From positions 14,775 to 78,774 of the forward strand of contig JBLHIH010000001.1 in the NCBI GenBank assembly GCA_047616645.1: a stretch of DNA of 64,000 nt, read 5' to 3'. Both the position numbers and the translations under genes were made by a program. Under the pieces are notes generated by a model. That model ran no database searches, was not told the origin of the DNA, and saw nothing but the letters and a program-made list of their open reading frames with translations. Shown piece after piece: positions 1 through 64,000 of this stretch (position 1 is its first letter; each line of letters begins with the position of its first letter). The DNA is from Flavobacterium sp. GTDB lineage: Bacteria > Pseudomonadota > Gammaproteobacteria > Pseudomonadales > Azotimanducaceae.

Positions 1-11
1 TAGGCACACAT

Positions 12-1553
12 ATGTCAGTATTACATTACGATTGGACGCAACAACAAAGCAGTATTCGGCCGAATAAGATTGCCATTACAAATCTTGATACAGGCGCTGA
101 ACTCAGTTATTCACAACTAGATCAAAGAGCGGAATACCTAGGTGCATGGCTTCAATCACAAGGCCTTACAAAAGGTGATCGGGTGGCTTTATTGATGCCG
201 AATATGGCTGAATTTTTTGAGATCCAGTTTGCTTGTTCCAAGATCGGCGCTATCTGTTTACCCTTAAACTGGAGGTTATCTGTTAAGGAGCTTGAATACA
301 TTCTTAAAGATTCGAGTCCTACAGTTTTAATTTATGAAGTTGCTTTTCAAGAGGCCGCGATTTCCCTTCTGAGTGAATGCGGCATTAATCACCAGCTAGA
401 AATCAATGGCACTGAAGATCTTGTTGCCTATGAAGGTGCAATCAATGAGGCGCTAAGTATAAAAGAAGTTGAGAGCCTGCAAAGTGATACTTCGATGATT
501 ATGTATACATCGGGTACAACAGGGCATCCAAAAGGCGCAATGATTACCCATGAGATGACATTCTATAATTGTGTGAATCTTGGTATCCCCTCAAAAATTA
601 GCAGTGACTCGATTCAATTAGTGGTCTTACCCCTATTTCACACTGGCGGTTTAAATTGTTATGCCAATCCTATTTTACATGCTGGTGGTTCACTATTGTT
701 AATGCGAGACTTTGATCCAGGTAGAGCGCTTTCAATACTAAGCGATTCAAAACTGGGCGTGACACATTTCTTTGCAGTACCCGCACCCTATCAATTTATG
801 ATGCAACATAAGGATTTTGAACAGAGCGATTTAAGTGGCATTACTGCCGCTGGAGTCGGTGGTGCGCCTTGCGCCTTAGCCATTTTAAAAGCCTGGGGAG
901 GTAAGGGAGTCCTTTTAATACAAGGATGGGGAATGACAGAAACAAGCCCAGGAGGGACAGGTCTTGATGCTGCGGATGCCTTACGCAAAGTTGGATCCGC
1001 TGGAAAAGCCTTGCACCATACGCAAATTAAAATTATTGACGAAAATGGCGACGAGATTAGCAATGGAGCCGTTGGAGAATTGTTAATCAAGGGCCCCAAC
1101 ATCACGCCAGGATATTGGAACAACCCGGAAGCAACAGCAAAAACATTTGTCGATGGTTGGTTGCTTACCGGTGATGCAGCAAAAATGGATGATGAAGGAT
1201 TCGTTTACATCGTAGACCGCTGGAAAGACATGTATATAACCGGTGGCGAGAATGTGTATCCTGCAGAAATCGAAAATATCATTTACGAATTACCACAAGT
1301 AGCGGAAGCTGCAATTATCGGCGTCCCCAGTGAAAGGTGGGGTGAGAGCGGCAAAGCGGTGATCGTAGTGAAACCAGGAGAGACACTAAGCCCTGATGAA
1401 GTGATTGCACATTGCCTAGCCAATTTGGCAAAGTTTAAGGTACCGCAATCCGTTGATTTTATTGACGCCCTGCCACGCAATGCGACTGGCAAGGTACTGA
1501 AGCGCGAGATTAGAGCGCGGTATGTTGATTCAGATGCTGCAGCGATTACCTAA
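12..1553 (+). CDS. AMP-dependent acyl-CoA synthetase/ligase (ANL superfamily, fatty-acid--CoA ligase-like)
   Basis: 513-aa ORF with the AMP-binding signature YTSGTTGHPKG. Also has the TGDAAKMDDEGFVYIVDRWKD hinge and the C-terminal PRNATGKVLKRE motif. Confidence 0.85.
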   Translation: MSVLHYDWTQQQSSIRPNKIAITNLDTGAELSYSQLDQRAEYLGAWLQSQGLTKGDRVALLMPNMAEFFEIQFACSKIGAICLPLNWRLSVKELEYILKDSSPTVLIYEVAFQEAAISLLSECGINHQLEINGTEDLVAYEGAINEALSIKEVESLQSDTSMIMYTSGTTGHPKGAMITHEMTFYNCVNLGIPSKISSDSIQLVVLPLFHTGGLNCYANPILHAGGSLLLMRDFDPGRALSILSDSKLGVTHFFAVPAPYQFMMQHKDFEQSDLSGITAAGVGGAPCALAILKAWGGKGVLLIQGWGMTETSPGGTGLDAADALRKVGSAGKALHHTQIKIIDENGDEISNGAVGELLIKGPNITPGYWNNPEATAKTFVDGWLLTGDAAKMDDEGFVYIVDRWKDMYITGGENVYPAEIENIIYELPQVAEAAIIGVPSERWGESGKAVIVVKPGETLSPDEVIAHCLANLAKFKVPQSVDFIDALPRNATGKVLKREIRARYVDSDAAAIT

Positions 1554-1571
1554 GCGCTGGGTATTTAAGCG

Positions 1572-2573
1572 CTATCCTGGTTCAGATTCTGCACCGATAT
1601 GAGCACGCAATAAGCCTTTGAATGCTTTTTTGGCATCGCTCTTACCTGTCACAACGGCATGTACTTCTTGCGCTATGGGCATTTCGATACCATGCTTGTT
1701 AGCGAGGGCGATCACCGCAGGTGCACTTTTGACACCTTCTGCGACCATAAACATACTTGCGATAATTTCATCGATTGATTTGCCCCTGCCAAGTTCAAAT
1801 CCAACTGTCCTATTACGACTTTGGGAACTTGTGCAGGTGGCAACTAAGTCGCCCATGCCAGTGAGTCCTGCAAAGGTTTGTGCTTCACCACCCATTGCTA
1901 CACCCAAGCGTGAGATTTCTGCCAGACCCCGAGTAATGACAGAGGAGCGCGTATTATCTCCGGCACCTTGGCCGTCTCCCATGCCTGCGGCGATGGCAAT
2001 AATGTTTTTTAGTACGCCGCCTAACTCACATCCGATAACATCATGATTGGTGTAAACACGAAATAAACCGCTATGAAATAGTTTTTGAAGCTCCTTTACG
2101 ATGACCTGATCTTCCATCGCCATGACGCTTGCTGCCGCGTATCCCGACATAATCTCGCGTGCCAAATTGGGTCCGGTTAATACGCCTCTTGGGTGGCCAG
2201 GTAGGATATCGTCGATGACTTCTGTCATGCGCATACTACTTGCGTGTTCCAAGCCTTTACTTAAACTGATGACAGGTACCCAAGGTCGAATGTACTTTTT
2301 GACTTCTTCAACCACACTGCGGAAATTTTGAGAAGGAATGCCGACGACGATGACGTCCTTATTAGAAACCGCTTGTTCTAAATCAACTGTCGCCTCTAGA
2401 CGAGGTGATAAATTAGCATCAGGAAGAAATTTACTGTTGGTATGATTCCTGTTAATTTCGTCGACAACATTAGCGTCTCGTGCCCATAATGTAATAGGAG
2501 CTTTTCTTGCCACTAACGATGCAACTGTTGTTCCCCAACTGCCGCCGCCTAATAGTCCGACTTGTAGTTCCAT
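1572..2573 (-). CDS. gpsA: NAD(P)H-dependent glycerol-3-phosphate dehydrogenase
   Basis: 333-aa ORF. N-terminal GGGSWGT Rossmann motif, NSKFLP, SLSKGLE and GGVLKNIIAIAAG blocks typical of GpsA. Confidence 0.9.
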   Translation of the reverse strand: MELQVGLLGGGSWGTTVASLVARKAPITLWARDANVVDEINRNHTNSKFLPDANLSPRLEATVDLEQAVSNKDVIVVGIPSQNFRSVVEEVKKYIRPWVPVISLSKGLEHASSMRMTEVIDDILPGHPRGVLTGPNLAREIMSGYAAASVMAMEDQVIVKELQKLFHSGLFRVYTNHDVIGCELGGVLKNIIAIAAGMGDGQGAGDNTRSSVITRGLAEISRLGVAMGGEAQTFAGLTGMGDLVATCTSSQSRNRTVGFELGRGKSIDEIIASMFMVAEGVKSAPAVIALANKHGIEMPIAQEVHAVVTGKSDAKKAFKGLLRAHIGAESEPG

Positions 2574-2622
2574 AAGTTCAACTCTGTTTTGTTTGTTTAT
2601 TCTTTTATATCTATTTTTTTGC

Positions 2623-3552
2623 TTATTCTTTTTTACTTATTTTATTTGCGGTCTGTAAAAGCCAAGTAATTAAGTTTTGAATAACTTCCTCTTTGTTAGT
2701 TTCATTTAGTGTTTCGTGGCGGCCGCCTTCATAAAAACAAGAATCTATTGTTAGATTATGGTTTTTCCATGCACTTATTAATCGTTCAATATTTGCCATA
2801 TCGTTATGTACTGGATCGGCGGTACCAGAGAACATATAGATCGGTAAATCGCTAGGAATCTCCTTAATATTGGCCTTGTCTTGCATGTATTTAACGCCAT
2901 CGAACATGCCACTTAGGGATGAGGGAAATGGCACAAAACCGCACATGGGGTCTGTTGCGTATTTTGCGACTTCTGATTCATCTCGGCAGAGCCATTCAAA
3001 CCCAGTGTCGCCCTCATTTTCAAAGTCCTTATTCGCCGATCCAAATATCAAAAAATTCAGTAAGTTACTTTCTTTTCTTGGACCTAGTCGCCAGTTTTCG
3101 AAACGGCATAACATTCGGCTAATCCAAACCAATGGCTTGGGACTAAACCCTGGGCTGCCTGACAAAACAAGTAGGTCTATGTGTTTGGCATAGAGCGTCA
3201 CAAAATGTTCACTTAACATGGACCCCATGCTGTGACCAAAGAGCACTACAGGTAGCCCTGGATTGCTTGCAATATTTTCTTGAATCATTTCTGACAAATC
3301 AGAAACCATCTTCTGCCAGCCGTTTTCTCCAAAGTCGCCGAGGACTTCTGCCGTTTTTCCGTGGCCTCTATGATCATTTGCGGTGACAAGAAACCCAGCT
3401 TCACTTAACTTTTGAGCCGTCCAATCATATCGAGCAGCATGCTCGCCCATACCATGGGAAATATGGACTATGGCTATAGGTGGTTTAGAGGGTGTCCAAC
3501 GGTAAGCATTTATTTGGGTTTGATCACTGCTTGTAAACGTATAACTTTCCAT
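2623..3552 (-). CDS. alpha/beta hydrolase, lysophospholipase/monoacylglycerol-lipase-like
   Basis: 309-aa ORF. HGMGEHAARY oxyanion region and GHSMGS nucleophile elbow. Its start abuts the stop of the upstream HAD gene. Confidence 0.7.
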   Translation of the reverse strand: MESYTFTSSDQTQINAYRWTPSKPPIAIVHISHGMGEHAARYDWTAQKLSEAGFLVTANDHRGHGKTAEVLGDFGENGWQKMVSDLSEMIQENIASNPGLPVVLFGHSMGSMLSEHFVTLYAKHIDLLVLSGSPGFSPKPLVWISRMLCRFENWRLGPRKESNLLNFLIFGSANKDFENEGDTGFEWLCRDESEVAKYATDPMCGFVPFPSSLSGMFDGVKYMQDKANIKEIPSDLPIYMFSGTADPVHNDMANIERLISAWKNHNLTIDSCFYEGGRHETLNETNKEEVIQNLITWLLQTANKISKKE

Positions 3553-4355
3553 TAAAGCTTGCCTGTCTTTAGTAATTTATCGATGGCAGTGGCGACGCCA
3601 TGATCAGTATTGTTTCCTGTTACATGAGTCGCGGCGACCTTAATGAAATCGGTAGCTTGACCCATTGCCACGGAGGCGCCACTGACTTTAAACATTTCGA
3701 TGTCGTTTTCTGCATCTCCAAAGGTGACAACAGTGTCAGGATCTATGTCCAGATGCTGGCAACAAGCTAATAATGCTTTGCCTTTATTGGCAGCGCTAGC
3801 GGTGATGGTAATGACTAATTTGCCATTAGGTCCTATCGAATCGTAGATATTAACTTCATTTTTATATTGTGGGCCCAGTACTTCTTTAATTTCCTTTACG
3901 ACACCAGAGCCTTGAATAGCGGCGATTCTTGGCTGTTTATGTTGTTCTGTATCAAGTTGTCTTGCCCACACCATTTCCTCTGGTAATAAGCTCATGTCGG
4001 GTTGACCATCTAATTTGAGAATGACATCTGTATCGATTGTCACAGTTGCAATGCATCGGCTCTGATTACACAGTGTGTAAAGCTCTTTTACAAAATTGTC
4101 GGGTAGTCGATGATCAAATATATCCTTTTTGTCCTTTGGCAGATAAACTTGAGCGCCGCTCGCTGCAATAATGGGTTTTTCTATATCGAGTTGTTTAGCG
4201 ATACCCTCTGCCATTTGTCGCCATCTTGCGGTGGCTATAATAATGTCGAGGCCAGCGTCTCGCGCTCTCTGAACTGCCTCTCGATTTTGTGAGCTTAAGT
4301 CCTCACCTACAAGTAATGTGCCGTCTAAATCGATTGCAAGTGCTTTGTAGCGCAT
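3552..4355 (-). CDS. Cof-type HAD-IIB family hydrolase (sugar-phosphate phosphatase-like)
   Basis: 267-aa ORF with HAD motif I IDLDGTLL and motif IV FGDAENDIEMF. The cap length is typical of the Cof subfamily. Confidence 0.75.
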   Translation of the reverse strand: MRYKALAIDLDGTLLVGEDLSSQNREAVQRARDAGLDIIIATARWRQMAEGIAKQLDIEKPIIAASGAQVYLPKDKKDIFDHRLPDNFVKELYTLCNQSRCIATVTIDTDVILKLDGQPDMSLLPEEMVWARQLDTEQHKQPRIAAIQGSGVVKEIKEVLGPQYKNEVNIYDSIGPNGKLVITITASAANKGKALLACCQHLDIDPDTVVTFGDAENDIEMFKVSGASVAMGQATDFIKVAATHVTGNNTDHGVATAIDKLLKTGKL

Positions 4356-4440
4356 TCCTTCATATTCCTAGTGGATATTTTTCCTTAACGCTATCATGAT
4401 CAACTTTAATTAAGCAATAATAAACCAGCGGGAACTACCC

Positions 4441-5475
4441 ATGCCGAATGAAGAATGGCTTGCTCAAATTCAAGAAGAAATAATCGAACCAAACTTAAAG
4501 ATTTGTGATCCTCATCATCACCTTTGGGACTATCCAACAAGTCGGTATTTATTGGACGATATAGTAGATGATGTAACATCCGGTCATAACGTTGTCAGTA
4601 CAGTTTTTATGGAGTGCGGCTCTGCGTATCGCGATTCGGGTCCCAAATCCGAAATACCGCTAGGCGAAACAGAATTTGTAACTAAAATTGCCAATAGTAT
4701 TGCCAATTCTATTGCCAATTCGTCAGAAAAAAGCCCAAGATCGAGTGTGAAAGTTTGTCAAGCAATGGTTGGATATGCTGACCTCACTTTGGGTTATTCA
4801 GTTAAGAGCGTTCTCGAATCACATGTTAAGGTAGCCGGAGGGCGTTTTAGGGGGATTCGGCACGCAAGCGGGTGGCATGAGAGTGAAGCGATAAGAAACG
4901 CTCATACCCATCCTGCAGAGCATCTGATGTTAGATGATAAGTTCCGAGAGGGGTTTTCTGTTCTGTCTGAACTTGGTTTAAGTTTTGATGCGTGGTTTTA
5001 CCATCAACAAATACCAGAATTCATAGACCTAGCGCGAGCCTTTCCCGAAACCACTATCATACTGGATCATTTTGGCGGGCCACTTGGCATTGGACCTTAT
5101 GCGGGAAAGTTAGATGATGTGTTTAGAGAATGGCAGGATCTTGTTGCGCCTTTGTCTGAACTGAACAATGTTTATTTCAAAATTGGTGGACTTAATATGC
5201 CTGTAAACGGCTTCGAATGGCATAAAGGAAAATTGCCTCCGAGTTCTGACGATATCGTTTCTAGAACTGCTCGATATTATGAGCATGTCATTGCCTTAGC
5301 GGGTTCAGAGAGATGTATGTTTGAGAGTAATTTCCCTGTGGACAAAGATTCTGTTTCCTATCATGTATTGTGGAATGCCTTTAAGAAAATGTCCGCCGGA
5401 TATTCCGACAAAGAGAAGGGGGATTTGTTCTATGATACCGCTGCAAAGGTATACCAACTTGGGGATACTCACTAA
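4441..5475 (+). CDS. amidohydrolase_2 (PF04909-like) family metal-dependent hydrolase, possibly a lactonase
   Basis: 344-aa ORF with the N-terminal CDPHHHLWDY metal-binding HxH motif and an ILDHFGGP block, as in the LigI/fuconolactonase-type family. Contains an in-frame IANS x3 repeat. Confidence 0.6.
   Translation: MPNEEWLAQIQEEIIEPNLKICDPHHHLWDYPTSRYLLDDIVDDVTSGHNVVSTVFMECGSAYRDSGPKSEIPLGETEFVTKIANSIANSIANSSEKSPRSSVKVCQAMVGYADLTLGYSVKSVLESHVKVAGGRFRGIRHASGWHESEAIRNAHTHPAEHLMLDDKFREGFSVLSELGLSFDAWFYHQQIPEFIDLARAFPETTIILDHFGGPLGIGPYAGKLDDVFREWQDLVAPLSELNNVYFKIGGLNMPVNGFEWHKGKLPPSSDDIVSRTARYYEHVIALAGSERCMFESNFPVDKDSVSYHVLWNAFKKMSAGYSDKEKGDLFYDTAAKVYQLGDTH
4687..4722 (+). repeat. in-frame 12-nt tandem repeat x3 (ATTGCCAATwsk; encodes IANS-IANS-IANS)
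   Basis: Read directly: attgccaatagt / attgccaattct / attgccaattcg. Confidence 0.9.
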
Positions 5476-6000
5476 ATGTTAAATAGAAGAGGGCTATTAA
5501 CAAGAATTGTTCAAGGCTTTGGCATCACTGGATTCGGCTTTCTAAGCTATCCATTTATAAAAGCGTGGATTCCCAAGTTTGAAAATGATCTTAGTCTGGA
5601 GGTTAGAATCGATGATTTGTTACCTGGGCAGTTAAAAACAGTTCACTGGTTAGGTCGTAATTTGTTTGTGCTTAGACGTACGCAAGCGGAACTTGGCATT
5701 TTAAATCAAGCTGATTCTGAACTAAAAGACCCTGATTCTATTGAATCAAAACAGCCGGTATTTGCACTTAACCAATTTAGGTCATTACGCCCCGAGATTT
5801 TTGTTGTCTATAACAATTGCACGCATTTAGGATGTGAAGTTAATCGCGAAAAAGCGAAATTTAAATGCCCATGCCATCAAAGTGACTACGATGGAGCAGG
5901 GCGAGTGGTTACGGAAGCGGTAGCCCCAACAAATCTTGAAGTCCCTGAATACCAATTTATCTCGGGAAATCGCATTAGGTTGATAGCCACTAAGGTCTAG
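5476..6000 (+). CDS. Rieske [2Fe-2S] protein, bc1/b6f-type, with N-terminal twin-arginine-like signal anchor
   Basis: 174-aa ORF with CTHLGC ... CPCHQS Rieske boxes, including the two extra Cys of high-potential Rieske proteins. N-terminal NRRGLL is followed by a hydrophobic helix. The ATG immediately follows the TAA of the upstream gene. Confidence 0.8.
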   Translation: MLNRRGLLTRIVQGFGITGFGFLSYPFIKAWIPKFENDLSLEVRIDDLLPGQLKTVHWLGRNLFVLRRTQAELGILNQADSELKDPDSIESKQPVFALNQFRSLRPEIFVVYNNCTHLGCEVNREKAKFKCPCHQSDYDGAGRVVTEAVAPTNLEVPEYQFISGNRIRLIATKV

Positions 6001-6003
6001 CAA

Positions 6004-6744
6004 ATGAACGCATCAAATAAAAAAGAAATTGCACTATTCGTTACTTGTTTGATTGATAACCTTAGGCCCGATCTCGGGTTTGATATCGTTAATGTAATCG
6101 AACAATCTGGTTACTCAGTGGTTGTTCCCGATACTCAATCTTGTTGCGGTCAGCCAAATTTTAATGGTGGTGACAGGTTAAACGCCAAAGTAACTGCCAG
6201 ATATATGATTGATGTATTCGAAAAATATGATTATACAGTAGTTGCGAGTGGATCTTGTGGGGGGATGATCAAACACCACTATGTTGATCTCTTCGATGAT
6301 GATCCTATTTATAAAGAAAAAGCACGACTATTAGCCGATAAAGTTTTTGAGCTTTCACAGTTCCTGACTGAGATAGCCGATTATCAACCTGGATTTATGA
6401 CGCGTAAACGAGTGACATATCATGATGCCTGCGCAGGGCTGCGAGAGCTAAGTGTTAAAACGCAACCGAGAAATTTACTTAAACAAGCAGGGGTAGACAT
6501 TCTTGAGATGGAGGAACCAGATGTTTGTTGCGGCTTTGGTGGTACCTTTTGTGTTAAATATCCAGAAATCTCCAACGAGATGGTTGAGAAAAAAGTGAAT
6601 GATGCCAAGCAAACCGGAGCTGAAGCATTGGTGACGGGCGACTTGGGTTGTTTGATGAATATGGAAGGTAAAATTAATCGACTGGGCCTCAATTTGCCGG
6701 TTTATCATTTTGCAGAATTATTAGCTAAGCCGGATAATGCATAA
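6004..6744 (+). CDS. lutA: lactate utilization protein A, (Fe-S)-binding CCG-domain oxidoreductase
   Basis: 246-aa ORF. IALFVTCLID ... QSCCGQP and DVCCGFGG CCG motifs typical of LutA/YkgE. Confidence 0.85.
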   Translation: MNASNKKEIALFVTCLIDNLRPDLGFDIVNVIEQSGYSVVVPDTQSCCGQPNFNGGDRLNAKVTARYMIDVFEKYDYTVVASGSCGGMIKHHYVDLFDDDPIYKEKARLLADKVFELSQFLTEIADYQPGFMTRKRVTYHDACAGLRELSVKTQPRNLLKQAGVDILEMEEPDVCCGFGGTFCVKYPEISNEMVEKKVNDAKQTGAEALVTGDLGCLMNMEGKINRLGLNLPVYHFAELLAKPDNA

Positions 6745-8195
6745 TGGAAGTGGACAGCAATAATTTTATTCCCCTTGTCAACGTGGCGCTGGAAAATACA
6801 AAGCTTAAAAAATCAATGAACTTACTTGGGAAGGGTTTGGCCAGTAAACGCGCCAAAGTCATTGCCGATTTGCCAGAATTTGATCACTTAAGGAACGAAG
6901 CAAGAGACATAAAGAACCATACAATAGCCCACCTTGATCTTTACTTGGAAAAGTTTGAGGAACAAGTTCTTTCTCGCGGAGGACATGTACATTGGGCGAG
7001 TAGTGATGATGAAGCTCGACAGATAGTGCTAGAGATATGCCAGGAGAATAAGGCCAAACGAATTACTAAAAGTAAGTCAATGGTGACCGAAGAAATTGAG
7101 CTTGTTCCTTTTCTAGAGAAGCACGGGCTTGAAGCAATAGAAACCGATCTAGGTGAATACATTATTCAACTAAGGGGTGAAAGGCCGAGTCATATTATCG
7201 CGCCGGCAGTGCATCTATCAAAAGATCAAGTCGCAGATACATTTTTTGATCACCATAGAAAACTTGGATTTAATGAAAAACTAAATGAGCGTTCTGATTT
7301 AGTAGGAGAAGCAAGACAGGTTTTAAGAGGAAAGTTTCTGAAGGCTGATGCCGGTATTTCAGGGGCCAATTTTCTAGTAGCCGAAACCGGCACAGTTGTA
7401 CTTGTCACGAATGAGGGTAATGCCGAGTTAACCACTGCAATTCCTGATACACATATCGTTGTTACTGGAATAGAAAAACTCGTTCCCACTTTAGAAGATA
7501 CTTCAACATTTATACGCCTCTTGGCACGTTCAGCAGTTGGTGCTGAAATATCGGCTTATACCTCTTTTATTACTGGACCACGACGGGAAGATGACTTGGA
7601 TGGCCCCGAGAACTTTCACGTCGTCTTAGTCGATAATGGTAGAAGCGATATGCTGGGGACTGAATTCCAAGATATGTTGAGATGCATTCGATGTTCAGCT
7701 TGTTTAAATCACTGCCCAGTTTACTTGTCGATAGGGGGACATGCTTATGGTTCTGTGTACAGTGGGCCGATGGGCGCTGTTTTAACACCGCAATTTTCAA
7801 GTGTAGCCGAAGCAGGGCAGTTACCCAATGCCTCTACTTTTTGTGGTCGTTGTGAAGAGGTCTGTCCTGTTCACATACCCTTACCTAAACTGATGCGTCA
7901 CTGGCGTGAGCGGGAATCAGCGGCTGGGCTCAATCCTATGTCAATGCGTTGGGGATTGAGAGCCTGGGCTTTTCTCAATCGTCATCCCTCAATGCAGCGT
8001 ATTGTTAGTAATATATCTGTCAAAATACTAAGCATGTTTGGCTGCAAAGAAAGCGGTTACATTCATAACTTACCGAGTTTTGCAGGGAACTGGACTAAGG
8101 GCAGAGATATGCGGACACCTCAATCATCGACTTTTATCTCACAGTGGAAAAAGGCAAATAGAAAAAAAGAGTACAAAAAAAGAGGAGGAGAGTAA
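6744..8195 (+). CDS. lutB: lactate utilization protein B, 4Fe-4S ferredoxin-type iron-sulfur protein
   Basis: 483-aa ORF. LUD domain plus CIRCSACLNHCP and CGRCEEVCP ferredoxin motifs. Start overlaps the lutA stop. Confidence 0.85.
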   Translation: MEVDSNNFIPLVNVALENTKLKKSMNLLGKGLASKRAKVIADLPEFDHLRNEARDIKNHTIAHLDLYLEKFEEQVLSRGGHVHWASSDDEARQIVLEICQENKAKRITKSKSMVTEEIELVPFLEKHGLEAIETDLGEYIIQLRGERPSHIIAPAVHLSKDQVADTFFDHHRKLGFNEKLNERSDLVGEARQVLRGKFLKADAGISGANFLVAETGTVVLVTNEGNAELTTAIPDTHIVVTGIEKLVPTLEDTSTFIRLLARSAVGAEISAYTSFITGPRREDDLDGPENFHVVLVDNGRSDMLGTEFQDMLRCIRCSACLNHCPVYLSIGGHAYGSVYSGPMGAVLTPQFSSVAEAGQLPNASTFCGRCEEVCPVHIPLPKLMRHWRERESAAGLNPMSMRWGLRAWAFLNRHPSMQRIVSNISVKILSMFGCKESGYIHNLPSFAGNWTKGRDMRTPQSSTFISQWKKANRKKEYKKRGGE

Positions 8196-8848
8196 TGTCG
8201 AGAGCAAAACTGTTAAACAAATTACGCGCTCAATTAAATGTATCTTCTGAGGATCTTACAAGACGACAGGCAGTAGAGAGTCGCTTGTCTCAACATCTTC
8301 CAAATACTATTCCCAAGCGTTGTCTTCAGCCTCATGAAGCACTTGTGGATTTGTTTCAAAGTAAAATTGAAGCTGCTAACGCAACAGTAAATAGGATTGG
8401 TAATTCTGAGTCTATTGTAGACGCAATTAGTGATTATCTTGGATCGGGGCACCATGATCTTTGCGTGAAAATCTCACATGGTTTTAGTGGACTGGATTTT
8501 TCAAACAATACTGATTTACAGATAAAATCCTGGTCTCCAAAAATGAGTCTGAATGTTTGCGTCAGTGATTGCTTTGGTGCCGTTGCAGAAACAGGTAGCC
8601 TAGTGGTTTCAAGTTCAAATACCATGCCACTAAGTTTTAACTTTTTGGGTGATGCTCACATTGTGCTGCTTCGTGCTGAACTAATCGTCGGGGCTTATGA
8701 AGATATCTGGAACAAAGTCCGTGAAAGTATTCCCCGAGATATCACTTTGGTATCTGGACCTTCCTGCACTGGCGATATTGAAATGATTATGGAATTGGGT
8801 GCTCATGGGCCTAAAAACCTACATATCATTATTATTGGCTGTGATTAG
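8195..8848 (+). CDS. lutC: lactate utilization protein C (LUD domain)
   Basis: 217-aa ORF of the length and position of LutC/YkgG. Overlaps the lutB stop (ATGTAA-type coupling). Confidence 0.7.
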   Translation: MSRAKLLNKLRAQLNVSSEDLTRRQAVESRLSQHLPNTIPKRCLQPHEALVDLFQSKIEAANATVNRIGNSESIVDAISDYLGSGHHDLCVKISHGFSGLDFSNNTDLQIKSWSPKMSLNVCVSDCFGAVAETGSLVVSSSNTMPLSFNFLGDAHIVLLRAELIVGAYEDIWNKVRESIPRDITLVSGPSCTGDIEMIMELGAHGPKNLHIIIIGCD

Positions 8849-9355
8849 ATGAAAAACTTAGCCATTATCTATCATAGTAAGGATGGGAGCACCGCGAAGA
8901 TGGCGGATGCTGTGTTTAAGGGGGCAAATCATCCAGACATTGATATCAGTGTGAGAATGTTATTAGCAAAAGATGCAGGCTTAGAGGATCTTCTTTGGGC
9001 GGATGGTGTGATATTTGGTACACCAGAAAATTTCGGGTATATGTCCGGTGCCTTGAAAGACTTTTTTGATCGAACCTATTATCCAGCTGAAGGGAAAATT
9101 GAGGGAATGCCTTATTGTGTATTCATTTGCGCGGGAAATGACGGTCAAGGTGCCTTGAGAAGTATAGAGAGAATCGTAAAAGGTTTTCCTTTAAAACAAA
9201 TCCAAGATCCATTAATTTCGAAAGGTGTATTGAGCTCTGGACCGAAATCTGCATCGAATCCTGAACCGATTTCTGGATCAAACACAGAGTTATTCGATGC
9301 TTGCGAAGAATTTGGTTTGTATATGGCCGCAGGAATTGAAGCAAGTATATTTTAA
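8849..9355 (+). CDS. flavodoxin-like fold protein (WrbA/NAD(P)H-dependent FMN reductase-like)
   Basis: 168-aa ORF. IIYHSKDGSTAKMA FMN-loop-like N-terminus and GVIFGTPENFGYMSGALKDFFD block. The ATG directly follows the lutC stop. Confidence 0.6.
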   Translation: MKNLAIIYHSKDGSTAKMADAVFKGANHPDIDISVRMLLAKDAGLEDLLWADGVIFGTPENFGYMSGALKDFFDRTYYPAEGKIEGMPYCVFICAGNDGQGALRSIERIVKGFPLKQIQDPLISKGVLSSGPKSASNPEPISGSNTELFDACEEFGLYMAAGIEASIF

Positions 9356-9390
9356 TGTGATGGATTCAGCTTCTACAGATAGGCGAAACC

Positions 9391-9907
9391 TTGTGCAGTT
9401 ATCAATCCCTAAAGGATCGCATTTTGTCCTTTGTTGTCGACAGAAGTATAGTGCTTATTAAGTCTTTCAAAGATATCTATAATGCAAAAAGAAATAGCCA
9501 GTTAGGCATCCTCTTTACAGTGGAAGAAAGTGACATTCAAATAGCTGGGCCTCATCACAATGGTTTAACCAAGTTTGGTGTAGAAGTCGTAAAAGCCATG
9601 AATCAATCTGGCATGATTATCGATTTTGCTAATGCATCTAAGAAAACGGCACTGGAAACTTCATCGAAGTTTTAGATAAAGTAGTGATAATTTCTCGCAC
9701 TGCAATTCAAAGAAAAGGATTTGCTAGCCCCGATTTATTTATCATGATTTAGCAAATCGCGTGGGAAAATCAATGCTTGGCATGCAGGGATAGGCTTGTT
9801 TAATCTAAGTGATTATGTAGATCAAATATTTCACTAGTATATGAAGTCGGCATTGATGATGTGTCCATGAGGAGTGATATGGACGGAAACGAAAAACCTG
9901 TTTTTTG
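9391..9907 (+). pseudogene. decayed membrane dipeptidase (peptidase M19) remnant
   Basis: Three blocks match the intact M19 copy at 23204-24442 but lie in different frames with stops between them. GLTKFGVEVVKAMNQSGMIIDFANAS matches [36 protein letters not shown] matches PVIASHSSVR. DQIFH / EVGIDDVSMRSDMDG matches DHIDHVV..IDHIGIGSDFDG. The catalytic His/Asp positions are replaced. Confidence 0.55.
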
Positions 9908-9944
9908 ATACTAATGTTATAGAATCATTAAGATCTGTCACAGA

Positions 9945-10613
9945 TTAATAGTTAGTGCCCAAGTGATGTCGTACTATTTCACCCTCAACAATAAATATGA
10001 TCTCTTCAGCAATGTTAGTCGCTAGATCCGCAATGCGCTCGAGATATCGAGAAGTCGAAAGTAATTCAACTGCTCGGTTAATTGTACTACTGTCTTTTTC
10101 CATTAAAGATTGCAGCTCTACATACATCAGCCGATTTACCTCGTCGATATCATCATCCATTGCAATTACTTTTCTAGCGATGTTGACGTCTAATTTGACC
10201 AAGGCATCTAGGCTGTCGTGTACCATGGTAATTATGCCTTTTGACATAGTGTTAGTGAATTCTGGAGGGTAAGGAATGGGAGCCTGTTTACTTAGAGAAA
10301 TCGCGCGTTTCGCTGCATTTACCGCAAAATCTCCCATGCGCTCTAGATCATTATTTACTTTCAGTATGACGACGATAAAACGTAAATCAACTGCTACGGG
10401 TTGATGCAAGGCTAGTATTTTTAAACAATTTTCTTCGATCAATACTTCTTTCTGATTAATAAATTTTTCATTTTTAATGACAGACTCTGCGAGTTCTGGT
10501 CGTCGATCTATCAGTGACAATATGGCATTGTTGATGGCGACTTCAACCATATTGCCAAGTTGAAGTATTTCTTTCTTAATCTGGACTAGGTCTCGCTGTA
10601 AATGTAGTGACAT
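9945..10613 (-). CDS. phoU: phosphate signaling complex protein PhoU
   Basis: 222-aa ORF with two PhoU repeats carrying E(R)xGD motifs (LERMGDFAVN, LERIADLATN). Located downstream of pstB. Confidence 0.9.
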   Translation of the reverse strand: MSLHLQRDLVQIKKEILQLGNMVEVAINNAILSLIDRRPELAESVIKNEKFINQKEVLIEENCLKILALHQPVAVDLRFIVVILKVNNDLERMGDFAVNAAKRAISLSKQAPIPYPPEFTNTMSKGIITMVHDSLDALVKLDVNIARKVIAMDDDIDEVNRLMYVELQSLMEKDSSTINRAVELLSTSRYLERIADLATNIAEEIIFIVEGEIVRHHLGTNY

Positions 10614-10637
10614 TAGAATTTCCTTAGTTGTAGTTGC

Positions 10638-11450
10638 TTATCCGAACCGTCCGGTGACATATTCTTCGGTACGTTTTTGCTTGGGTCTCGTGAATATTTG
10701 ATTGGTAATATCGAATTCAATTAAATTTCCCATTTCCATAAAAGCAGTGTAGTCAGATATTCGTGCAGCTTGTTGCATATTGTGTGTGACAATGACGATG
10801 GTATAGTTTGATTTTAATTCAAAAATCAGGTCTTCGATGTGTGAGGTTGAAATTGGATCAAGAGCAGAACAGGGCTCATCCATTAACAATATTTCGGGTG
10901 CCATCGCTAACGCTCTCGCGATACAAAGTCGTTGTTGTTGACCACCTGATAGACTTAAGGCAGAGTCATTTAGTCGATCTTTCACTTCATCCCAAAGTGC
11001 TGCTTGTGTTAGAGAGCGTTCGACTAACTCATCCATTGAGCCTTTATAGCCATTAATGCTTGGTGCCCAGGAAATGTTCTTAAAGATAGATTTAGGAAAA
11101 GGATTGGGTTTTTGAAATACCATGCCAACATGTTTGCGAACCATAACGGGGTCGATTTTTCCGAGCAGGTCCATTCCATTTAAAGAAATCCTACCCTCCA
11201 CAGTGAGGTCATCAACAAAATCATTCATCCTATTTAGTGAACGCAATAAAGTACTTTTTCCGCAACCTGATGGCCCGATAATCGCTGTCACCTTATTCTT
11301 AAGAATTTTAAATGAAACATTCTTAACCGCAGGTTTACCTGAGTAACTAATAGTCAGATTTTCTAAGTTCATTGCGCAATGGGTTTCTACGTCCCAAGAT
11401 TCCGAGGACTCAATTCCTGGAACACCGCTAATTTCGGTAATATTTGTCAT
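10638..11450 (-). CDS. pstB: phosphate ABC transporter ATP-binding protein
   Basis: 270-aa ORF. Walker [10 protein letters not shown], signature LSGGQQQR, Walker B ILLMDEP. Confidence 0.95.
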
Positions 11451-12340
11451 TTAAATTTTTGCTCCGTTTTGTAACGAATGAAAATGGCAGTTGCATTCAT
11501 TGCAAGTAGTACACCTAGTAAAACAATAATTGCGGCTGCAGCAAGTTCATGAAATTCCTGTTGGGGCCGAGAAACCCAATTGTAAATTTGAATGGGAAGT
11601 GCCGTAAAAGAGTCCATAGGACCCTCTGGTAAAAATGCAATGTAGGTCAAGGCTCCAATCATAATGAGGGGCGCGGTTTCACCTATCGCTCTGGAAAGTG
11701 CTAGAATCACACCGGTTAATATACCCGGAAATGATGCTGGCAATACGTGTGCCCAAGCGGTTTGCCATGGTGTTGCACCTAGCGCAAATGCTGCGTAACG
11801 AATACTATTGGGAACAGTTTTTATTGCTTCTCGACTGGCAATAATGATAACCGGCAAGATGAGAAGGCTCATCGTTAAGGCGCCAGACACTAATGAACGT
11901 TCAAGCGCGAGTCCACGTACAAAAATGGCGAGGCCAATAATGCCGTATACGATAGAAGGCACACCAGCCAAATTGGAGATGTTAAGGCTAATCATTCTGT
12001 GCATGCGTCCTTTTTTGCTAAACTCTTCAAGGTAAAGTGCAGTTGCGACACCTAAGGGAATTGCAATCATAATTAGCATACCAATAAGCCAAAGTGTTCC
12101 GACGAGTGCCGATTTAATACCGGCTTTGTAAGGAAACCTTGAAGGAAAGCTAGTTAAGAACTGACTGTCTAACCATCTATATCCATCTGCAAAAATTTGA
12201 TAGAAGAGAACAGCCAGTAATGCTATGCCTAACCAGGTAACAAGAGCGCAAAAGTACGAAAATAACAATGCTTTTCTATTTCGGTAGATGAGCGCAGCAG
12301 CATCCTGAGGATAATTATTTTGGATTAGTTTATTCATCAT
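11447..12340 (-). CDS. pstA: phosphate ABC transporter permease PstA
   Basis: 297-aa polytopic membrane ORF with the EAA-type loop ([12 protein letters not shown]). Overlaps the pstB start and pstC stop. Confidence 0.9.
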
Positions 12341-13256
12341 ATTTTTCCTGATATCGCTTTAGCACCCATTGTGAGAGTAAGTTGAGCATCAGTGTGATTA
12401 AAAATAATAGACCTGCAACAGCGAATAAAGTTTTGTATGCAATGCCACCTGCCGGCGTATCTCCTAAACTGATTTGAACGATAAAGGCTGTCATGGTCTG
12501 TATGCTCTCCAAGAATGTAAGTGAGAGATTGGGTGTTGCTCCAGCTGCAAGGGTGACAGCCATTGTTTCTCCTATAGCACGAGATATCGCCAGTAAGAAC
12601 GAGGCTAATATTCCGGATAAGCCAGCTGGCACCACTATTTTTGTGGTCACTTCGTAAGAAGTTGCGCCTAGAGCAAAGGCTCCGTCTCGAAGGCTATTAG
12701 GAACTGCACGCAAGGCGTTATCACTGAGTGTCGCGATCATTGGAAGGATCATAATACCGACGACAATAGCGCCGCTTAAGGCATTGAAAACCTGTATCGT
12801 TGGGAATACTAACTTGAGTAGTGGGGTCACAAAGGTTAGAGCAAAGTAACCATACACTACTGTTGGAATACCAGCGAGTAACTCTAATATGGGTTTTACA
12901 ATTGACCGCATTCTATCGGATGCATATTCACTTAAGTAAATAGCGCTTGAGAGTCCTATGGGTATCGCGATTAAGGCAGCGCCGATCGTGATTAACATTG
13001 TCCCCCAGACAAGAGGAAGTACACCGTAGGATGTTGGCTCAAGTAATGGTACCCACCTAGTACCGAGTATGAAATCACTTACAGGTACTTGATCAAAAAA
13101 TCCAAGAGATTCTTTGCCTAGTATCACAATTATTACAAAGGTGGTGAATACTGAAATTAGTGTACAGAATCCCAAACTCGTAATAATTAGGGTTTCACCC
13201 CATTTACGATTAGCGGGGGTCGTGATGTTATTATTTGTCATTAAGGTAACACCCAT
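12330..13256 (-). CDS. pstC: phosphate ABC transporter permease PstC
   Basis: 308-aa polytopic membrane ORF with [12 protein letters not shown] loop. Lies between pstS and pstA. Confidence 0.9.
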
Positions 13257-13260
13257 TATT

Positions 13261-14253
13261 TTACTTGTTTACGAGATCTAAGAGGTTGGGTGCATTAATT
13301 GATGCCGGAGAATCTTTAATAGTGTTGTAAGCGGTTCCTGTTTCTAAAGTTAATATCCGTTTCATCGCACCTTCATACACCTTGTCAGGTAAAGGGATAT
13401 ATCCAACTTCGGAGGCGAGTACACCGGCATTAGAAAGATAAAACCTTACAAAAGTATTTACTTCAGGGCGCTTCATGGAATTTTTATTAACATAAATAAA
13501 GATTGGTCGTGAGAGAGGGGCATAACTACCATTGTTTATAGTGAGTGGGCTCGGTTCGATAGGTCCCTTGCCCCCATCAATCGGAACCAGTTTTAATTTG
13601 TTCATGTTTGATGCGTAATAAGCGAAGCCAAAATAGCCTAGTGAACTGACATCTCCAGCAATGCCTTGAACCAAAGTATTATCATCTTCACTAGCGGTAT
13701 AGTCTGGTCGTGATCTACCAGATTTTCCGTTTACAGTTTCTGTGAAATAGTCGAAGGTACCGGAATCTGTTCCTGGTCCGTACAAGCGAATTTCTTTTTT
13801 TGGCCAGTTAGATCTTACGTCACTCCAGAATTTTACAGTACTTGCTGGCTTCCAGATCTGGTGTAATTCGGAAACGGTCAGATAATCGACCCAATCATTA
13901 TTTTTGTTAACTACGACGGATAATCCGTCATAGGCAATTGGCAATTCTAAGAACGCTACATTGTCTCGAATGGCTGTCGTCAATTCTTGCGCTTTTATGG
14001 TTCTGGAAGCATCGTTAATATCAATTTCGCCGATGAGAAATTTTTTGAATCCTCCTCCGGTTCCAGATACACCCACTGTGACTCTCACGCTAGGCTGTAC
14101 TGCCAAAAATTCTTCAGCAACAGCCTCGCTAATTGGAAAAACTGTACTGGAACCATCCAGTGAAACAGTCCCTTTTAAACGTTCAGTAGCGGTACTTGTG
14201 TTGGCGACAAAAACCAAGGCAATGACTAAAAATATTGTCTTTTTCATATTCAT
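13261..14253 (-). CDS. pstS: phosphate ABC transporter substrate-binding protein
   Basis: 330-aa ORF with a signal peptide. GSSTVFP, SGTGGG and DASR blocks typical of PstS-family binding proteins. Confidence 0.9.
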
Positions 14254-14292
14254 ACTCTATGTGAGATAACAAACCGGATTATCCACAGCATT

Positions 14293-14320
14293 TGTTAAAA
14301 TATGATTAAGGTTGGGTTAA
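14293..14320 (-). promoter_or_regulatory. Pho-box-like array: three 6-nt direct repeats at 11-bp spacing upstream of pstS
   Basis: The minus strand reads TTAACC-caacc-TTAATC-atatt-TTAACA. After 9 nt comes a GATAAT -10-like hexamer (14278-14283), about 25 nt upstream of the pstS ATG. Confidence 0.35.
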
Positions 14321-14378
14321 TTTAGTTTGGATTAGTTTTAAAAGAGTGATGAAGGAAGAAGATCGAAAAACGAAGGCC

Positions 14379-16190
14379 TTAAGCTAGTGGCATGTGGACA
14401 GTAAAAATTGAACCACGGCCAAGCTGACTTTCGACGGCAACTGATCCACCATGTTGTTGAGCAATGTTTTTAACAATGGCTAAGCCAAGTCCTGTTCCAC
14501 CGAGTTCTCGAGATCGTGCTTTGTCTACTCTATAGAATCTTTCGAAAACTCTGTTCTGTTCTGATTGAGAAATTCCGATTCCTGTGTCCGATATCTGAAA
14601 ACTTACGAAGTCTTTTTCACTCATTAAGGATACGGTTATTTTGCCGTGAGGCGGTGTGTACTTGATTGCATTGTCCATGAGATTGTCAACTAGCTGGCTC
14701 AATGCTTGAACGTCTCCTTTAATCTGCAGTCGCTCGGTAGTGCAATTTTTTTGTATCAAAGCTAAATGTTTGTCTACACAATTTACTAGAGCACCTTCGA
14801 TAGTACGTTCAACAACTTCAGTGAAATTGACAAGTTGAAAATTATCGGCATCCGGATCTGATTCCAAACGAGATAAGCTTAATAAATCGGTAATCAGGCT
14901 TGCTAATCGATTACTTTGAATACCAATTTTTTGTATGAAGTTTCGCAATGTTTCTATTGGCATCGATTTGTCATCTAAAATAGTTTCTGCCAACCCTTTT
15001 ATTGCAGTGATGGGTGTTTTAAGTTCATGTGATGCATTAGCAACAAAATCGCGACGTATTCTCCTTAATAAATCTAGTTTTGAGATGTCATTTAGAACGA
15101 TGACGGCACCGTTGAGCTTTTGCTGACTATCTAACAAAACGGCAACGTAAATATTTACAACAAGATCTTCTCCCTCAGTTGGTCTTCTCATTTGTGATTC
15201 AACAACAGTCCCAGTCTTTAACGCTCGTTCTAAGGAGATATTTATTTCCTGGATTCTTACTTGCTCCCAAATAGCTTTATTTAAGCTGCTTGCAATTGAG
15301 AGTCCGAGCATATCCGCTGCTGCGTTGTTGATATGAACTATGTTTTGCTCTTCATCTACGCCAACTACACCCTCAACCATACCTGTTAGTATCATCGCAA
15401 GACTGTTTCTGTCTTTGGTGATTTCTTCCATTCTATGGGAGGAGGCGGCGGCCATTCTGTTAAAAGCTTTGGCTAGTTGACCTATCTCGTCATTTTGCTT
15501 ATGTATAATTCTTTTGTCGTACTCACCTCTTGAAATCGCCTCTGCAATTTCGGTTAATTTAATCAAGGGTTGAGTAAAACTCTTTGCAATATAGAACCCG
15601 AGGGCCAAGGCAATAAGACTGGCGAATAGCCCGCTAAGTACGATTATATTTTGTAATTGCGTTAATTTTTTTTCGATTGTGACACTAGGTAGGGAAACTC
15701 GAACATAGCCCAGAAGATTCTCTTGTTCGATGACTGATTGCGCACGATAAATCATTTCTAATTTCAGTGTATTGCTGAACCTTGCACTAGTACCTGCACC
15801 TGTTTGTCTTGCTTGTATAATCTCGGGTCTTTTACTGTGATTATCCATTATTTCAGGTCGTTCTTGAGAGTCAGCAATTACAACACCGTTTTGACCTATG
15901 ACGGTTAAGCGACTATCTGTTTTATGGCCGAGTGTGCTAACGATCTCTTGTAACATTTGATCGGTATTGATTTTTGATAGATTATTCTTTTGGGCGGAGC
16001 GCTGATTAGCGAGTACAGGCAGGGCAATTTGGGATAAGTATTCAGTACGGGCTTCTAGGTTTTGATTTATCTCTTCAATACCGTTTTCTGCCATTTGCTT
16101 GTTTATTAGTACACCGATAATAATGGTCGTAATAATAATGATAAGGACATAGCCAGCATAGAGGCGCCAAAGTATTTGGGATGTAAACAT
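14379..16190 (-). CDS. phoR: phosphate-regulon sensor histidine kinase (PhoR-like; TM-periplasmic domain-TM-HAMP-PAS-HisKA-HATPase)
   Basis: 603-aa ORF. H-box FVANASHELKTPITAI, N/G boxes (DNAIKYT, DTGIGI, GGTGLGLAIV). Immediately downstream of phoB. Confidence 0.8.
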   Translation of the reverse strand: MFTSQILWRLYAGYVLIIIITTIIIGVLINKQMAENGIEEINQNLEARTEYLSQIALPVLANQRSAQKNNLSKINTDQMLQEIVSTLGHKTDSRLTVIGQNGVVIADSQERPEIMDNHSKRPEIIQARQTGAGTSARFSNTLKLEMIYRAQSVIEQENLLGYVRVSLPSVTIEKKLTQLQNIIVLSGLFASLIALALGFYIAKSFTQPLIKLTEIAEAISRGEYDKRIIHKQNDEIGQLAKAFNRMAAASSHRMEEITKDRNSLAMILTGMVEGVVGVDEEQNIVHINNAAADMLGLSIASSLNKAIWEQVRIQEINISLERALKTGTVVESQMRRPTEGEDLVVNIYVAVLLDSQQKLNGAVIVLNDISKLDLLRRIRRDFVANASHELKTPITAIKGLAETILDDKSMPIETLRNFIQKIGIQSNRLASLITDLLSLSRLESDPDADNFQLVNFTEVVERTIEGALVNCVDKHLALIQKNCTTERLQIKGDVQALSQLVDNLMDNAIKYTPPHGKITVSLMSEKDFVSFQISDTGIGISQSEQNRVFERFYRVDKARSRELGGTGLGLAIVKNIAQQHGGSVAVESQLGRGSIFTVHMPLA

Positions 16191-16192
16191 TT

Positions 16193-16879
16193 TTAGATAT
16201 TTGCTTCCTTGAAGCGGTACCCCACACCGCGTATTGTTTCTATTTGTTCTTCTCCGATTTTTTTCCTGATTGAGCGAATATGGACATCAATATTTCGATC
16301 CACCACAATGACATCATTTCCAAGAACATCATCTAATATTTGGTCTCTCGAGAATACTTGACCCGGACTGGCTGCAAGTTTGCTTAGTAATCTAAACTCA
16401 GTGGCAGTGACTTTTATATCTTGATTATCAAAAGTTACTTGGTGTTTTAAGGTGTTAATGTGCAATTCTCCCGCTGTAATGGTGTCCTTGTTATTAATCT
16501 TCAGTGGTCCTCGTCGCAATGTAGCCTTGACTCTAGCGATTAACTCTCGAGGACTGAATGGTTTGGTAATATAGTCATCTGCCCCAAGCCCAAGACCCAA
16601 AATAATATCACTTTCTTCACCCTTGGCAGTGAGCATGATGATAGGTATCGAAGCGGTTCTAGTTTGTTTTTTTAAACGTTGACATATTTCCAAGCCATCG
16701 ACGCCTGGTAGCATTAGGTCTAATATGACCAGAGAGGGTAGTTCATCTTGTATGAGTTTAAGTCCTAATGAACCGTCGAGAGAGGTGAGAACATGATAGT
16801 TCTCCCTTTCTAAATTGTATTTTAATATTTCGAGAATATCCGGTTCGTCTTCGACGATGACTATCTTGGGTCCGCTCAT
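16193..16879 (-). CDS. phoB: phosphate-regulon response regulator (OmpR/PhoB family)
   Basis: 228-aa ORF. Receiver domain (IVEDEPDI ... DLMLPGVDG ... LTAKG) plus winged-helix C-terminus (RGVGYRF). Confidence 0.85.
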   Translation of the reverse strand: MSGPKIVIVEDEPDILEILKYNLERENYHVLTSLDGSLGLKLIQDELPSLVILDLMLPGVDGLEICQRLKKQTRTASIPIIMLTAKGEESDIILGLGLGADDYITKPFSPRELIARVKATLRRGPLKINNKDTITAGELHINTLKHQVTFDNQDIKVTATEFRLLSKLAASPGQVFSRDQILDDVLGNDVIVVDRNIDVHIRSIRKKIGEEQIETIRGVGYRFKEANI

Positions 16880-16924
16880 AAAATTTGGTTTGAAATTTGA
16901 GAATCCAAAAGACTAGCACGCGTT

Positions 16925-16941
16925 TATTAAGAAGTGATAAA
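16925..16941 (-). promoter_or_regulatory. possible Pho-box-like pair upstream of phoB
   Basis: The minus strand reads TTTATC-acttc-TTAATA, then 9 nt, then TAGTCT (16910-16915). The repeat spacing and the distance to the -10 are the same as upstream of pstS. Confidence 0.25.
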
Positions 16942-16967
16942 GATTGTTTGGCTTAGGAATAATAAAC

Positions 16968-17546
16968 TTACCTATTTGCCATCGATTTCGCGCGCTCCAA
17001 TATCATATCCCAAGGTGGTCGCGCCCTATAACCTTCTTCCGCAAATTTCTCAACAATTATGCCCTTGTCATCCACTAGGAATATGCCAGGGTAGGGTATG
17101 CCATAGGCGCGGTGACCTGGTTCATAATCTTTATTCAATATCCCAAACCGAATGACATGTTGGGCATCGACATCTGAAAGGAGGGGGAATTTAATACCTT
17201 CCTTTTTCGCGAATTTCACGATGTCGGCATTCTTATCGTAAGTCATGCTGACGGCCTTAATACCCAATTTTTCAAAATCTTTTTCAAATTTAGACAACTG
17301 CACGAGTTGTTTTTGGCAGAATGGTCACCAGACAATTGAGCGGTTAAAGAGGAGTAAATATCCCTTCTTACCGCTTAAGGATTGATTGTTCCAGTGTTTG
17401 CCATTTTGATCTATGGTATTAATCTCTGGAACTGTCTGTCCGATAGCAATTTCAGGTGCCCAATCATCTGCGATTACATTAGTTGTCAACAGCAGTGCGA
17501 TAAGGGGCAACAAAATCTTATAGTTGTTAAGCTTTATCATCATCAT
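16968..17546 (-). CDS. secreted AhpC/TSA-redoxin (Prx-like/thioredoxin-fold) protein with in-frame TGA in a UxxC motif; candidate selenoprotein
   Basis: Two same-frame ORFs are separated by a single TGA (17327-17325). Read-through gives a 192-aa protein with a signal peptide: ...GKKGYLLLFNRSIVW-U-PFCQKQLVQLSKFEKDFEKLGIKAVSMTYD...FPLLSD...GIPYPGIFLVDDKG. The TGA occupies the first Cys position of WCxxC. Confidence 0.7.
17285..17315 (-). other. SECIS-like stem-loop downstream of the in-frame UGA
   Basis: The mRNA reads UGA-CCAUUCUGC-CAAAAACAACUCGUGCAGUUGUCUAAAUUUG. Upper stem is ACAAC(U)/(A)GUUGU with a G/U-containing apical loop (CGUGC). Lower stem is CAAA/UUUG. The upper stem starts 14 nt after the UGA. 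Confidence 0.4.
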
Positions 17547-17685
17547 TCGGTTTTTATCCTATTAAAGAAAGAATGCACTAGGAAGACCATCGTCATTTGC
17601 AGTTAATTACATCCAATTAGCGTATATTTCTGATCTTGGCTGTATCCTAGTCTAAACAAAAATTAACAAGTGAATATCGATCAGG

Positions 17686-18165
17686 GTGTTACAACTCCAA
17701 ATAGTACCATTAACTAAAGTGCATGCTCTAGATATCTTCCGGTGGCGCTACCCTGTGCCCTATGATTTTTATGATCCACCAGATTCTGTGGACCCAGCAC
17801 TTTTTCTTGACCCAGATGTTCAATTCCATAGCCTCTTGGATTCAAATTTAGCCTTTATTGGTTTTTGTTCCTTTGGCCCTGATGGCCAGGTAAGCGGGGG
17901 TGATTATTCTGTGCCAGCGCTAGACATAGGACTTGGAATGAAACCATCGCTGACAGGACAGGGTCATGGCGATGCGTTTTTTAAGGTTATTCTGAATTTC
18001 GCGATTAAAAGCTATGAATGTGACTTAATCAGATTAACCGTGGCGGATTTTAATCAGAGAGCAATGATTTTGTATAAAAAAGTCGGATTTAAAGAACGAC
18101 AAAACTTTATCAACCCGAATAACGCGATGCCCTATACAGTTCTGACGCTTAATATCCGGTCATAG
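17686..18165 (+). CDS. GNAT family N-acetyltransferase
   Basis: 159-aa ORF with a GTG start. Acetyl-CoA-binding-like segment (LTGQGHGDAF) and C-terminal YKKVGFKE block typical of GNAT proteins. Confidence 0.65.
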   Translation: MLQLQIVPLTKVHALDIFRWRYPVPYDFYDPPDSVDPALFLDPDVQFHSLLDSNLAFIGFCSFGPDGQVSGGDYSVPALDIGLGMKPSLTGQGHGDAFFKVILNFAIKSYECDLIRLTVADFNQRAMILYKKVGFKERQNFINPNNAMPYTVLTLNIRS

Positions 18166-18250
18166 TCGCCAATTGGACTTGTTTGAAGGACGTAATATGG
18201 CTAATCTGACACTTCACCTTCAATTTACTTTCAATTAAGGGTAGCTAGAA

Positions 18251-19078
18251 TTGTCTGACTTCATCGACAAAGTAGTCGTGGTTACGGGCGCAGGCCGGGG
18301 TTTGGGGCGATCCCATGCTATTGAATTTGCTAAAAGAGGAGCAAAGGTTGTCGTTAATGACCTCGGCGGCGCTGTTGATGGTACGGGATCAGGTAATACC
18401 GCGCAAGCTGTGGTTGACGAGATTATCCAACTGGGTGGTAAGGCGATTGCCAATACCGATTCTGTGGCAGAAGTAGAAGGTGCTCAAAAAATTATTGATT
18501 CCGCAGTCAGTCATTACGGTACTGTTGATATTTTGGTCAATAATGCAGGAATCTTGCGAGATAAGACCTTCCTAAATATATCTAAAGAAAACTTTAAAGC
18601 TGTACTTGATGTCCATCTAATGGGTGCTGTCTATGTTACGAGTGCAGCATGGCCAGTGATGGCCAAAAAAGGATATGGCAGAATTGTCTTCACCAGCTCT
18701 GAATCAGGCATATTCGGTAACTTTGGACAATCAAACTACGCTACTGCAAAGATGGGGCTTGTCGGGTTAATGAATGTACTGAAATTAGAAGGGGCACGCA
18801 AAGGTATATTCACAAACTGCCTAGCCCCTGGCGCAAGAACACGAATGACTGAATCATTACCGGATCAAAATAATGGCGTTCCAGAACAGGTGAGTCCTGC
18901 CGTATTGTATTTGTGCTCTGAGGACGCTCCTAATGGCATCATTCTTCAGGCTTCTGGTGGACGTTTTTCTATTCTAAAAATGTGCCATGGCGAAAGTGTC
19001 GACCTAGGTGAATTTGTTGATTATGAAACCTTTGTTCAACATGCAGATCAAATAATCTCTTCGGATATGATTAGTTAG
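18251..19078 (+). CDS. SDR family oxidoreductase (MFE-2/3-hydroxyacyl-CoA dehydrogenase-like)
   Basis: 275-aa ORF with a TTG start. TGAGRGLG cofactor motif, NNAG, catalytic S...YxxxK (SNYATAKMG). Confidence 0.85.
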   Translation: MSDFIDKVVVVTGAGRGLGRSHAIEFAKRGAKVVVNDLGGAVDGTGSGNTAQAVVDEIIQLGGKAIANTDSVAEVEGAQKIIDSAVSHYGTVDILVNNAGILRDKTFLNISKENFKAVLDVHLMGAVYVTSAAWPVMAKKGYGRIVFTSSESGIFGNFGQSNYATAKMGLVGLMNVLKLEGARKGIFTNCLAPGARTRMTESLPDQNNGVPEQVSPAVLYLCSEDAPNGIILQASGGRFSILKMCHGESVDLGEFVDYETFVQHADQIISSDMIS

Positions 19079-19604
19079 TTCGAATATCTATGCCGTCCTG
19101 ACTAAACCTCTTTAGTACCTCTATCGAAATATTAGGGCCGATCTCTTGGGACCAAATGTGCGCCGCAGCCATACTTTCTTGCATGAGCTGAGGCATAATT
19201 GCATTGGCTTTTTTCCCCACTGGTGAACGATTAAATTCAATCAGGTCTTGTAATTCACTTAGCGTGAAGTGCTTGGTGTAAAGAGGATAGATTTCCTTTT
19301 GAAGCGCGTCATTCGAAAACGATTCTGTGACTATTCTTCCTACTTCTTCGTTAACAATGTCAATTGCTCTTTGAGAAAGCTTTGGGTTTGCAATTCTGAG
19401 TACCGAGATCAGTTGCTGAGAAAATACAGCAGTAAATTGCTGGCTATTTGCCTCAGCTCCAGTGCTCGCCAATAGTTCTTGAACCGCCTTTAACTTTGCA
19501 GGGCCCAAAGCTACAGGTAGAGTGCTAATTTCCTCTGCATTTAATGCGAGGGAAAGTGCACTTAAATATACGGCAATTACTAATTTCGTGAGCTGACGAA
19601 TCAA
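19071..19604 (-). CDS. periplasmic protein of unknown function (DUF2059-like by recollection)
   Basis: 177-aa ORF with a signal peptide. FTLSELQDLIEFNRSPVGKK block resembles DUF2059 proteins. I recognise no catalytic motifs. Confidence 0.45.
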   Translation of the reverse strand: MIRQLTKLVIAVYLSALSLALNAEEISTLPVALGPAKLKAVQELLASTGAEANSQQFTAVFSQQLISVLRIANPKLSQRAIDIVNEEVGRIVTESFSNDALQKEIYPLYTKHFTLSELQDLIEFNRSPVGKKANAIMPQLMQESMAAAHIWSQEIGPNISIEVLKRFSQDGIDIRTN

Positions 19605-19686
19605 TTACTGCTCCCTATCTCAAAATCTTATTCTTTAGTGGGTACCCAATTAAGTGTAGACCTTCTAGCACTTTAACATCACTTGA

Positions 19687-20736
19687 TTATCTAATTTTGA
19701 GCAATAAAACCAACAAAATGGGTGTGCCGACGGCTTGCAAGAGCATAAATCGAACAAGAACCTGTGTATTAGACCATCCCATATTGTGTCGAACATGATC
19801 ATGCAGCGGATAACGTATTTGTCGAAATATCCCAATTTTAAAAAACCTTAATAAAGCCACTTTAATCATGCCGGTTGCACCATTAACCAAGACGACGAAG
19901 GCAACAACAAGAATAAGAAATGGATTGCCAGAAGCCAAGACAAGAATACCGAGTAACAAACCAATAGGCCGTGAACCAGCATCACCCATTAAGACTGCTG
20001 AAGGATAACTGTTATGCCATAGATAACCTGTTAAACATCCAACCATCACAAAAGCCATTATTGCCCAATCAGCACCCTGTTCGTAATGAGGGACGAGTAA
20101 ATAACTTGAAATTGCGATGTGGCCGACGATGACATACAGAATGCCACCAAGAAATAACATCGCCATTCCAGAGAGGCTGGCCGATAGGCCGTCTACGCCA
20201 TCGGTACAATTGGTTGCGTTAATTGAAACCCAAATCAAACCTGTAGCGCCTAGTATAAATAACGCTGGAGGGAGGATAAATGGATCTTTAAATAGGGGTA
20301 ACCAGATGACATAAGGCTGCATTTGACAAATTATGACGGAGGCAAGAATGGCAAGGATTAAGTCCATAGCACCTAGCCTATATTCACTCCATCCACCTAT
20401 CGCTCTATCGTCTAGATAACCGACCAGCATCGCCGCAAGTACACAGAATAAAATTTCGACGAAGATCAAATTGAAGGGGACAAGCAACAAGCTGACGACT
20501 GCAAAAATTGGAATAAACAAAACCCCCGCACTCACTGGCTTACCGATACTCTTTTCAGCATCGACAGCGAATTCACGTCCTTTGTCAGTTGGTAATATAT
20601 GCCAATATTTTGGTAGCAGCCACCAAGTTAATCCAGCCCCAAGTGCCGTACCTAGTCCGCATAAGAAGATATAAGATGTAAATAATCTAAACGGGCCCGC
20701 TACATCAGCAAAGTGTTGGCCCAAATAATATAACAA
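19687..20736 (-). CDS. divergent MraY/WecA-family (glycosyltransferase family 4) polyprenyl-phosphate phospho-sugar transferase
   Basis: 349-aa polytopic membrane ORF. YLDD, NATNCTDGVDGLS, MGDAGSRPIG and C-terminal ...VRF...LLLKIR blocks are collinear with MraY. The MraY PIHHHYE motif is replaced by PLHDHVRHN. It is not in a dcw (murF/murD) context. Confidence 0.7.
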   Translation of the reverse strand: MLYYLGQHFADVAGPFRLFTSYIFLCGLGTALGAGLTWWLLPKYWHILPTDKGREFAVDAEKSIGKPVSAGVLFIPIFAVVSLLLVPFNLIFVEILFCVLAAMLVGYLDDRAIGGWSEYRLGAMDLILAILASVIICQMQPYVIWLPLFKDPFILPPALFILGATGLIWVSINATNCTDGVDGLSASLSGMAMLFLGGILYVIVGHIAISSYLLVPHYEQGADWAIMAFVMVGCLTGYLWHNSYPSAVLMGDAGSRPIGLLLGILVLASGNPFLILVVAFVVLVNGATGMIKVALLRFFKIGIFRQIRYPLHDHVRHNMGWSNTQVLVRFMLLQAVGTPILLVLLLKIR

Positions 20737-20824
20737 GATTTACCCTTTTAGATTTGTCGATATTACGGGGGAGTATAAAGCCTAATTCAGTGGAAAGAAT
20801 GAATGACAAATGAATATTTGGGTT

Positions 20825-21610
20825 TTATTCGATAAAAATGAATTTCTCAGCATCCATCCAAGCAGGAAAAGTGCGTCGGTAGTCAATGAGTGGCGTTTTC
20901 CTAAGCGTTAATGTTTGAATACTCGACTGGCTCTCGAGATTCAAAAGGCAATTTCCGTCATAGTCAAAGATACAAGAGTCTCCCGAATATTCAATTTCAT
21001 TCCCATCAATACCAAGACGATTTAGGCCAATAACATAAGATTGGTTTTCGATAGCGCGGGCTTGCAGCAAACTTAACCAATGTTCTCTGCGTTTTTTGGG
21101 CCAATTGGCGACGTAGATTAAAAGATCGTAAGTGCCGGAATTTCGACTCCATACGGGGAACCTTAAGTCATAACAAATTTGGGGACGAATACGAAAGCCC
21201 TTCAAAGAAATCGTGATCTTTGAATTGCCGGCTTGATAGAACTGATGTTCATTAGACATTCTAAACAGATGTTTTTTGTCGTAATGCCGCAGTTCACCAT
21301 TTGCCGCGACAAAAACAAATCGATTATAGAACGCCTGCTGTTCTTTAATTATCAGGCTGCCGCATAGTGCCGCTTGGTATTTTTCAGCCTGACTTTTCAT
21401 CCATTGAATTGTGGGTCCTTCCATTGTCTCTGCCAGGGACTTTGAGTCCATGGAGAACCCTGTGCTGAACATCTCAGGCAAAATGACTAAATCAGTTTCG
21501 GGAATATCCTTAAAAAGATCTGAGAACACATTTCGGTTGGCGGCACTGTCTTCCCATTTCAGATTATGTTGAACTAAGCTGACCGTGAGTTTTTCTTCAC
21601 TTGAATTCAT
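20825..21610 (-). CDS. yafV: carbon-nitrogen hydrolase family amidase (omega-amidase YafV-like)
   Basis: Nitrilase-superfamily blocks (LPEMFSTGF, HYDKKHLF, ICYDLRFP). I prefer the ATG at 21610 (MNSSEEK...), which lies 2 nt after the ybdL stop. The ORF track extends to 21637. Confidence 0.75.
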   Translation of the reverse strand: MNSSEEKLTVSLVQHNLKWEDSAANRNVFSDLFKDIPETDLVILPEMFSTGFSMDSKSLAETMEGPTIQWMKSQAEKYQAALCGSLIIKEQQAFYNRFVFVAANGELRHYDKKHLFRMSNEHQFYQAGNSKITISLKGFRIRPQICYDLRFPVWSRNSGTYDLLIYVANWPKKRREHWLSLLQARAIENQSYVIGLNRLGIDGNEIEYSGDSCIFDYDGNCLLNLESQSSIQTLTLRKTPLIDYRRTFPAWMDAEKFIFIE

Positions 21611-21612
21611 GA

Positions 21613-22782
21613 CTAAATTACTTTGAGCTTCTTGCAAGCTTGAATGATTGTCGCATCATTTTTAGCAAAACAAAAACGGACATACTTATCTTTAGGCGCG
21701 ACATCATAGAATACTGAAATGGGAATGGCAGCAACGCCAATCTCTTGAGTGAGATAATTGGCAAATTCAACGTCACTTATATCAGAAATTTCACTGTAGT
21801 CAGCTAATTGGAAGTAGGTGCCAGTGCTTGGTCTTAATGTAAATTTTGAGTTTGTTAGCTGATCGAGAAAAAGATCTCTTTTAGATTGGTAGAAATTGGG
21901 TAGATTAAGATAGTGATCACTATGGTATTCCATAAACTCTGCTATTGCCCACTGAGTCGGTGTATGGGTGGTAAAGGTGACAAACTGATGAATTTTTCTA
22001 AATTCTATTGTGAGCTCTGATGGCGCTATGCAATAAGCAACCTTCCAGCCAGTCGCATGATAGGTTTTTCCAAAGGATGAAATGATAAAACTACGGCTTC
22101 TTAGAAATTCATCTTCGAGTAGACTGATATGACGTAGACCATCGAAGACCATGTGCTCGTAAACTTCATCTGATATTAAGAAAATATCGGTATTTGAAAT
22201 GAGCTTAGTGAGTGCATCGATATCTGTTTGTTCTAAAATTCTGCCGGAAGGGTTGTGGGGTGAGTTTAGAATAATCGCACGCGTTTGATGATTAATCTTT
22301 GCTTTTACTTTTTCCCAATCTATACCTGACTGAGTTGCAGATGCTATGTCTATGTCGACGTGTATTGTTTTTCCTTGGGCTAAGGTAATGGCGGGTTCAT
22401 AGGCGTCGTAAGCTGGATCAAAAATGATCACTTCATCACCAGGCCTGACCAATGTTTGAATAGCAACAAAGAGTGCCTCTGTTGCTCCTGACGTCACTGT
22501 TATTTCATTGAACATATCAACTTTTACATCATAGAGTTTGTCCACCTTACGCATGATTTCTTGACGTAAATATTCAACCCCAATCATAGGTGGATATTGA
22601 TTTAAGCCCTTTTTTAGGTATTTTGTGAGTAAGTTAATGAGTGGTTCAGGAACAGGGAAATCAGGGAAACCTTGAGACAGGTTTATTGCATCGTATTCTG
22701 CAGCCATATTTGACATGGTTGTGAATATGGTCGTACTTATGTGGGGTAGCTTACTTGAGAGCTTACTTGAAGGTATCGGCAA
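21613..22782 (-). CDS. ybdL: methionine/2-oxoglutaramate-forming aminotransferase (class I/II, YbdL-like)
   Basis: 389-aa ORF with a TTG start. N-terminus SKLPHISTTIFTTMSNMAAEYDAINLSQGFPDFP is collinear with YbdL. PLP-lysine block SFGKTYHATGWK. Confidence 0.8.
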   Translation of the reverse strand: MPIPSSKLSSKLPHISTTIFTTMSNMAAEYDAINLSQGFPDFPVPEPLINLLTKYLKKGLNQYPPMIGVEYLRQEIMRKVDKLYDVKVDMFNEITVTSGATEALFVAIQTLVRPGDEVIIFDPAYDAYEPAITLAQGKTIHVDIDIASATQSGIDWEKVKAKINHQTRAIILNSPHNPSGRILEQTDIDALTKLISNTDIFLISDEVYEHMVFDGLRHISLLEDEFLRSRSFIISSFGKTYHATGWKVAYCIAPSELTIEFRKIHQFVTFTTHTPTQWAIAEFMEYHSDHYLNLPNFYQSKRDLFLDQLTNSKFTLRPSTGTYFQLADYSEISDISDVEFANYLTQEIGVAAIPISVFYDVAPKDKYVRFCFAKNDATIIQACKKLKVI

Positions 22783-22856
22783 ACCTATATCTCTATTATA
22801 GTTGGCTGACTACTTTACGTTGATTTTTGCTTAATTTCTAATCTCTTTATACCTGC

Positions 22857-23158
22857 CTAGGCTACATAGTCTACGGAGTGTTGCCTGACAAACTCTATAG
22901 TGTTAAGAATAGCTTGATCAACGCTTTCATCCATCTCCTTGCTCTCTTGAGGTGATGTATAAAAGCTCATGTCGACGGTGTGCCTAACATAGCGAGGGGG
23001 AGATGATTTAACGTCACACATGCAATATCCGATAATTGTTCTTGAGACAAGTTTTCATCACTTGTGATTATTCGGCTTAATTTATCGAAAACAACCAATT
23101 CGTACCAATTGTGGATGTTGTTATCCATTTTACTAATTCCATTTCCATCATCTTCCAT
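22857..23158 (-). pseudogene. ComFB-domain protein gene with a frameshift in a C5 (plus-strand G5) homopolymer
   Basis: Frame A reads ...IHNWYELVVFDKLSRII...QLSDIACVTLNHLP and then goes out of frame. Frame B continues PPRYVRHTVDMSFYTSPQESKEMDESVDQAILNTIEFVRQHSVDYVA*. Joined, they give the family-typical LNHLPPRYV core. The break is at G5, 22996-23000. Confidence 0.55.
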
Positions 23159-23203
23159 TGAAGTATAGACTGCCTTTCCAAAGAAGCGAGATGGGAAGAC
23201 CGC

Positions 23204-24442
23204 ATGTTTAAAGAGATGTTCTTGAAAGGAATCGTGTTAGTACTGGCCTTAGTAGTGACGGGCTGTGGGCGTGACAATGCAATTGAGGACGTTAACATTG
23301 TTGAGAAATCAACTGTTTTAACAGGGCAGGCGCTTGCGGATAAATATCTCATTGTTGATACACATATTGATGTTCCTTGGCGCTTAAAAAAGAATATGGA
23401 GGACGTGGGAGAAGCAACAGAAAAAGGTCAATTTGACTATCCCCGAGCGAAGGAAGGCGGTCTCAATGTGCCCTTTATGTCGATCTATATACCTGCATCA
23501 GTCGATGAAGAAGGCGGGGCAACCGCACTTGCAGATGATCTGATCGATCTTGTCGAAAATATTGTCCATGCTCATCCTGACAAATTTGCACTCGCTGCAA
23601 CGACTACATCAATTGAAGAAAATTTTAAGAATGGATTAATTTCACTGGCGCTAGGTATGGAGAATGGCGGGCCTATTGCCGGAGATTTTAAGAATCTACA
23701 ACACTTCTACGATAGAGGTATTCGGTATATAACGCTCACTCACTCTAAAAGTAATCATATTTCAGATTCATCTTACGATGAAAACAAACGCTGGGATGGG
23801 CTGAGTGAATTTGGCGAAACGTTAATTCCTGAAATGAACCGTTTAGGTGTAATGGTTGATATTTCTCATGTCTCGGACGCCGCATTTTATGATGTTATAA
23901 AGATTAGTAAGGCGCCTGTTATTGCGTCTCATTCTTCCGTGAGACATTTTGTGCCGGGTTTTGAACGTAATATGAATGATGACATGCTTTTAGCCTTAGC
24001 TAAAAACGGCGGCGTGATGCAACTCAATATAGGTTCTACTTTTATAAGTGAAAAATCTCGTGCAAGTTCAAACCTTACTCGAGAAATGGGTAAGAAGTAC
24101 TTGGAAGAACATGCACTTGATCCTGATTCCAAAGCGGGTAAAGCAGCCATAGAAAAAGTAAAGCTAGAATACCCCCTCTTTTACGCCAGTATGGATAATG
24201 TGTTAGATCATATTGATCATGTCGTTAAACTCACCAGTATAGATCATATCGGTATCGGCTCTGATTTTGACGGAGTAGGGGATTCATTGCCCGTGGGATT
24301 CAAAGATGTTAGCGATTATCCTGCCTTTATTGATGGTTTACTTTCAAGAGGCTACTCTGAAGTAGAAATCGAAAAAATATTGAGTGGCAATATCATGCGC
24401 GTATGGCGGGAAGTTGAGTTGTTTGCCAGCAGCGCTCAATAA
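23204..24442 (+). CDS. membrane dipeptidase (peptidase M19) lipoprotein
   Basis: 412-aa ORF. Lipobox VVTGC, then DTHIDVP, ITLTHSKSN, DISHVSD, ASHSS and IGIGSDFDG motifs of the M19 family. Confidence 0.85.
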   Translation: MFKEMFLKGIVLVLALVVTGCGRDNAIEDVNIVEKSTVLTGQALADKYLIVDTHIDVPWRLKKNMEDVGEATEKGQFDYPRAKEGGLNVPFMSIYIPASVDEEGGATALADDLIDLVENIVHAHPDKFALAATTTSIEENFKNGLISLALGMENGGPIAGDFKNLQHFYDRGIRYITLTHSKSNHISDSSYDENKRWDGLSEFGETLIPEMNRLGVMVDISHVSDAAFYDVIKISKAPVIASHSSVRHFVPGFERNMNDDMLLALAKNGGVMQLNIGSTFISEKSRASSNLTREMGKKYLEEHALDPDSKAGKAAIEKVKLEYPLFYASMDNVLDHIDHVVKLTSIDHIGIGSDFDGVGDSLPVGFKDVSDYPAFIDGLLSRGYSEVEIEKILSGNIMRVWREVELFASSAQ

Positions 24443-24463
24443 CAGAGCACCACATAAAACAGC

Positions 24464-25387
24464 TTACAACCAATCCCGTATAGGAAGGTAGTCATCGTAA
24501 AGCGTCGCTTCTGGTGATCCAATCTCGGGTTGCCAGTTGTACTTCCAAATCGCACGGGGTGGCATCGAAGCTAACACTGATTCAATACGTCGGCCTGACT
24601 GAATACCATATCGAGTACCTCTATCTATCGCGAGATTAAATTCGGCGTATCGACCGCGGCGATAGAGTAAAAACTCTTCGTTTTCCGCGGTGTAAGGCGT
24701 GTGGCATCTATTCTCTAATATGGGTTGATAGGCGGGCAGTATGTGATCACCAATACTGCGAACCATCTCAAAACTTTGCTCAAATCCACCTTCAGTCCAA
24801 TCATCAAAAAATAACCCGCCTACGCCACGTGCCTCCTTACGGTGATTCAATACAAAATAGTTATCACACCAAGATTTTAAGCGAGTATAGACATCTTCAC
24901 CAAATGGATCACATGCATCTTTAGCAGTTTGATGCCAGTGAATGACATCTTCTCTGAATGGATAGTATGGTGTTAAATCAAAGCCACCACCAAAGTGCCA
25001 CGTATTCTCATCGATGAGAAAAAAACGTAAATTCGCATGAAAGGTGGGCACAAAGGGATTTCTTGGGTGCATGATCATTGAGATTGCAGTAGCTTGAAAA
25101 CCTTTGCCAGCAAGGTGAGGGTTTCGCTCGCTTGCTGCTGCAGGCAAACTGTCTCCAAGGCTATAGGAAAACTGCACCGCACCGCGCTCAATGTGGGGAC
25201 CTTTTTCAGGGTTATCAATGATTCTTGGTCGTGAGTGTCCACCATTTTCCTGATGGATGTCTTCCATGCTAAAACCAATGCCTCCATCTATTTCACCCAG
25301 CACATCACAAATTTTAGTTTGTAAGCTAAAAAAATATTCTTTCACTAGTTCAATGTTGGGACTGCTCATGAATCTATCTACCTCCAT
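24464..25387 (-). CDS. hemF: oxygen-dependent coproporphyrinogen III oxidase
   Basis: 307-aa ORF. HPRNPFVPTFHANLRFF, GGGFDLTPYYP, RRGRYAEFNL and TRYGIQSGRRIESVL blocks are characteristic of HemF. Confidence 0.9.
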   Translation of the reverse strand: MEVDRFMSSPNIELVKEYFFSLQTKICDVLGEIDGGIGFSMEDIHQENGGHSRPRIIDNPEKGPHIERGAVQFSYSLGDSLPAAASERNPHLAGKGFQATAISMIMHPRNPFVPTFHANLRFFLIDENTWHFGGGFDLTPYYPFREDVIHWHQTAKDACDPFGEDVYTRLKSWCDNYFVLNHRKEARGVGGLFFDDWTEGGFEQSFEMVRSIGDHILPAYQPILENRCHTPYTAENEEFLLYRRGRYAEFNLAIDRGTRYGIQSGRRIESVLASMPPRAIWKYNWQPEIGSPEATLYDDYLPIRDWL

Positions 25388-25541
25388 AAAGAATGCGAAC
25401 CTTACCCACTTCTTGTCCTGAATTGAAGTCCGAAGCTATTGCCTTCGTTCTGAGCATTTGGGATATTGCATCTCTTAATAATCTTGAAGTAAAACTAATG
25501 TCTTATCAGAGCTAATATGAGAGCAACTATAAAGAGCTACC

Positions 25542-26900
25542 ATGAATGATTTAATACTCGAAAATTTAATGGCGCGTTTAAAGGAAAGCAACAATGCATT
25601 TGTTTTGCGCTACAGAGGGTTAGATGAACGTCGTCAACCTGTTCATACGGTTTATGGTGGCGCGCATTTGTATAAAAGCGGGGCATCAAGGAAACTTGCG
25701 ATGCTGGCCCAAGGTCATTTTGCTGAATATGCGCAAAATGAAAGAGATCTTGCTCTTGCCCTGGGCTTTGATATTGAAAATAACGCAATGGGGCGTGGAT
25801 CTTTAGCTTCGGTATTCAAATTAGTATTTGAGCGAGTGAAGCTCAAATTAGTCAATGAAGCAGTAGAAGATCACCGCGTTGATTTTGAAGACGGTTATGG
25901 CGTTCGCAGTGATGAGGAAGAAGATAGACACGTTGAATCATCGGCTTCTGCAATGGCCACGGATATGGCGGAAGCGCTATTGCCGCCTTTTGTGGGTATC
26001 AGGATCAAGGCCCTGTCTGAAGAAGCAAAACATCGTTCATTAAGAACCTTGCTACTGTATTTGGATACTTTACTTAGTCAAAGTAGTGGTGTGTTACCAC
26101 CAAACTTTATCGTTACTTTGCCGAAAGTAATATCAATTGAGCAAGTAAATGTTGTATCGGAATTTCTCGAACACATCGAAAATCAATGGGGACTTGAGGA
26201 TCAATCTATTCAACTGGAACTGATGTTAGAAAATGTTCAGTGTCTGTTTGATGAGTATGGCAGCGTTCTACTGCCGAAGTTTATTGCTGCTGGTAAGGGA
26301 CGTGTATCTGGCGTGATTTTAGGCACCTTTGATTATACTGCGAGTGGTAACATTGCGGCACATTACCAAACACATACTCATCCGTCGGCGGATTTTGCTC
26401 GTCAGATGATGCTAAGTTGTTTAACAGGCACGGATGTAGCGATGTCCGATGGTATTACGAATATTATGCCGATAGCCCCCCATAAGGGAGATCAACTCAG
26501 TCAAGAACAGGAAAAAGAAAATTATTCAGTTGTCACTAAGGCATGGAAATTACACTTCGATAATATTTGTCACTCATTAGAACTGGGTATCTATCAAGGG
26601 TGGGATCTTAATCCTGCCCAAATACCGATTAGATATGCTGCGATCTATTATTTTTTTCTCACCGGTTTAGAGGCCGCTACAAATCGGCTTCGCACATTTA
26701 TCAACAAAGCAGCACAAGCATCTATGGTGGGTAATACCTTTGACGATGCTGCAACAGGACAAGGGCTGGTTAATTTTTTTGTAAATGGCATCAATTGCGG
26801 TGCTTTGACCGAGGCAGAAGCGCTAGAAACAGGAATTACTTTAGATGAGTTAAAAAAACGCTCATTTAAACTCATCGTTGAAAACAGAATTCGGAATTAA
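25542..26900 (+). CDS. malate synthase / citryl-CoA lyase (HpcH-CitE) superfamily-like protein, specificity unknown
   Basis: 452-aa ORF. VDFEDGYG, LELMLEN and GTFDYTAS blocks resemble the metal/substrate motifs of malate synthase and CitE-like acyl-CoA lyases. This is weak recognition only. Confidence 0.35.
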   Translation: MNDLILENLMARLKESNNAFVLRYRGLDERRQPVHTVYGGAHLYKSGASRKLAMLAQGHFAEYAQNERDLALALGFDIENNAMGRGSLASVFKLVFERVKLKLVNEAVEDHRVDFEDGYGVRSDEEEDRHVESSASAMATDMAEALLPPFVGIRIKALSEEAKHRSLRTLLLYLDTLLSQSSGVLPPNFIVTLPKVISIEQVNVVSEFLEHIENQWGLEDQSIQLELMLENVQCLFDEYGSVLLPKFIAAGKGRVSGVILGTFDYTASGNIAAHYQTHTHPSADFARQMMLSCLTGTDVAMSDGITNIMPIAPHKGDQLSQEQEKENYSVVTKAWKLHFDNICHSLELGIYQGWDLNPAQIPIRYAAIYYFFLTGLEAATNRLRTFINKAAQASMVGNTFDDAATGQGLVNFFVNGINCGALTEAEALETGITLDELKKRSFKLIVENRIRN

Positions 26901-26902
26901 AC

Positions 26903-28546
26903 ATGAATTATACAAATGCTTTTGAATATTGTGGGGAACTCATTGAAAAAGGTTTGAGTTATGTAAAGTACAAATCAAGTGGCAAAGAAGGAAATGGTCT
27001 TGATGACCACCAACAGGCAATTTACGATTTGTCATTTAGCTATGCCGAATTAAAGGCTGCGAAAAACTTCCAACAGTTTGCCCAATCTAAAAGTGAAAGA
27101 GAGCAAGCATTGGCAAACGTTTTTGCTGCAGATGTCATTACACAGATATTGAGTAGATTAAAAAGAGCGCCGCAAGATATTGGTTTGAGTTCTTTAGATT
27201 TTGAAGGGAAGGATTTTGAAGGGAAGGACGCAAAAAACGAAAGCGTCGTACGCAATTTTATCAGTCAGCATCTATCTAGTGATTATTTAGGTGCCTTGGG
27301 TTCAGAATTATCAAATAACGAAGGTAATCTAGGGGATCGAGGTCTTGATGAAGAAAAACAGCTTATGGCGGATACTTTTCACCAATTTGGAATAGATCTT
27401 GTAGAACCCTTTGCGGAAAGAATACATCGAGAAGATTTGATGATACCCGATTCCATTCTTGACGGATTAAAAGAACTTGGGTGTTTCGGTCTATCGGTTC
27501 CTGAACGGTTTGGTGGACTTTTACCCAACGATAAAGAAGATAGTCTCGGTATGATTGTTGTGACAGAAGAATTATCGAGAAGCTCGCTCGCTGGTGCAGG
27601 AAGTCTTATCACTCGGCCCGAAATTATGGCGAGAGCACTGTTGGAAGGAGGCACAGATGAACAACAAAAAAACTGGCTACCAAAACTCGCCCTAGGTGAG
27701 CCCCTCTGTGGTATTGCCATTACGGAACCTGACTATGGTTCAGATGTTGCCTCTATACGCCTTCAAGGAACAGAAGTTGAAGGAGGATGGCTACTAAATG
27801 GGGCTAAGACCTGGAGCACCTTCGCAGGGAAAGCGGGTGTCTTGTTGACATTGGCGCGAACAAACAATGATCTGACACTTGGGCACCGTGGATTAAGTCT
27901 ATTTATGGTGGAAAAACCCTCTACAAATGATCATAAATTCGATGTTGTACAAGATGATGGTGGTCGTTTATCCGGTGTGGCTATCCCGACAGTTGCCTAC
28001 CGTGGTATGCATTCATATCAACTTTTCTTCGATAATTTTTTTATTCCAAGTTCCAACTTATTAGGTGGAGAAAAAGGTCTTGGCAAAGGTTTCTACTATA
28101 CTATGCGTGGGTTTATGGGAGGTAGAATACAAACTGCCGCTAGGGCATGTGGCGTGATGCAGGCTGCGTTTGATGCTGCCGTTGTTTATGCAAATGACCG
28201 CAAGGTTTTTGGCAAGACCATCGCCAGCTACCAACTGACCCAATGCAAAATAGCGAGGATGGCAGCTTACTTAGCTGGATGTAGACAGTATACTTACGCT
28301 ATAGGGCGATTGATGGACAAAAGTGAAGGTCAGACAGAAGTAAGTCTTGTCAAGTTATTGGCTTGTAAAACGGCGGAATGGTTAACTCGAGAAGCCATGC
28401 AAATACACGGTGGCATGGGTTATGCGGAAGAATCGGCGGTGAGTCGATATTGGTTGGATGCGCGGGTACTCTCCATATTCGAGGGCACAGAGGAAACACT
28501 TGCCTTAAAAGTCATCGGACGTCATTTGGTAGAGAATTCACTATAG
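26903..28546 (+). CDS. acyl-CoA dehydrogenase family protein with about 170-aa N-terminal extension
   Basis: 547-aa ORF. ACAD middle and C-terminal domain blocks (ITEPDYGSDV, GAKTWSTFA, IHGGMGYAEE, ARVLSIFEGTEE). Contains an in-frame DFEGK x2 repeat. Confidence 0.8.
   Translation: MNYTNAFEYCGELIEKGLSYVKYKSSGKEGNGLDDHQQAIYDLSFSYAELKAAKNFQQFAQSKSEREQALANVFAADVITQILSRLKRAPQDIGLSSLDFEGKDFEGKDAKNESVVRNFISQHLSSDYLGALGSELSNNEGNLGDRGLDEEKQLMADTFHQFGIDLVEPFAERIHREDLMIPDSILDGLKELGCFGLSVPERFGGLLPNDKEDSLGMIVVTEELSRSSLAGAGSLITRPEIMARALLEGGTDEQQKNWLPKLALGEPLCGIAITEPDYGSDVASIRLQGTEVEGGWLLNGAKTWSTFAGKAGVLLTLARTNNDLTLGHRGLSLFMVEKPSTNDHKFDVVQDDGGRLSGVAIPTVAYRGMHSYQLFFDNFFIPSSNLLGGEKGLGKGFYYTMRGFMGGRIQTAARACGVMQAAFDAAVVYANDRKVFGKTIASYQLTQCKIARMAAYLAGCRQYTYAIGRLMDKSEGQTEVSLVKLLACKTAEWLTREAMQIHGGMGYAEESAVSRYWLDARVLSIFEGTEETLALKVIGRHLVENSL
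27197..27229 (+). repeat. in-frame 15-nt tandem repeat x2.2 (GATTTTGAAGGGAAG; encodes DFEGK-DFEGK-D)
   Basis: Read directly. The two full copies are perfect. Confidence 0.9.
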
Positions 28547-28612
28547 TGATGGCACTAGCGTTATAGGATGAGATTTCATTATAATGCTGATATTAAAAAT
28601 TAGGGGTAGAAC

Positions 28613-29827
28613 ATGGATCTGAGTTTCAGCAAAGAAGATTTTGAATTCCAACAGGAAGTACGTGATTGGATAAAAGAAAACTATCCAGAAGAAATGAAAG
28701 CTCGGCACAATCGTAGTGCTAATGGCCACCTTGAAAAAGAGGATCACGTTTATTGGCAGCAGGCGCTGTATAAAAGAGGTTGGGCAGGATTAAATTGGCC
28801 AGCTGAGTTTGGTGGTCCTGATTTTACAGCGACTCAGCGTTATCTTTACGATTTAGAAATGTCTGCTGCCCATACTTTACATGTGCTGCCCTTCGGTATG
28901 TCTATGGTCGCGCCTGTGATCATGAAGTACGGCACCAAAGAGCAACAAGATAAGTACTTGCCAGATATATTAACTAGCCGAGTTTGGTGGTGTCAGGGTT
29001 ATTCCGAACCAGGCTCAGGATCGGATTTAGCCTCTTTGAGAACCAAAGCAGTTCGAGATGGTGATGATTACATTATTAATGGTAGTAAAACCTGGAATAC
29101 CCTCGGTCAATACGCTGACATGATATTTTGTTTGGTGAGAACTAGTGACGAAGAAATTCGTCAGAAGGGAATATCCTTCTTACTGATCGACATGAAATCC
29201 CCTGGCATTGAAGTGCGCCCTATAATTACTATCGATGGACCGCCAGAGGGTAGACAGGAAATTAACGAAATTCATTTTACCGATGTGCGAGTGCCGGTCG
29301 AAAACTGCATTGGCGAGGAGGGTAAAGGTTGGACTTACGCTAAGTACCTGCTCGAATTTGAACGTGGAAATGCCTATTCACATGGTCTAAAGGCAGGTTT
29401 GGCCTCTTTGAAGTCTATCGCAGCTACTGAAAAAGGCTCTGATGGATTGGCATTAACTGAAGATGAATCTTTTCAGGCAAAATTAAGTACAGTAGAAATT
29501 GAAATCCACGCTATGGAATTCACTGAACTTCGAATACTCAGCAGTTTATCCGCAGGAAAAAATGTTGGGCCGGAGTCTTCTCTCTTGAAATGTCGAGGAA
29601 CAGAAATACAACAATCCTTGACTGAATTGATGGTTGAAGCTGTGGGTAACTATGCTGTTCCTTTTGATAATACCGGCTCTTTAAAAGGCATTAACTTTGA
29701 TCCAATTGGACCAGAGTACGCGAGCAGTGCATCACCAAGTTATTTCAATACTCGCAAAGTATCTATTTACGCCGGTTCGAATGAAATACAAAGAAACATC
29801 ATGGCGAAAATGGTATTGGGTCTATAA
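28613..29827 (+). CDS. acyl-CoA dehydrogenase
   Basis: 404-aa ORF. WWCQGYSEPGSGSDLASL, GSKTWNT and YAGSNEIQRNIMAK blocks typical of FadE-type ACADs. Confidence 0.85.
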   Translation: MDLSFSKEDFEFQQEVRDWIKENYPEEMKARHNRSANGHLEKEDHVYWQQALYKRGWAGLNWPAEFGGPDFTATQRYLYDLEMSAAHTLHVLPFGMSMVAPVIMKYGTKEQQDKYLPDILTSRVWWCQGYSEPGSGSDLASLRTKAVRDGDDYIINGSKTWNTLGQYADMIFCLVRTSDEEIRQKGISFLLIDMKSPGIEVRPIITIDGPPEGRQEINEIHFTDVRVPVENCIGEEGKGWTYAKYLLEFERGNAYSHGLKAGLASLKSIAATEKGSDGLALTEDESFQAKLSTVEIEIHAMEFTELRILSSLSAGKNVGPESSLLKCRGTEIQQSLTELMVEAVGNYAVPFDNTGSLKGINFDPIGPEYASSASPSYFNTRKVSIYAGSNEIQRNIMAKMVLGL

Positions 29828-29835
29828 AAAGACGA

Positions 29836-30864
29836 TTGGGAAAAGTGCTTAAGCTCGGTGTACTCGATCAATCGCCAATTCGCTCAAGCGGCACGGCAGC
29901 AGATGCCCTTAATGAGAGCGTTAGACTCGCACAGTTGGCTGAATCATTGGGCTATGACCGTTATTGGGTCGCAGAGCACCATGGTTCTAACAGTTTTGCG
30001 GGTTCTTCTCCAGAAGTGCTTATTAGTCGAATCGCCGCCCTAACCCACACAATACGCGTTGGTTCGGGCGGTGTAATGCTGCCTCATTACAGCCCATATA
30101 AAGTTGCAGAAAATTTTAATCTCTTAGAAACAATGTATCCTGGGAGAATTGATTTAGGTATTGGCAGGGCACCTGGCAGTGATATGCAAACATCACAAGC
30201 CTTATCCTACGGCTCTCAAATTGGCGTCGAATATTTCCCCAATAAAGTTGCTGATTTAAAGGCATTTATCGCAGGTGAACCCGGGATTACCAAGGGCTTA
30301 GAGAATGTCATGGCCAAGCCAAGACAGAATTCTTCACCAGAAATATGGATGCTGGGATCCAGCGAGCAAAGTGCGCTATATGCTGCACATTTTGAATTAC
30401 CGTATTCCTTTGCCCATTTTATTGCCCCGGATCAGAGTCAGCTTTGTATCTCACAATATTATGATTCCTGTAAACAATCAGGCGTAAAGCCACGGGTAAA
30501 TCTTGGCGTATTTGTACTTTGCGCTGAAACCGAAGAAAAAGCCAAAGCACTGGCTGCATGTCGAGATCTGTGGAGATTAAGATTCGAAAAGGGTGACCCC
30601 GGTCCGTGTCCTTCAATTGAAGAAGCGCGTGATTATCCTTATACCGATGCGGAGAGAGAAAGACTAGACCGTCGTAACACCATTGCTGGAACCCCAGAAA
30701 CTGTTAGAAAACAACTTGAAGCATTAGCCGCTGCGCATCAGGTTGAAGAGTTGGTCGTTGTGACTATTTGTCACGACTTTGACGATAGGGCGAGCTCTTA
30801 CAAATTGCTGGCTGATGCTTTTGGACTATCTACTACACTATCTACTACACTATCTACTACTTAA
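29836..30864 (+). CDS. LLM-class (luciferase-like) flavin-dependent oxidoreductase, YhbW/MsnO8-like
   Basis: 342-aa ORF with a TTG start (alternative GTG at 29845). LGVLDQSPI, YWVAEHH, GSGGVMLPHYSPYKVAENF and PGRIDLGIGRAPG blocks. C-terminal LSTT x3 repeat. Confidence 0.85.
   Translation: MGKVLKLGVLDQSPIRSSGTAADALNESVRLAQLAESLGYDRYWVAEHHGSNSFAGSSPEVLISRIAALTHTIRVGSGGVMLPHYSPYKVAENFNLLETMYPGRIDLGIGRAPGSDMQTSQALSYGSQIGVEYFPNKVADLKAFIAGEPGITKGLENVMAKPRQNSSPEIWMLGSSEQSALYAAHFELPYSFAHFIAPDQSQLCISQYYDSCKQSGVKPRVNLGVFVLCAETEEKAKALAACRDLWRLRFEKGDPGPCPSIEEARDYPYTDAERERLDRRNTIAGTPETVRKQLEALAAAHQVEELVVVTICHDFDDRASSYKLLADAFGLSTTLSTTLSTT
30826..30861 (+). repeat. in-frame 12-nt tandem repeat x3 (CTATCTACTACw; encodes LSTT-LSTT-LSTT) at the extreme C-terminus
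   Basis: Read directly. The repeat ends at the stop codon and overlaps the convergent stop of the leucine dehydrogenase gene. Confidence 0.9.
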
Positions 30865-31964
30865 CCAATTGCACTATAGATCTCAGTGTTATGCGAGTGA
30901 TGCAAGAATCGCATCTCGGCCAATTTATCTGCCATTGATTGGGTCGACGCTTTTTGATCTTCTGACATCATAAAGATATCGTGTAAAGTCGTACCAATTC
31001 CCTCTATATGACTCATCACCTTTGAATGATCATATCCTTCTCTTTCATAGAATATATCGATAATACCACCGGCGTTAATAACATAATCTGGTGCATAAAC
31101 GATGCCCTTATGGAAAAGATAATCTCCTGCGCTTTGAGTAGACAATTGGTTGTTAGCTGCACCTGCTACAATCGGCGCTTGTAAATCGACTAGGGAGTTC
31201 ATATTTAATGCACCTCCCAAAGCACAGGGTGAATAAACCTCCATAGCTTGTTTATGTATGTCCTCGTTTGCTATCGGTGTTACGTCAAGTTCGTTAAGAA
31301 TACGATCTATGGCAGGCTGAAACATGTCAGAAACCATCACTTTTGCGCCAGCATCCACCAACATTTTGGATAGATTACGTCCGACATTACCCACGCCCTG
31401 CACTGCTACTCTGATATCACTCAGGTCGTTACTTCCGAATTTGTGTTGTAGACTTGCTTTGATACCAACGAATACACCATAGGCAGTCATGGGTGAGGGA
31501 TCTCCACTGGCTTCACTACCATCATTCAGCTTTTTATTCTGTACGCCTGCAATATAGGATGTCTCGCGTGCCATGACCCTAATATCGCCAACGCTGGTAC
31601 CAGAGTCTTCTGCGGTAATATATCGACCTTGAAGCGATTCGATGAACTTCCCCATGGCTTGAATTAAAGCTTTTGTTTTCATTACTTTAGGATCTGCAAT
31701 AATAACGGCCTTACCTCCGCCAAGGGCGAGGTTTGCCAAAGCAGACTTATATGTCATGCCCCTAGACAACCTAAGGACGTCAGTAATAGCATCCTCTTCA
31801 GACTTATATGGCCAAATGCGGCAACCACCCAGTGCCGGGCCCAGGTTGGAATTATGGATGGCAATAAAGGCGAGTAAACCTGAATTTTTATCAAAACAGC
31901 GTAAAACTGTTTCATGCTTATCAAAATCTTCATGGAGTGAGACATCGATTTCTGTAACTTTCAT
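30861..31964 (-). CDS. Leu/Phe/Val (Glu/Leu/Phe/Val family) amino-acid dehydrogenase, leucine dehydrogenase-like
   Basis: GPALGGCRIWPY, MTYKSALANLALGGGKAVI and VQGVGNVG blocks. I prefer the ATG at 31964, preceded by AGGA, over the TTG at 31982 in the ORF track. Confidence 0.85.
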   Translation of the reverse strand: MKVTEIDVSLHEDFDKHETVLRCFDKNSGLLAFIAIHNSNLGPALGGCRIWPYKSEEDAITDVLRLSRGMTYKSALANLALGGGKAVIIADPKVMKTKALIQAMGKFIESLQGRYITAEDSGTSVGDIRVMARETSYIAGVQNKKLNDGSEASGDPSPMTAYGVFVGIKASLQHKFGSNDLSDIRVAVQGVGNVGRNLSKMLVDAGAKVMVSDMFQPAIDRILNELDVTPIANEDIHKQAMEVYSPCALGGALNMNSLVDLQAPIVAGAANNQLSTQSAGDYLFHKGIVYAPDYVINAGGIIDIFYEREGYDHSKVMSHIEGIGTTLHDIFMMSEDQKASTQSMADKLAEMRFLHHSHNTEIYSAIG

Positions 31965-31996
31965 AAGTCTAATTCCTAACAAATCTATTTTTCAAA

Positions 31997-34900
31997 TTAA
32001 GCTGCATGTGGATCCATTATTTTTACTGGTTCAGGTTGAGATGTTAACTTAGTCAGTAAATGTTCTTCTTCGATCTGCGTTAATCGAGCATTTTCGTGTT
32101 TGATGTATCCGTATCCTCGAATTTTTTGAGGTAACTCAAGAAGTGCTAAGGCGATGTGATGATTGTCCTTAGAAACCCATTTTTCACACAAACGAATAAT
32201 ATTTTCGTAACGCAGAATTAACTGCCGCTCGATCTTCCTATCTTCTGTATACCCAAAAGGATCTAAACTGCTTCCTCTCAAGAATTTGAATTTTGCTAAC
32301 AAGTTAAATGCAGGCAACATCCACGCGCCAAAAGTTATTTTCCTAGGTAAGCCAGAATGCTTATCAATTGGTGCAATCACTGGGGGTGCCAAATGGAACG
32401 TCAGCTTATAATTCCCTTCAAATTGCTGATCTAGGGATTGTTTGAATTCTGGCTCACTGTAGAGCCGGGCAACTTCATACTCGTCTTTATAAGCTAAAAC
32501 TTTACTGTAGTTAACTGCTAACGCTTTAGTGAGCTCGGGATTATTATATTCAGCAAAGGCCTCTACTGTAGATTGATACTTAGCCGCAAGGTCTTGATTT
32601 TGATATTCTGAAAGATAGTTTGATCGGTCTTGAATGATTTCATCAAGGTTGGATAATACCTTTTTAGCCTCGGGCTTAAATTGCACCAGTTGAGGTGCAT
32701 GGGCTCTTAGCCTGCCAAGATTAAAAGCCTTTTCGTTTTCTTTTATTGAAATACCATTTAGATGAATTGCTTCGTAAATCGCATTTGATGAGATAGGAAT
32801 CAGACCTTTTTGAAAAGCAAATCCAGCAAGGAAAATATTTGAGGCCATCGAAGCTCCCAACAATTCTTCAACTGCCTGGCTTGAATTGATAAAGAAGGTA
32901 TTGTCTTTTCCTGTACATTCTTGAATAATTTCTTTCATTGAATTAGCAGGAAACTTAGTATCGGGATCCCGAGTAAAGTCAGCCGTCATTGCTCTGTGAT
33001 CATTAACAACTGCATGAGCTTGATCTCGATTAACTTTAACCATGGCGTCATTTGCAGACGCCACGACTAAGTCACAACCCAAAACCAATCTTGCTCCCCC
33101 TGCAGCTATTCTTGTTGCATATATGTCTTCAGGACTCCTCGCTATTTGAAGATGGGTTATCACGGCGCCAAACTTCTGAGCGAGTCCTGCCATATCCAAT
33201 ACGGACGCACCTTTGTTTTCAATATGTGCCGCCATGCCTAATATTGCACCGAGAGTGGTAACACCTGTTCCACCAACACCCGCTAAGACAATGCCGTAAG
33301 GTATATCTACATCGGGTAATTTCGGTTCTGGAAGTATTGTAAAGTCAAACTCTTGAGGAACTGGTGTCTTAATTTTCCCGCCTTTGACTGATACGAAGCT
33401 TGGGCAGAAACCTTTTACACAACTCATATCCTTGTTGCAGCTTGATTGCTCGATTTTTCGTTTTCGTCCATATTCTGTTTCAACGGCGGATACAGACAGG
33501 CAATTTGAGGCAACGCCACAATCACCGCAACCCTCGCACACTTTCTCATTGATAAAAGGGCGGATATCGGGATCAACCATTGCACCACGTTTGCGTAACC
33601 GGCGTTTTTCTGCAGCGCAGGTCTGATGATATATTAGGATTGAGGTTCCTGCCCGCTTTCTCATTTCAGTCTGAACTGCATCTAGATCATCTCGGTGATG
33701 AAATGTTGTGCCAGAAGGAAAATCAGTCTCATCATATTTATCAAGATCATCACTCACAACAACAATGCTTGCTATACCTTCCCCATCTAATTGATGTGAC
33801 ATCAATTCAACTGTGAGTTGTCCATCAACGGCTTGGCCGCCAGTCATAGCTACTGCATCATTAAAAAGTATTTTATAGGTGATATTGACCTTAGAGGCGA
33901 TCGCCGCGCGAATTGCCAGTAAGCCAGAATGGAAATAAGTCCCATCTCCAAGGTTTTGAAAAACATGTTTCGTCTCTGTAAATGGCGCCTGACCTATCCA
34001 TGTTGCACCTTCGCCCCCCATTTGCGTAAAAGTATCGGTTTCTCGATCCATCCATGTCGCCATATAATGACAACCGATACCACCCATAGCACGGCTACCT
34101 TTAGGAACAACCGTTGATGTATTGTGTGGGCAGCCAGAACAGAAATGTGGGATTCTCTCGACAATATCTTTAGGCCGATTTAGAAATCGTTCTTTCTCAG
34201 TCAGGAACGCGAGGCGTTCCTCTATCTTCTCGCTGGTAAAAAATTGTGTCAGCCTACCTGCTATAACTCGCGCAATAACGGCAGGTGTTAGTTCTCCAGT
34301 TGCTGGTAATAACCACTTGCCAGTTTCATCTTTTTTACCGACTACTGTTGGTCTGTCTTCGGAATTCCAGTTATATAACATGCTGGTCAGTTGGTCTTCT
34401 ATCAATCCACGTTTCTCTTCTACAACCACTACCTCATCAAGACCATGGGCAAATTCGTGAATGCCTTCGGGTTCAAGAGGCCAGGACATGCCAACTTTGA
34501 ATAATCTCAAGCCGACTTCTTGTGCTAAAGATTCATCTATTCCTAAATCCTGTAGGGCTTGAAGGACATCTAAATAGGATTTCCCACAAGAGATAAGGCC
34601 TATCCTAGAATTGGGACCGTCGAGTGTTATCTTATTCAGTTTGTTTAATCGTGCAAAATCCAGAACTGCCGTTAGTTTTTCATTGTGTAACCTGAGTTCT
34701 TGCTCTAGTGGTTTATCAGGCCAACGGGAATGTAAATCCGGTGCTTCTGAATCGGGATAAGCTATTTGAATTCGACTGGTATCAATATTGGTAGAAAAAG
34801 AGGCATCGACGGTTTCAGCAATTGTTTTTAAGGCGACCCAACATCCACTGTAACGTGATAGTGCCCAGCCATAGAGGCCAAGATCAATAATTTCTTGCAC

Positions 34901-35419
34901 ACCTGATGGGTTCAAAACAGGGATCATTGCGTCAACAAAGGCATATTCGGTTTGATGGGGTAGGGTAGAGGATTTACAGCCATGGTCATCGCCAGCGACG
35001 ACCAAGACGCCGCCGTGTTTAGAGGTTCCTGCATGATTGGCATGCTTGAATACATCCCCCGAACGATCAACCCCAGGTCCTTTGCCGTACCACATTCCAA
35101 AAACACCATCATACTTGGCACCTTCGAATATATTGACTTGCTGAGATCCCCAAACAGATGTTGCAGCTAAGTCTTCATTTACGCCGGGCTGAAAATAGAT
35201 GTTATGTTCAGCGAGGTATTTTTGCGCCTGCCATAATGTTTTGTCTAGACCGCCAAGAGGTGAACCTCGATATCCTGAAATGAAACCGGCAGTATTTAGA
35301 CCCTCAGCTTTATCCATTTCTTGTTGTAACATGGGTAATCTGGCAAGTGCTTGGCTACCCGTGAGAAATACATGTCCTACTTTCTGGACATATTTATCTT
35401 CTAACTTGATTTTTGTCAT
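31997..35419 (-). CDS. indolepyruvate/2-oxoacid:ferredoxin oxidoreductase family protein (fused alpha-beta, IOR family)
   Basis: 1140-aa ORF. TPP-binding region (GDGTYFHSG), Cys clusters (CSGCPH; CEGCGDCGVASNC) and C-terminal IorB-like domain (AGVGGTGV). Confidence 0.85.
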   Translation of the reverse strand: MTKIKLEDKYVQKVGHVFLTGSQALARLPMLQQEMDKAEGLNTAGFISGYRGSPLGGLDKTLWQAQKYLAEHNIYFQPGVNEDLAATSVWGSQQVNIFEGAKYDGVFGMWYGKGPGVDRSGDVFKHANHAGTSKHGGVLVVAGDDHGCKSSTLPHQTEYAFVDAMIPVLNPSGVQEIIDLGLYGWALSRYSGCWVALKTIAETVDASFSTNIDTSRIQIAYPDSEAPDLHSRWPDKPLEQELRLHNEKLTAVLDFARLNKLNKITLDGPNSRIGLISCGKSYLDVLQALQDLGIDESLAQEVGLRLFKVGMSWPLEPEGIHEFAHGLDEVVVVEEKRGLIEDQLTSMLYNWNSEDRPTVVGKKDETGKWLLPATGELTPAVIARVIAGRLTQFFTSEKIEERLAFLTEKERFLNRPKDIVERIPHFCSGCPHNTSTVVPKGSRAMGGIGCHYMATWMDRETDTFTQMGGEGATWIGQAPFTETKHVFQNLGDGTYFHSGLLAIRAAIASKVNITYKILFNDAVAMTGGQAVDGQLTVELMSHQLDGEGIASIVVVSDDLDKYDETDFPSGTTFHHRDDLDAVQTEMRKRAGTSILIYHQTCAAEKRRLRKRGAMVDPDIRPFINEKVCEGCGDCGVASNCLSVSAVETEYGRKRKIEQSSCNKDMSCVKGFCPSFVSVKGGKIKTPVPQEFDFTILPEPKLPDVDIPYGIVLAGVGGTGVTTLGAILGMAAHIENKGASVLDMAGLAQKFGAVITHLQIARSPEDIYATRIAAGGARLVLGCDLVVASANDAMVKVNRDQAHAVVNDHRAMTADFTRDPDTKFPANSMKEIIQECTGKDNTFFINSSQAVEELLGASMASNIFLAGFAFQKGLIPISSNAIYEAIHLNGISIKENEKAFNLGRLRAHAPQLVQFKPEAKKVLSNLDEIIQDRSNYLSEYQNQDLAAKYQSTVEAFAEYNNPELTKALAVNYSKVLAYKDEYEVARLYSEPEFKQSLDQQFEGNYKLTFHLAPPVIAPIDKHSGLPRKITFGAWMLPAFNLLAKFKFLRGSSLDPFGYTEDRKIERQLILRYENIIRLCEKWVSKDNHHIALALLELPQKIRGYGYIKHENARLTQIEEEHLLTKLTSQPEPVKIMDPHAA

Positions 35420-35713
35420 CTGTTTGGCGCTCCCGAAGGAAGAATTATGCTTTGTTTAAGAGAAGCTAAGCTTGCTTATAGTAGCCAAAAAAGCGACATC
35501 AGTGAGCTGTAAAAAATTTCTGAGGAGGAGATTAGCGCGAGCGGAGTCGGGCAAAGTGACGGGTATATACATCGTGTTTTCCTCGGGGCAGGATCACTGC
35601 ACTGGAATTATAGTCTGTGCTAAGGGGTTACCTTGCACATATACTGGCTGATCTTTTTAGCTGGGTAAGCTATGAACAACCGGGCTGCTTTGAGCAGGGG
35701 CGAATATTAACAG

Positions 35714-36406
35714 TTATGTTCTTGAGGTCAACTCCTGCTTATGAAATAGATTGGCGTCTATCTGCGTGCGCTTTCTCGGCACGGCAATAGGTGGTAGAGG
35801 TCTTTGAGTTAGTGACTTTGCAACTGGATCTGGTATCCCTAACATTCTGAGAATGTGACGAGTTGTTTCTGCAATTGCATCTCGTGAAAGACGTTGCCTT
35901 CCTATCTCTCGGGTGATGTGGTTTAACATTCCTGTAATGAGCTGAGACGTGAATTCAACATTTTCAACTTTGAACCTGCCAGTAGTTGCGCCTCTTTCAA
36001 CGTCGCGTCGGCTCTGCTCATTTTCTTGCCTGAGTATATGCTCACCTTTAATGCCTGAGAACGCAATAAACTCATGCCATTCTTTGTTATCTTGCGCCTC
36101 TCTTAAGCAGTATTGGATTGTGACGGAGATGATTGTTGCTGGATCGACAAGAGGGGCTCTTATTTGATTGAGATCATCATGAAAATTTTCACGAAGCTCA
36201 TCGAGTACTGCCTGATAAACATCATTTTTTGTTTCAAAGTAGTTGTAGAAAGTACCTAGGCCAAGCTTTGCACGATGCGTAATATCCTGGATTGTAGTTT
36301 TTTGGTGGGGTAGCTCAAATACGAGAGATTTTGCGGCTGATACGAGAGCAGCGCGAGTTGCCTGCCTTTTTAAATTCAGGCGACTGGGTTCATTCTTCAT
36401 ATGCAT
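35714..36406 (-). CDS. TetR/AcrR family transcriptional regulator
   Basis: 230-aa ORF with the N-terminal HTH block TIQDITHRAKLGLGTFYNYFETK. Confidence 0.85.
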   Translation of the reverse strand: MHMKNEPSRLNLKRQATRAALVSAAKSLVFELPHQKTTIQDITHRAKLGLGTFYNYFETKNDVYQAVLDELRENFHDDLNQIRAPLVDPATIISVTIQYCLREAQDNKEWHEFIAFSGIKGEHILRQENEQSRRDVERGATTGRFKVENVEFTSQLITGMLNHITREIGRQRLSRDAIAETTRHILRMLGIPDPVAKSLTQRPLPPIAVPRKRTQIDANLFHKQELTSRT

Positions 36407-36416
36407 TGCTCAACTA

Positions 36417-36433
36417 AACGTTTCAAAAACGTT
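36417..36433. promoter_or_regulatory. 17-bp perfect palindrome AACGTTT-caa-AAACGTT just upstream of the TetR start; candidate operator
   Basis: Read directly. Located 11-27 nt upstream of the tetR ATG (36406). Confidence 0.3.
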
Positions 36434-36612
36434 CACACAGTAGTAAGGGAGTGCAAGAGTAACAACTTTTTCTTTTCCAAAACTGAAGATTTGATGGAAG
36501 ATTCATTTTTTATATCCAGGTATCAAAAATACCTCGAAAATATCTAGAATAGGATACCTAAGTCGATTCAATACAATAAGATAAGAACTAATCGGAATCT
36601 ACATTATGTTAT

Positions 36613-37935
36613 TCAGAAGCCGGTTTCTTCTTTAATTTCTTTTTTTCTTTGTTTACGTGCTACTGCAAGTTCCTTCTCTCTTTTCATGCTGGCTATTTTA
36701 TCGAGCTTTTTCTGTTTGATGTCTGCTAAACGCTTAAGTCGAAGGGCTTCCGCTTCCTGCTTTGCTAACAGTCTCTTATTTTCACGTTTGTTGTAGAGTT
36801 TATTCTCTGCGCTATTAACAATACTTAGACTCAATTTGCCTGAGCGAATGAGTACGGATATAGCAATGCCGCTAAAGGCTATAACAGAGTGATGCGTCGT
36901 TTTTTTGAGAAAACCGCCATAAGTCAACAAAAGTGCGTGATCAAGGATAGTTTTCAGGTGAGAAAGTTGAGATTTAGGCGCTTTTATTTCATAGCGCATG
37001 GTAATTGGCATCAGCTCTGGGCTAACCATTACGAGGTATTGACCATTAGTAAGCCCCTTCAGCGCATTTGCCCCAATGAGTGCTATATATTCGTCCGGTT
37101 TTGCCAGAAAACCTATTCGATTTTGAAAAGATAATCCAAAACTACCGCCACCGGTTTTTCTTGACGCTAAGAACTGGTCAGCGAGAAGGAATATCCTTCT
37201 TTCAGTATCGGTAATCAGCTCTCGAGAAGCACTTTGATATTTTTCAATAAGGTTAATTTCCCTGCGTTTAATATAGGCGCCAAGCGCTGCGATATTGTAA
37301 TAGCGTAGTGATGCTCTATTTCGTTTAACTTCTATATACAGAGCATTATTCCCACGAAGGAAAGTTATTTGCGATGTGGTCTCTGTATTGGCTTCTCCGT
37401 ATTTGCGTTTGAGAACAGGGATAATGTCCTTTATATTTAGTATACCCTCAGCTTGAATTGACAAAGGTTTGCCGTCGAAATCTAATGTCACTGTATAAGT
37501 TATACCCTTAGAAGACATGAGAGAAGGAGTTGAAGGCGGTTTGATGTGAAAAGTTTCAAAATCCAAGGCAAGATCGCTCTCTTTATACTTTATTCCCCCT
37601 GGCAGTTTTTCTACTGGTCGCCATCCAAGCTCACTAATGATCAAGGAATTATCTAGGGTTTCAGTGAAACTGATTCCAAATGCACCTAATATTTCACCCT
37701 CACCTAATGGATATAATGAGCTATCTAAATAAGCAGAAGGAGGAATGGTTTTATTGGGCGTGTCTTCTTCTAGGTCTTCTGCGGGCGGTATTGTAGAAGG
37801 GGGCGAATTTTCCTTTGATTCGGGGCTGGGTTTTAGGCGTTGCATTCCAAGAGGCACTTCCTGCCACTGCTCAGCCTGTATGCTCAGAGTCAGTATTGTT
37901 AAGAGTAGAACGAGTAATAATTTAACGACTAGCAC
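36613..37935 (-). CDS. secreted protein of unknown function with internal duplication and K/E-rich C-terminal coiled-coil-like tail
   Basis: 440-aa ORF with a signal peptide (..LSIQA/EQ) and a Pro-rich linker. Two copies of a G(A/S)FG(I/L)SF-initiated module. C-terminus is RLLAKQEAEALRLKRLADIKQKKLDKIASMKREKELAVARKQRKKE. Confidence 0.5.
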   Translation of the reverse strand: MLVVKLLLVLLLTILTLSIQAEQWQEVPLGMQRLKPSPESKENSPPSTIPPAEDLEEDTPNKTIPPSAYLDSSLYPLGEGEILGAFGISFTETLDNSLIISELGWRPVEKLPGGIKYKESDLALDFETFHIKPPSTPSLMSSKGITYTVTLDFDGKPLSIQAEGILNIKDIIPVLKRKYGEANTETTSQITFLRGNNALYIEVKRNRASLRYYNIAALGAYIKRREINLIEKYQSASRELITDTERRIFLLADQFLASRKTGGGSFGLSFQNRIGFLAKPDEYIALIGANALKGLTNGQYLVMVSPELMPITMRYEIKAPKSQLSHLKTILDHALLLTYGGFLKKTTHHSVIAFSGIAISVLIRSGKLSLSIVNSAENKLYNKRENKRLLAKQEAEALRLKRLADIKQKKLDKIASMKREKELAVARKQRKKEIKEETGF

Positions 37936-38174
37936 ACAGGATAGCCTTTTGCTTTCGACCTCTTCTTACACTCTCGGCTGATATTTGCACAAGAAATAGC
38001 GGCGCCAGGGGCTGGTTTGAATTTTTTCCCACTGCAGCGGTAAGCTCTATCAGCAAGTTTATAATTAGATAACAATGCAATGTCACCCGGATTACGTCCA
38101 CAATAGGTCAGCGGTAATGACAGTATTATTATTACTAAAAAACGGCTAGATAATTGTTTTAAATAAGAATTCAT
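37929..38174 (-). CDS. small secreted/lipoprotein-like Cys-rich protein of unknown function
   Basis: 81-aa ORF with a hydrophobic N-terminus ending LTYC and four more Cys. Overlaps the start of the downstream 440-aa gene by 7 nt. Confidence 0.4.
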   Translation of the reverse strand: MNSYLKQLSSRFLVIIILSLPLTYCGRNPGDIALLSNYKLADRAYRCSGKKFKPAPGAAISCANISRECKKRSKAKGYPVC

Positions 38175-38260
38175 ACGTAAACAGATAATGTGTAATAAAT
38201 TGAGTATAGTGTGTGGATTGGAAAGGTGAAAATAATAATAAATAAATAATAAAAGGTGCG

Positions 38261-40750
38261 ATGATGGAACATGATCTGGTTCAGATAGCTGAGTTGGTCA
38301 CCGGTATTACGCTACTCATGTTAATTGCGGCGATTACGACTATGTTGAGTAAACATGTCAGTAAATTGCCGCTTACTATCGCTTTAGTGTTTGTGGGTGT
38401 AGGCGTGTCTTACGCCTCTCATAATATTGCAGCATTTCACTCCCTTGCAAATTTCACACTCAGTCCAGAACTGGTTCTTTTTGTCTTCATACCAACACTT
38501 ATTTTCGAGTCAGCTTTCAATCTCAATGCACGTCAGGTAGGCAGAAATATCTTACCTATTCTTACGCTTGCGGTGCCCGGGTTACTCATTTCGACTGCTA
38601 TCATTGGATCAATTTTCGCTTTCTTCTCTCCTTTTAGCTTGTTAGTTGCATTGTTATTAGGTGCGATATTGAGTGCTACGGATCCAGTGGCGGTTATTTC
38701 CATCTTTAAACAGCTTGGTGTACCGGATCGTTTAACTGTATTGGTTGAAGGGGAGAGTCTTCTTAATGATGCAACGTCTCTTGTACTCGCGACGCTACTG
38801 ATTGGAATATTGTCAGCTGGGACTTTTTCTTCTGGGGTTATCGTTGATGGAATTGGAGAGTTTTTTGTTGTTTTCTTTGGCGGCGCTTTCGTTGGTTGGA
38901 TATTGGCTGTCATCACTGGTCAGTTGCTCGGAAGCATTGAGTCAGATCCTGACATCGAAATAACGTTGTCTACCATTTTAGCTTATTTTTCTTTTATCAT
39001 TGCCGAACATGTTTTCCATGTTAGTGGCATTATGGCCGTAGTGGCAGCTGGAATGGTTATTGGTTCGTGGGGTAAATCAAAAATATCCCCATCTTCAGTT
39101 TCTTTTATGGAGCACTTTTGGGAGTACTTAGCTTATCTTGCAAATGTATTGATTTTTCTGATGGTGGGAATGCAGATAGAACTTGCGATTCTTTGGGAAA
39201 ATATCGATCTTATCTTTTTGGTAGTTGGTGGAATGTTGATCTCTAGGGCAATTGTCGTCTTTGGTATCGTCCCCTTAGTTGGGAAAATACCAGGTACCGA
39301 GCCAATCGGATTGCCATATCAGATGGTCATGTATTGGGGTGGATTACGAGGGGCGATTGCATTGGCGATTGTGTTGGCAATGCCCCCATTTGAATACAAA
39401 GATACGCTTATTGCTGTTGTCATGGGTGCTGTGCTTTTTACATTAATTGTTCAAGGACTCTCGATAGAATTCCTGGTTAAGAAGCTCGGTTTGGACAAAT
39501 TGAGCGTCGCTGACAACCTCGCTCAGCTAGATGGCGATCGCAAGGCTAGAATTGAAGGTTTGTCACGTTTGGATACTTTGGTCAGCAGCGGTTTATTCTC
39601 TCAGCGTATTGCTGACAATATGAGGGAAAAAGGGCAGAGGCAAATTGAGGACATCGGTACAGAAGTAAAACAGCTGCACCAAACTATGGATTCTGGTTCG
39701 ATGACGAATACCTTAGCGCTTCGTTGCCTTGTTCGAGAAAAAGCGCGTTACTCTGAATTGTTCTCTCAAGGCTTAATTAATGAGTGGGCCTATAGAGAAC
39801 TGGATCACAATACCGATGTACAAATCGACGGCGTAAGATACAGCAACTTGCTTCCTGGTCTCAGTCTAAATGTATCTATCAGTAAGCGCTTCAGTCTTGT
39901 CCTTATGAGTATTCTCGATTATATTCCTGGGGCAGGTGGTGTCTTAGAAAACTTACGAACACAATGGATAGTGCGAGATTATGGTGCTGCATGGGGTCGC
40001 TACCGCGCGAGTATGAGTGTTCTAGATGAAATACATAATATCGCTGGTGATGAAATTGACAGTGATACAGAATCAAAAATAAAAACGGTCTACGAAGAAA
40101 TTGCTGGCCATGCCAAGAGTATGATTGACGACTTTGGTGAACAATTTCCAGAATTTGTTGAGACAATGCAGGAGCAATTGGGTCAGAGGTTGATGCTTAT
40201 TGCAGAGCGCGATTCTGTTAAACATAGCGCAGGCCTTGGATTGGTACCATCGAGTATCGCAGGTAAAATACTGAAGGATCAATCCGAGCGAATTCGTATG
40301 TTAGCCAAAGATAATATGACGGCATACTTTGAAATAAGTGTGGACGAACTGTTAAGTAAAGTCCCTTTATTTTCAGAGCTTGATGCCAGTCATTATCCAT
40401 TGATTGCTAAGAACCTCAGAGCAAAAACCGTTGCAGCTGGAACGAACATCATTAAGCAGGGGCAATCAGGTGATTCCATGTTTCTTATTGCGCGAGGCAT
40501 TGCAAATGTGACTGTTTCGGAAAACGGTGTCGAGAAGCAGGTTGCTAGTTTGTATGCAGGTGACTTTTTTGGAGAGTCCGCCTTGCTTCATCGGTCGCCA
40601 AGAAATGCAACGACAACTGCAGCAACGCCTTGTTCATGTTACGAGCTGAAAGGAGCTGACCTTGATAAAATTTGTGAAGCCTATCCAGAGATTAGAAGGG
40701 GAGTAGAGTTGGTTGACGAAAAAAGAAAAATGGCTAACGCTTCTGAATAG
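38261..40750 (+). CDS. CPA1-family Na+(K+)/H+ antiporter fused to a long linker and a C-terminal cyclic-nucleotide-binding domain
   Basis: 829-aa ORF. About 420-aa polytopic exchanger domain (ATDPVAV, ESLLNDA motifs). C-terminal cNMP-binding beta-barrel (GDSMFLIARG ... GDFFGESALL ... RNATTTA). Confidence 0.8.
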   Translation: MMEHDLVQIAELVTGITLLMLIAAITTMLSKHVSKLPLTIALVFVGVGVSYASHNIAAFHSLANFTLSPELVLFVFIPTLIFESAFNLNARQVGRNILPILTLAVPGLLISTAIIGSIFAFFSPFSLLVALLLGAILSATDPVAVISIFKQLGVPDRLTVLVEGESLLNDATSLVLATLLIGILSAGTFSSGVIVDGIGEFFVVFFGGAFVGWILAVITGQLLGSIESDPDIEITLSTILAYFSFIIAEHVFHVSGIMAVVAAGMVIGSWGKSKISPSSVSFMEHFWEYLAYLANVLIFLMVGMQIELAILWENIDLIFLVVGGMLISRAIVVFGIVPLVGKIPGTEPIGLPYQMVMYWGGLRGAIALAIVLAMPPFEYKDTLIAVVMGAVLFTLIVQGLSIEFLVKKLGLDKLSVADNLAQLDGDRKARIEGLSRLDTLVSSGLFSQRIADNMREKGQRQIEDIGTEVKQLHQTMDSGSMTNTLALRCLVREKARYSELFSQGLINEWAYRELDHNTDVQIDGVRYSNLLPGLSLNVSISKRFSLVLMSILDYIPGAGGVLENLRTQWIVRDYGAAWGRYRASMSVLDEIHNIAGDEIDSDTESKIKTVYEEIAGHAKSMIDDFGEQFPEFVETMQEQLGQRLMLIAERDSVKHSAGLGLVPSSIAGKILKDQSERIRMLAKDNMTAYFEISVDELLSKVPLFSELDASHYPLIAKNLRAKTVAAGTNIIKQGQSGDSMFLIARGIANVTVSENGVEKQVASLYAGDFFGESALLHRSPRNATTTAATPCSCYELKGADLDKICEAYPEIRRGVELVDEKRKMANASE

Positions 40751-40787
40751 AACGCTGAAATTGTATTATATTTGATCAATTATTTCT

Positions 40788-41336
40788 TTACTTGGGGTCT
40801 CCGTTTGTGGAGGGTTCTTTGTTAGCTGAGGGTTCTTTACTTGCTGAAGGCTCCTTGTTAGCTGAAGGCTCTGTTCCAAAGTGCTCGTGCTGCCTTGGAT
40901 TTTTCTCTGTATTTGGTGTGAATCCGCTTTGAAATGATGCTATGACACCATCTGTATGATTTTTGATGGATCGAACTACGCCCCCTTTTTTGTATTCATT
41001 GATGAGCATATCTTCCACCTTGTTAATATATTCATTCGAAGAAATATTAGCGTCTGCATGTTCCTTTGATTCAAATAGGTTGATCCACTGATCAGATTTG
41101 GAGCCGAATTTTAAAAGGTCTCTATAGTATTTGTCGGGTTCTTCAGGCCGAGTTATTATCCCATATAGCGCAGCCCCGATTGATATGGGGCTCAGCAATA
41201 CGTCTCGTAAGCCATCGAGCACAAGTTTAAGCTGAAAGCGGACAACATCGCGGATTAACTGCCAATTGTTTGACTTTTTTCCTGCTTTATTTTTGGTATC
41301 TACAGCGTCGTTTTTTCCCTTACCGTGATCTATCAT
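40788..41336 (-). CDS. hypothetical protein with C-terminal EPSA(N/S)K tandem repeats
   Basis: 182-aa ORF with a basic N-terminus and one hydrophobic segment (LLSPISIGAALYGII). I recognise no family. Confidence 0.4.
   Translation of the reverse strand: MIDHGKGKNDAVDTKNKAGKKSNNWQLIRDVVRFQLKLVLDGLRDVLLSPISIGAALYGIITRPEEPDKYYRDLLKFGSKSDQWINLFESKEHADANISSNEYINKVEDMLINEYKKGGVVRSIKNHTDGVIASFQSGFTPNTEKNPRQHEHFGTEPSANKEPSASKEPSANKEPSTNGDPK
40810..40877 (-). repeat. in-frame 18-nt tandem repeat x3.8 (encodes EPSANK/EPSASK units)
   Basis: Plus-strand units are gagggttctttgttagct / gagggttctttacttgct / gaaggctccttgttagct / gaaggctctgttcc. Confidence 0.85.
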
Positions 41337-41873
41337 TTACCGTGTTTATCCTCCTGTCATAATCTAAAAATATCACGCTTAACAAGTTTCGATTGTAAAT
41401 CCTTGATCTACACTTAGTCCATAAGAGTTCGAGTTTATCTATGTCAGCTGTTTTATCCTTGCCTCCAGGATTTGAGGTATATTTTAATTTTGAAAACCCG
41501 ATCTTACGAGAGGAGGTTTCTAAACTGCCTTTTATGAGCCCTATTCTGTTACAAAAGGATGTTGACATTCTGCTTGTTGATTCTCTGAAACTGGCCGAAG
41601 AAGTAAATTATTCCCACCTCGTTTTAATCGACACAAGTTTGCGCACCAAAATATGTCCCTGAAAAAACATTTCTGCATTCTGTTCACTTAGAAGATAAAT
41701 GGGGACCTGAATTACTTGGACTTGTTTCAGCCATCGGTCAGGGCCATGGAGAAAGTATATTGAACGCGCAAGGCAGGCTTCTATCTTAGTTAGAGAGGGT
41801 TACTTGCAGTTTAGAGGAAACAATAATTTGGACTAATGAGAAATTTGAAATCATCAGTTTTACAGAGAATGCA

Positions 41874-43474
41874 GTGACTATGTTTAAGCAAGATATAAGT
41901 CAAATTCAGGGGAGCAAATTTCAAGAAATAGTGCAATCGGAAGAAGAAGATCTTTTTGCATTATTAACAAAAAGAGCGTGGGTAAACGCAAGTGAAAAGC
42001 TTGGTATATGTGGGACTTTAAAAAGTGGAGGTAAAATCTATCTCAATATTGGTATTAAGCGCATTGGCAAAAATAGATATCAACTTAACTTAGTGGACGT
42101 TTCTTCCCAAAAAGCTGCTGACAAACGTTTTATCAAATTAGCTAACTATGACCCCGTCACGGGACTTGCAAATCGGGGCTTACTGTTAGAGTTTTTACAA
42201 CGTACGATCAACAGGAGCAAACATGGTGGAAAGTTAGTAGCGCTTCTCTGCTTAATTTAAACCACTTTAATCGTATTGATGATAAGACAGGCGTACAGCT
42301 AAGCGATGAAGTATTGAAAGCCGCAGCGGAAAGACTACAGTTTTTAGTTCACGATAATGACATGTTAGCAAGATGGGGTGGCGATGAGCTCGCACTTGTC
42401 ATGGAAGATTTACAATATATCGACAGTGTTAGTCGTATCGCCGAAAAAATCGTTTCGATCTATTCTAATCCATTTGTGATTGAGGGACATGAGTATTACG
42501 TTTCACCCAGTATAGGCATTGCTGTCTTTCCAGAGGCTGAAGATACGATAAACGGATTAATTCAAGCTGCAGATACAGCTATGTATGAAGCTAAAACTCA
42601 AGGAGGACGTAATACTTATCGATTCTATCAATCAAAATTGCAGGAAGACACGGAAGAACGTGCATCCATAGAACGACAATTGAGCCGAGCGCTTGATCAT
42701 AATGAACATGAACTGCACTGCCAGCCAAAGGTTTCTATCACAGGAGAAAGCGTTGTTGGTTTTGAAGCACTGTTAAGATGGAATCATCCTGATTGGCAAA
42801 ATGTCAGCCCTGAAAAATACATAGCTGTTGCAGAGAATTCTGGTTTAATTAAGCCCATAGGTGACTGGGTAATTCGCCAAGCTTGTATGCAAATGGGGAT
42901 TTGGATTGACAAATATTCACAAATGCGTGATTGCAGTATTGCTGTTAACGTTTCACCAAAACAGTTTAATGATCCATATTTGCCAGGGCGGATCGCGGTG
43001 ATACTCGCAGCATCAAATTTAGATGCGGCGAGATTAGAAATTGAAATCACAGAATCTGCGATAATGGATAACCCCGTTCAAACAATTGACATCCTTCAGA
43101 AAATTCATGAACTTGGAATTAAAATCACCATTGACGATTTTGGTACCGGTTATTCGTCGTTAAGTTACTTAAGCAAAATGCCCATTGATTGTTTCAAAAT
43201 TGATAGGAGCTTTGTTCTTGATATTGGCTTAAACCATTCTACTGAATCAATTATTCAGGCCATCTTAGTGATGTCGTCAGAACTCGGCTTAACGAATGTT
43301 GCAGAGGGTATCGAAACTGTAGAACAGATGGGCTTTTTTAGAAAGACAAACTGTGATGTTCTTCAAGGTTATTTGTTTAGCAAAGCGAGGTCAGAGGAGG
43401 GCATCGATATGCTATTTTCTGGGGACTACCTGCCACTACACCAATCGCTGAGTAAGCTTGAGCTCGGTCGGTAA
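41874..43474 (+). pseudogene. PAS-like / degenerate GGDEF / EAL signalling protein gene interrupted by a 1-nt frameshift
   Basis: ORF 41874-42260 ends ...DPVTGLANRGLL...GGKLVALLCLI*. The next frame continues (L)NLNHFNRIDDKTGVQLSDEVL...RWGGDELALV and then an intact-looking EAL domain (EALLRW, DDFGTGYSSLSYL, QGYLFSKA). The frames join near 42240-42257. Upstream, 41441-41873 has only broken frames. Confidence 0.7.
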
Positions 43475-43477
43475 AGT

Positions 43478-44548
43478 TTAGTCATTAATAGATGGCTCAT
43501 TATGCGCTTTATTCATTACTTTTAACAAATCCTCTTGAGAGCCGGAGGCAATTATTCTGTCCTGCTTTTGCTCTAGTTGGTAGTCATACATGGGGTCATA
43601 ATATTGCGTGAGTAACAAGGCAATCCATTTTTTGTGGCCTTGACTGTCACCTTTTCGATGCAGGTTAAATGCATTTAGCATCAATCCACTCGCCTCTTTG
43701 TAGGCAATACCTCCCAATCGTTTTCGAATCGAAAACAAGGATTTCTCATACTTTTCTTGAAGTGAGGAAAGGGCGATAGTGGGTTCTGCATATTCATCTA
43801 ATTGGTCTAATACATACTCCTGAAATATCCTATCCACGCGATTTTCCACACTATCCTCTAAAAGCAGAATGGATGCCTTTTTCATTCCATCTTGAAGCGC
43901 CTGAGGTACATTTAAACGACCTATTAGTCTACCCTCATCTTCGACGAAAACGCGACTAGGTGACTTTAATAAGTCGATTGCGATCATGTTTTCGAAGTTA
44001 ATTTGTGTTGGCTGAAGCGTCAACTTGCTACCAAATGCAGAGCCTCTATGATTTGCTCTGCCTTCGAGGTCTATATAAGCGGGAGCGCGAATTAATAACG
44101 CTGTCTTGCCTGTACCTGTACGCCCAGAAATAATGACTAATTTGGGTAATTGTGTAAATACTTGTAGTAGAGATTGTCGAAGTGCTTTGTAGCCTCCTTC
44201 AATTTTTTTAACATCATATCCAGCTTTACTTAACCATTTTTGGGCAATACTAGATCGCTGACCTCCCCGAAAACAATAAAGCAGCGTGGCCGGGTTGCGT
44301 TCTAAAAGCTCGATCCATTGCCTAATAATACGATCTTTTTTCTCTCCTTGTACTAGCTTATGGCCGAGTAGGGTAGCTGCCTCCGGACCTTGATTCTTAT
44401 AGCAGATACCGATTTGCTCTCGATCCAAGTCATCTAGAATTGGCAAATTGCTCGCCGTGGGAAACGCGCCTTGTTGAAATTCAACTGGCGCTCTCACATC
44501 AAGTAGTGGCAAGTTCTTGGTGAAAATGGCGTGATATGAATCCAACAC
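43478..44548 (-). CDS. selU: tRNA 2-selenouridine synthase (rhodanese + P-loop)
   Basis: 356-aa ORF collinear with E. coli SelU/YbbB. LLDVRAPVEFQQGAFP, ICYKNQG, active-site CFRGGQRS, IEGGYKALRQ, Walker A GRTGTGKT, DLEGRANHRGSAFG, YYDPMYDYQLEQK. Confidence 0.9.
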   Translation of the reverse strand: MLDSYHAIFTKNLPLLDVRAPVEFQQGAFPTASNLPILDDLDREQIGICYKNQGPEAATLLGHKLVQGEKKDRIIRQWIELLERNPATLLYCFRGGQRSSIAQKWLSKAGYDVKKIEGGYKALRQSLLQVFTQLPKLVIISGRTGTGKTALLIRAPAYIDLEGRANHRGSAFGSKLTLQPTQINFENMIAIDLLKSPSRVFVEDEGRLIGRLNVPQALQDGMKKASILLLEDSVENRVDRIFQEYVLDQLDEYAEPTIALSSLQEKYEKSLFSIRKRLGGIAYKEASGLMLNAFNLHRKGDSQGHKKWIALLLTQYYDPMYDYQLEQKQDRIIASGSQEDLLKVMNKAHNEPSIND

Positions 44549-44662
44549 TTAGAAACCTTCATTTACAATGCTAAATTTTATGCTATCCGAACATAAAACA
44601 CCCACATCTTTAAAAATAAGTGGGTTAAACTTAGTCTTACTAAAATTAAGACGCTCTATCTT

Positions 44663-45280
44663 ATGTTAAATTCATTTAAAACATGCTTAAGCATTGTGTT
44701 CATCGTATTTACCGCAATAAATAGTGATTCAATATATGCGGATAAGTTTGCTGATACGCTACAAGACTTTGTCGGCGCTGCGGAATCAGAATCGATGATC
44801 AATGATGCCTATGCGTATGCAATATTTCCTACCATCGCTAAAGGTGGTTTTACCCTCGGTGCCGCTTACGGTAAAGGAAAAATATTTGTCGGCAAAAATT
44901 TGGCTGGCGATATGACAATGAGCCAAGTGAGCTTTGGGTTTCAATTTGGTGGGCAGACGTATAGTCAACTGGTACTTCTAAAAGATAAGCGCGCTGTAGA
45001 TGAATTTGTTTCAGGTAGCTTTGAGTTCGGCACCCAAGCCACTGCCGTGGCCTTAATGCTGGGAGCTAATGCTGAAGCATCTACTCGTGGTCAATCTATA
45101 GGACATGCTAACGCGGATAGTGCTGAAGTTTCGGCCAACTATTATAAAGGCATGGCGGTTTATACCATCGCCAAAGGTGGGTTGATGTATGAGGCGTCTA
45201 TTGCAGGGCAAAAGTTTGATTATCGTGGAATAGGAGAGATCCCTGATGTAGAGGATCTGAGTATTCAAAAAATCGAATGA
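44663..45280 (+). CDS. secreted SYLF (Ysc84-like, DUF500) lipid-binding domain protein
   Basis: 205-aa ORF with a signal peptide. AYAIFPTIAKGGFTLGAAYGKG and GFQFGGQTYSQ blocks typical of SYLF domains. Confidence 0.6.
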   Translation: MLNSFKTCLSIVFIVFTAINSDSIYADKFADTLQDFVGAAESESMINDAYAYAIFPTIAKGGFTLGAAYGKGKIFVGKNLAGDMTMSQVSFGFQFGGQTYSQLVLLKDKRAVDEFVSGSFEFGTQATAVALMLGANAEASTRGQSIGHANADSAEVSANYYKGMAVYTIAKGGLMYEASIAGQKFDYRGIGEIPDVEDLSIQKIE

Positions 45281-45550
45281 TCCGATAGAGAACACGCGTT
45301 TAACTCCCTTTGTTTCTTTCAGTTTGGACATACTGCTAATTTTTATTTGATTTAACATAATATATATTATACGTAATCTTATATGTTGATATGGTGAGGT
45401 AATGCCATGATTAATAGTGTCTGACAGACTAAAAGTCTTACTTTAATCACAAGTACACATCAGCTGGTTCAGTATCAAAAGCCCTCACTAGCGCCCGATT
45501 CCATATGCAACTCGGTGCTTGCGGTCAAATTTGGAATCGTCAAATAAAAA

Positions 45551-46603
45551 TCAAATAAGACTGTCAGCGCTAATAACTTCACCGCTGCGATCACACTCAT
45601 AACCTGGTAGTTTATTTACCACGATTTGGAATTCACTGTCAGCCAGTGTCGAGATAAACGCTTGAATGTCTGGATCATGTTCGGCAACCAATGGATATGC
45701 CCACAAATAGTATTCCTGAGCTATTGGCGCAAAACCTAAATTAAATCGGCGAGCAGCTGTTTCTACGCCAAATCCAACGTCTGCCATGCCCGAGGCAATG
45801 TGCGCAGCGACAGCTGAGTGTGTGAATTCTTGATCGCTGTAGCCATCAATTTTAGAAAAATCGATATGTTGATTTTTTAAGAGTTGTTCTAACAGTACTC
45901 TGGTCCCAGAAGTATCTTGACGATTGATAAACCGGAAACCACCTTTACCTAAATCGCTAATTCTGCTGATAGCAAAGGGATTGTCATCAGCAAAAATTAA
46001 ACCTTGCTGGCGGCGTACAAAACGAATTATACCGAAGCGACTAGGGTCAAGTAGCTCACGATAACGGGCCTTTTGGGCGGGTATTTCTAGATTAATAGCT
46101 TGGTGAAAGCCAGCTATACGACAGCGTCCTTCATTTAGCGCAATTAATGCGTGCTCTGGCGAGTGGTAATGCATTTCAACCTGAGAATAGCGTGTAAATT
46201 CGGTCATCGCTGCGACAGCGTAACCGTGACTTGCAAATATCCGAACAACTGGCTCATCGCTGGCTAAGATATTTTGCAGCTCGACATTCAATTCGCTGGA
46301 CAAACTTTCGGCTTCTGGGTGCAGGCGCGCTTCAATACGTTGGTTACTGCGTAGTAGTTTCATCCCTAAAGGCAATAAAGTAGCGCCGCGCCCTTTTTCT
46401 AGTATGACCAAGGGACTACCAAAAAAGACTTCACTATCGCGTAGTAAATTCCAAGCATGCCGGTACGAAATGCCGACGCCTTTAGCCGCTTGGGTCAAAC
46501 GACCAGTGCGGTTTATTCCGTCTAAAAGCGGTAAGAGGTTGTCATGCAGGCTCTGACCCTTCTCGTTTTCGAATCCCCATTTGGGAATGACTTTAATATG
46601 CAT
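45551..46603 (-). CDS. ModE-N-terminal-type HTH transcriptional regulator fused to a periplasmic-binding-protein-like (PBP_like) sensor domain
   Basis: 350-aa ORF. N-terminus LLDGINRTGRLTQAAKGVGISYRHAWNLL...EKGRGATLLPLG matches the ModE/LysR-type HTH_1. The C-terminal half has FINRQDTSGTRVLLEQLL, as in oxyanion-binding PBP_like domains. Divergent from fdsG. Confidence 0.6.
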   Translation of the reverse strand: MHIKVIPKWGFENEKGQSLHDNLLPLLDGINRTGRLTQAAKGVGISYRHAWNLLRDSEVFFGSPLVILEKGRGATLLPLGMKLLRSNQRIEARLHPEAESLSSELNVELQNILASDEPVVRIFASHGYAVAAMTEFTRYSQVEMHYHSPEHALIALNEGRCRIAGFHQAINLEIPAQKARYRELLDPSRFGIIRFVRRQQGLIFADDNPFAISRISDLGKGGFRFINRQDTSGTRVLLEQLLKNQHIDFSKIDGYSDQEFTHSAVAAHIASGMADVGFGVETAARRFNLGFAPIAQEYYLWAYPLVAEHDPDIQAFISTLADSEFQIVVNKLPGYECDRSGEVISADSLI

Positions 46604-46680
46604 AAAATATCATATTTGGATAACTATAAAGTTTTGTTAGAGTAGCAAATTCAAGGGGAATAGAAAACAAATAGGTAATT

Positions 46681-46702
46681 TTTTGCATATATATATACAA
46701 AA
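46681..46702. promoter_or_regulatory. near-perfect 22-bp AT-rich palindrome in the regulator/fdsG divergent promoter region
   Basis: TTTTGCATATATATATACAAAA, with one symmetric mismatch pair. Confidence 0.25.
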
Positions 46703-46727
46703 ATAAAAAAGGTTGAAAATGCTAAAA

Positions 46728-46755
46728 CCTAGATAAAGCTAAGCCTAGATAAAGC
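46728..46755. promoter_or_regulatory. perfect 12-bp direct repeat CCTAGATAAAGC x2 (16-bp period) 36 nt upstream of fdsG
   Basis: Read directly: CCTAGATAAAGC-taag-CCTAGATAAAGC. Confidence 0.3.
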
Positions 46756-46790
46756 ACAAATAATATACCCTATATAAAGGTATCTAGTGA

Positions 46791-47315
46791 ATGAACAAAA
46801 ATAACCTCATCTACTCTCATCAAGATGAAACAAAAAGAAGCATAGAGCTCATAATAGAAGGCCTAATAGATAAGCCAGGCGCCCTGCTGCCTATTTTGCA
46901 TGAAATACAAAACCAACTTGGTTATGTACCGCAAAATGCGACCCCTATTCTTGCTAGAAAATTGAATTTGTCACGCGCTGAGGTACACGGTGTTATCAGC
47001 TTTTATCATCATTTCAGCTCTAAACCCCGGGGCAAACATATCATTGAAGTCTGCCGTGCCGAGTCTTGTCAGTCAGTTGGAGGCAGAGATCTTGAGCAAT
47101 ATGCTAAAGACAAGCTTAAGCTGGATTGGTACGAAACCAGTCTTGATGGTCAATTTACCTTAGAACCCGTTTATTGCTTGGGAAACTGTGCATGTTCACC
47201 CGCTGTCCGTGTTGGCAAAAAAATACTAGGCCGTGTAGATACTCAGCGCTTTGATCAGCTCTTGGTAGACCTTGAAAAGACACAAATAATGACCAAAGAG
47301 GAAGCCGAATCGTGA
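46791..47315 (+). CDS. fdsG: NAD-dependent formate dehydrogenase gamma subunit (NuoE-like 2Fe-2S)
   Basis: 174-aa ORF. NuoE-type Cys pattern (CRAESC ... CLGNCACSP). Upstream of the NuoF-like subunit. Confidence 0.85.
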   Translation: MNKNNLIYSHQDETKRSIELIIEGLIDKPGALLPILHEIQNQLGYVPQNATPILARKLNLSRAEVHGVISFYHHFSSKPRGKHIIEVCRAESCQSVGGRDLEQYAKDKLKLDWYETSLDGQFTLEPVYCLGNCACSPAVRVGKKILGRVDTQRFDQLLVDLEKTQIMTKEEAES

Positions 47316-48877
47316 GTATTCGACTATATATTCCGAGGGATTCAAGCTCACTCTCTGTTGGCGCTGAAGAAGTCGCTATCGCGCTGCAGTTGGCCCTCCA
47401 TTCAGAAGATGTATCAATCATTCGGAATGGTTCTAGGGGTCTTTACTGGCTAGAGCCAATGATCGAAGTTGAAACCTTAGAAGGTCGAGTTGCTTATGGT
47501 CCAGTTCAGGCGAGTGACGTTGCTGATTTACTCAACCATGGTTTTATCAAGGGCGAGCAAGGTCACCCTTTATGCTTGGGTCTGACAGAAGAAATCCCTT
47601 ACCTTAAAAAACAACAGCGCCTCACCTTCGCTCGAGCCGGCGTTATTGATCCGATTAGTCTTGATGACTACATAGCGACTAGTGGTTATAAGGGCTTAGA
47701 AAGAGCTATTACAATGACACCGCAGGAATTGATTGATGAAATCAAAGCGTCCGGCTTACGCGGTCGCGGTGGTGCGGCTTTTCCCACTGGAATCAAGTGG
47801 CAAACAGTTTTAAATGCTCAAGCAAACGGCCTATCAGCCCAAAAGTATATTGTTTGCAATGCCGATGAAGGTGATTCAGGCACTTTCGCTGACCGTCTAC
47901 AAATGGAAGCTGATCCCTTTGGTTTAATAGAGGGCATGACGATTGCGGGTCTCGCTGTAGGAGCAAGCGATGGTTATATCTATTTACGTGAAGAATATCC
48001 TCATGCACATGAAATTCTAGACGCGGCAATTGTCATTGCTGAAGCAAATAACTACCTTGGCGATAACGTGCTTAATTCAGGCAAAGCTTTCCGCCTTGAA
48101 GTTCGCCTTGGTGCCAAAGCCTATATTTGCGGTGAAGAAACCGCCCTTTTAGAAAGTCTGGAAGGTAAGCGCGGCATGGTGCGTCCAAAGCCCCCTCTTC
48201 CCGCAATTGAAGGCCTATTTGGACAACCAACAGTTATCAACAATGTGCTTTCACTTTCTACTGTTGCCATCATTCTTGCCAAAGGCGCTGAGTTTTATAA
48301 GTCCTTCGGTATGGGTCGCTCTAGAGGCACTATGCCTTTCCAACTTGCTGGCAATTTAAAACAGGCTGGCTTGGTCGAATTGGCTTTTGGGGTTAGTTTG
48401 AGAGAACTCATCTACGATTTCGGCTGTGGCAGTCGTTCGGGAAAACCACTTCGTTCCGTACAAGCGGGTGGACCCTTGGGCACCTATATGCCGGAATCAC
48501 AGTGGGATGTCGCCATGGACTATGAAGAGATGGCAAAGCTTGATGCTGTGCTAGGACATGGTGGTATCGTTGCTTTTGATGACAGTGTCGATATGGCAAT
48601 ACAAGCGCGATTTTCTATGGCGTTCTGCGTTGAAGAGTCCTGCGGAAAATGTACGCCATGCCGTATTGGTTCAACTCGCGGTGTTGAGGTAATAGATCGT
48701 ATTAGAGCCGATGAAGACCGTACAAATAATATCGAATTGTTGGAAGAGCTTTGCGACACAATGGTCCATGGTTCTTTATGTGCAATGGGTGGCATGACGC
48801 CCTTTCCAGTACAAAGCGCGTTAAAACATTTCCCTGAAGACTTCACAAAACCATCTCGAATGGTCGAAAGTATATAA
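47312..48877 (+). CDS. fdsB: NAD-dependent formate dehydrogenase beta subunit (NuoF-like, FMN/NAD/4Fe-4S)
   Basis: 521-aa ORF. GLRGRGGAAFPTG, CNADEGDSGTF and ESCGKCTPCR motifs. The GTG start overlaps the fdsG stop. Confidence 0.9.
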   Translation: MSIRLYIPRDSSSLSVGAEEVAIALQLALHSEDVSIIRNGSRGLYWLEPMIEVETLEGRVAYGPVQASDVADLLNHGFIKGEQGHPLCLGLTEEIPYLKKQQRLTFARAGVIDPISLDDYIATSGYKGLERAITMTPQELIDEIKASGLRGRGGAAFPTGIKWQTVLNAQANGLSAQKYIVCNADEGDSGTFADRLQMEADPFGLIEGMTIAGLAVGASDGYIYLREEYPHAHEILDAAIVIAEANNYLGDNVLNSGKAFRLEVRLGAKAYICGEETALLESLEGKRGMVRPKPPLPAIEGLFGQPTVINNVLSLSTVAIILAKGAEFYKSFGMGRSRGTMPFQLAGNLKQAGLVELAFGVSLRELIYDFGCGSRSGKPLRSVQAGGPLGTYMPESQWDVAMDYEEMAKLDAVLGHGGIVAFDDSVDMAIQARFSMAFCVEESCGKCTPCRIGSTRGVEVIDRIRADEDRTNNIELLEELCDTMVHGSLCAMGGMTPFPVQSALKHFPEDFTKPSRMVESI

Positions 48878-48905
48878 TTAGGTCGCACATAAGTAGGTAA
48901 TAAAT

Positions 48906-51788
48906 ATGTTGGAATATTTCGATCCAAGAACTGATTTAGATTGTGAGATAGATTACGGGACGCCCCCTACTTCTGTTGACCCAACACCTGTGGCTGACTT
49001 AGTTAGCCTAAAAGTTGACGGCAATGACATTAAAGTACCAAAGGGGACTTCGGTATTAGCCGCAGCAGCGATGGCCGGCATCAATATTCCCAAGCTCTGT
49101 GCGACAGATAGTCTGGAAGCTTTTGGATCTTGCCGTTTATGCCTTGTCCAGATTGAAGGTCGTCGAGGCTACCCTTCATCCTGTACAACGCCAGTTGAAG
49201 AAGGCATGCTCGTTAAAACGCAGAATGAAAAAATCGCTACATTGCGTCGCAACGTGATGGAAATGTATATTTCCGACCATCCTCTTGACTGCCTAACGTG
49301 TCCTGTTAATGGCAATTGTGAATTGCAAGACATGGCAGGCAGCGTCGGTTTACGTAATGTGCGCTATGGTTATGAAGGCGATAATCATCTTGATGCTGAG
49401 AAAGACACCTCGAACCCCTATTTTACCTTCGACCCCAGTAAATGTATCGTTTGCTCACGTTGTGTACGCGCTTGTGAAGAAACTCAAGGTACTTTTGCTT
49501 TAACTATTTCTGGTAGAGGTTTCGAATCTAAGGTCTCACCTGGAGAAGACCAAGCTTTTATGGATTCTGAATGTGTGTCTTGTGGTGCTTGTGTACAGGC
49601 CTGTCCAACAGCAACACTGACAGAAAACTCCATTATTGATAAAGGTCAACCAGACCATTCTGTTATCACAACCTGTGCCTATTGTGGCGTTGGATGTGCC
49701 TTTAAAGCTGATATGAAAGGTGATGAAGTTGTTCGAATGACACCATGGAAAGGTGGCAAGGCCAACCGAGGGCACTCCTGTATAAAAGGTCGGTTTGCCT
49801 TTAGTTACGCGACACATAGTGATCGTATCATTACGCCAATGATTCGCGAATCGATTGATCAGCCCTGGAGAAAGGTCTCTTTCGATGAGGCATTTGAATT
49901 TGCCGCAGCGCGGATTAAACATATCCAAGGCAAATATGGACGGCTTTCTGTTGGTGGTATTACCTCCTCACGTTGTACCAATGAAGAAACCTATCTTGTA
50001 CAAAAAATGGTACGTACCGCTTTTGGTAATAATAATGTCGATACCTGTGCTCGAGTATGCCACTCACCTACGGGCTTTGGTTTAAAAACGACCCTTGGAG
50101 AATCTGCAGGTACACAGACATTTGATTCGGTAGAGAAATCAGATGTCATCATGGTGATTGGTGCTAACCCAACGGATGCGCATCCCGTGTTTGGATCGCG
50201 CATGAAAAAACGCTTAAGAGAAGGCGCGAAACTGATTGTTGTTGATCCTCGAAGCATTGATCTTGTTGACGGCCCGCATGTAAAAGCTGATTACCATGTA
50301 AAACTTCTCCCCGGTACCAATGTCGCCTTCGTCAATGCTATGGCTCATGTCATTATTGATGAAGGGCTTGAAGCCAAAGCCTTTATAGAAGATCGATGCG
50401 AAATTGAGGCTTTTAAAAAGTGGAAGTCGTTTATCGGTGATATTCGCCACTCACCAGAAGCGACTGAGAAAAATACAGGTGTTCCTGCAGATATCATACG
50501 AAATGCCGCCCGCCTCTATGCATCTGGCGGTAATGGTGCTGTTTATTACGGCCTCGGCGTGACAGAGCACAGTCAAGGATCAAGTGCTGTCATGGGTATC
50601 GCGAACCTTGCTATGTTAACTGGCAACATTGGTCGAGAAGGCGTTGGCGTTAACCCTTTGCGCGGCCAAAACAACGTCCAAGGTTCCTGCGATATGGGGT
50701 CTTTTCCCCATGAACTCCCCGGCTATCGTCATATATCGGGTCAGGAAGTGCGAAGTCAATTTGAAAAAGCATGGAAGGTGGAACTTGACCCAGAACCCGG
50801 CTATCGCATCACGAATATGCTAGATGCTGCCGTAGAAGGAACTTACAAAGGGCTATATATTCAAGGCGAAGATATTGCACAATCAGATCCGAATACACAC
50901 CATGTTGAAGCGGCTCTGCGCGGGCTGGAATGCTTGATTGTTCAGGATATATTTCTTAACGAAACCGCCAAATATGCACATGTTTTTCTGCCTGGTACGA
51001 GTTTCCTAGAGAAAAGCGGCACCTTTACTAACGCCGAACGTCGAATATCCCCTGTTCGCAAGGTGATGCCACCGCTTCCGGGTTTAGAAGATTGGCAAGT
51101 CACCATGGGCTTATCTAAAGCATTAGGGTACGAGATGAATTACAGCCACCCTTCTGAAATTATGGACGAAATTGCAACCCTCACACCTACTTTCTCTGGT
51201 GTTTCTTACAAGCGATTAGACGAAGAAGGTTCATTGCAGTGGCCCTGTAATAGCCTGGCACCAATGGGTACACCCATTATGCATGTGGATGAATTTGTTC
51301 GAGGTAAGGGTTTCTTTGCTCTCACAGAATATGTGCCTACGGATGAAAAGGTAAACAGGAAATTTCCTTTGTTATTAACGACTGGACGCATACTTTCCCA
51401 ATACAATGTCGGTGCACAGACACGGAGAACCCCGAATTCCACTTGGCATTCTGAGGACGTTTTCGAAATTCACCCTCAAGATGCAGAAGATCGAGGCATC
51501 AATAATGGGGATAGAGTGGCTTTATCTAGCCGAAGCGGTTCGACAACCTTACATGCACTCATTACTGAACGCATGCAACCAGGGGTCGTATACACGACAT
51601 TCCATCACCCAAATACGGGGGCAAATGTAGTCACCACAGATAACTCAGATTGGGCAACCAACTGTCCAGAATATAAGGTCACTGCTGTGCAAGCCAACAA
51701 GGTGACTAGCGCAGATGTCACCTCAGAATGGCAGACGCAGTTTGAGGAATTTTCAAAGACTCAATTGGCCTATGTAGAAAATGATTGA
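48906..51788 (+). CDS. fdsA: NAD-dependent formate dehydrogenase alpha subunit (molybdopterin; Cys-type active site)
   Basis: 960-aa ORF. NuoG-like N-terminal Fe-S domains and an MopB catalytic domain with CARVCHSPT (Cys codon TGC at 50058-50060, where Sec-type enzymes have UGA). Confidence 0.9.
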   Translation: MLEYFDPRTDLDCEIDYGTPPTSVDPTPVADLVSLKVDGNDIKVPKGTSVLAAAAMAGINIPKLCATDSLEAFGSCRLCLVQIEGRRGYPSSCTTPVEEGMLVKTQNEKIATLRRNVMEMYISDHPLDCLTCPVNGNCELQDMAGSVGLRNVRYGYEGDNHLDAEKDTSNPYFTFDPSKCIVCSRCVRACEETQGTFALTISGRGFESKVSPGEDQAFMDSECVSCGACVQACPTATLTENSIIDKGQPDHSVITTCAYCGVGCAFKADMKGDEVVRMTPWKGGKANRGHSCIKGRFAFSYATHSDRIITPMIRESIDQPWRKVSFDEAFEFAAARIKHIQGKYGRLSVGGITSSRCTNEETYLVQKMVRTAFGNNNVDTCARVCHSPTGFGLKTTLGESAGTQTFDSVEKSDVIMVIGANPTDAHPVFGSRMKKRLREGAKLIVVDPRSIDLVDGPHVKADYHVKLLPGTNVAFVNAMAHVIIDEGLEAKAFIEDRCEIEAFKKWKSFIGDIRHSPEATEKNTGVPADIIRNAARLYASGGNGAVYYGLGVTEHSQGSSAVMGIANLAMLTGNIGREGVGVNPLRGQNNVQGSCDMGSFPHELPGYRHISGQEVRSQFEKAWKVELDPEPGYRITNMLDAAVEGTYKGLYIQGEDIAQSDPNTHHVEAALRGLECLIVQDIFLNETAKYAHVFLPGTSFLEKSGTFTNAERRISPVRKVMPPLPGLEDWQVTMGLSKALGYEMNYSHPSEIMDEIATLTPTFSGVSYKRLDEEGSLQWPCNSLAPMGTPIMHVDEFVRGKGFFALTEYVPTDEKVNRKFPLLLTTGRILSQYNVGAQTRRTPNSTWHSEDVFEIHPQDAEDRGINNGDRVALSSRSGSTTLHALITERMQPGVVYTTFHHPNTGANVVTTDNSDWATNCPEYKVTAVQANKVTSADVTSEWQTQFEEFSKTQLAYVEND

Positions 51789-51826
51789 TAAGCCTCCACT
51801 GACTTTGCAATAGAAGGGACTGATAC

Positions 51827-52057
51827 ATGTCCGAGCTACAACACCTGATTAAAATGGCTAACCAGATAGCCCAGAATATTGGCATCGGTGCTTCAGAAGA
51901 AGAAACAATCGACAAGGTTGAAAACCACATAAGGCTTTTTTGGGCGCCGCCCATGCGTAAAAAAATATGTGATTATATCGAGACAGATGGAAGTGATTTG
52001 CACCCCTTCGCGTGCAAAGCATTACTAAAATTGAAAGGTAAACTATTGTTAACGTAG
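51827..52057 (+). CDS. fdsD: formate dehydrogenase delta subunit
   Basis: 76-aa ORF. LIKMANQIAQN ... HIRLFWAPPMR block typical of FdsD. Directly downstream of fdsA. Confidence 0.75.
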   Translation: MSELQHLIKMANQIAQNIGIGASEEETIDKVENHIRLFWAPPMRKKICDYIETDGSDLHPFACKALLKLKGKLLLT

Positions 52058-52090
52058 TTTAAGCTTATCGACTGATGGACCGACGTTTAT

Positions 52091-53098
52091 CTAACGAGCG
52101 AATGCATTGATTCTGTCGACCAATTCTTGACTGACCATTACACCCTGTTTGGAGGTTGTCTCACTCATTGCTATTTTTTCAAGACCCGCTAATTTTGCAT
52201 CTTCTTGTTCATTGATTGATTCAATCAGTCTTGAAACATTGTCAAAAAAAACATCACCAGAAAATGCATATGGATCGAACGCGATAAAGCACTGACCGGT
52301 GCGAGGCGGCCCACCTTTTGTACCAGAAAATGGTGTTGCATCTATACTTAATGCTGCACCGGCTAAACACGAGGCCATGAGTTCAACGAACAATCCCGTA
52401 TTAAATCCTTTATAACCACCCGATGGCGCCATTGTGCCCTTTAATGCCTCAGCAGCATCAGTAGTAGGCTGACCGAACGCATCAAAAGCCCAGCTTTCAT
52501 CTATCGCTGTGCCAGTTCGTGATCTCAGCAAGATTTCGGACTTTGCCACCACACTCGCAGACTGATCTATGACGAATCCTACTTGACCATCTTTACTAGG
52601 CACTGCAATTGAGTAGGGATTGGTTCCGATTACCGCCTTTTTCGTGCCGACGGGGGCGATGGATGCTGGCGCGTGGGTAAAACATAAGCCTAGCAAACCT
52701 TCTTCGGCGATTCTTTTAGAATGGTGCCCCAAAACGCCACAATTATAAGAATTGTGTACGGTCATGACAGCAACGCCGTTTTCCCGTGCAGCGTCGGTAA
52801 ACATCGACCAGCCTGAATCAATAGCGGGATGTGCAAATCCTGTTTTGGCATCAACGCGGATTGAGCCGCTTTTCACTTTTTCGATTTCAGGTACGGCATG
52901 TCCGTCAACCTTTCCGCAGACGACATGTTCTGCATAAATAGGCACGTAAAGTAAACCGTGACTTTTTATACCATCACGTTCAGCCAAATAGGTTGAATTG
53001 GCAACGGCATCTGCATTCTTTTTGCTTGCTCCAGCGCCTTCTAATGCTGCAGTGGCAATCTGTCTAACTTCATCAAGGCTAAGATTTATTTCGTTCAT
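52091..53098 (-). CDS. Ldh_2 family (malate/L-lactate/sulfolactate/DpkA-type) NAD(P)H-dependent oxidoreductase
   Basis: 335-aa ORF. SHGLLYVPIY, GFAHPA, GTNPYSIAVP and APSGGYKGF blocks of the type-2 malate/lactate dehydrogenase family. Confidence 0.8.
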   Translation of the reverse strand: MNEINLSLDEVRQIATAALEGAGASKKNADAVANSTYLAERDGIKSHGLLYVPIYAEHVVCGKVDGHAVPEIEKVKSGSIRVDAKTGFAHPAIDSGWSMFTDAARENGVAVMTVHNSYNCGVLGHHSKRIAEEGLLGLCFTHAPASIAPVGTKKAVIGTNPYSIAVPSKDGQVGFVIDQSASVVAKSEILLRSRTGTAIDESWAFDAFGQPTTDAAEALKGTMAPSGGYKGFNTGLFVELMASCLAGAALSIDATPFSGTKGGPPRTGQCFIAFDPYAFSGDVFFDNVSRLIESINEQEDAKLAGLEKIAMSETTSKQGVMVSQELVDRINAFAR

Positions 53099-53227
53099 AG
53101 TTTATATTTCGAGGAAAGCGTAATGCTCGCATTTAGGCACAACCCGAGCCATTCGTTAAGTAAGTTATTTAGATCGATTGATAAATAAATATGATAACTG
53201 TCCGACTCCCCTTCGCGCTATAAATAT

Positions 53228-53947
53228 TTACAACAAGCTATTTAGTGTTGAAACACCCATAGGCTTACCACAAAACTCCTGCATTGCATCAAGTAATCCT
53301 TCCCACAAAAATTCATTCGTACTTAAATCCGCAAGAATAAAAAAGCAAAGTGTGTCTCCTTGATCGAGACGAATCACTATCGAATTAACCCGTGCAAGGA
53401 ATGTTTGCGCAACATTAAACTGATCAAATTTGTGTGGACGCATATCTACCGCACAGACTTTAGATAATACTTGTGCGGCTAGCGAGCCGGTCAGTGCAAA
53501 GCAGCCATGACTATCCGCTCGTTCAAGTAAATAGCTTCGAATGCCTATATTCATAGACAAATTATTACGAAGCTTTCGCAGCTTTGAATTTTCGCTAGCA
53601 ACAGGGTCCAGCATAAGATATTCATGATCTGAAAGGCGAGCAACCGTTAGACCCTCTCGGCTTATGCAAGCCTCGTTTGGTCTTTCAGGTAGACTAATGT
53701 TCTGGTTTGATAACCAGCTTGAGGTATCAACACCTTTAAATCCAAGTCTGGACACGCCAGTTAAGTCGAAAATTGCTAAGGATTGAGCTTGTTTGATACC
53801 TAATTCCTCATCTTCTGGGTAGCTATTGACCAACACAGATTCAGATCGACCCACAAACTGTGCCTTGCGAGATTCATGATATCGATATAAGGGACTTCGG
53901 CGCGCGACATTCGTTGGTGAATTATTTAAGTTCTCGGACATGTTCAT
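53228..53947 (-). CDS. soxG: sarcosine oxidase gamma subunit
   Basis: 239-aa ORF overlapping the soxA stop by 4 nt. Size and position are as in soxBDAG operons. Sequence recognition is weak. Confidence 0.7.
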   Translation of the reverse strand: MNMSENLNNSPTNVARRSPLYRYHESRKAQFVGRSESVLVNSYPEDEELGIKQAQSLAIFDLTGVSRLGFKGVDTSSWLSNQNISLPERPNEACISREGLTVARLSDHEYLMLDPVASENSKLRKLRNNLSMNIGIRSYLLERADSHGCFALTGSLAAQVLSKVCAVDMRPHKFDQFNVAQTFLARVNSIVIRLDQGDTLCFFILADLSTNEFLWEGLLDAMQEFCGKPMGVSTLNSLL

Positions 53948-56880
53948 AGGGCCTGTCGTTTGTTTTTAGCATCGTAAAATGGCAGAGCAGTGACTTCTGC
54001 ACTGACTCGGACCCCCTTACTGCTCTTGATTTCTATAATGCTACCCGGTTCGGATTTTTTCATTGAGACGTATGCCAAGCCAACAATCTTATCAAGGGTC
54101 GCTGAATAAGCGCAGGATGTAACTCGACCAATCATCGTCTCGCCCTCCAACACTAAATGAGATTCCTGTGGTTGTGGACCTGTATTTGTTTGTATTGAAA
54201 AGCCGACCAGCGCACGTGTCTGGGCCTTTTTTTCCAGCTCTCGAATCGTTCGGGCGCCGACAAAGAAAGGCTTTTTACGTGCTATTGCCCATGCCATCTG
54301 TACCTCAATAGGGTTGGTCATAGCATCCGTATCTTGGCCGATGATCACGTGGCCTTTCTCCAAACGGAGTATTCGCTGCGCTTCGACGCCAAAAGGTTTT
54401 ATACCCATCGCCTCGCCTGCTTGGATTAATAAATCCCAGAGTTGCTCACCATATTGCTGTGGCACATGAATCTCATAACCGAGTTCCCCAACAAAACCAA
54501 CGCGAATGATGCGTGCCGGGATGCCTGATAAAGTGCCTGTACGAACGCCCATATATGGAAAATCTTCACGGGACAATTTAATGTCGTCACAAACCTTTGC
54601 CAATACTGTTCTGGAATGTGGGCCCGCGAGATTCACACCACACCAAGCAGTTGTCACGTTGGTAATATCGACATCCATACGCCATTGGGCGTTCCATTTC
54701 AGCATGCTTTGATGAACACGACCCACGCCTCCTGTTGTGGCGGTGACATAAAAATGATCCTTTTGAAAACGACAAGCGACACCATCATCGATCACCACAC
54801 CAGCGTCGTTTGTTAGCAGCGCGTAGCGTGCTTGACCAATTGACTGTTTCACAAAAGCAAAGGTATAAAAACGATTTAAGAAAATAGCCGCATCTGGACC
54901 ACGTACTTCAATGCCGCCTAAAGTTGAGACGTCGATCAGACCCACATTCTTGCGAACATTGATTACTTCAGCGTTAATAACTTCGTCGGAGGAGGAGGGT
55001 TTTACGGAATAGTAGGCCGGTCTATACCACTCGCCTGCCAACATCATTTGGGCACCAGCTTCGATATGACGGTAGTGCATATTGGTTCTTCGTACGGGAT
55101 AAAAACTGCGTCCGGCATTGTGCGCAATTAGTTCTGCTGCGAAAGGCGGTCTTGCGGTGGTTACGCCAATTTCGGCGACGGTGCGACCTGTCGCCTCCGC
55201 TACTAAGCGAGCAGCGGCCAGTGCGGAATGTCTACCCTGCGATGGACCCATTCCGCAAGTTGAATAGCGTTTTACTAATTGAATATGCTCATAGCCCTCA
55301 CGGGTCGCATTAACAATATCTTTAATCTGTAGGTCTTCATCAAAATCGACAAATTCTTTGCCTTTAGGGTGGGAAAACATCGGCCAGTCAAAGTTGACAT
55401 TTTGGGCCAAGGGATCATCTCCGGCGAACTTTGTTATGGGTCTGGTTTCGCCCTTAACGTTTGCTGCCGCTATAGCACCCGTATAACTACCCTCAGCAAG
55501 TACATCATCTAGTCCCCATTTGCCATTCACAGACCCGGCAATTGAGAAATGCTCTGGGTAGTTGTTTAAAGTAAAGGCACAGGATTCATCGTCATAGCTC
55601 AATTGTCCTCCCGCCTGACAAATCAACTGATAGGTGGGTACATAACCAATTGACATACAGAGCAGATCACAGTCAATGATCTCTTTGGAAGATGAACATT
55701 TTCCTCGACTGATAATTGATCGTACATCAACCTTCTTAATACGCTGTGCCCGTCGATCCATAAAGGCTTCATACACAGTACTGTTCTGATGTATCGTAAT
55801 ACCCGCTCTGACGATCGATCTATACAACGCAGTGTCAACGGGTTCAGCGCGCATATCCACAACTGCCTTTATACATACTCCTGCTTCCATCAGATCTAAA
55901 GCAGTGGCGTAGCCTTCATTGTTACCGGTTAATATAACAGCGCAATTCCCAGGTTTAATTCCGTAGAGGTGAACTAATCGTTGTGCTGCACTAGACATGA
56001 CAACCCCTGGGATATCATTGCCTCTAAATACGGCTTGTTGTTCCAAAGAACCCGTACAGGCCACCACTTCTTTTGCTCGCACTTTATACAGGCGGTTTTC
56101 AGCAACAAGTGCCAACCAATTATCCGCATGCCAACTATTGACTGTGGTACTTGTTAACACTTCAATATTCTCGGCAGACTCGACTTGTTCAATGAGTGAT
56201 TGCCTTAACTGTTTAGCAGCGACTGTAATCTCATCAAAACGTGCGTAATTAAGTGAGCCGCCTAGCACAGGGTTTTCATCGATTATCATGACATCAACGC
56301 CGGTCTTAGCTGCTTCCAATCCTGCGGACAATCCAGCAGGGCCACCACCAATCACTAGTACATCAGCGAACTTATATTGTTTGTCAAAATATGTCGGCTC
56401 GAAGGATTCGTCAATTTTGCCGAGGCCTGACTGTTTACGGATGAAGGGTGCCCAAAGCTCCCAAATTCCCTTCGGTCTAAAAAAAGCTTTGTAGTAAAAT
56501 CCAACTGGCAGAAATCGAGATAACAATCCTGTAAAGGCTTGAAGGTCGTATCTTAAGGAACCTGTAAAGTTTTGAGCCTCAACTACCAAATCTTGTTGAA
56601 CATTCTTTTTATCCGCCAAGGTATTGGGTGCAGACGGTAGTTGCACTAAGGTATTTGCATCTTGTCCCGCCATGGTCAAAGGACCTCGGGGGCGGTGATA
56701 TTTAAATGACCGACTCATTAACCAATGTCCTTCAGCTATAAGAGCGCTGGCTATCGTGTCGCCTTCAAAACCTTTGATAACTTGTTTTTCGAAACTAAAA
56801 GATAATGGTTTGGAACGATCGATTAATAAGCCGTACGCTTTGGGCAAGCGTGATGATGAAGCAGTATTTTTTGGATACAT
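53944..56880 (-). CDS. soxA: sarcosine oxidase alpha subunit
   Basis: 978-aa ORF. N-terminal 2Fe-2S-like/FAD-NAD domains (VIGGGPAGLSAG) and a C-terminal GcvT-like folate-binding domain (GFVGELGYEIH). Confidence 0.9.
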   Translation of the reverse strand: MYPKNTASSSRLPKAYGLLIDRSKPLSFSFEKQVIKGFEGDTIASALIAEGHWLMSRSFKYHRPRGPLTMAGQDANTLVQLPSAPNTLADKKNVQQDLVVEAQNFTGSLRYDLQAFTGLLSRFLPVGFYYKAFFRPKGIWELWAPFIRKQSGLGKIDESFEPTYFDKQYKFADVLVIGGGPAGLSAGLEAAKTGVDVMIIDENPVLGGSLNYARFDEITVAAKQLRQSLIEQVESAENIEVLTSTTVNSWHADNWLALVAENRLYKVRAKEVVACTGSLEQQAVFRGNDIPGVVMSSAAQRLVHLYGIKPGNCAVILTGNNEGYATALDLMEAGVCIKAVVDMRAEPVDTALYRSIVRAGITIHQNSTVYEAFMDRRAQRIKKVDVRSIISRGKCSSSKEIIDCDLLCMSIGYVPTYQLICQAGGQLSYDDESCAFTLNNYPEHFSIAGSVNGKWGLDDVLAEGSYTGAIAAANVKGETRPITKFAGDDPLAQNVNFDWPMFSHPKGKEFVDFDEDLQIKDIVNATREGYEHIQLVKRYSTCGMGPSQGRHSALAAARLVAEATGRTVAEIGVTTARPPFAAELIAHNAGRSFYPVRRTNMHYRHIEAGAQMMLAGEWYRPAYYSVKPSSSDEVINAEVINVRKNVGLIDVSTLGGIEVRGPDAAIFLNRFYTFAFVKQSIGQARYALLTNDAGVVIDDGVACRFQKDHFYVTATTGGVGRVHQSMLKWNAQWRMDVDITNVTTAWCGVNLAGPHSRTVLAKVCDDIKLSREDFPYMGVRTGTLSGIPARIIRVGFVGELGYEIHVPQQYGEQLWDLLIQAGEAMGIKPFGVEAQRILRLEKGHVIIGQDTDAMTNPIEVQMAWAIARKKPFFVGARTIRELEKKAQTRALVGFSIQTNTGPQPQESHLVLEGETMIGRVTSCAYSATLDKIVGLAYVSMKKSEPGSIIEIKSSKGVRVSAEVTALPFYDAKNKRQAL

Positions 56881-56885
56881 GATAT

Positions 56886-57182
56886 CTAGCCTGCCCCATC
56901 GGTTTTGCTATTTTGCTTCTTTGAATTTGTTAGCTCGCTTGCTTTAAATGTACGGACGATGTGGTCTGTGACAGTATTACGCTCAGCAAGAAACCAGTAA
57001 GCGCTTGCCATATGAAACCACCATTCGGTCACCACGCCCGCCTTGTTGTCATGGAAAAAGACATACTCAGCCCATTCTCGCGCGTCGCTTGTTTGATCAT
57101 CTGGCATCGGGTGATACTCGCCGCCATAGGAAAATTCACTAATATTACGCGGGCCGTTCAATGGACAGGTTAGCAATTTCAT
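56886..57182 (-). CDS. soxD: sarcosine oxidase delta subunit
   Basis: 98-aa ORF. MKLLTCPLNGPRNISEF.YGGE N-terminus typical of SoxD. Confidence 0.85.
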   Translation of the reverse strand: MKLLTCPLNGPRNISEFSYGGEYHPMPDDQTSDAREWAEYVFFHDNKAGVVTEWWFHMASAYWFLAERNTVTDHIVRTFKASELTNSKKQNSKTDGAG

Positions 57183-57193
57183 AATACTCTCTC

Positions 57194-58435
57194 CTAGTGG
57201 CTCGCGGCGGTTGCACCGGCTTCATTGATTTGTTGGTAACGATAGAACCGTTCGAGCTCGAAGGGTTTAATCAGTTCGGGAACCTCTTGAGTCGCGATAA
57301 GGTCAGCCATGGTTTTTCCGCAAATGGGTGTGGCTTTAAACCCCCAAGTTCCCCAGCCGGCATCAAGATAATAATTTTTGACAGGGCTTAGTCCCATAAT
57401 GGGGCTATAGTCTGGTGTCATGTCAGTGGTTCCAGCCCACTGGCGTAGCATTTTTGCTTGAGCCAAAAAAGGGAATAATTCCAACGCGGCCGCAGATAGA
57501 CTTTCTTTTTGGTTCAGTGTTGAACGCGTGTTATACAGTGGATAAGGGTCCGAGCCACCACCAATAACGAACTCGCCTCGGGAGGTTTGGTGTATATATA
57601 CATGTACGTGTGGCGAACTTACATGGGGCGTCAGAATGGGTTTGTAGGGTTGGGTAACCATTGCTTGAAGAGGGTATGAATGAATGGGTAGTTTTATACC
57701 GGCTAAATCTGCGACAACAGAGCTTGAGCCGGCTACCGCCTGGACTACACAGCCACACGCTATGCGTCCGCGATTTGTATTCACCGCTTTAACTCTACCG
57801 GCTTCTATTTCAATGCCCTGCACTTCTGTTAGTTGATGTAATTCAACGCCTCGTTCACAAGCGCCTTTAGCATAACCCCATGCAACAGCGTCGTGTCGAG
57901 CCGTCGCACCATCTGCATGCCAAAGACCAGCAAGAATAGGGAACTGTGAATCTGGGTTTATGTGCAAATTAGGCACTAGCTCACGAATAGTCTGAGTGTC
58001 GACCAGCTCTGAACGAACACCTAAATGCTGATTCACCTCTGCACGCCATCGAAAACTTCGAATAGCGGCATCGGTGTGAGCCAATGTTAGTTGTCCACGA
58101 TTTTCGTACATGACGTTATAGCCAAATTCATTACTGAGGTTTTGAAACATCTTTACCGACTCGCGATAAAAGGAAACGCCTTCTTCAGTTAAATAATTTG
58201 ATCGAATAACTGCTGTATTCCTAGCTGTATTTCCGCCGCCTAGATAGCCTTTGTCCAATACAGCAACATTTGTGATGCCGTAGTATTTTGCCAAATTGTA
58301 GGCTATGGCGGTACCGTGGCCACCGGCACCAATGATAACGACATCGTAATGTTTTTTTAAATCCTGAGTTGGTGTAAAATGGTGTTTGTCGGCATGGTCT
58401 TTCTTAAGACCGTATTTAAGTAATGCAAAAGGCAT
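57194..58435 (-). CDS. soxB: sarcosine oxidase beta subunit
   Basis: 413-aa ORF. VVIIGAGGHG FAD motif and a DAO-family body. NTARNTAVIRSNY block typical of heterotetrameric SoxB. Confidence 0.9.
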   Translation of the reverse strand: MPFALLKYGLKKDHADKHHFTPTQDLKKHYDVVIIGAGGHGTAIAYNLAKYYGITNVAVLDKGYLGGGNTARNTAVIRSNYLTEEGVSFYRESVKMFQNLSNEFGYNVMYENRGQLTLAHTDAAIRSFRWRAEVNQHLGVRSELVDTQTIRELVPNLHINPDSQFPILAGLWHADGATARHDAVAWGYAKGACERGVELHQLTEVQGIEIEAGRVKAVNTNRGRIACGCVVQAVAGSSSVVADLAGIKLPIHSYPLQAMVTQPYKPILTPHVSSPHVHVYIHQTSRGEFVIGGGSDPYPLYNTRSTLNQKESLSAAALELFPFLAQAKMLRQWAGTTDMTPDYSPIMGLSPVKNYYLDAGWGTWGFKATPICGKTMADLIATQEVPELIKPFELERFYRYQQINEAGATAASH

Positions 58436-58528
58436 CGCTATGCTCCCTCGGCTACTTCGATTTTTACATTGGCGCTTAAAACGATGAATAAATTTTCATC
58501 AACCCTGATCGACATAATGTATATTTTC

Positions 58529-59404
58529 CTAAAAAATCACGGTCTTTTTCCCATCGATAAACACGCGTCTCTCGATGTGATATTTGACAGCCTTCGCTAA
58601 GGCCATCGACTCATTGTCTCGTCCGATTCGAACCAAATCATCTGGTGTATAATTATGATCCACTCGACTCAGCCGTTGCTCAATAATAGGTCCTTCGTCA
58701 AGATCTGAAGTGACATAATGTGCAGTGGCACCGATGACCTTAACACCTCGATTAAAGGCTTGTCGGTAAGGGCTAGCGCCCTTGAAACCAGGTAAGAAAG
58801 AATGGTGGATATTAATGCAACGACCATTTAATTCCTTCGAAAGTGCATCAGATAAAATTTGCATATAACGCGCCAACACAACCAACTCAGCTCCAGTTTC
58901 CTCTACTATTTTAAGTAAACGCTGCTCTTGTTCAGGCTTATTTCTTTTATCTTTATCGATGGGTAAATGAATGAAGCGAATACCTTCACGCTCTACCATA
59001 GGACGGCAATCTTGGTGATTGGATACAATTGCAGTGATATCAAGATTCAATTCACCGTGACGTTTTCTATATAGGAGGTCATCTAGACAATGGTCAAAAC
59101 GAGAAACCATGATGACTGTTTTTACAGCTTGTTGATCGGTGTATAAGTGCCATACCATATCAAAGACTTGAGCGACTGATTCAAATTCACTTTCTAATTC
59201 TTCAATATCAGGTGAGTTTTCTTGACGTTTAAACACCATACGTAGGAAAAAATTTCCATTATCCAAACTATCAAACTGTCCTAACGCACAGATATAACAG
59301 TGATTGTCAGAAAAATAACCAGATATCGCGGCAACGATGCCAATACCTGCGGGGCATTGGACGGTCAAAATATAGTTTTCAGTATTTTTATCAAAATTCA
59401 GCAT
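58529..59404 (-). CDS. purU: formyltetrahydrofolate deformylase
   Basis: 291-aa ORF. N-terminal ACT domain plus formyltransferase core (INIHHSFLPGFKGA, GATAHYVTSDLDEGPII). Confidence 0.9.
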   Translation of the reverse strand: MLNFDKNTENYILTVQCPAGIGIVAAISGYFSDNHCYICALGQFDSLDNGNFFLRMVFKRQENSPDIEELESEFESVAQVFDMVWHLYTDQQAVKTVIMVSRFDHCLDDLLYRKRHGELNLDITAIVSNHQDCRPMVEREGIRFIHLPIDKDKRNKPEQEQRLLKIVEETGAELVVLARYMQILSDALSKELNGRCINIHHSFLPGFKGASPYRQAFNRGVKVIGATAHYVTSDLDEGPIIEQRLSRVDHNYTPDDLVRIGRDNESMALAKAVKYHIERRVFIDGKKTVIF

Positions 59405-59456
59405 AAGATCTTTTTCTATTGGTATTCATTAAGACACAAAATTCAGTTATAACAAG

Positions 59457-60119
59457 CTAGTCGTTATCAACTAACCCCGCTCCGGCGCCCTCACGTGAAG
59501 ACGTAGTTGAAGGTGCGTAATTTCGATAAGCAAAAGCGTTAAGGTAATCCCAACTCTCACTATCAATCTCACGACCCATCTCGAGTGGCAGTACGGTATT
59601 CGTCTCTGCCTCTGACTCTGCAGTGACCGCGCGGCAACAAATTTTATCTGTGCTCAATATTGTCATCGCGGCCTTATTTCCTTCGATCGATAAACCGCCA
59701 TCTGGCGTGATGATAAGTGTTAATTCCAGCCAACAAATCTCAACCGCAACATGCCTTAATTTCGAGGCGAATGCGGCATAGGGAATCACTAAAAGCGGCA
59801 GTGTGGTGGTCGAAAGTTCAAATTTATGGCCTGTTGCAAGCTCCCCTGAAAGGTCTGAAAGCGCAGCCCCTGCAGCCAAAGGAGACAGTATTCCGCTTTT
59901 GGCCTGCCACACTTCATTTATAGAAACCGGCGCAACTTCGCTATGGTCTTTGCCCTCATTTTCCTTAAGTAAGGCAGCTAAAAACTCTGGACCTGGCAAA
60001 CCGTGAGCTGACAGCCAACGGATAGCCTTTCCGGTTTCCTCCGCAACACCCCAATCCAGGTTTGCGCCATGTGCTGCACGCTTACTCATAGCTTCAATTT
60101 CGTTTAATGAATACATCAA
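59457..60119 (-). CDS. hypothetical protein (no recognised motif; possibly DUF3726-like, by uncertain recollection)
   Basis: 220-aa ORF. Its start overlaps the stop of the upstream 573-aa ORF by 4 nt. Coding-like composition. Confidence 0.5.
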   Translation of the reverse strand: MMYSLNEIEAMSKRAAHGANLDWGVAEETGKAIRWLSAHGLPGPEFLAALLKENEGKDHSEVAPVSINEVWQAKSGILSPLAAGAALSDLSGELATGHKFELSTTTLPLLVIPYAAFASKLRHVAVEICWLELTLIITPDGGLSIEGNKAAMTILSTDKICCRAVTAESEAETNTVLPLEMGREIDSESWDYLNAFAYRNYAPSTTSSREGAGAGLVDND

Positions 60120-61837
60120 GCTATTTCTGCCCGCGATACACTGTTATTTTTGGGTAAGGTCGGATACGACCAATCATCGGCATCAGATACAGAAAGTTCG
60201 TTAGGGAAAGGTGCACCTTGAAACATATTAATGCGCAACCAACGGTCTGAACGGGGATCAAAATGCGTTGCCCCAAAAAAAGACAACTTACAACGCAAAA
60301 GATCAATCGGCAGCAAGCGTGACGAAATCGTATTATCGCGAATCTCAGCATAAGGAAGGCGATCTGTAATCTGTGCTCGCCTTACAATATGTCGGTGTTT
60401 CGGGTGCTGCAGAAGAAAAGCAGCTACCGTATTAACTTTTTCTGTCTGAGTTTCCCAAGTAAGAAGATCTCCGTACATTTGAGCTGCATCTCGCCCAGGT
60501 GAAAGTTTTTGTTCGTAGCAAGTGAGTTCTTCCTCAAATCGCTCGCCAAGCCGTGGCTCTTGTTTTTCTTCAGAGATATACCATACTTTCGAATGGGTAT
60601 TGGCTTGAGACCAATGTAGCTTCAAGGCAAATTGATAAACATCTTCGACAATACTGATCAGGCGCGTGGTGGACATCGAGCCATCAATAACAAATTGCGT
60701 ACTTTCATCGATACTCATAGAATCGGTGAGATCATCAACAAGTTCTCCATAAGGCTCAAACATCAGGGAAACAAGCTGTTCTTGGCCTTCTAGTGAAAGG
60801 TTTTCTTCGCTCCATTTAAAAAGTTCGTTCCATGGCTGTTCACCGACCAATACGCCTTTTTCGATGTGTATCTGCAAGCGCTGCAGGTCTGCTTTGAGTT
60901 TTATTAATTTTTCTTTTTGTAGTTCATGATCAGAAACCCATTCGTTTGTATTACTTTGAGCACGTGCCAACATAATCCGAAACAAGGACCGCTCTTCTAC
61001 CGTCGCTCGGGCCACCTGTCTTACCCTCGAAAGTGCCGTTTCTTTTGCAAGGATCCAATTGTGCATCAAGGAAGGATGATTAATTAAAAAAGGCGCCATT
61101 CCCAAGCCAGTTGAATTGCCTACTGCAAATCGTCGGCGCAGGCAGGATTCTATTTTTACAGCGGTATTTGGTGATCGCAGGTAAGCCATATGCTCTACCA
61201 AATCAAGCGTATAGGCGCGAGTTAAGAAGACAGAGAGCATTTCGGGTTGGAAAGGTGCAGAAAATTCAGGCCGCTCAGCAATCATATCCCTATCTGCCGC
61301 TCCAAGTTTGCCAGAACCATATACCGCGCTTGTGCGCATGAGATAACCGACTGATCTTACCTGTTTAGAATCAGGCTGGTTGCCTGCCGCTAGACTCTCG
61401 ACTACATGATTAAATAGTCGAACAGAGCGATTGGCGCGAGATACACTGAGTTCATGATAGCTCACGCGCCCCGCTTCTTGTTTCGGTATATTGTTGCGTA
61501 AACGTTGGATGTCTACCGTTGTCGGAATGCCATCAAAGAGGGTGAATGTTGAGTCCCATGCAGTGGCAATGACACGGTCTGAACGTTGTTCAGGTGGCAA
61601 GTCGTGTCCAAAGCAGACTAGGCTATAACTCCGTTCTGGTCCGTGGGCGCTATAGACCGCTGTTCCCACTCCTTTTGTATCAATATCAAAAATGGGTCGG
61701 TCAAATGTCCAGTTTTCACGCTTTAATCGACGTAAAAGCGTACGCATAAACGATAGTCTGCACTGGTGAAAAGAACCTAAGCGATCCAAGCGCATGACCG
61801 TTTCAGGCGATCGTAAAGATACTTCTAATTGCAGCAC
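60116..61837 (-). CDS. hypothetical protein, 573 aa, soluble-looking, no recognised domain or cofactor motif
   Basis: Long uninterrupted ORF on the operon strand, 23 nt downstream of the BCCT gene. I see no TM segments, P-loop, Rossmann or Cys-cluster motifs. Confidence 0.55.
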   Translation of the reverse strand: MLQLEVSLRSPETVMRLDRLGSFHQCRLSFMRTLLRRLKRENWTFDRPIFDIDTKGVGTAVYSAHGPERSYSLVCFGHDLPPEQRSDRVIATAWDSTFTLFDGIPTTVDIQRLRNNIPKQEAGRVSYHELSVSRANRSVRLFNHVVESLAAGNQPDSKQVRSVGYLMRTSAVYGSGKLGAADRDMIAERPEFSAPFQPEMLSVFLTRAYTLDLVEHMAYLRSPNTAVKIESCLRRRFAVGNSTGLGMAPFLINHPSLMHNWILAKETALSRVRQVARATVEERSLFRIMLARAQSNTNEWVSDHELQKEKLIKLKADLQRLQIHIEKGVLVGEQPWNELFKWSEENLSLEGQEQLVSLMFEPYGELVDDLTDSMSIDESTQFVIDGSMSTTRLISIVEDVYQFALKLHWSQANTHSKVWYISEEKQEPRLGERFEEELTCYEQKLSPGRDAAQMYGDLLTWETQTEKVNTVAAFLLQHPKHRHIVRRAQITDRLPYAEIRDNTISSRLLPIDLLRCKLSFFGATHFDPRSDRWLRINMFQGAPFPNELSVSDADDWSYPTLPKNNSVSRAEIA

Positions 61838-61860
61838 TATCGCAACCTCACGAAAATCAT

Positions 61861-63423
61861 TCAGAGAATACCTTGTTCTTTAGCCAATTCTCTTGCGATT
61901 TTTGGCGCTGTCCACAAAGCGGGTAACAGCACAAAAGATACGGGCACCGCTGTTACCACAATAAAAGATTGTAAAGCTGATACCCCTCCGTCCCCGATAG
62001 ATATCAATATAGCTGCTACTAGTCCCATCATAACGCCCCAATAAATGCGTAGGAATGCGGGTGGATGGGTAGTACCCGTCATCACCATCGAGATGGTATA
62101 GGTCATGGAATCACCCGTTGTCGCGACAAAGATAGTGGTCAAAATAAGAAACAATATTGAGATCACAAACCCCATGGGCAACTGCTGGGTCATTGCTAGG
62201 AGAGCAGCCGGTAAACCTGCGCCTTCTACTGCGTGAGATATCACACCCGGAAATGCCAGCTCAAAAGCGATACCCGTGCCGCCAACGATTGTGAACCAAA
62301 AGCACGTGACAATGGGGGCGACAATAGATATCGCCAAAACAATTTCACGTATGGTCCTACCTCTGGAAATACGAGATATAAACATCGCCATCAAGGGCCC
62401 ATAACCCAAGAACCAACCCCAGAAAAAAGCTGTCCATGAGTTTACCCATGCCGTATCGGCTCGATAAGTTGCCATGGGAATAAATCTTTCTATGTAAAGG
62501 CCAAAGGAGTGAATAAAACTATCAAAAATAAACGCAGTCGGTCCAAGCAGTAAAATAAAGGCAATTAATGCCAATGCAAGCCAAATATTAAAAGTACTTA
62601 ATATTTGGATGCCTCGACTAACGCCTGATACGGCAGAAATTGTGTAGATGACAATTAAGAAAATAATGATAGCCAATTGTGTGCCGTAACTATTCGCTAT
62701 GCCAAATAACTCCGAAAGACCATAGCCTACTTGCAAGCCTAAGAAACCTATTGGACCAACAGTTCCTGCAACCACAGTGATCACACAGGATGCATCAACT
62801 ACTGCGCCAAACCATCCGTGTAGGACTTTATCGCCAAATACTGGATATAAAAGTGTTCGTGGTTTTAGGGGTAGATGTTTATGGTAATGAAGGTGCATCA
62901 GTACAATTGCCGTCAGACTACCTAAAATTGCCCAGGCCAAAAAGCCCCAATGCATGAAACTCTGAGTCAAGGCGGGGTAAATTGCGTCTACTGATTTCGC
63001 TTCAACACCGAACAAGGGTGGAGGTGATAAAAAATGTGCCATGGGTTCAGCCGCAGCCCAAAAAACCCCTCCTCCTGCAAGAAGCGTACACATGATGATA
63101 GATATCCACTTGAAGGTCGACATCTCAGGACCCTCTATATTGCCTAAGCGAACTTCACCGCAGCGAGATAAAGCGACCCACAAGCCGATGAGAAAGGTTG
63201 CCAGCAAAAGGACTTGCCAATAGGCCCCAAAGTGCGAGATACAAAACTGGTATGCGACATTCACTAGGGTTGCCAGCAATGTCATATCGACCAATGCCGT
63301 AACGACAAATAGCATAATAAAGCCGCCACTTAGGATGAAAACTGGCCAGTCAACACCCATCGATGACTGTGATTCGGCTTCATTGTCTGGGTCTGTTGTC
63401 GATGCACCAACTGCGTTATTCAT
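61861..63423 (-). CDS. BCCT family (betaine/carnitine/choline) transporter
   Basis: 520-aa 12-TM ORF with the BCCT signature region WTAFFWGWFLGYGPLMAMFISRISRGRTIREI. Confidence 0.9.
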   Translation of the reverse strand: MNNAVGASTTDPDNEAESQSSMGVDWPVFILSGGFIMLFVVTALVDMTLLATLVNVAYQFCISHFGAYWQVLLLATFLIGLWVALSRCGEVRLGNIEGPEMSTFKWISIIMCTLLAGGGVFWAAAEPMAHFLSPPPLFGVEAKSVDAIYPALTQSFMHWGFLAWAILGSLTAIVLMHLHYHKHLPLKPRTLLYPVFGDKVLHGWFGAVVDASCVITVVAGTVGPIGFLGLQVGYGLSELFGIANSYGTQLAIIIFLIVIYTISAVSGVSRGIQILSTFNIWLALALIAFILLLGPTAFIFDSFIHSFGLYIERFIPMATYRADTAWVNSWTAFFWGWFLGYGPLMAMFISRISRGRTIREIVLAISIVAPIVTCFWFTIVGGTGIAFELAFPGVISHAVEGAGLPAALLAMTQQLPMGFVISILFLILTTIFVATTGDSMTYTISMVMTGTTHPPAFLRIYWGVMMGLVAAILISIGDGGVSALQSFIVVTAVPVSFVLLPALWTAPKIARELAKEQGIL

Positions 63424-63477
63424 AAATTCCTCTACATATGCTGCTTACGGTTAATGCGAATGACAACACTGCTTTTT

Positions 63478-64000
63478 TCATTTTAAATTGGCGTGTGTAA
63501 ATGACTTCTCAAAGAAGGAAAGCCAGTTTCCACCCATCACTTTAATGATTTCCTCATCATTAAATCCGACATTTTCCAAGCCTGTTACGATATTGATCAT
63601 ATCTTTGGAGTCCTCAAACCAATCTGGCTGACGTGGCCATGCCTGATCATTTGCTGAGCCTTCTCCATAATCTACCGACTTTGTCCAGCGTCCGTTTCTC
63701 ATCCACTCGAGTGTTGAATAATCCCATTTTTTACAGAGGTCCGAGCCTATTCCAATTCGATCAATACCGATCATTTCTGCTGTTGCAGCGATCATTTTGC
63801 AGAATTCCTGCAAGGTGCAATCTGAGCCATTATTTAGATGAAACGGATACATACTAAACCCAAACATACCTCGGGATTCGCCAATCGCTTTTAAAACATC
63901 ATCTGATTTGTTGCGTAAAGCCTTATGGAAAAATGTTGGGTTTGCGTGAGTGATGGCTATCGGACGCTCCGATAGTTCTATCGCTTCGAGCGTTGACCGC
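63478..64000 (-). CDS. peptidase M19 (membrane dipeptidase-like) family protein, 5' end outside the window
   Basis: The reading frame is open to the window edge: ...RPIAITHANPTFFHKALRNKSDDVLKAIGESRGMFGFSMYP...IGIDRIGIGSDLC...GFNDEEIIKVMGGNWLSFF. This matches the C-terminal two-thirds of M19 enzymes. Confidence 0.75.
   Translation of the reverse strand, partial: RSTLEAIELSERPIAITHANPTFFHKALRNKSDDVLKAIGESRGMFGFSMYPFHLNNGSDCTLQEFCKMIAATAEMIGIDRIGIGSDLCKKWDYSTLEWMRNGRWTKSVDYGEGSANDQAWPRQPDWFEDSKDMINIVTGLENVGFNDEEIIKVMGGNWLSFFEKSFTHANLK

Follow-up and report, generated by a model that had tools for sequence, protein, structure and literature searches.

Two open reading frames on the minus strand of the window (the whole 64-kb stretch of DNA analysed here), one of 73 amino acids (17546-17325) and one of 111 amino acids (17303-16968), lie in a common frame and are separated by a single TGA. 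The locus thus raises the question of whether they are two small genes, the remains of a broken one, or one gene whose internal UGA is decoded as selenocysteine (Sec). Our analysis favours the last of these with high confidence: judged from sequence comparisons, 17546-16968 is very probably one gene for a 192-residue exported peroxiredoxin-like (Prx-like) selenoprotein of the UxxC type, in which UGA codon 74 would specify Sec. The arrangement had been pointed out in an earlier note on this DNA, and both its coordinates and its sequence proved to be exactly as described there, with a single 579-nt frame whose sole internal stop, the TGA at 17327-17325, is read through as W-[TGA]-P-F-C (translation around the stop: LLLFNRSIVW-[TGA]-PFCQKQLVQLSKF). 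When the 64-kb window was scanned for TGA-split genes, this was the only gene-compatible pair of reading frames; two other TGAs flanked by at least 50 open codons per side lie antisense to real genes and were discarded. The features discussed below are collected in Table 1.

Table 1. Features of the candidate selenoprotein gene and the selenium-related gene of the window (coordinates are window positions).
Feature	Position	Strand	Basis or remark
Exported (predicted) Prx-like selenoprotein gene, candidate	16968..17546	-	192 codons plus TAA stop (16970-16968); predicted Sec at codon 74
AGGA, likely ribosome-binding site	17557..17560	-	10 nt ahead of the first ATG; judged from sequence
Predicted Sec-type signal peptide, residues 1-26	17469..17546	-	MMMIKLNNYKILLPLIALLLTTNVIA, followed by DDW; judged by eye from sequence
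TGA probably read as Sec (U74), first residue of U-P-F-C	17325..17327	-	same column: Cys in 49 GTDB loci, TGA in 31
Cys77 (TGC), proposed resolving partner of Sec74	17316..17318	-	invariant column; aligns with the peroxidatic Cys of AhpE
Putative SECIS hairpin ACAACU-CGUGC-AGUUGU, 17 nt	17294..17310	-	RNAalifold consensus and covariation in 35 TGA-type genes
Apical loop CGUGC	17300..17304	-	G 17303 and U 17302 invariant in TGA-type genes
Pro153 (CCT), thioredoxin-fold cis-Pro position	17088..17090	-	invariant column
selU/mnmH, tRNA 2-selenouridine synthase	43478..44548	-	NCBIfam NF008751, 428.7 bits against a cut-off of 361

The codon itself is secure. A sequencing or assembly error for TGT or TGC, which has nothing beyond general possibility to recommend it, can be regarded as practically excluded. 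The identical TGA occurs in three separately sequenced assemblies of the organism (L001-L003; SRR28416755, SRR28417531 and SRR28417444), one of which is a distinct strain variant with two residues changed upstream of the TGA, and because three sequencing runs assembled the same codon we rule out an assembly artefact. The TGA is likewise present in the JGI and NCBI copies of the gene and in dozens of other species.

Comparison with homologues shows what this codon replaces. Among 80 GTDB species-representative loci, the corresponding column holds TGA in 31 and TGT or TGC in 49, and the full-length homologues read W-C-P-[FYW]-C at this position, so that the TGA does fall on the first Cys of a WCxxC motif, as the earlier note had proposed. 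The Cys homologues are full-length proteins of 186-196 aa and are collinear with the read-through product. TGA-type genes (35 distinct genes, some in relatives with as little as ~45% identity) are distributed over two phyla, in Pseudomonadales/Pseudohongiellaceae and in Acidobacteriota; their carriers include complete Pseudohongiella chromosomes and metagenome-assembled genomes of Vicinamibacterales/Acidobacteriota, and the TGA form is found in the complete chromosomes OX638341.1, OZ220475.1, OZ241324.1, OZ241750.1 and CP121329.1. Pseudohongiella nitratireducens SCS-49 is an example of a genome with the Cys form. In cleanly aligned pairs, dN/dS is about 0.1-0.3 both upstream and downstream of the TGA, indicating purifying selection (0.20 upstream and 0.14 downstream for L009/L012; 0.18 and 0.13 for L070/L086); pairs involving L004 were left out upstream, where a 2-residue indel shifts the ungapped comparison. 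The family-typical sequence noted earlier on either side of the stop is thus in frame and under purifying selection on both flanks.

Downstream of the TGA lies a hairpin of 6 bp with a 5-nt loop; its first paired base is 14 nt and its loop start 20 nt past the UGA. Across the 35 TGA-type genes, 99.0% of the cells in the hairpin columns are paired, with 34 double-sided changes; none of 500 shuffles reached the observed score, and controls slid along the alignment pair in 6-41% of cells. Covariation is seen in three of the six stem pairs (18-34, 21-31 and 22-30), and pair 18-34 occurs in all four Watson-Crick types (UA 12, CG 10, GC 8, AU 4). Since several of the covarying states are restricted to particular clades, perhaps five or more independent events, and not 34, should be counted. 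Part of the stem also comes free from the coding sequence, since the codons CAG-CTG for Gln-Leu are self-complementary. In the Cys-type genes, 72.8% of the cells in the same columns are paired, and pair 18-34 cannot form in 21 of 38. The loop GU (G25-U26 of the alignment) is specific to TGA-type genes, with 35 of 35 carrying it against 1 of 38 Cys-type genes, and the residue encoded there is Val in every Sec-type gene but any of 11 different residues among the Cys-type genes. An intact helix together with the loop GU is found in 33 of 35 TGA-type genes and in none of the 38 Cys-type genes.

The hairpin of the window agrees in its dimensions with published bacterial SECIS (bSECIS) geometry, namely an apical loop of 3-9 nt (here 5), an upper stem of 4-16 bp (here 6) and a UGA-to-loop distance of 16-37 nt (here 20), and also with the preference for a G at loop position 1 or 2 and, as a rule, a G or U after it (here G at position 2, then U; PMC13188914). 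Its folding energy is weak: -3.4 kcal/mol when the 17 nt are folded by themselves and -6.5 when 66 nt are folded, where the search filter asks for -7.5 or lower, and its z-scores against shuffled sequences (-1.4 for the 17 nt, +0.45 and +0.83 in longer contexts) are no better than chance. The identical 17-nt hairpin of the nearest relative (L004) reaches -11.1 kcal/mol, 34 of 35 homologues pass the -7.5 threshold, and some accepted SECIS elements fail the search model (PMC13188914). Rfam returned no SECIS or other credible family, either for the whole window at the gathering threshold or for 17150-17450 at E <= 10. The earlier observation of a hairpin therefore stands in so far as a covarying structure with a GU loop exists at 17310-17294, and does not stand as a single-sequence signal; it is through comparison with homologues that this element becomes convincing as a predicted SECIS, the window's own A/U-rich copy being weak. 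Like the E. coli fdhF/fdnG-type SECIS, it lies in the coding region right after the UGA and has a small loop with G followed by U. The minimal fdhF element measures 17 nt, comparable in size to the hairpin described here. Relative to the bacterial SECIS consensus of the bSECISearch model, the window hairpin has neither a bulged U nor a conserved long lower stem.

Evidence on the selenium machinery comes from the window and its surroundings. As the earlier note had stated, selU lies in the same window, above its curated cut-off; its presence implies SelD and hence, indirectly, that the organism makes selenophosphate. A tblastn search with E. coli SelA, SelB and SelD, whose positive control worked, found no selA, selB or selD in the window, in ~10 kb beyond each of its ends or in 89 homologue loci, and ARAGORN found no tRNA or tRNA-Sec (selC) in the window or in any of the loci, nor did a tRNA-Sec turn up in the ~10 kb past either window end. 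Because some 84 kb of a multi-megabase genome were covered, we treat these missing genes as uninformative rather than as negative evidence, and SelA, SelB, tRNA-Sec and SelD are presumably present in the organism.

Against this background, the readings that dispense with Sec can be weighed. One holds that the locus is a pseudogene or a pair of unrelated small ORFs, in which a nonsense mutation struck the active-site Cys codon and ended translation after 73 residues, leaving the 111-aa ORF dead or started at a GTG. It agrees with the calls of gene finders and of NCBI, which annotate a hypothetical protein of 73 aa (MFT5208321.1) and a peroxiredoxin of 111 aa (MFT5208320.1), and it might draw on the fact that no Sec machinery was seen in the ~84 kb covered. 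A chance nonsense mutation would, however, neither recur at the same column in at least 35 distinct genes of two phyla, with the frame kept and selection maintained on both sides, nor co-occur with a specific hairpin that the Cys-type genes lack; moreover, the supposed GTG start of the 111-aa ORF (17303-17301) coincides with the GUG in the SECIS loop, in frame and seven codons past the TGA. We consider this explanation scarcely credible, and the earlier argument that Sec decoding is likelier than a chance nonsense mutation is borne out by the same recurrence and hairpin.

Slightly less remote, yet still very unlikely in our estimation, is that the UGA is translated as something other than Sec: as Cys by a SelB/SECIS-dependent, non-canonical tRNA(Cys), as in systems of the 'ReC' type, as Trp by a near-cognate tRNA, or under a code in which UGA is a sense codon. 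The inserted residue is indeed inferred here, and neither a corresponding tRNA nor SelB was seen in the ~84 kb covered. A reassigned code is contradicted by TGA serving as a normal stop in 10 of the 55 ORFs of the window, including long conserved genes (fdsA, 48906-51788, and a 978-aa ORF at 53944-56880, are among those it terminates). Trp at the position of the nucleophile would inactivate the redox centre, nothing would be gained by inserting Cys in place of the TGY codon used by 49 homologues, and selU shows that the cell handles selenium. Decoding as Sec thus remains our preferred reading. In the mechanism that we envisage, UGA codon 74 would be read as Sec under the direction of the SECIS hairpin within the coding sequence, whose loop G-U would be shown to SelB carrying Sec-tRNA(Sec), and Sec would be delivered in competition with release factor 2.

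The read-through product matches the Pfam families AhpC-TSA (PF00578; 2.9e-23, 82.6 bits against a cut-off of 26) and Redoxin (2e-18). Its N-terminus looks like a signal peptide, with a basic n-region, a hydrophobic core and V-I-A, followed by a conserved mature N-terminus ([DEQ]x[FW]xWAP); the layout is the same in all homologues, and inspection of the N-terminal signal peptide revealed no lipobox Cys. All curated NCBIfam models score below their cut-offs on the read-through protein, the best match being thioredoxin-dependent thiol peroxidase (52.6 bits against 140). For the structure, we used the AlphaFold model of a Cys homologue (P0005, pLDDT 93) as a stand-in for the window protein. In this model the first Cys (C76) lies directly ahead of a helix (77-95), and the closest folds in the PDB are AhpE/BCP and ResA, with TM scores of 0.7-0.89 and an rmsd of ~2 A for the 1-Cys peroxiredoxin AhpE and for BCP/PrxQ; by sequence, the top PDB match is ResA (1.5e-8). 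The Sec74 column corresponds to the leading Cys of the CxxC motif in ResA and to the catalytic Thr of AhpE, Cys77 corresponds, in the alignment with AhpE, to the peroxidatic Cys of peroxiredoxins, and Pro153 aligns with R116 of AhpE ('pyPgif' against 'anRgtf') and with the Pro of ResA 'PLPT'.

These correspondences allow two functions to be considered. The protein shares its overall fold, its Pfam family and the placement of Cys77 with the AhpE and BCP/PrxQ peroxiredoxins, and a Sec-dependent periplasmic peroxidase, using Sec74 or Cys77 to reduce either H2O2 or organic hydroperoxides, would accord with this and with the best NCBIfam match, sub-threshold as that is; Sec reacts very well with peroxides, as glutathione peroxidase illustrates. 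Two of the three catalytic residues of a canonical peroxiredoxin are nevertheless absent (Thr is replaced by Sec/Cys74, and the Arg corresponding to R116 of AhpE by the invariant Pro153), and a CxxC-type centre is not a peroxiredoxin feature. The W-C/U-P-x-C motif combined with a cis-Pro is instead the arrangement of thioredoxin, ResA and DsbE, and the literature classes the family as thiol:disulfide oxidoreductase (PMC13188914). A peroxidase function therefore appears unlikely to us, if worth keeping in mind. With ResA, TlpA and DsbE (CcmG), the protein has in common an exported or anchored thioredoxin fold (the signal peptide of the window protein being judged by eye), a W-C-x-x-C where helix alpha-1 starts and, ahead of the beta-strand '..F[LV][IV]D', a loop with the cis-Pro. 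It differs in its scores, which lie far below the respective cut-offs (NF002854, 41.7 against 170; NF011941, 28.4 against 359; TIGR00385, 25.3 against 123), in a fold nearer to AhpE/BCP and in a gene context without cytochrome-c maturation functions. Since the motif is present and the scores are so low, the protein would work like these enzymes without being a member of their families. Eukaryotic SelL is a Prx-like selenoprotein with a UxxU motif. The SelL-related model (NF040769) also describes a Prx-like scaffold with a thioredoxin-like Sec dyad, but it matches only weakly, at 41.7 bits under a 120-bit cut-off, and the motif of the window protein is UxxC, not UxxU.

As a thiol-disulfide oxidoreductase, the product would be exported through its predicted N-terminal signal peptide and would act in the periplasm, where its peroxiredoxin scaffold would carry a redox centre of the thioredoxin type. 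The attacking nucleophile would be Sec74, positioned at the N-terminal end of helix alpha-1, Cys77 would resolve the intermediate as a selenenylsulfide, and the centre would be re-reduced by a periplasmic donor. Its substrates would probably be protein disulfides or sulfenates, not peroxides; export of the product and a periplasmic electron donor are both parts of the model that we infer.

The gene lies directly upstream of phoB, as the earlier note had observed, in the window and in its nearest relatives (L006; a peptidase intervenes in L004), and the adjacency is absent from the rest of the family; because it is limited to these relatives, it does not imply a link to the Pho system. Synteny is clade-specific: in the Pseudohongiella-like clade, the gene upstream codes for signal peptidase I. 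A comparison of neighbourhoods found no conserved redox-partner or electron-donor gene near the homologue loci. The top neighbour 'cluster' of that comparison was an antisense-ORF artefact of high-GC genomes and was rejected.

UxxC Prx-like selenoproteins have been known since 2004-2005, and the window gene adds one more member to this family. A 'Prx-like protein' selenoprotein family was described in the Sargasso Sea study (PMC1088965), 'Prx-like 1' of the GOS data comprises 225 Sec sequences (PMC2398784), and the type member of the Prx-like thiol:disulfide oxidoreductase family (PF00578, UxxC/UxxU) is WP_010940744.1 of Geobacter sulfurreducens (PMC13188914). A trait of the family is that a thioredoxin-like U-x-x-C replaces the T-x-x-U/C of true peroxiredoxins (PMC1088965, PMC13188914). 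It is abundant in marine metagenomes and has numerous Cys homologues, in keeping with the earlier remark that UxxC thioredoxin-fold selenoproteins are an established class in bacteria, above all in marine samples (PMC1088965, PMC2398784, PMC13188914). The window protein, which is placed here by PF00578 and the UxxC motif, shares with this family the AhpC-TSA domain, the U-x-x-C motif and a predicted SECIS that closely follows the UGA and has a G in its small loop. Its clade differs in bearing a signal peptide and in its hosts: the family was first seen in anaerobic Deltaproteobacteria, whereas members of this clade come from aerobic Pseudomonadales of Pseudohongiellaceae-like type and from Acidobacteriota. 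A 2006 analysis of cultured Pseudomonadales genomes had found FdhA as their sole selenoprotein (PMC1794560), and a literature search on selenocysteine in Pseudohongiella found no papers. We tentatively suggest, as a possibility that we would not yet favour, that these genes form a distinct, undescribed sub-clade of signal-peptide-bearing Prx-like selenoproteins, in which the 17-nt hairpin, lying where the Q-L-V-Q-L turn of helix alpha-1 is encoded, would make up the whole SECIS and a near-identical element (CAGCUCGUG[C/G]AGCUG) would be common to aerobic Pseudomonadales/Pseudohongiellaceae and Acidobacteriota.

The result leaves the current understanding of selenocysteine decoding unchanged and mainly corrects a gene that databases have split. 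Such truncation affects about 40% of the database entries of the family (42 of 101 matches), and a corrected annotation recovers both the signal peptide and the catalytic residue. The set of 35 Sec-type and at least 38 Cys-type genes also provides a natural experiment on the constraint that a SECIS places on the overlapping protein sequence. For the organisms concerned, an exported (predicted) selenoprotein is added to uncultured Pseudomonadales-like gammaproteobacteria. If the suggested sub-clade is real, its distribution would point either to transfer of the gene together with its SECIS between phyla or to very old ancestry with repeated loss of Sec to Cys, and uncultured aerobic heterotrophs would have a periplasmic selenoproteome.

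The redoxin gene on the minus strand of the window is very probably a genuine selenocysteine (Sec)-encoding gene, as the earlier note had read it, and this is supported by the Sec/Cys column in relatives, by selection on both sides of the TGA and by comparison of the SECIS hairpin. Re-reading the frame bore out that the two ORFs of the mechanical ORF list lie in one frame, parted by a single TGA at codon 74. With this TGA translated as Cys, the product matches the Pfam families AhpC-TSA (2.9e-23) and Redoxin (2e-18) over residues 35-173. In a scan of the window's TGAs, no other was gene-compatible with a long open frame on both sides, and since 10 of 55 likely window genes end in TGA, the genetic code is standard. 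Public annotation splits the gene in two, and none of the curated NCBIfam models reaches its cut-off for the window protein. NCBI MAG proteins identical to the window gene (MFT5208320.1, MFT6754141.1, MFT7686345.1) are labelled 'Flavobacterium sp.'; judged from sequence, this label is probably wrong, because synteny over six genes with the Pseudomonadales MAG L006, nearest homologues that are all gammaproteobacterial and a GGDEF/EAL signalling protein indicate a gammaproteobacterium.

Coordinates and properties of features in the window and in homologue loci
Feature	Position	Strand	Details
Redoxin gene	17546-16968	minus	579 nt; sole internal stop TGA
In-frame TGA	17327-17325	minus	TGG (Trp) before; CCA-TTC-TGC (Pro-Phe-Cys) after
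Upstream ORF	17546-17325	minus	73 aa; MFT5208321.1, hypothetical
Downstream ORF	17303-16968	minus	111 aa; GTG start seven codons past TGA; MFT5208320.1, peroxiredoxin
GTG called as start	17301-17303	minus	
SECIS hairpin	17310-17294	minus	ACAACU-CGUGC-AGUUGU; RNAalifold consensus of 35 TGA-type genes
Short-homologue loci opened			L004/5 (72% identity); L006/7 (59%, Pseudomonadales MAG GCA_016763855.1); L008, L009 (~45%, different neighbourhood)
Loci with signal peptidase I upstream	L008 1031-1678; L009 987-1685		
Cys-type palindromes	L040 3190-3255; L049 3157-3222; L036 3136-3201		
83-aa ORF	~9391-9675 (L092 2899-3150)		Peptidase_M19 match; between phoU and FMN reductase gene
GGDEF/EAL protein	42314-43474		
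selU/mnmH	43478-44548	minus	tRNA 2-selenouridine synthase; NF008751, 428.7 bits vs cut-off 361
SYLF-domain lipoprotein	44663-45280		
fds operon	45551-51788; L095 21367-21563	plus	NAD-type formate dehydrogenase
Glycine-betaine/sarcosine cluster	53228-63423	minus	
M19 dipeptidase	from 63478		full length; runs past right window end

The identical TGA is present in contigs from three separate sequencing runs, one of them a strain variant with two substitutions upstream. A search of ~5.8 billion proteins returned 101 homologues, 42 of which, by our own count, have just 106-118 aa and span the C-terminal 53-58% of the query; in each short homologue opened, an in-frame ORF of 68-86 aa ends exactly 22 nt upstream of the called gene, with TGA in the same column. 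All full-length homologues carry W-C-P-[FYW]-C at this point, in agreement with the claim that the TGA replaces the first Cys of a WCxxC motif. When homologues were aligned, as the earlier note had proposed, the column held TGA in 31 and TGT/TGC in 49 of 80 loci from a GTDB scan (one genome per species), a sample biased towards Cys because one of the two search patterns demanded W-C-P. Carriers of TGA-type genes include complete Pseudohongiella chromosomes, many Pseudomonadales/Gammaproteobacteria MAGs and members of the Acidobacteriota/Vicinamibacterales. Across gap-free aligned pairs (those with L004, mis-registered upstream, left out), dN/dS was ~0.1-0.3 upstream and downstream of the TGA alike, and family-typical sequence does run on in frame along both flanks. 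A conserved TGA column together with two-sided selection cannot come from a pseudogene, from two independent ORFs or from a sequencing error, and these explanations were rejected; the recurrence of the column between constrained flanks likewise upholds the judgement that a chance nonsense mutation is less likely than Sec decoding.

The hairpin claimed to follow the TGA is present and has comparative support. In a gap-free alignment of the 66 nt from the TGA onward in 35 distinct TGA-type genes, RNAalifold found a single helix that pairs columns 18-23 with 29-34 around a 5-nt loop; 99.0% of helix cells are paired. Pair 18-34 occurs as every Watson-Crick type (UA 12, CG 10, GC 8, AU 4), pair 22-30 changes from CG to UA in 10 sequences and pair 21-31 has GC, AU and GU variants; these states are mostly clade-specific, so that perhaps five or more independent events underlie the 34 double-sided changes. 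The covariation score was reached by 0 of 500 column shuffles, and with the partner slid by 1-3 columns pairing fell to 6-41%. Cys-type genes served as the control, as they code for the same stretch of protein and need no SECIS: here 72.8% of the same cells were paired, and pair 18-34 was broken in 21 of 38. As Gln-Leu written CAG-CTG is self-complementary, the stem is partly a by-product of coding. The loop G-U (columns 25-26), in contrast, occurs in 35/35 TGA-type vs 1/38 Cys-type genes, and an intact helix with this loop in 33/35 vs 0/38. The codon bearing it is Val in all TGA-type genes, whereas Cys-type genes have Q, E, I, K, S, V, L, A, R, G or N there, which argues that its invariance reflects constraint on the RNA rather than the protein. 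Gene callers begin the 111-aa 'peroxiredoxin' at a GTG that is in fact this invariant loop G-U-G.

The bacterial SECIS model (PMC13188914) has a loop of 3-9 nt, a stem of 4-16 bp, a UGA-to-loop distance of 16-37 nt and a G at loop position 1 or 2 with G or U after it; the window hairpin, with a 5-nt loop, a 6-bp stem, C-G-U and a distance of 20 nt, has this geometry. Of all copies, the A/U-rich one in the window is the weakest, at -3.4 kcal/mol by itself and -6.5 within 66 nt; taken singly it is no better than shuffled sequence and misses the model's -7.5 filter, which 34/35 homologues pass. No Rfam family matches the hairpin region.

A neighbour-joining tree, approximate and unbootstrapped and built after masking the Sec/Cys column, groups the window gene with L004, L006 and L043 in a clade made up wholly of Sec forms. 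Sec forms occupy several clades, within which small Cys groups (L040/L049, L036, L077) are nested; large Cys-only clades lie elsewhere. Such a tree fits repeated Sec-to-Cys replacement, a general pattern among bacterial selenoproteins (PMC1794560). Nested Cys-type genes L040, L049 and L036 retain a CAGCUG...CAGCUG palindrome, with a loop still GUU in L040 and the GU gone in L049 (UUA) and L036 (UCC); they appear to be relics of SECIS elements from before Sec gave way to Cys. One genome, MAG JBCCTU01, carries both Cys-type and Sec-type paralogues (L040, L054) on different contigs.

In all family members an N-terminal basic-hydrophobic-AxA segment precedes a conserved mature N-terminus (...LLLTTNVIA|DDWAPE in the window protein); we read the segment by eye as a predicted SPase-I signal peptide, in line with the proposed periplasm-directed product. 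For the closest Cys homologue of full length, P0005, AlphaFold gives a thioredoxin fold (pLDDT 93, pTM 0.83) in which the first Cys directly precedes helix 77-95. Structurally this model comes nearest to the peroxiredoxins AhpE and BCP/PrxQ (TM 0.7-0.89), with ResA-type thiol-disulfide oxidoreductases close behind. In the sequence alignment, peroxiredoxins have their catalytic Thr at the column of Sec/Cys74 and their peroxidatic Cys at Cys77, and the invariant Pro153 stands in for their catalytic Arg (AhpE 'anRgtf' vs 'pyPgif'). The W-C-x-x-C and cis-Pro ('PLPT') of ResA align directly with the window protein. Together these correspondences indicate a peroxiredoxin scaffold with a thioredoxin-type U-x-x-C plus cis-Pro centre, and we infer a periplasmic reductase of the thiol-disulfide (or sulfenate) type; Sec74 would be the attacking nucleophile and Cys77 would resolve the selenenylsulfide. 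A peroxidase role, the main functional rival, is less likely. No redox-partner gene is conserved beside the family gene in the neighbourhoods of the homologue loci. A few distant homologues (P0088-P0091) have the redoxin domain fused to PF11412, a DsbD-N-terminal-like 'DsbC' domain, a weak hint of DsbD-type electron supply. At eight Cys-type loci of a single clade (L058, L060-L063, L065, L068, L073), a canonical BCP/PrxQ-type peroxiredoxin (..YPKAMTPGCT..) lies ~1.3-2.0 kb upstream on the opposite strand, so a true Prx and a Prx-like CxxC protein coexist as neighbours.

The gene had been placed directly upstream of phoB. It does lie 88 nt upstream of phoB-phoR, with pstSCAB-phoU further on and no terminator-like or promoter-like site found between it and phoB on the minus strand, but the adjacency is lineage-specific and we attach no functional (Pho) meaning to it. 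The window and L006 have DUF2059, SDR, acetyltransferase, redoxin, phoB and phoR genes in the same succession; a peptidase gene intervenes in L004, and in the Pseudohongiella-like clade the gene comes after signal peptidase I instead. Signal peptidase I (Peptidase_S26) is directly upstream on the same strand at 11 loci, 10 of them Sec-type, an arrangement the window clade lacks. Elsewhere in the window, the 83-aa M19 ORF looks like a gene remnant, and the glycine-betaine/sarcosine catabolic cluster (BCCT transporter, two unannotated ORFs, purU-like formyltransferase, sarcosine oxidase soxB-D-A-G) is unchanged in several metagenome contigs (L095-L097).

The selU gene reported earlier is indeed present and implies selenophosphate synthesis. 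In many genomes selD stands beside selU; here selU is flanked by the GGDEF/EAL and SYLF-domain genes. A search of the window, of ~10 kb past either end on contigs of the same organism and of the DNA flanking 89 homologue loci found no selA, selB, selD or tRNA-Sec, a null that is uninformative either way as it covers ~84 kb of this genome. The fds operon, with a ModE-like regulator before and FdsD after it, encodes subunits of 174, 521 and 960 aa, the last matching TIGR01591 at 906 bits; the ORF of its alpha subunit is uninterrupted, so this is presumably a Cys form in an organism that seems to decode Sec.

The family itself is known. A Sargasso Sea study listed a 'Prx-like protein' among previously known selenoprotein families, GOS data yielded 'Prx-like 1' (pfam00578, UxxC), comprising 225 selenoprotein sequences against 2,740 with Cys (PMC2398784), and reviews count among the high-confidence predictions a 'Prx-like thiol:disulfide oxidoreductase, PF00578, UxxC/UxxU' (PMC9312934; PMC13188914), whose defining PF00578 domain and UxxC motif the window gene shares. 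In 2006, FdhA was the sole selenoprotein found in sequenced Pseudomonadales (PMC1794560). Any novelty is modest and may lie in a clade, predicted to be exported, in aerobic Pseudomonadales-like and Acidobacteriota genomes. Unsurprising to a specialist, the finding is a sound annotation correction and a tidy case of SECIS/protein dual coding.
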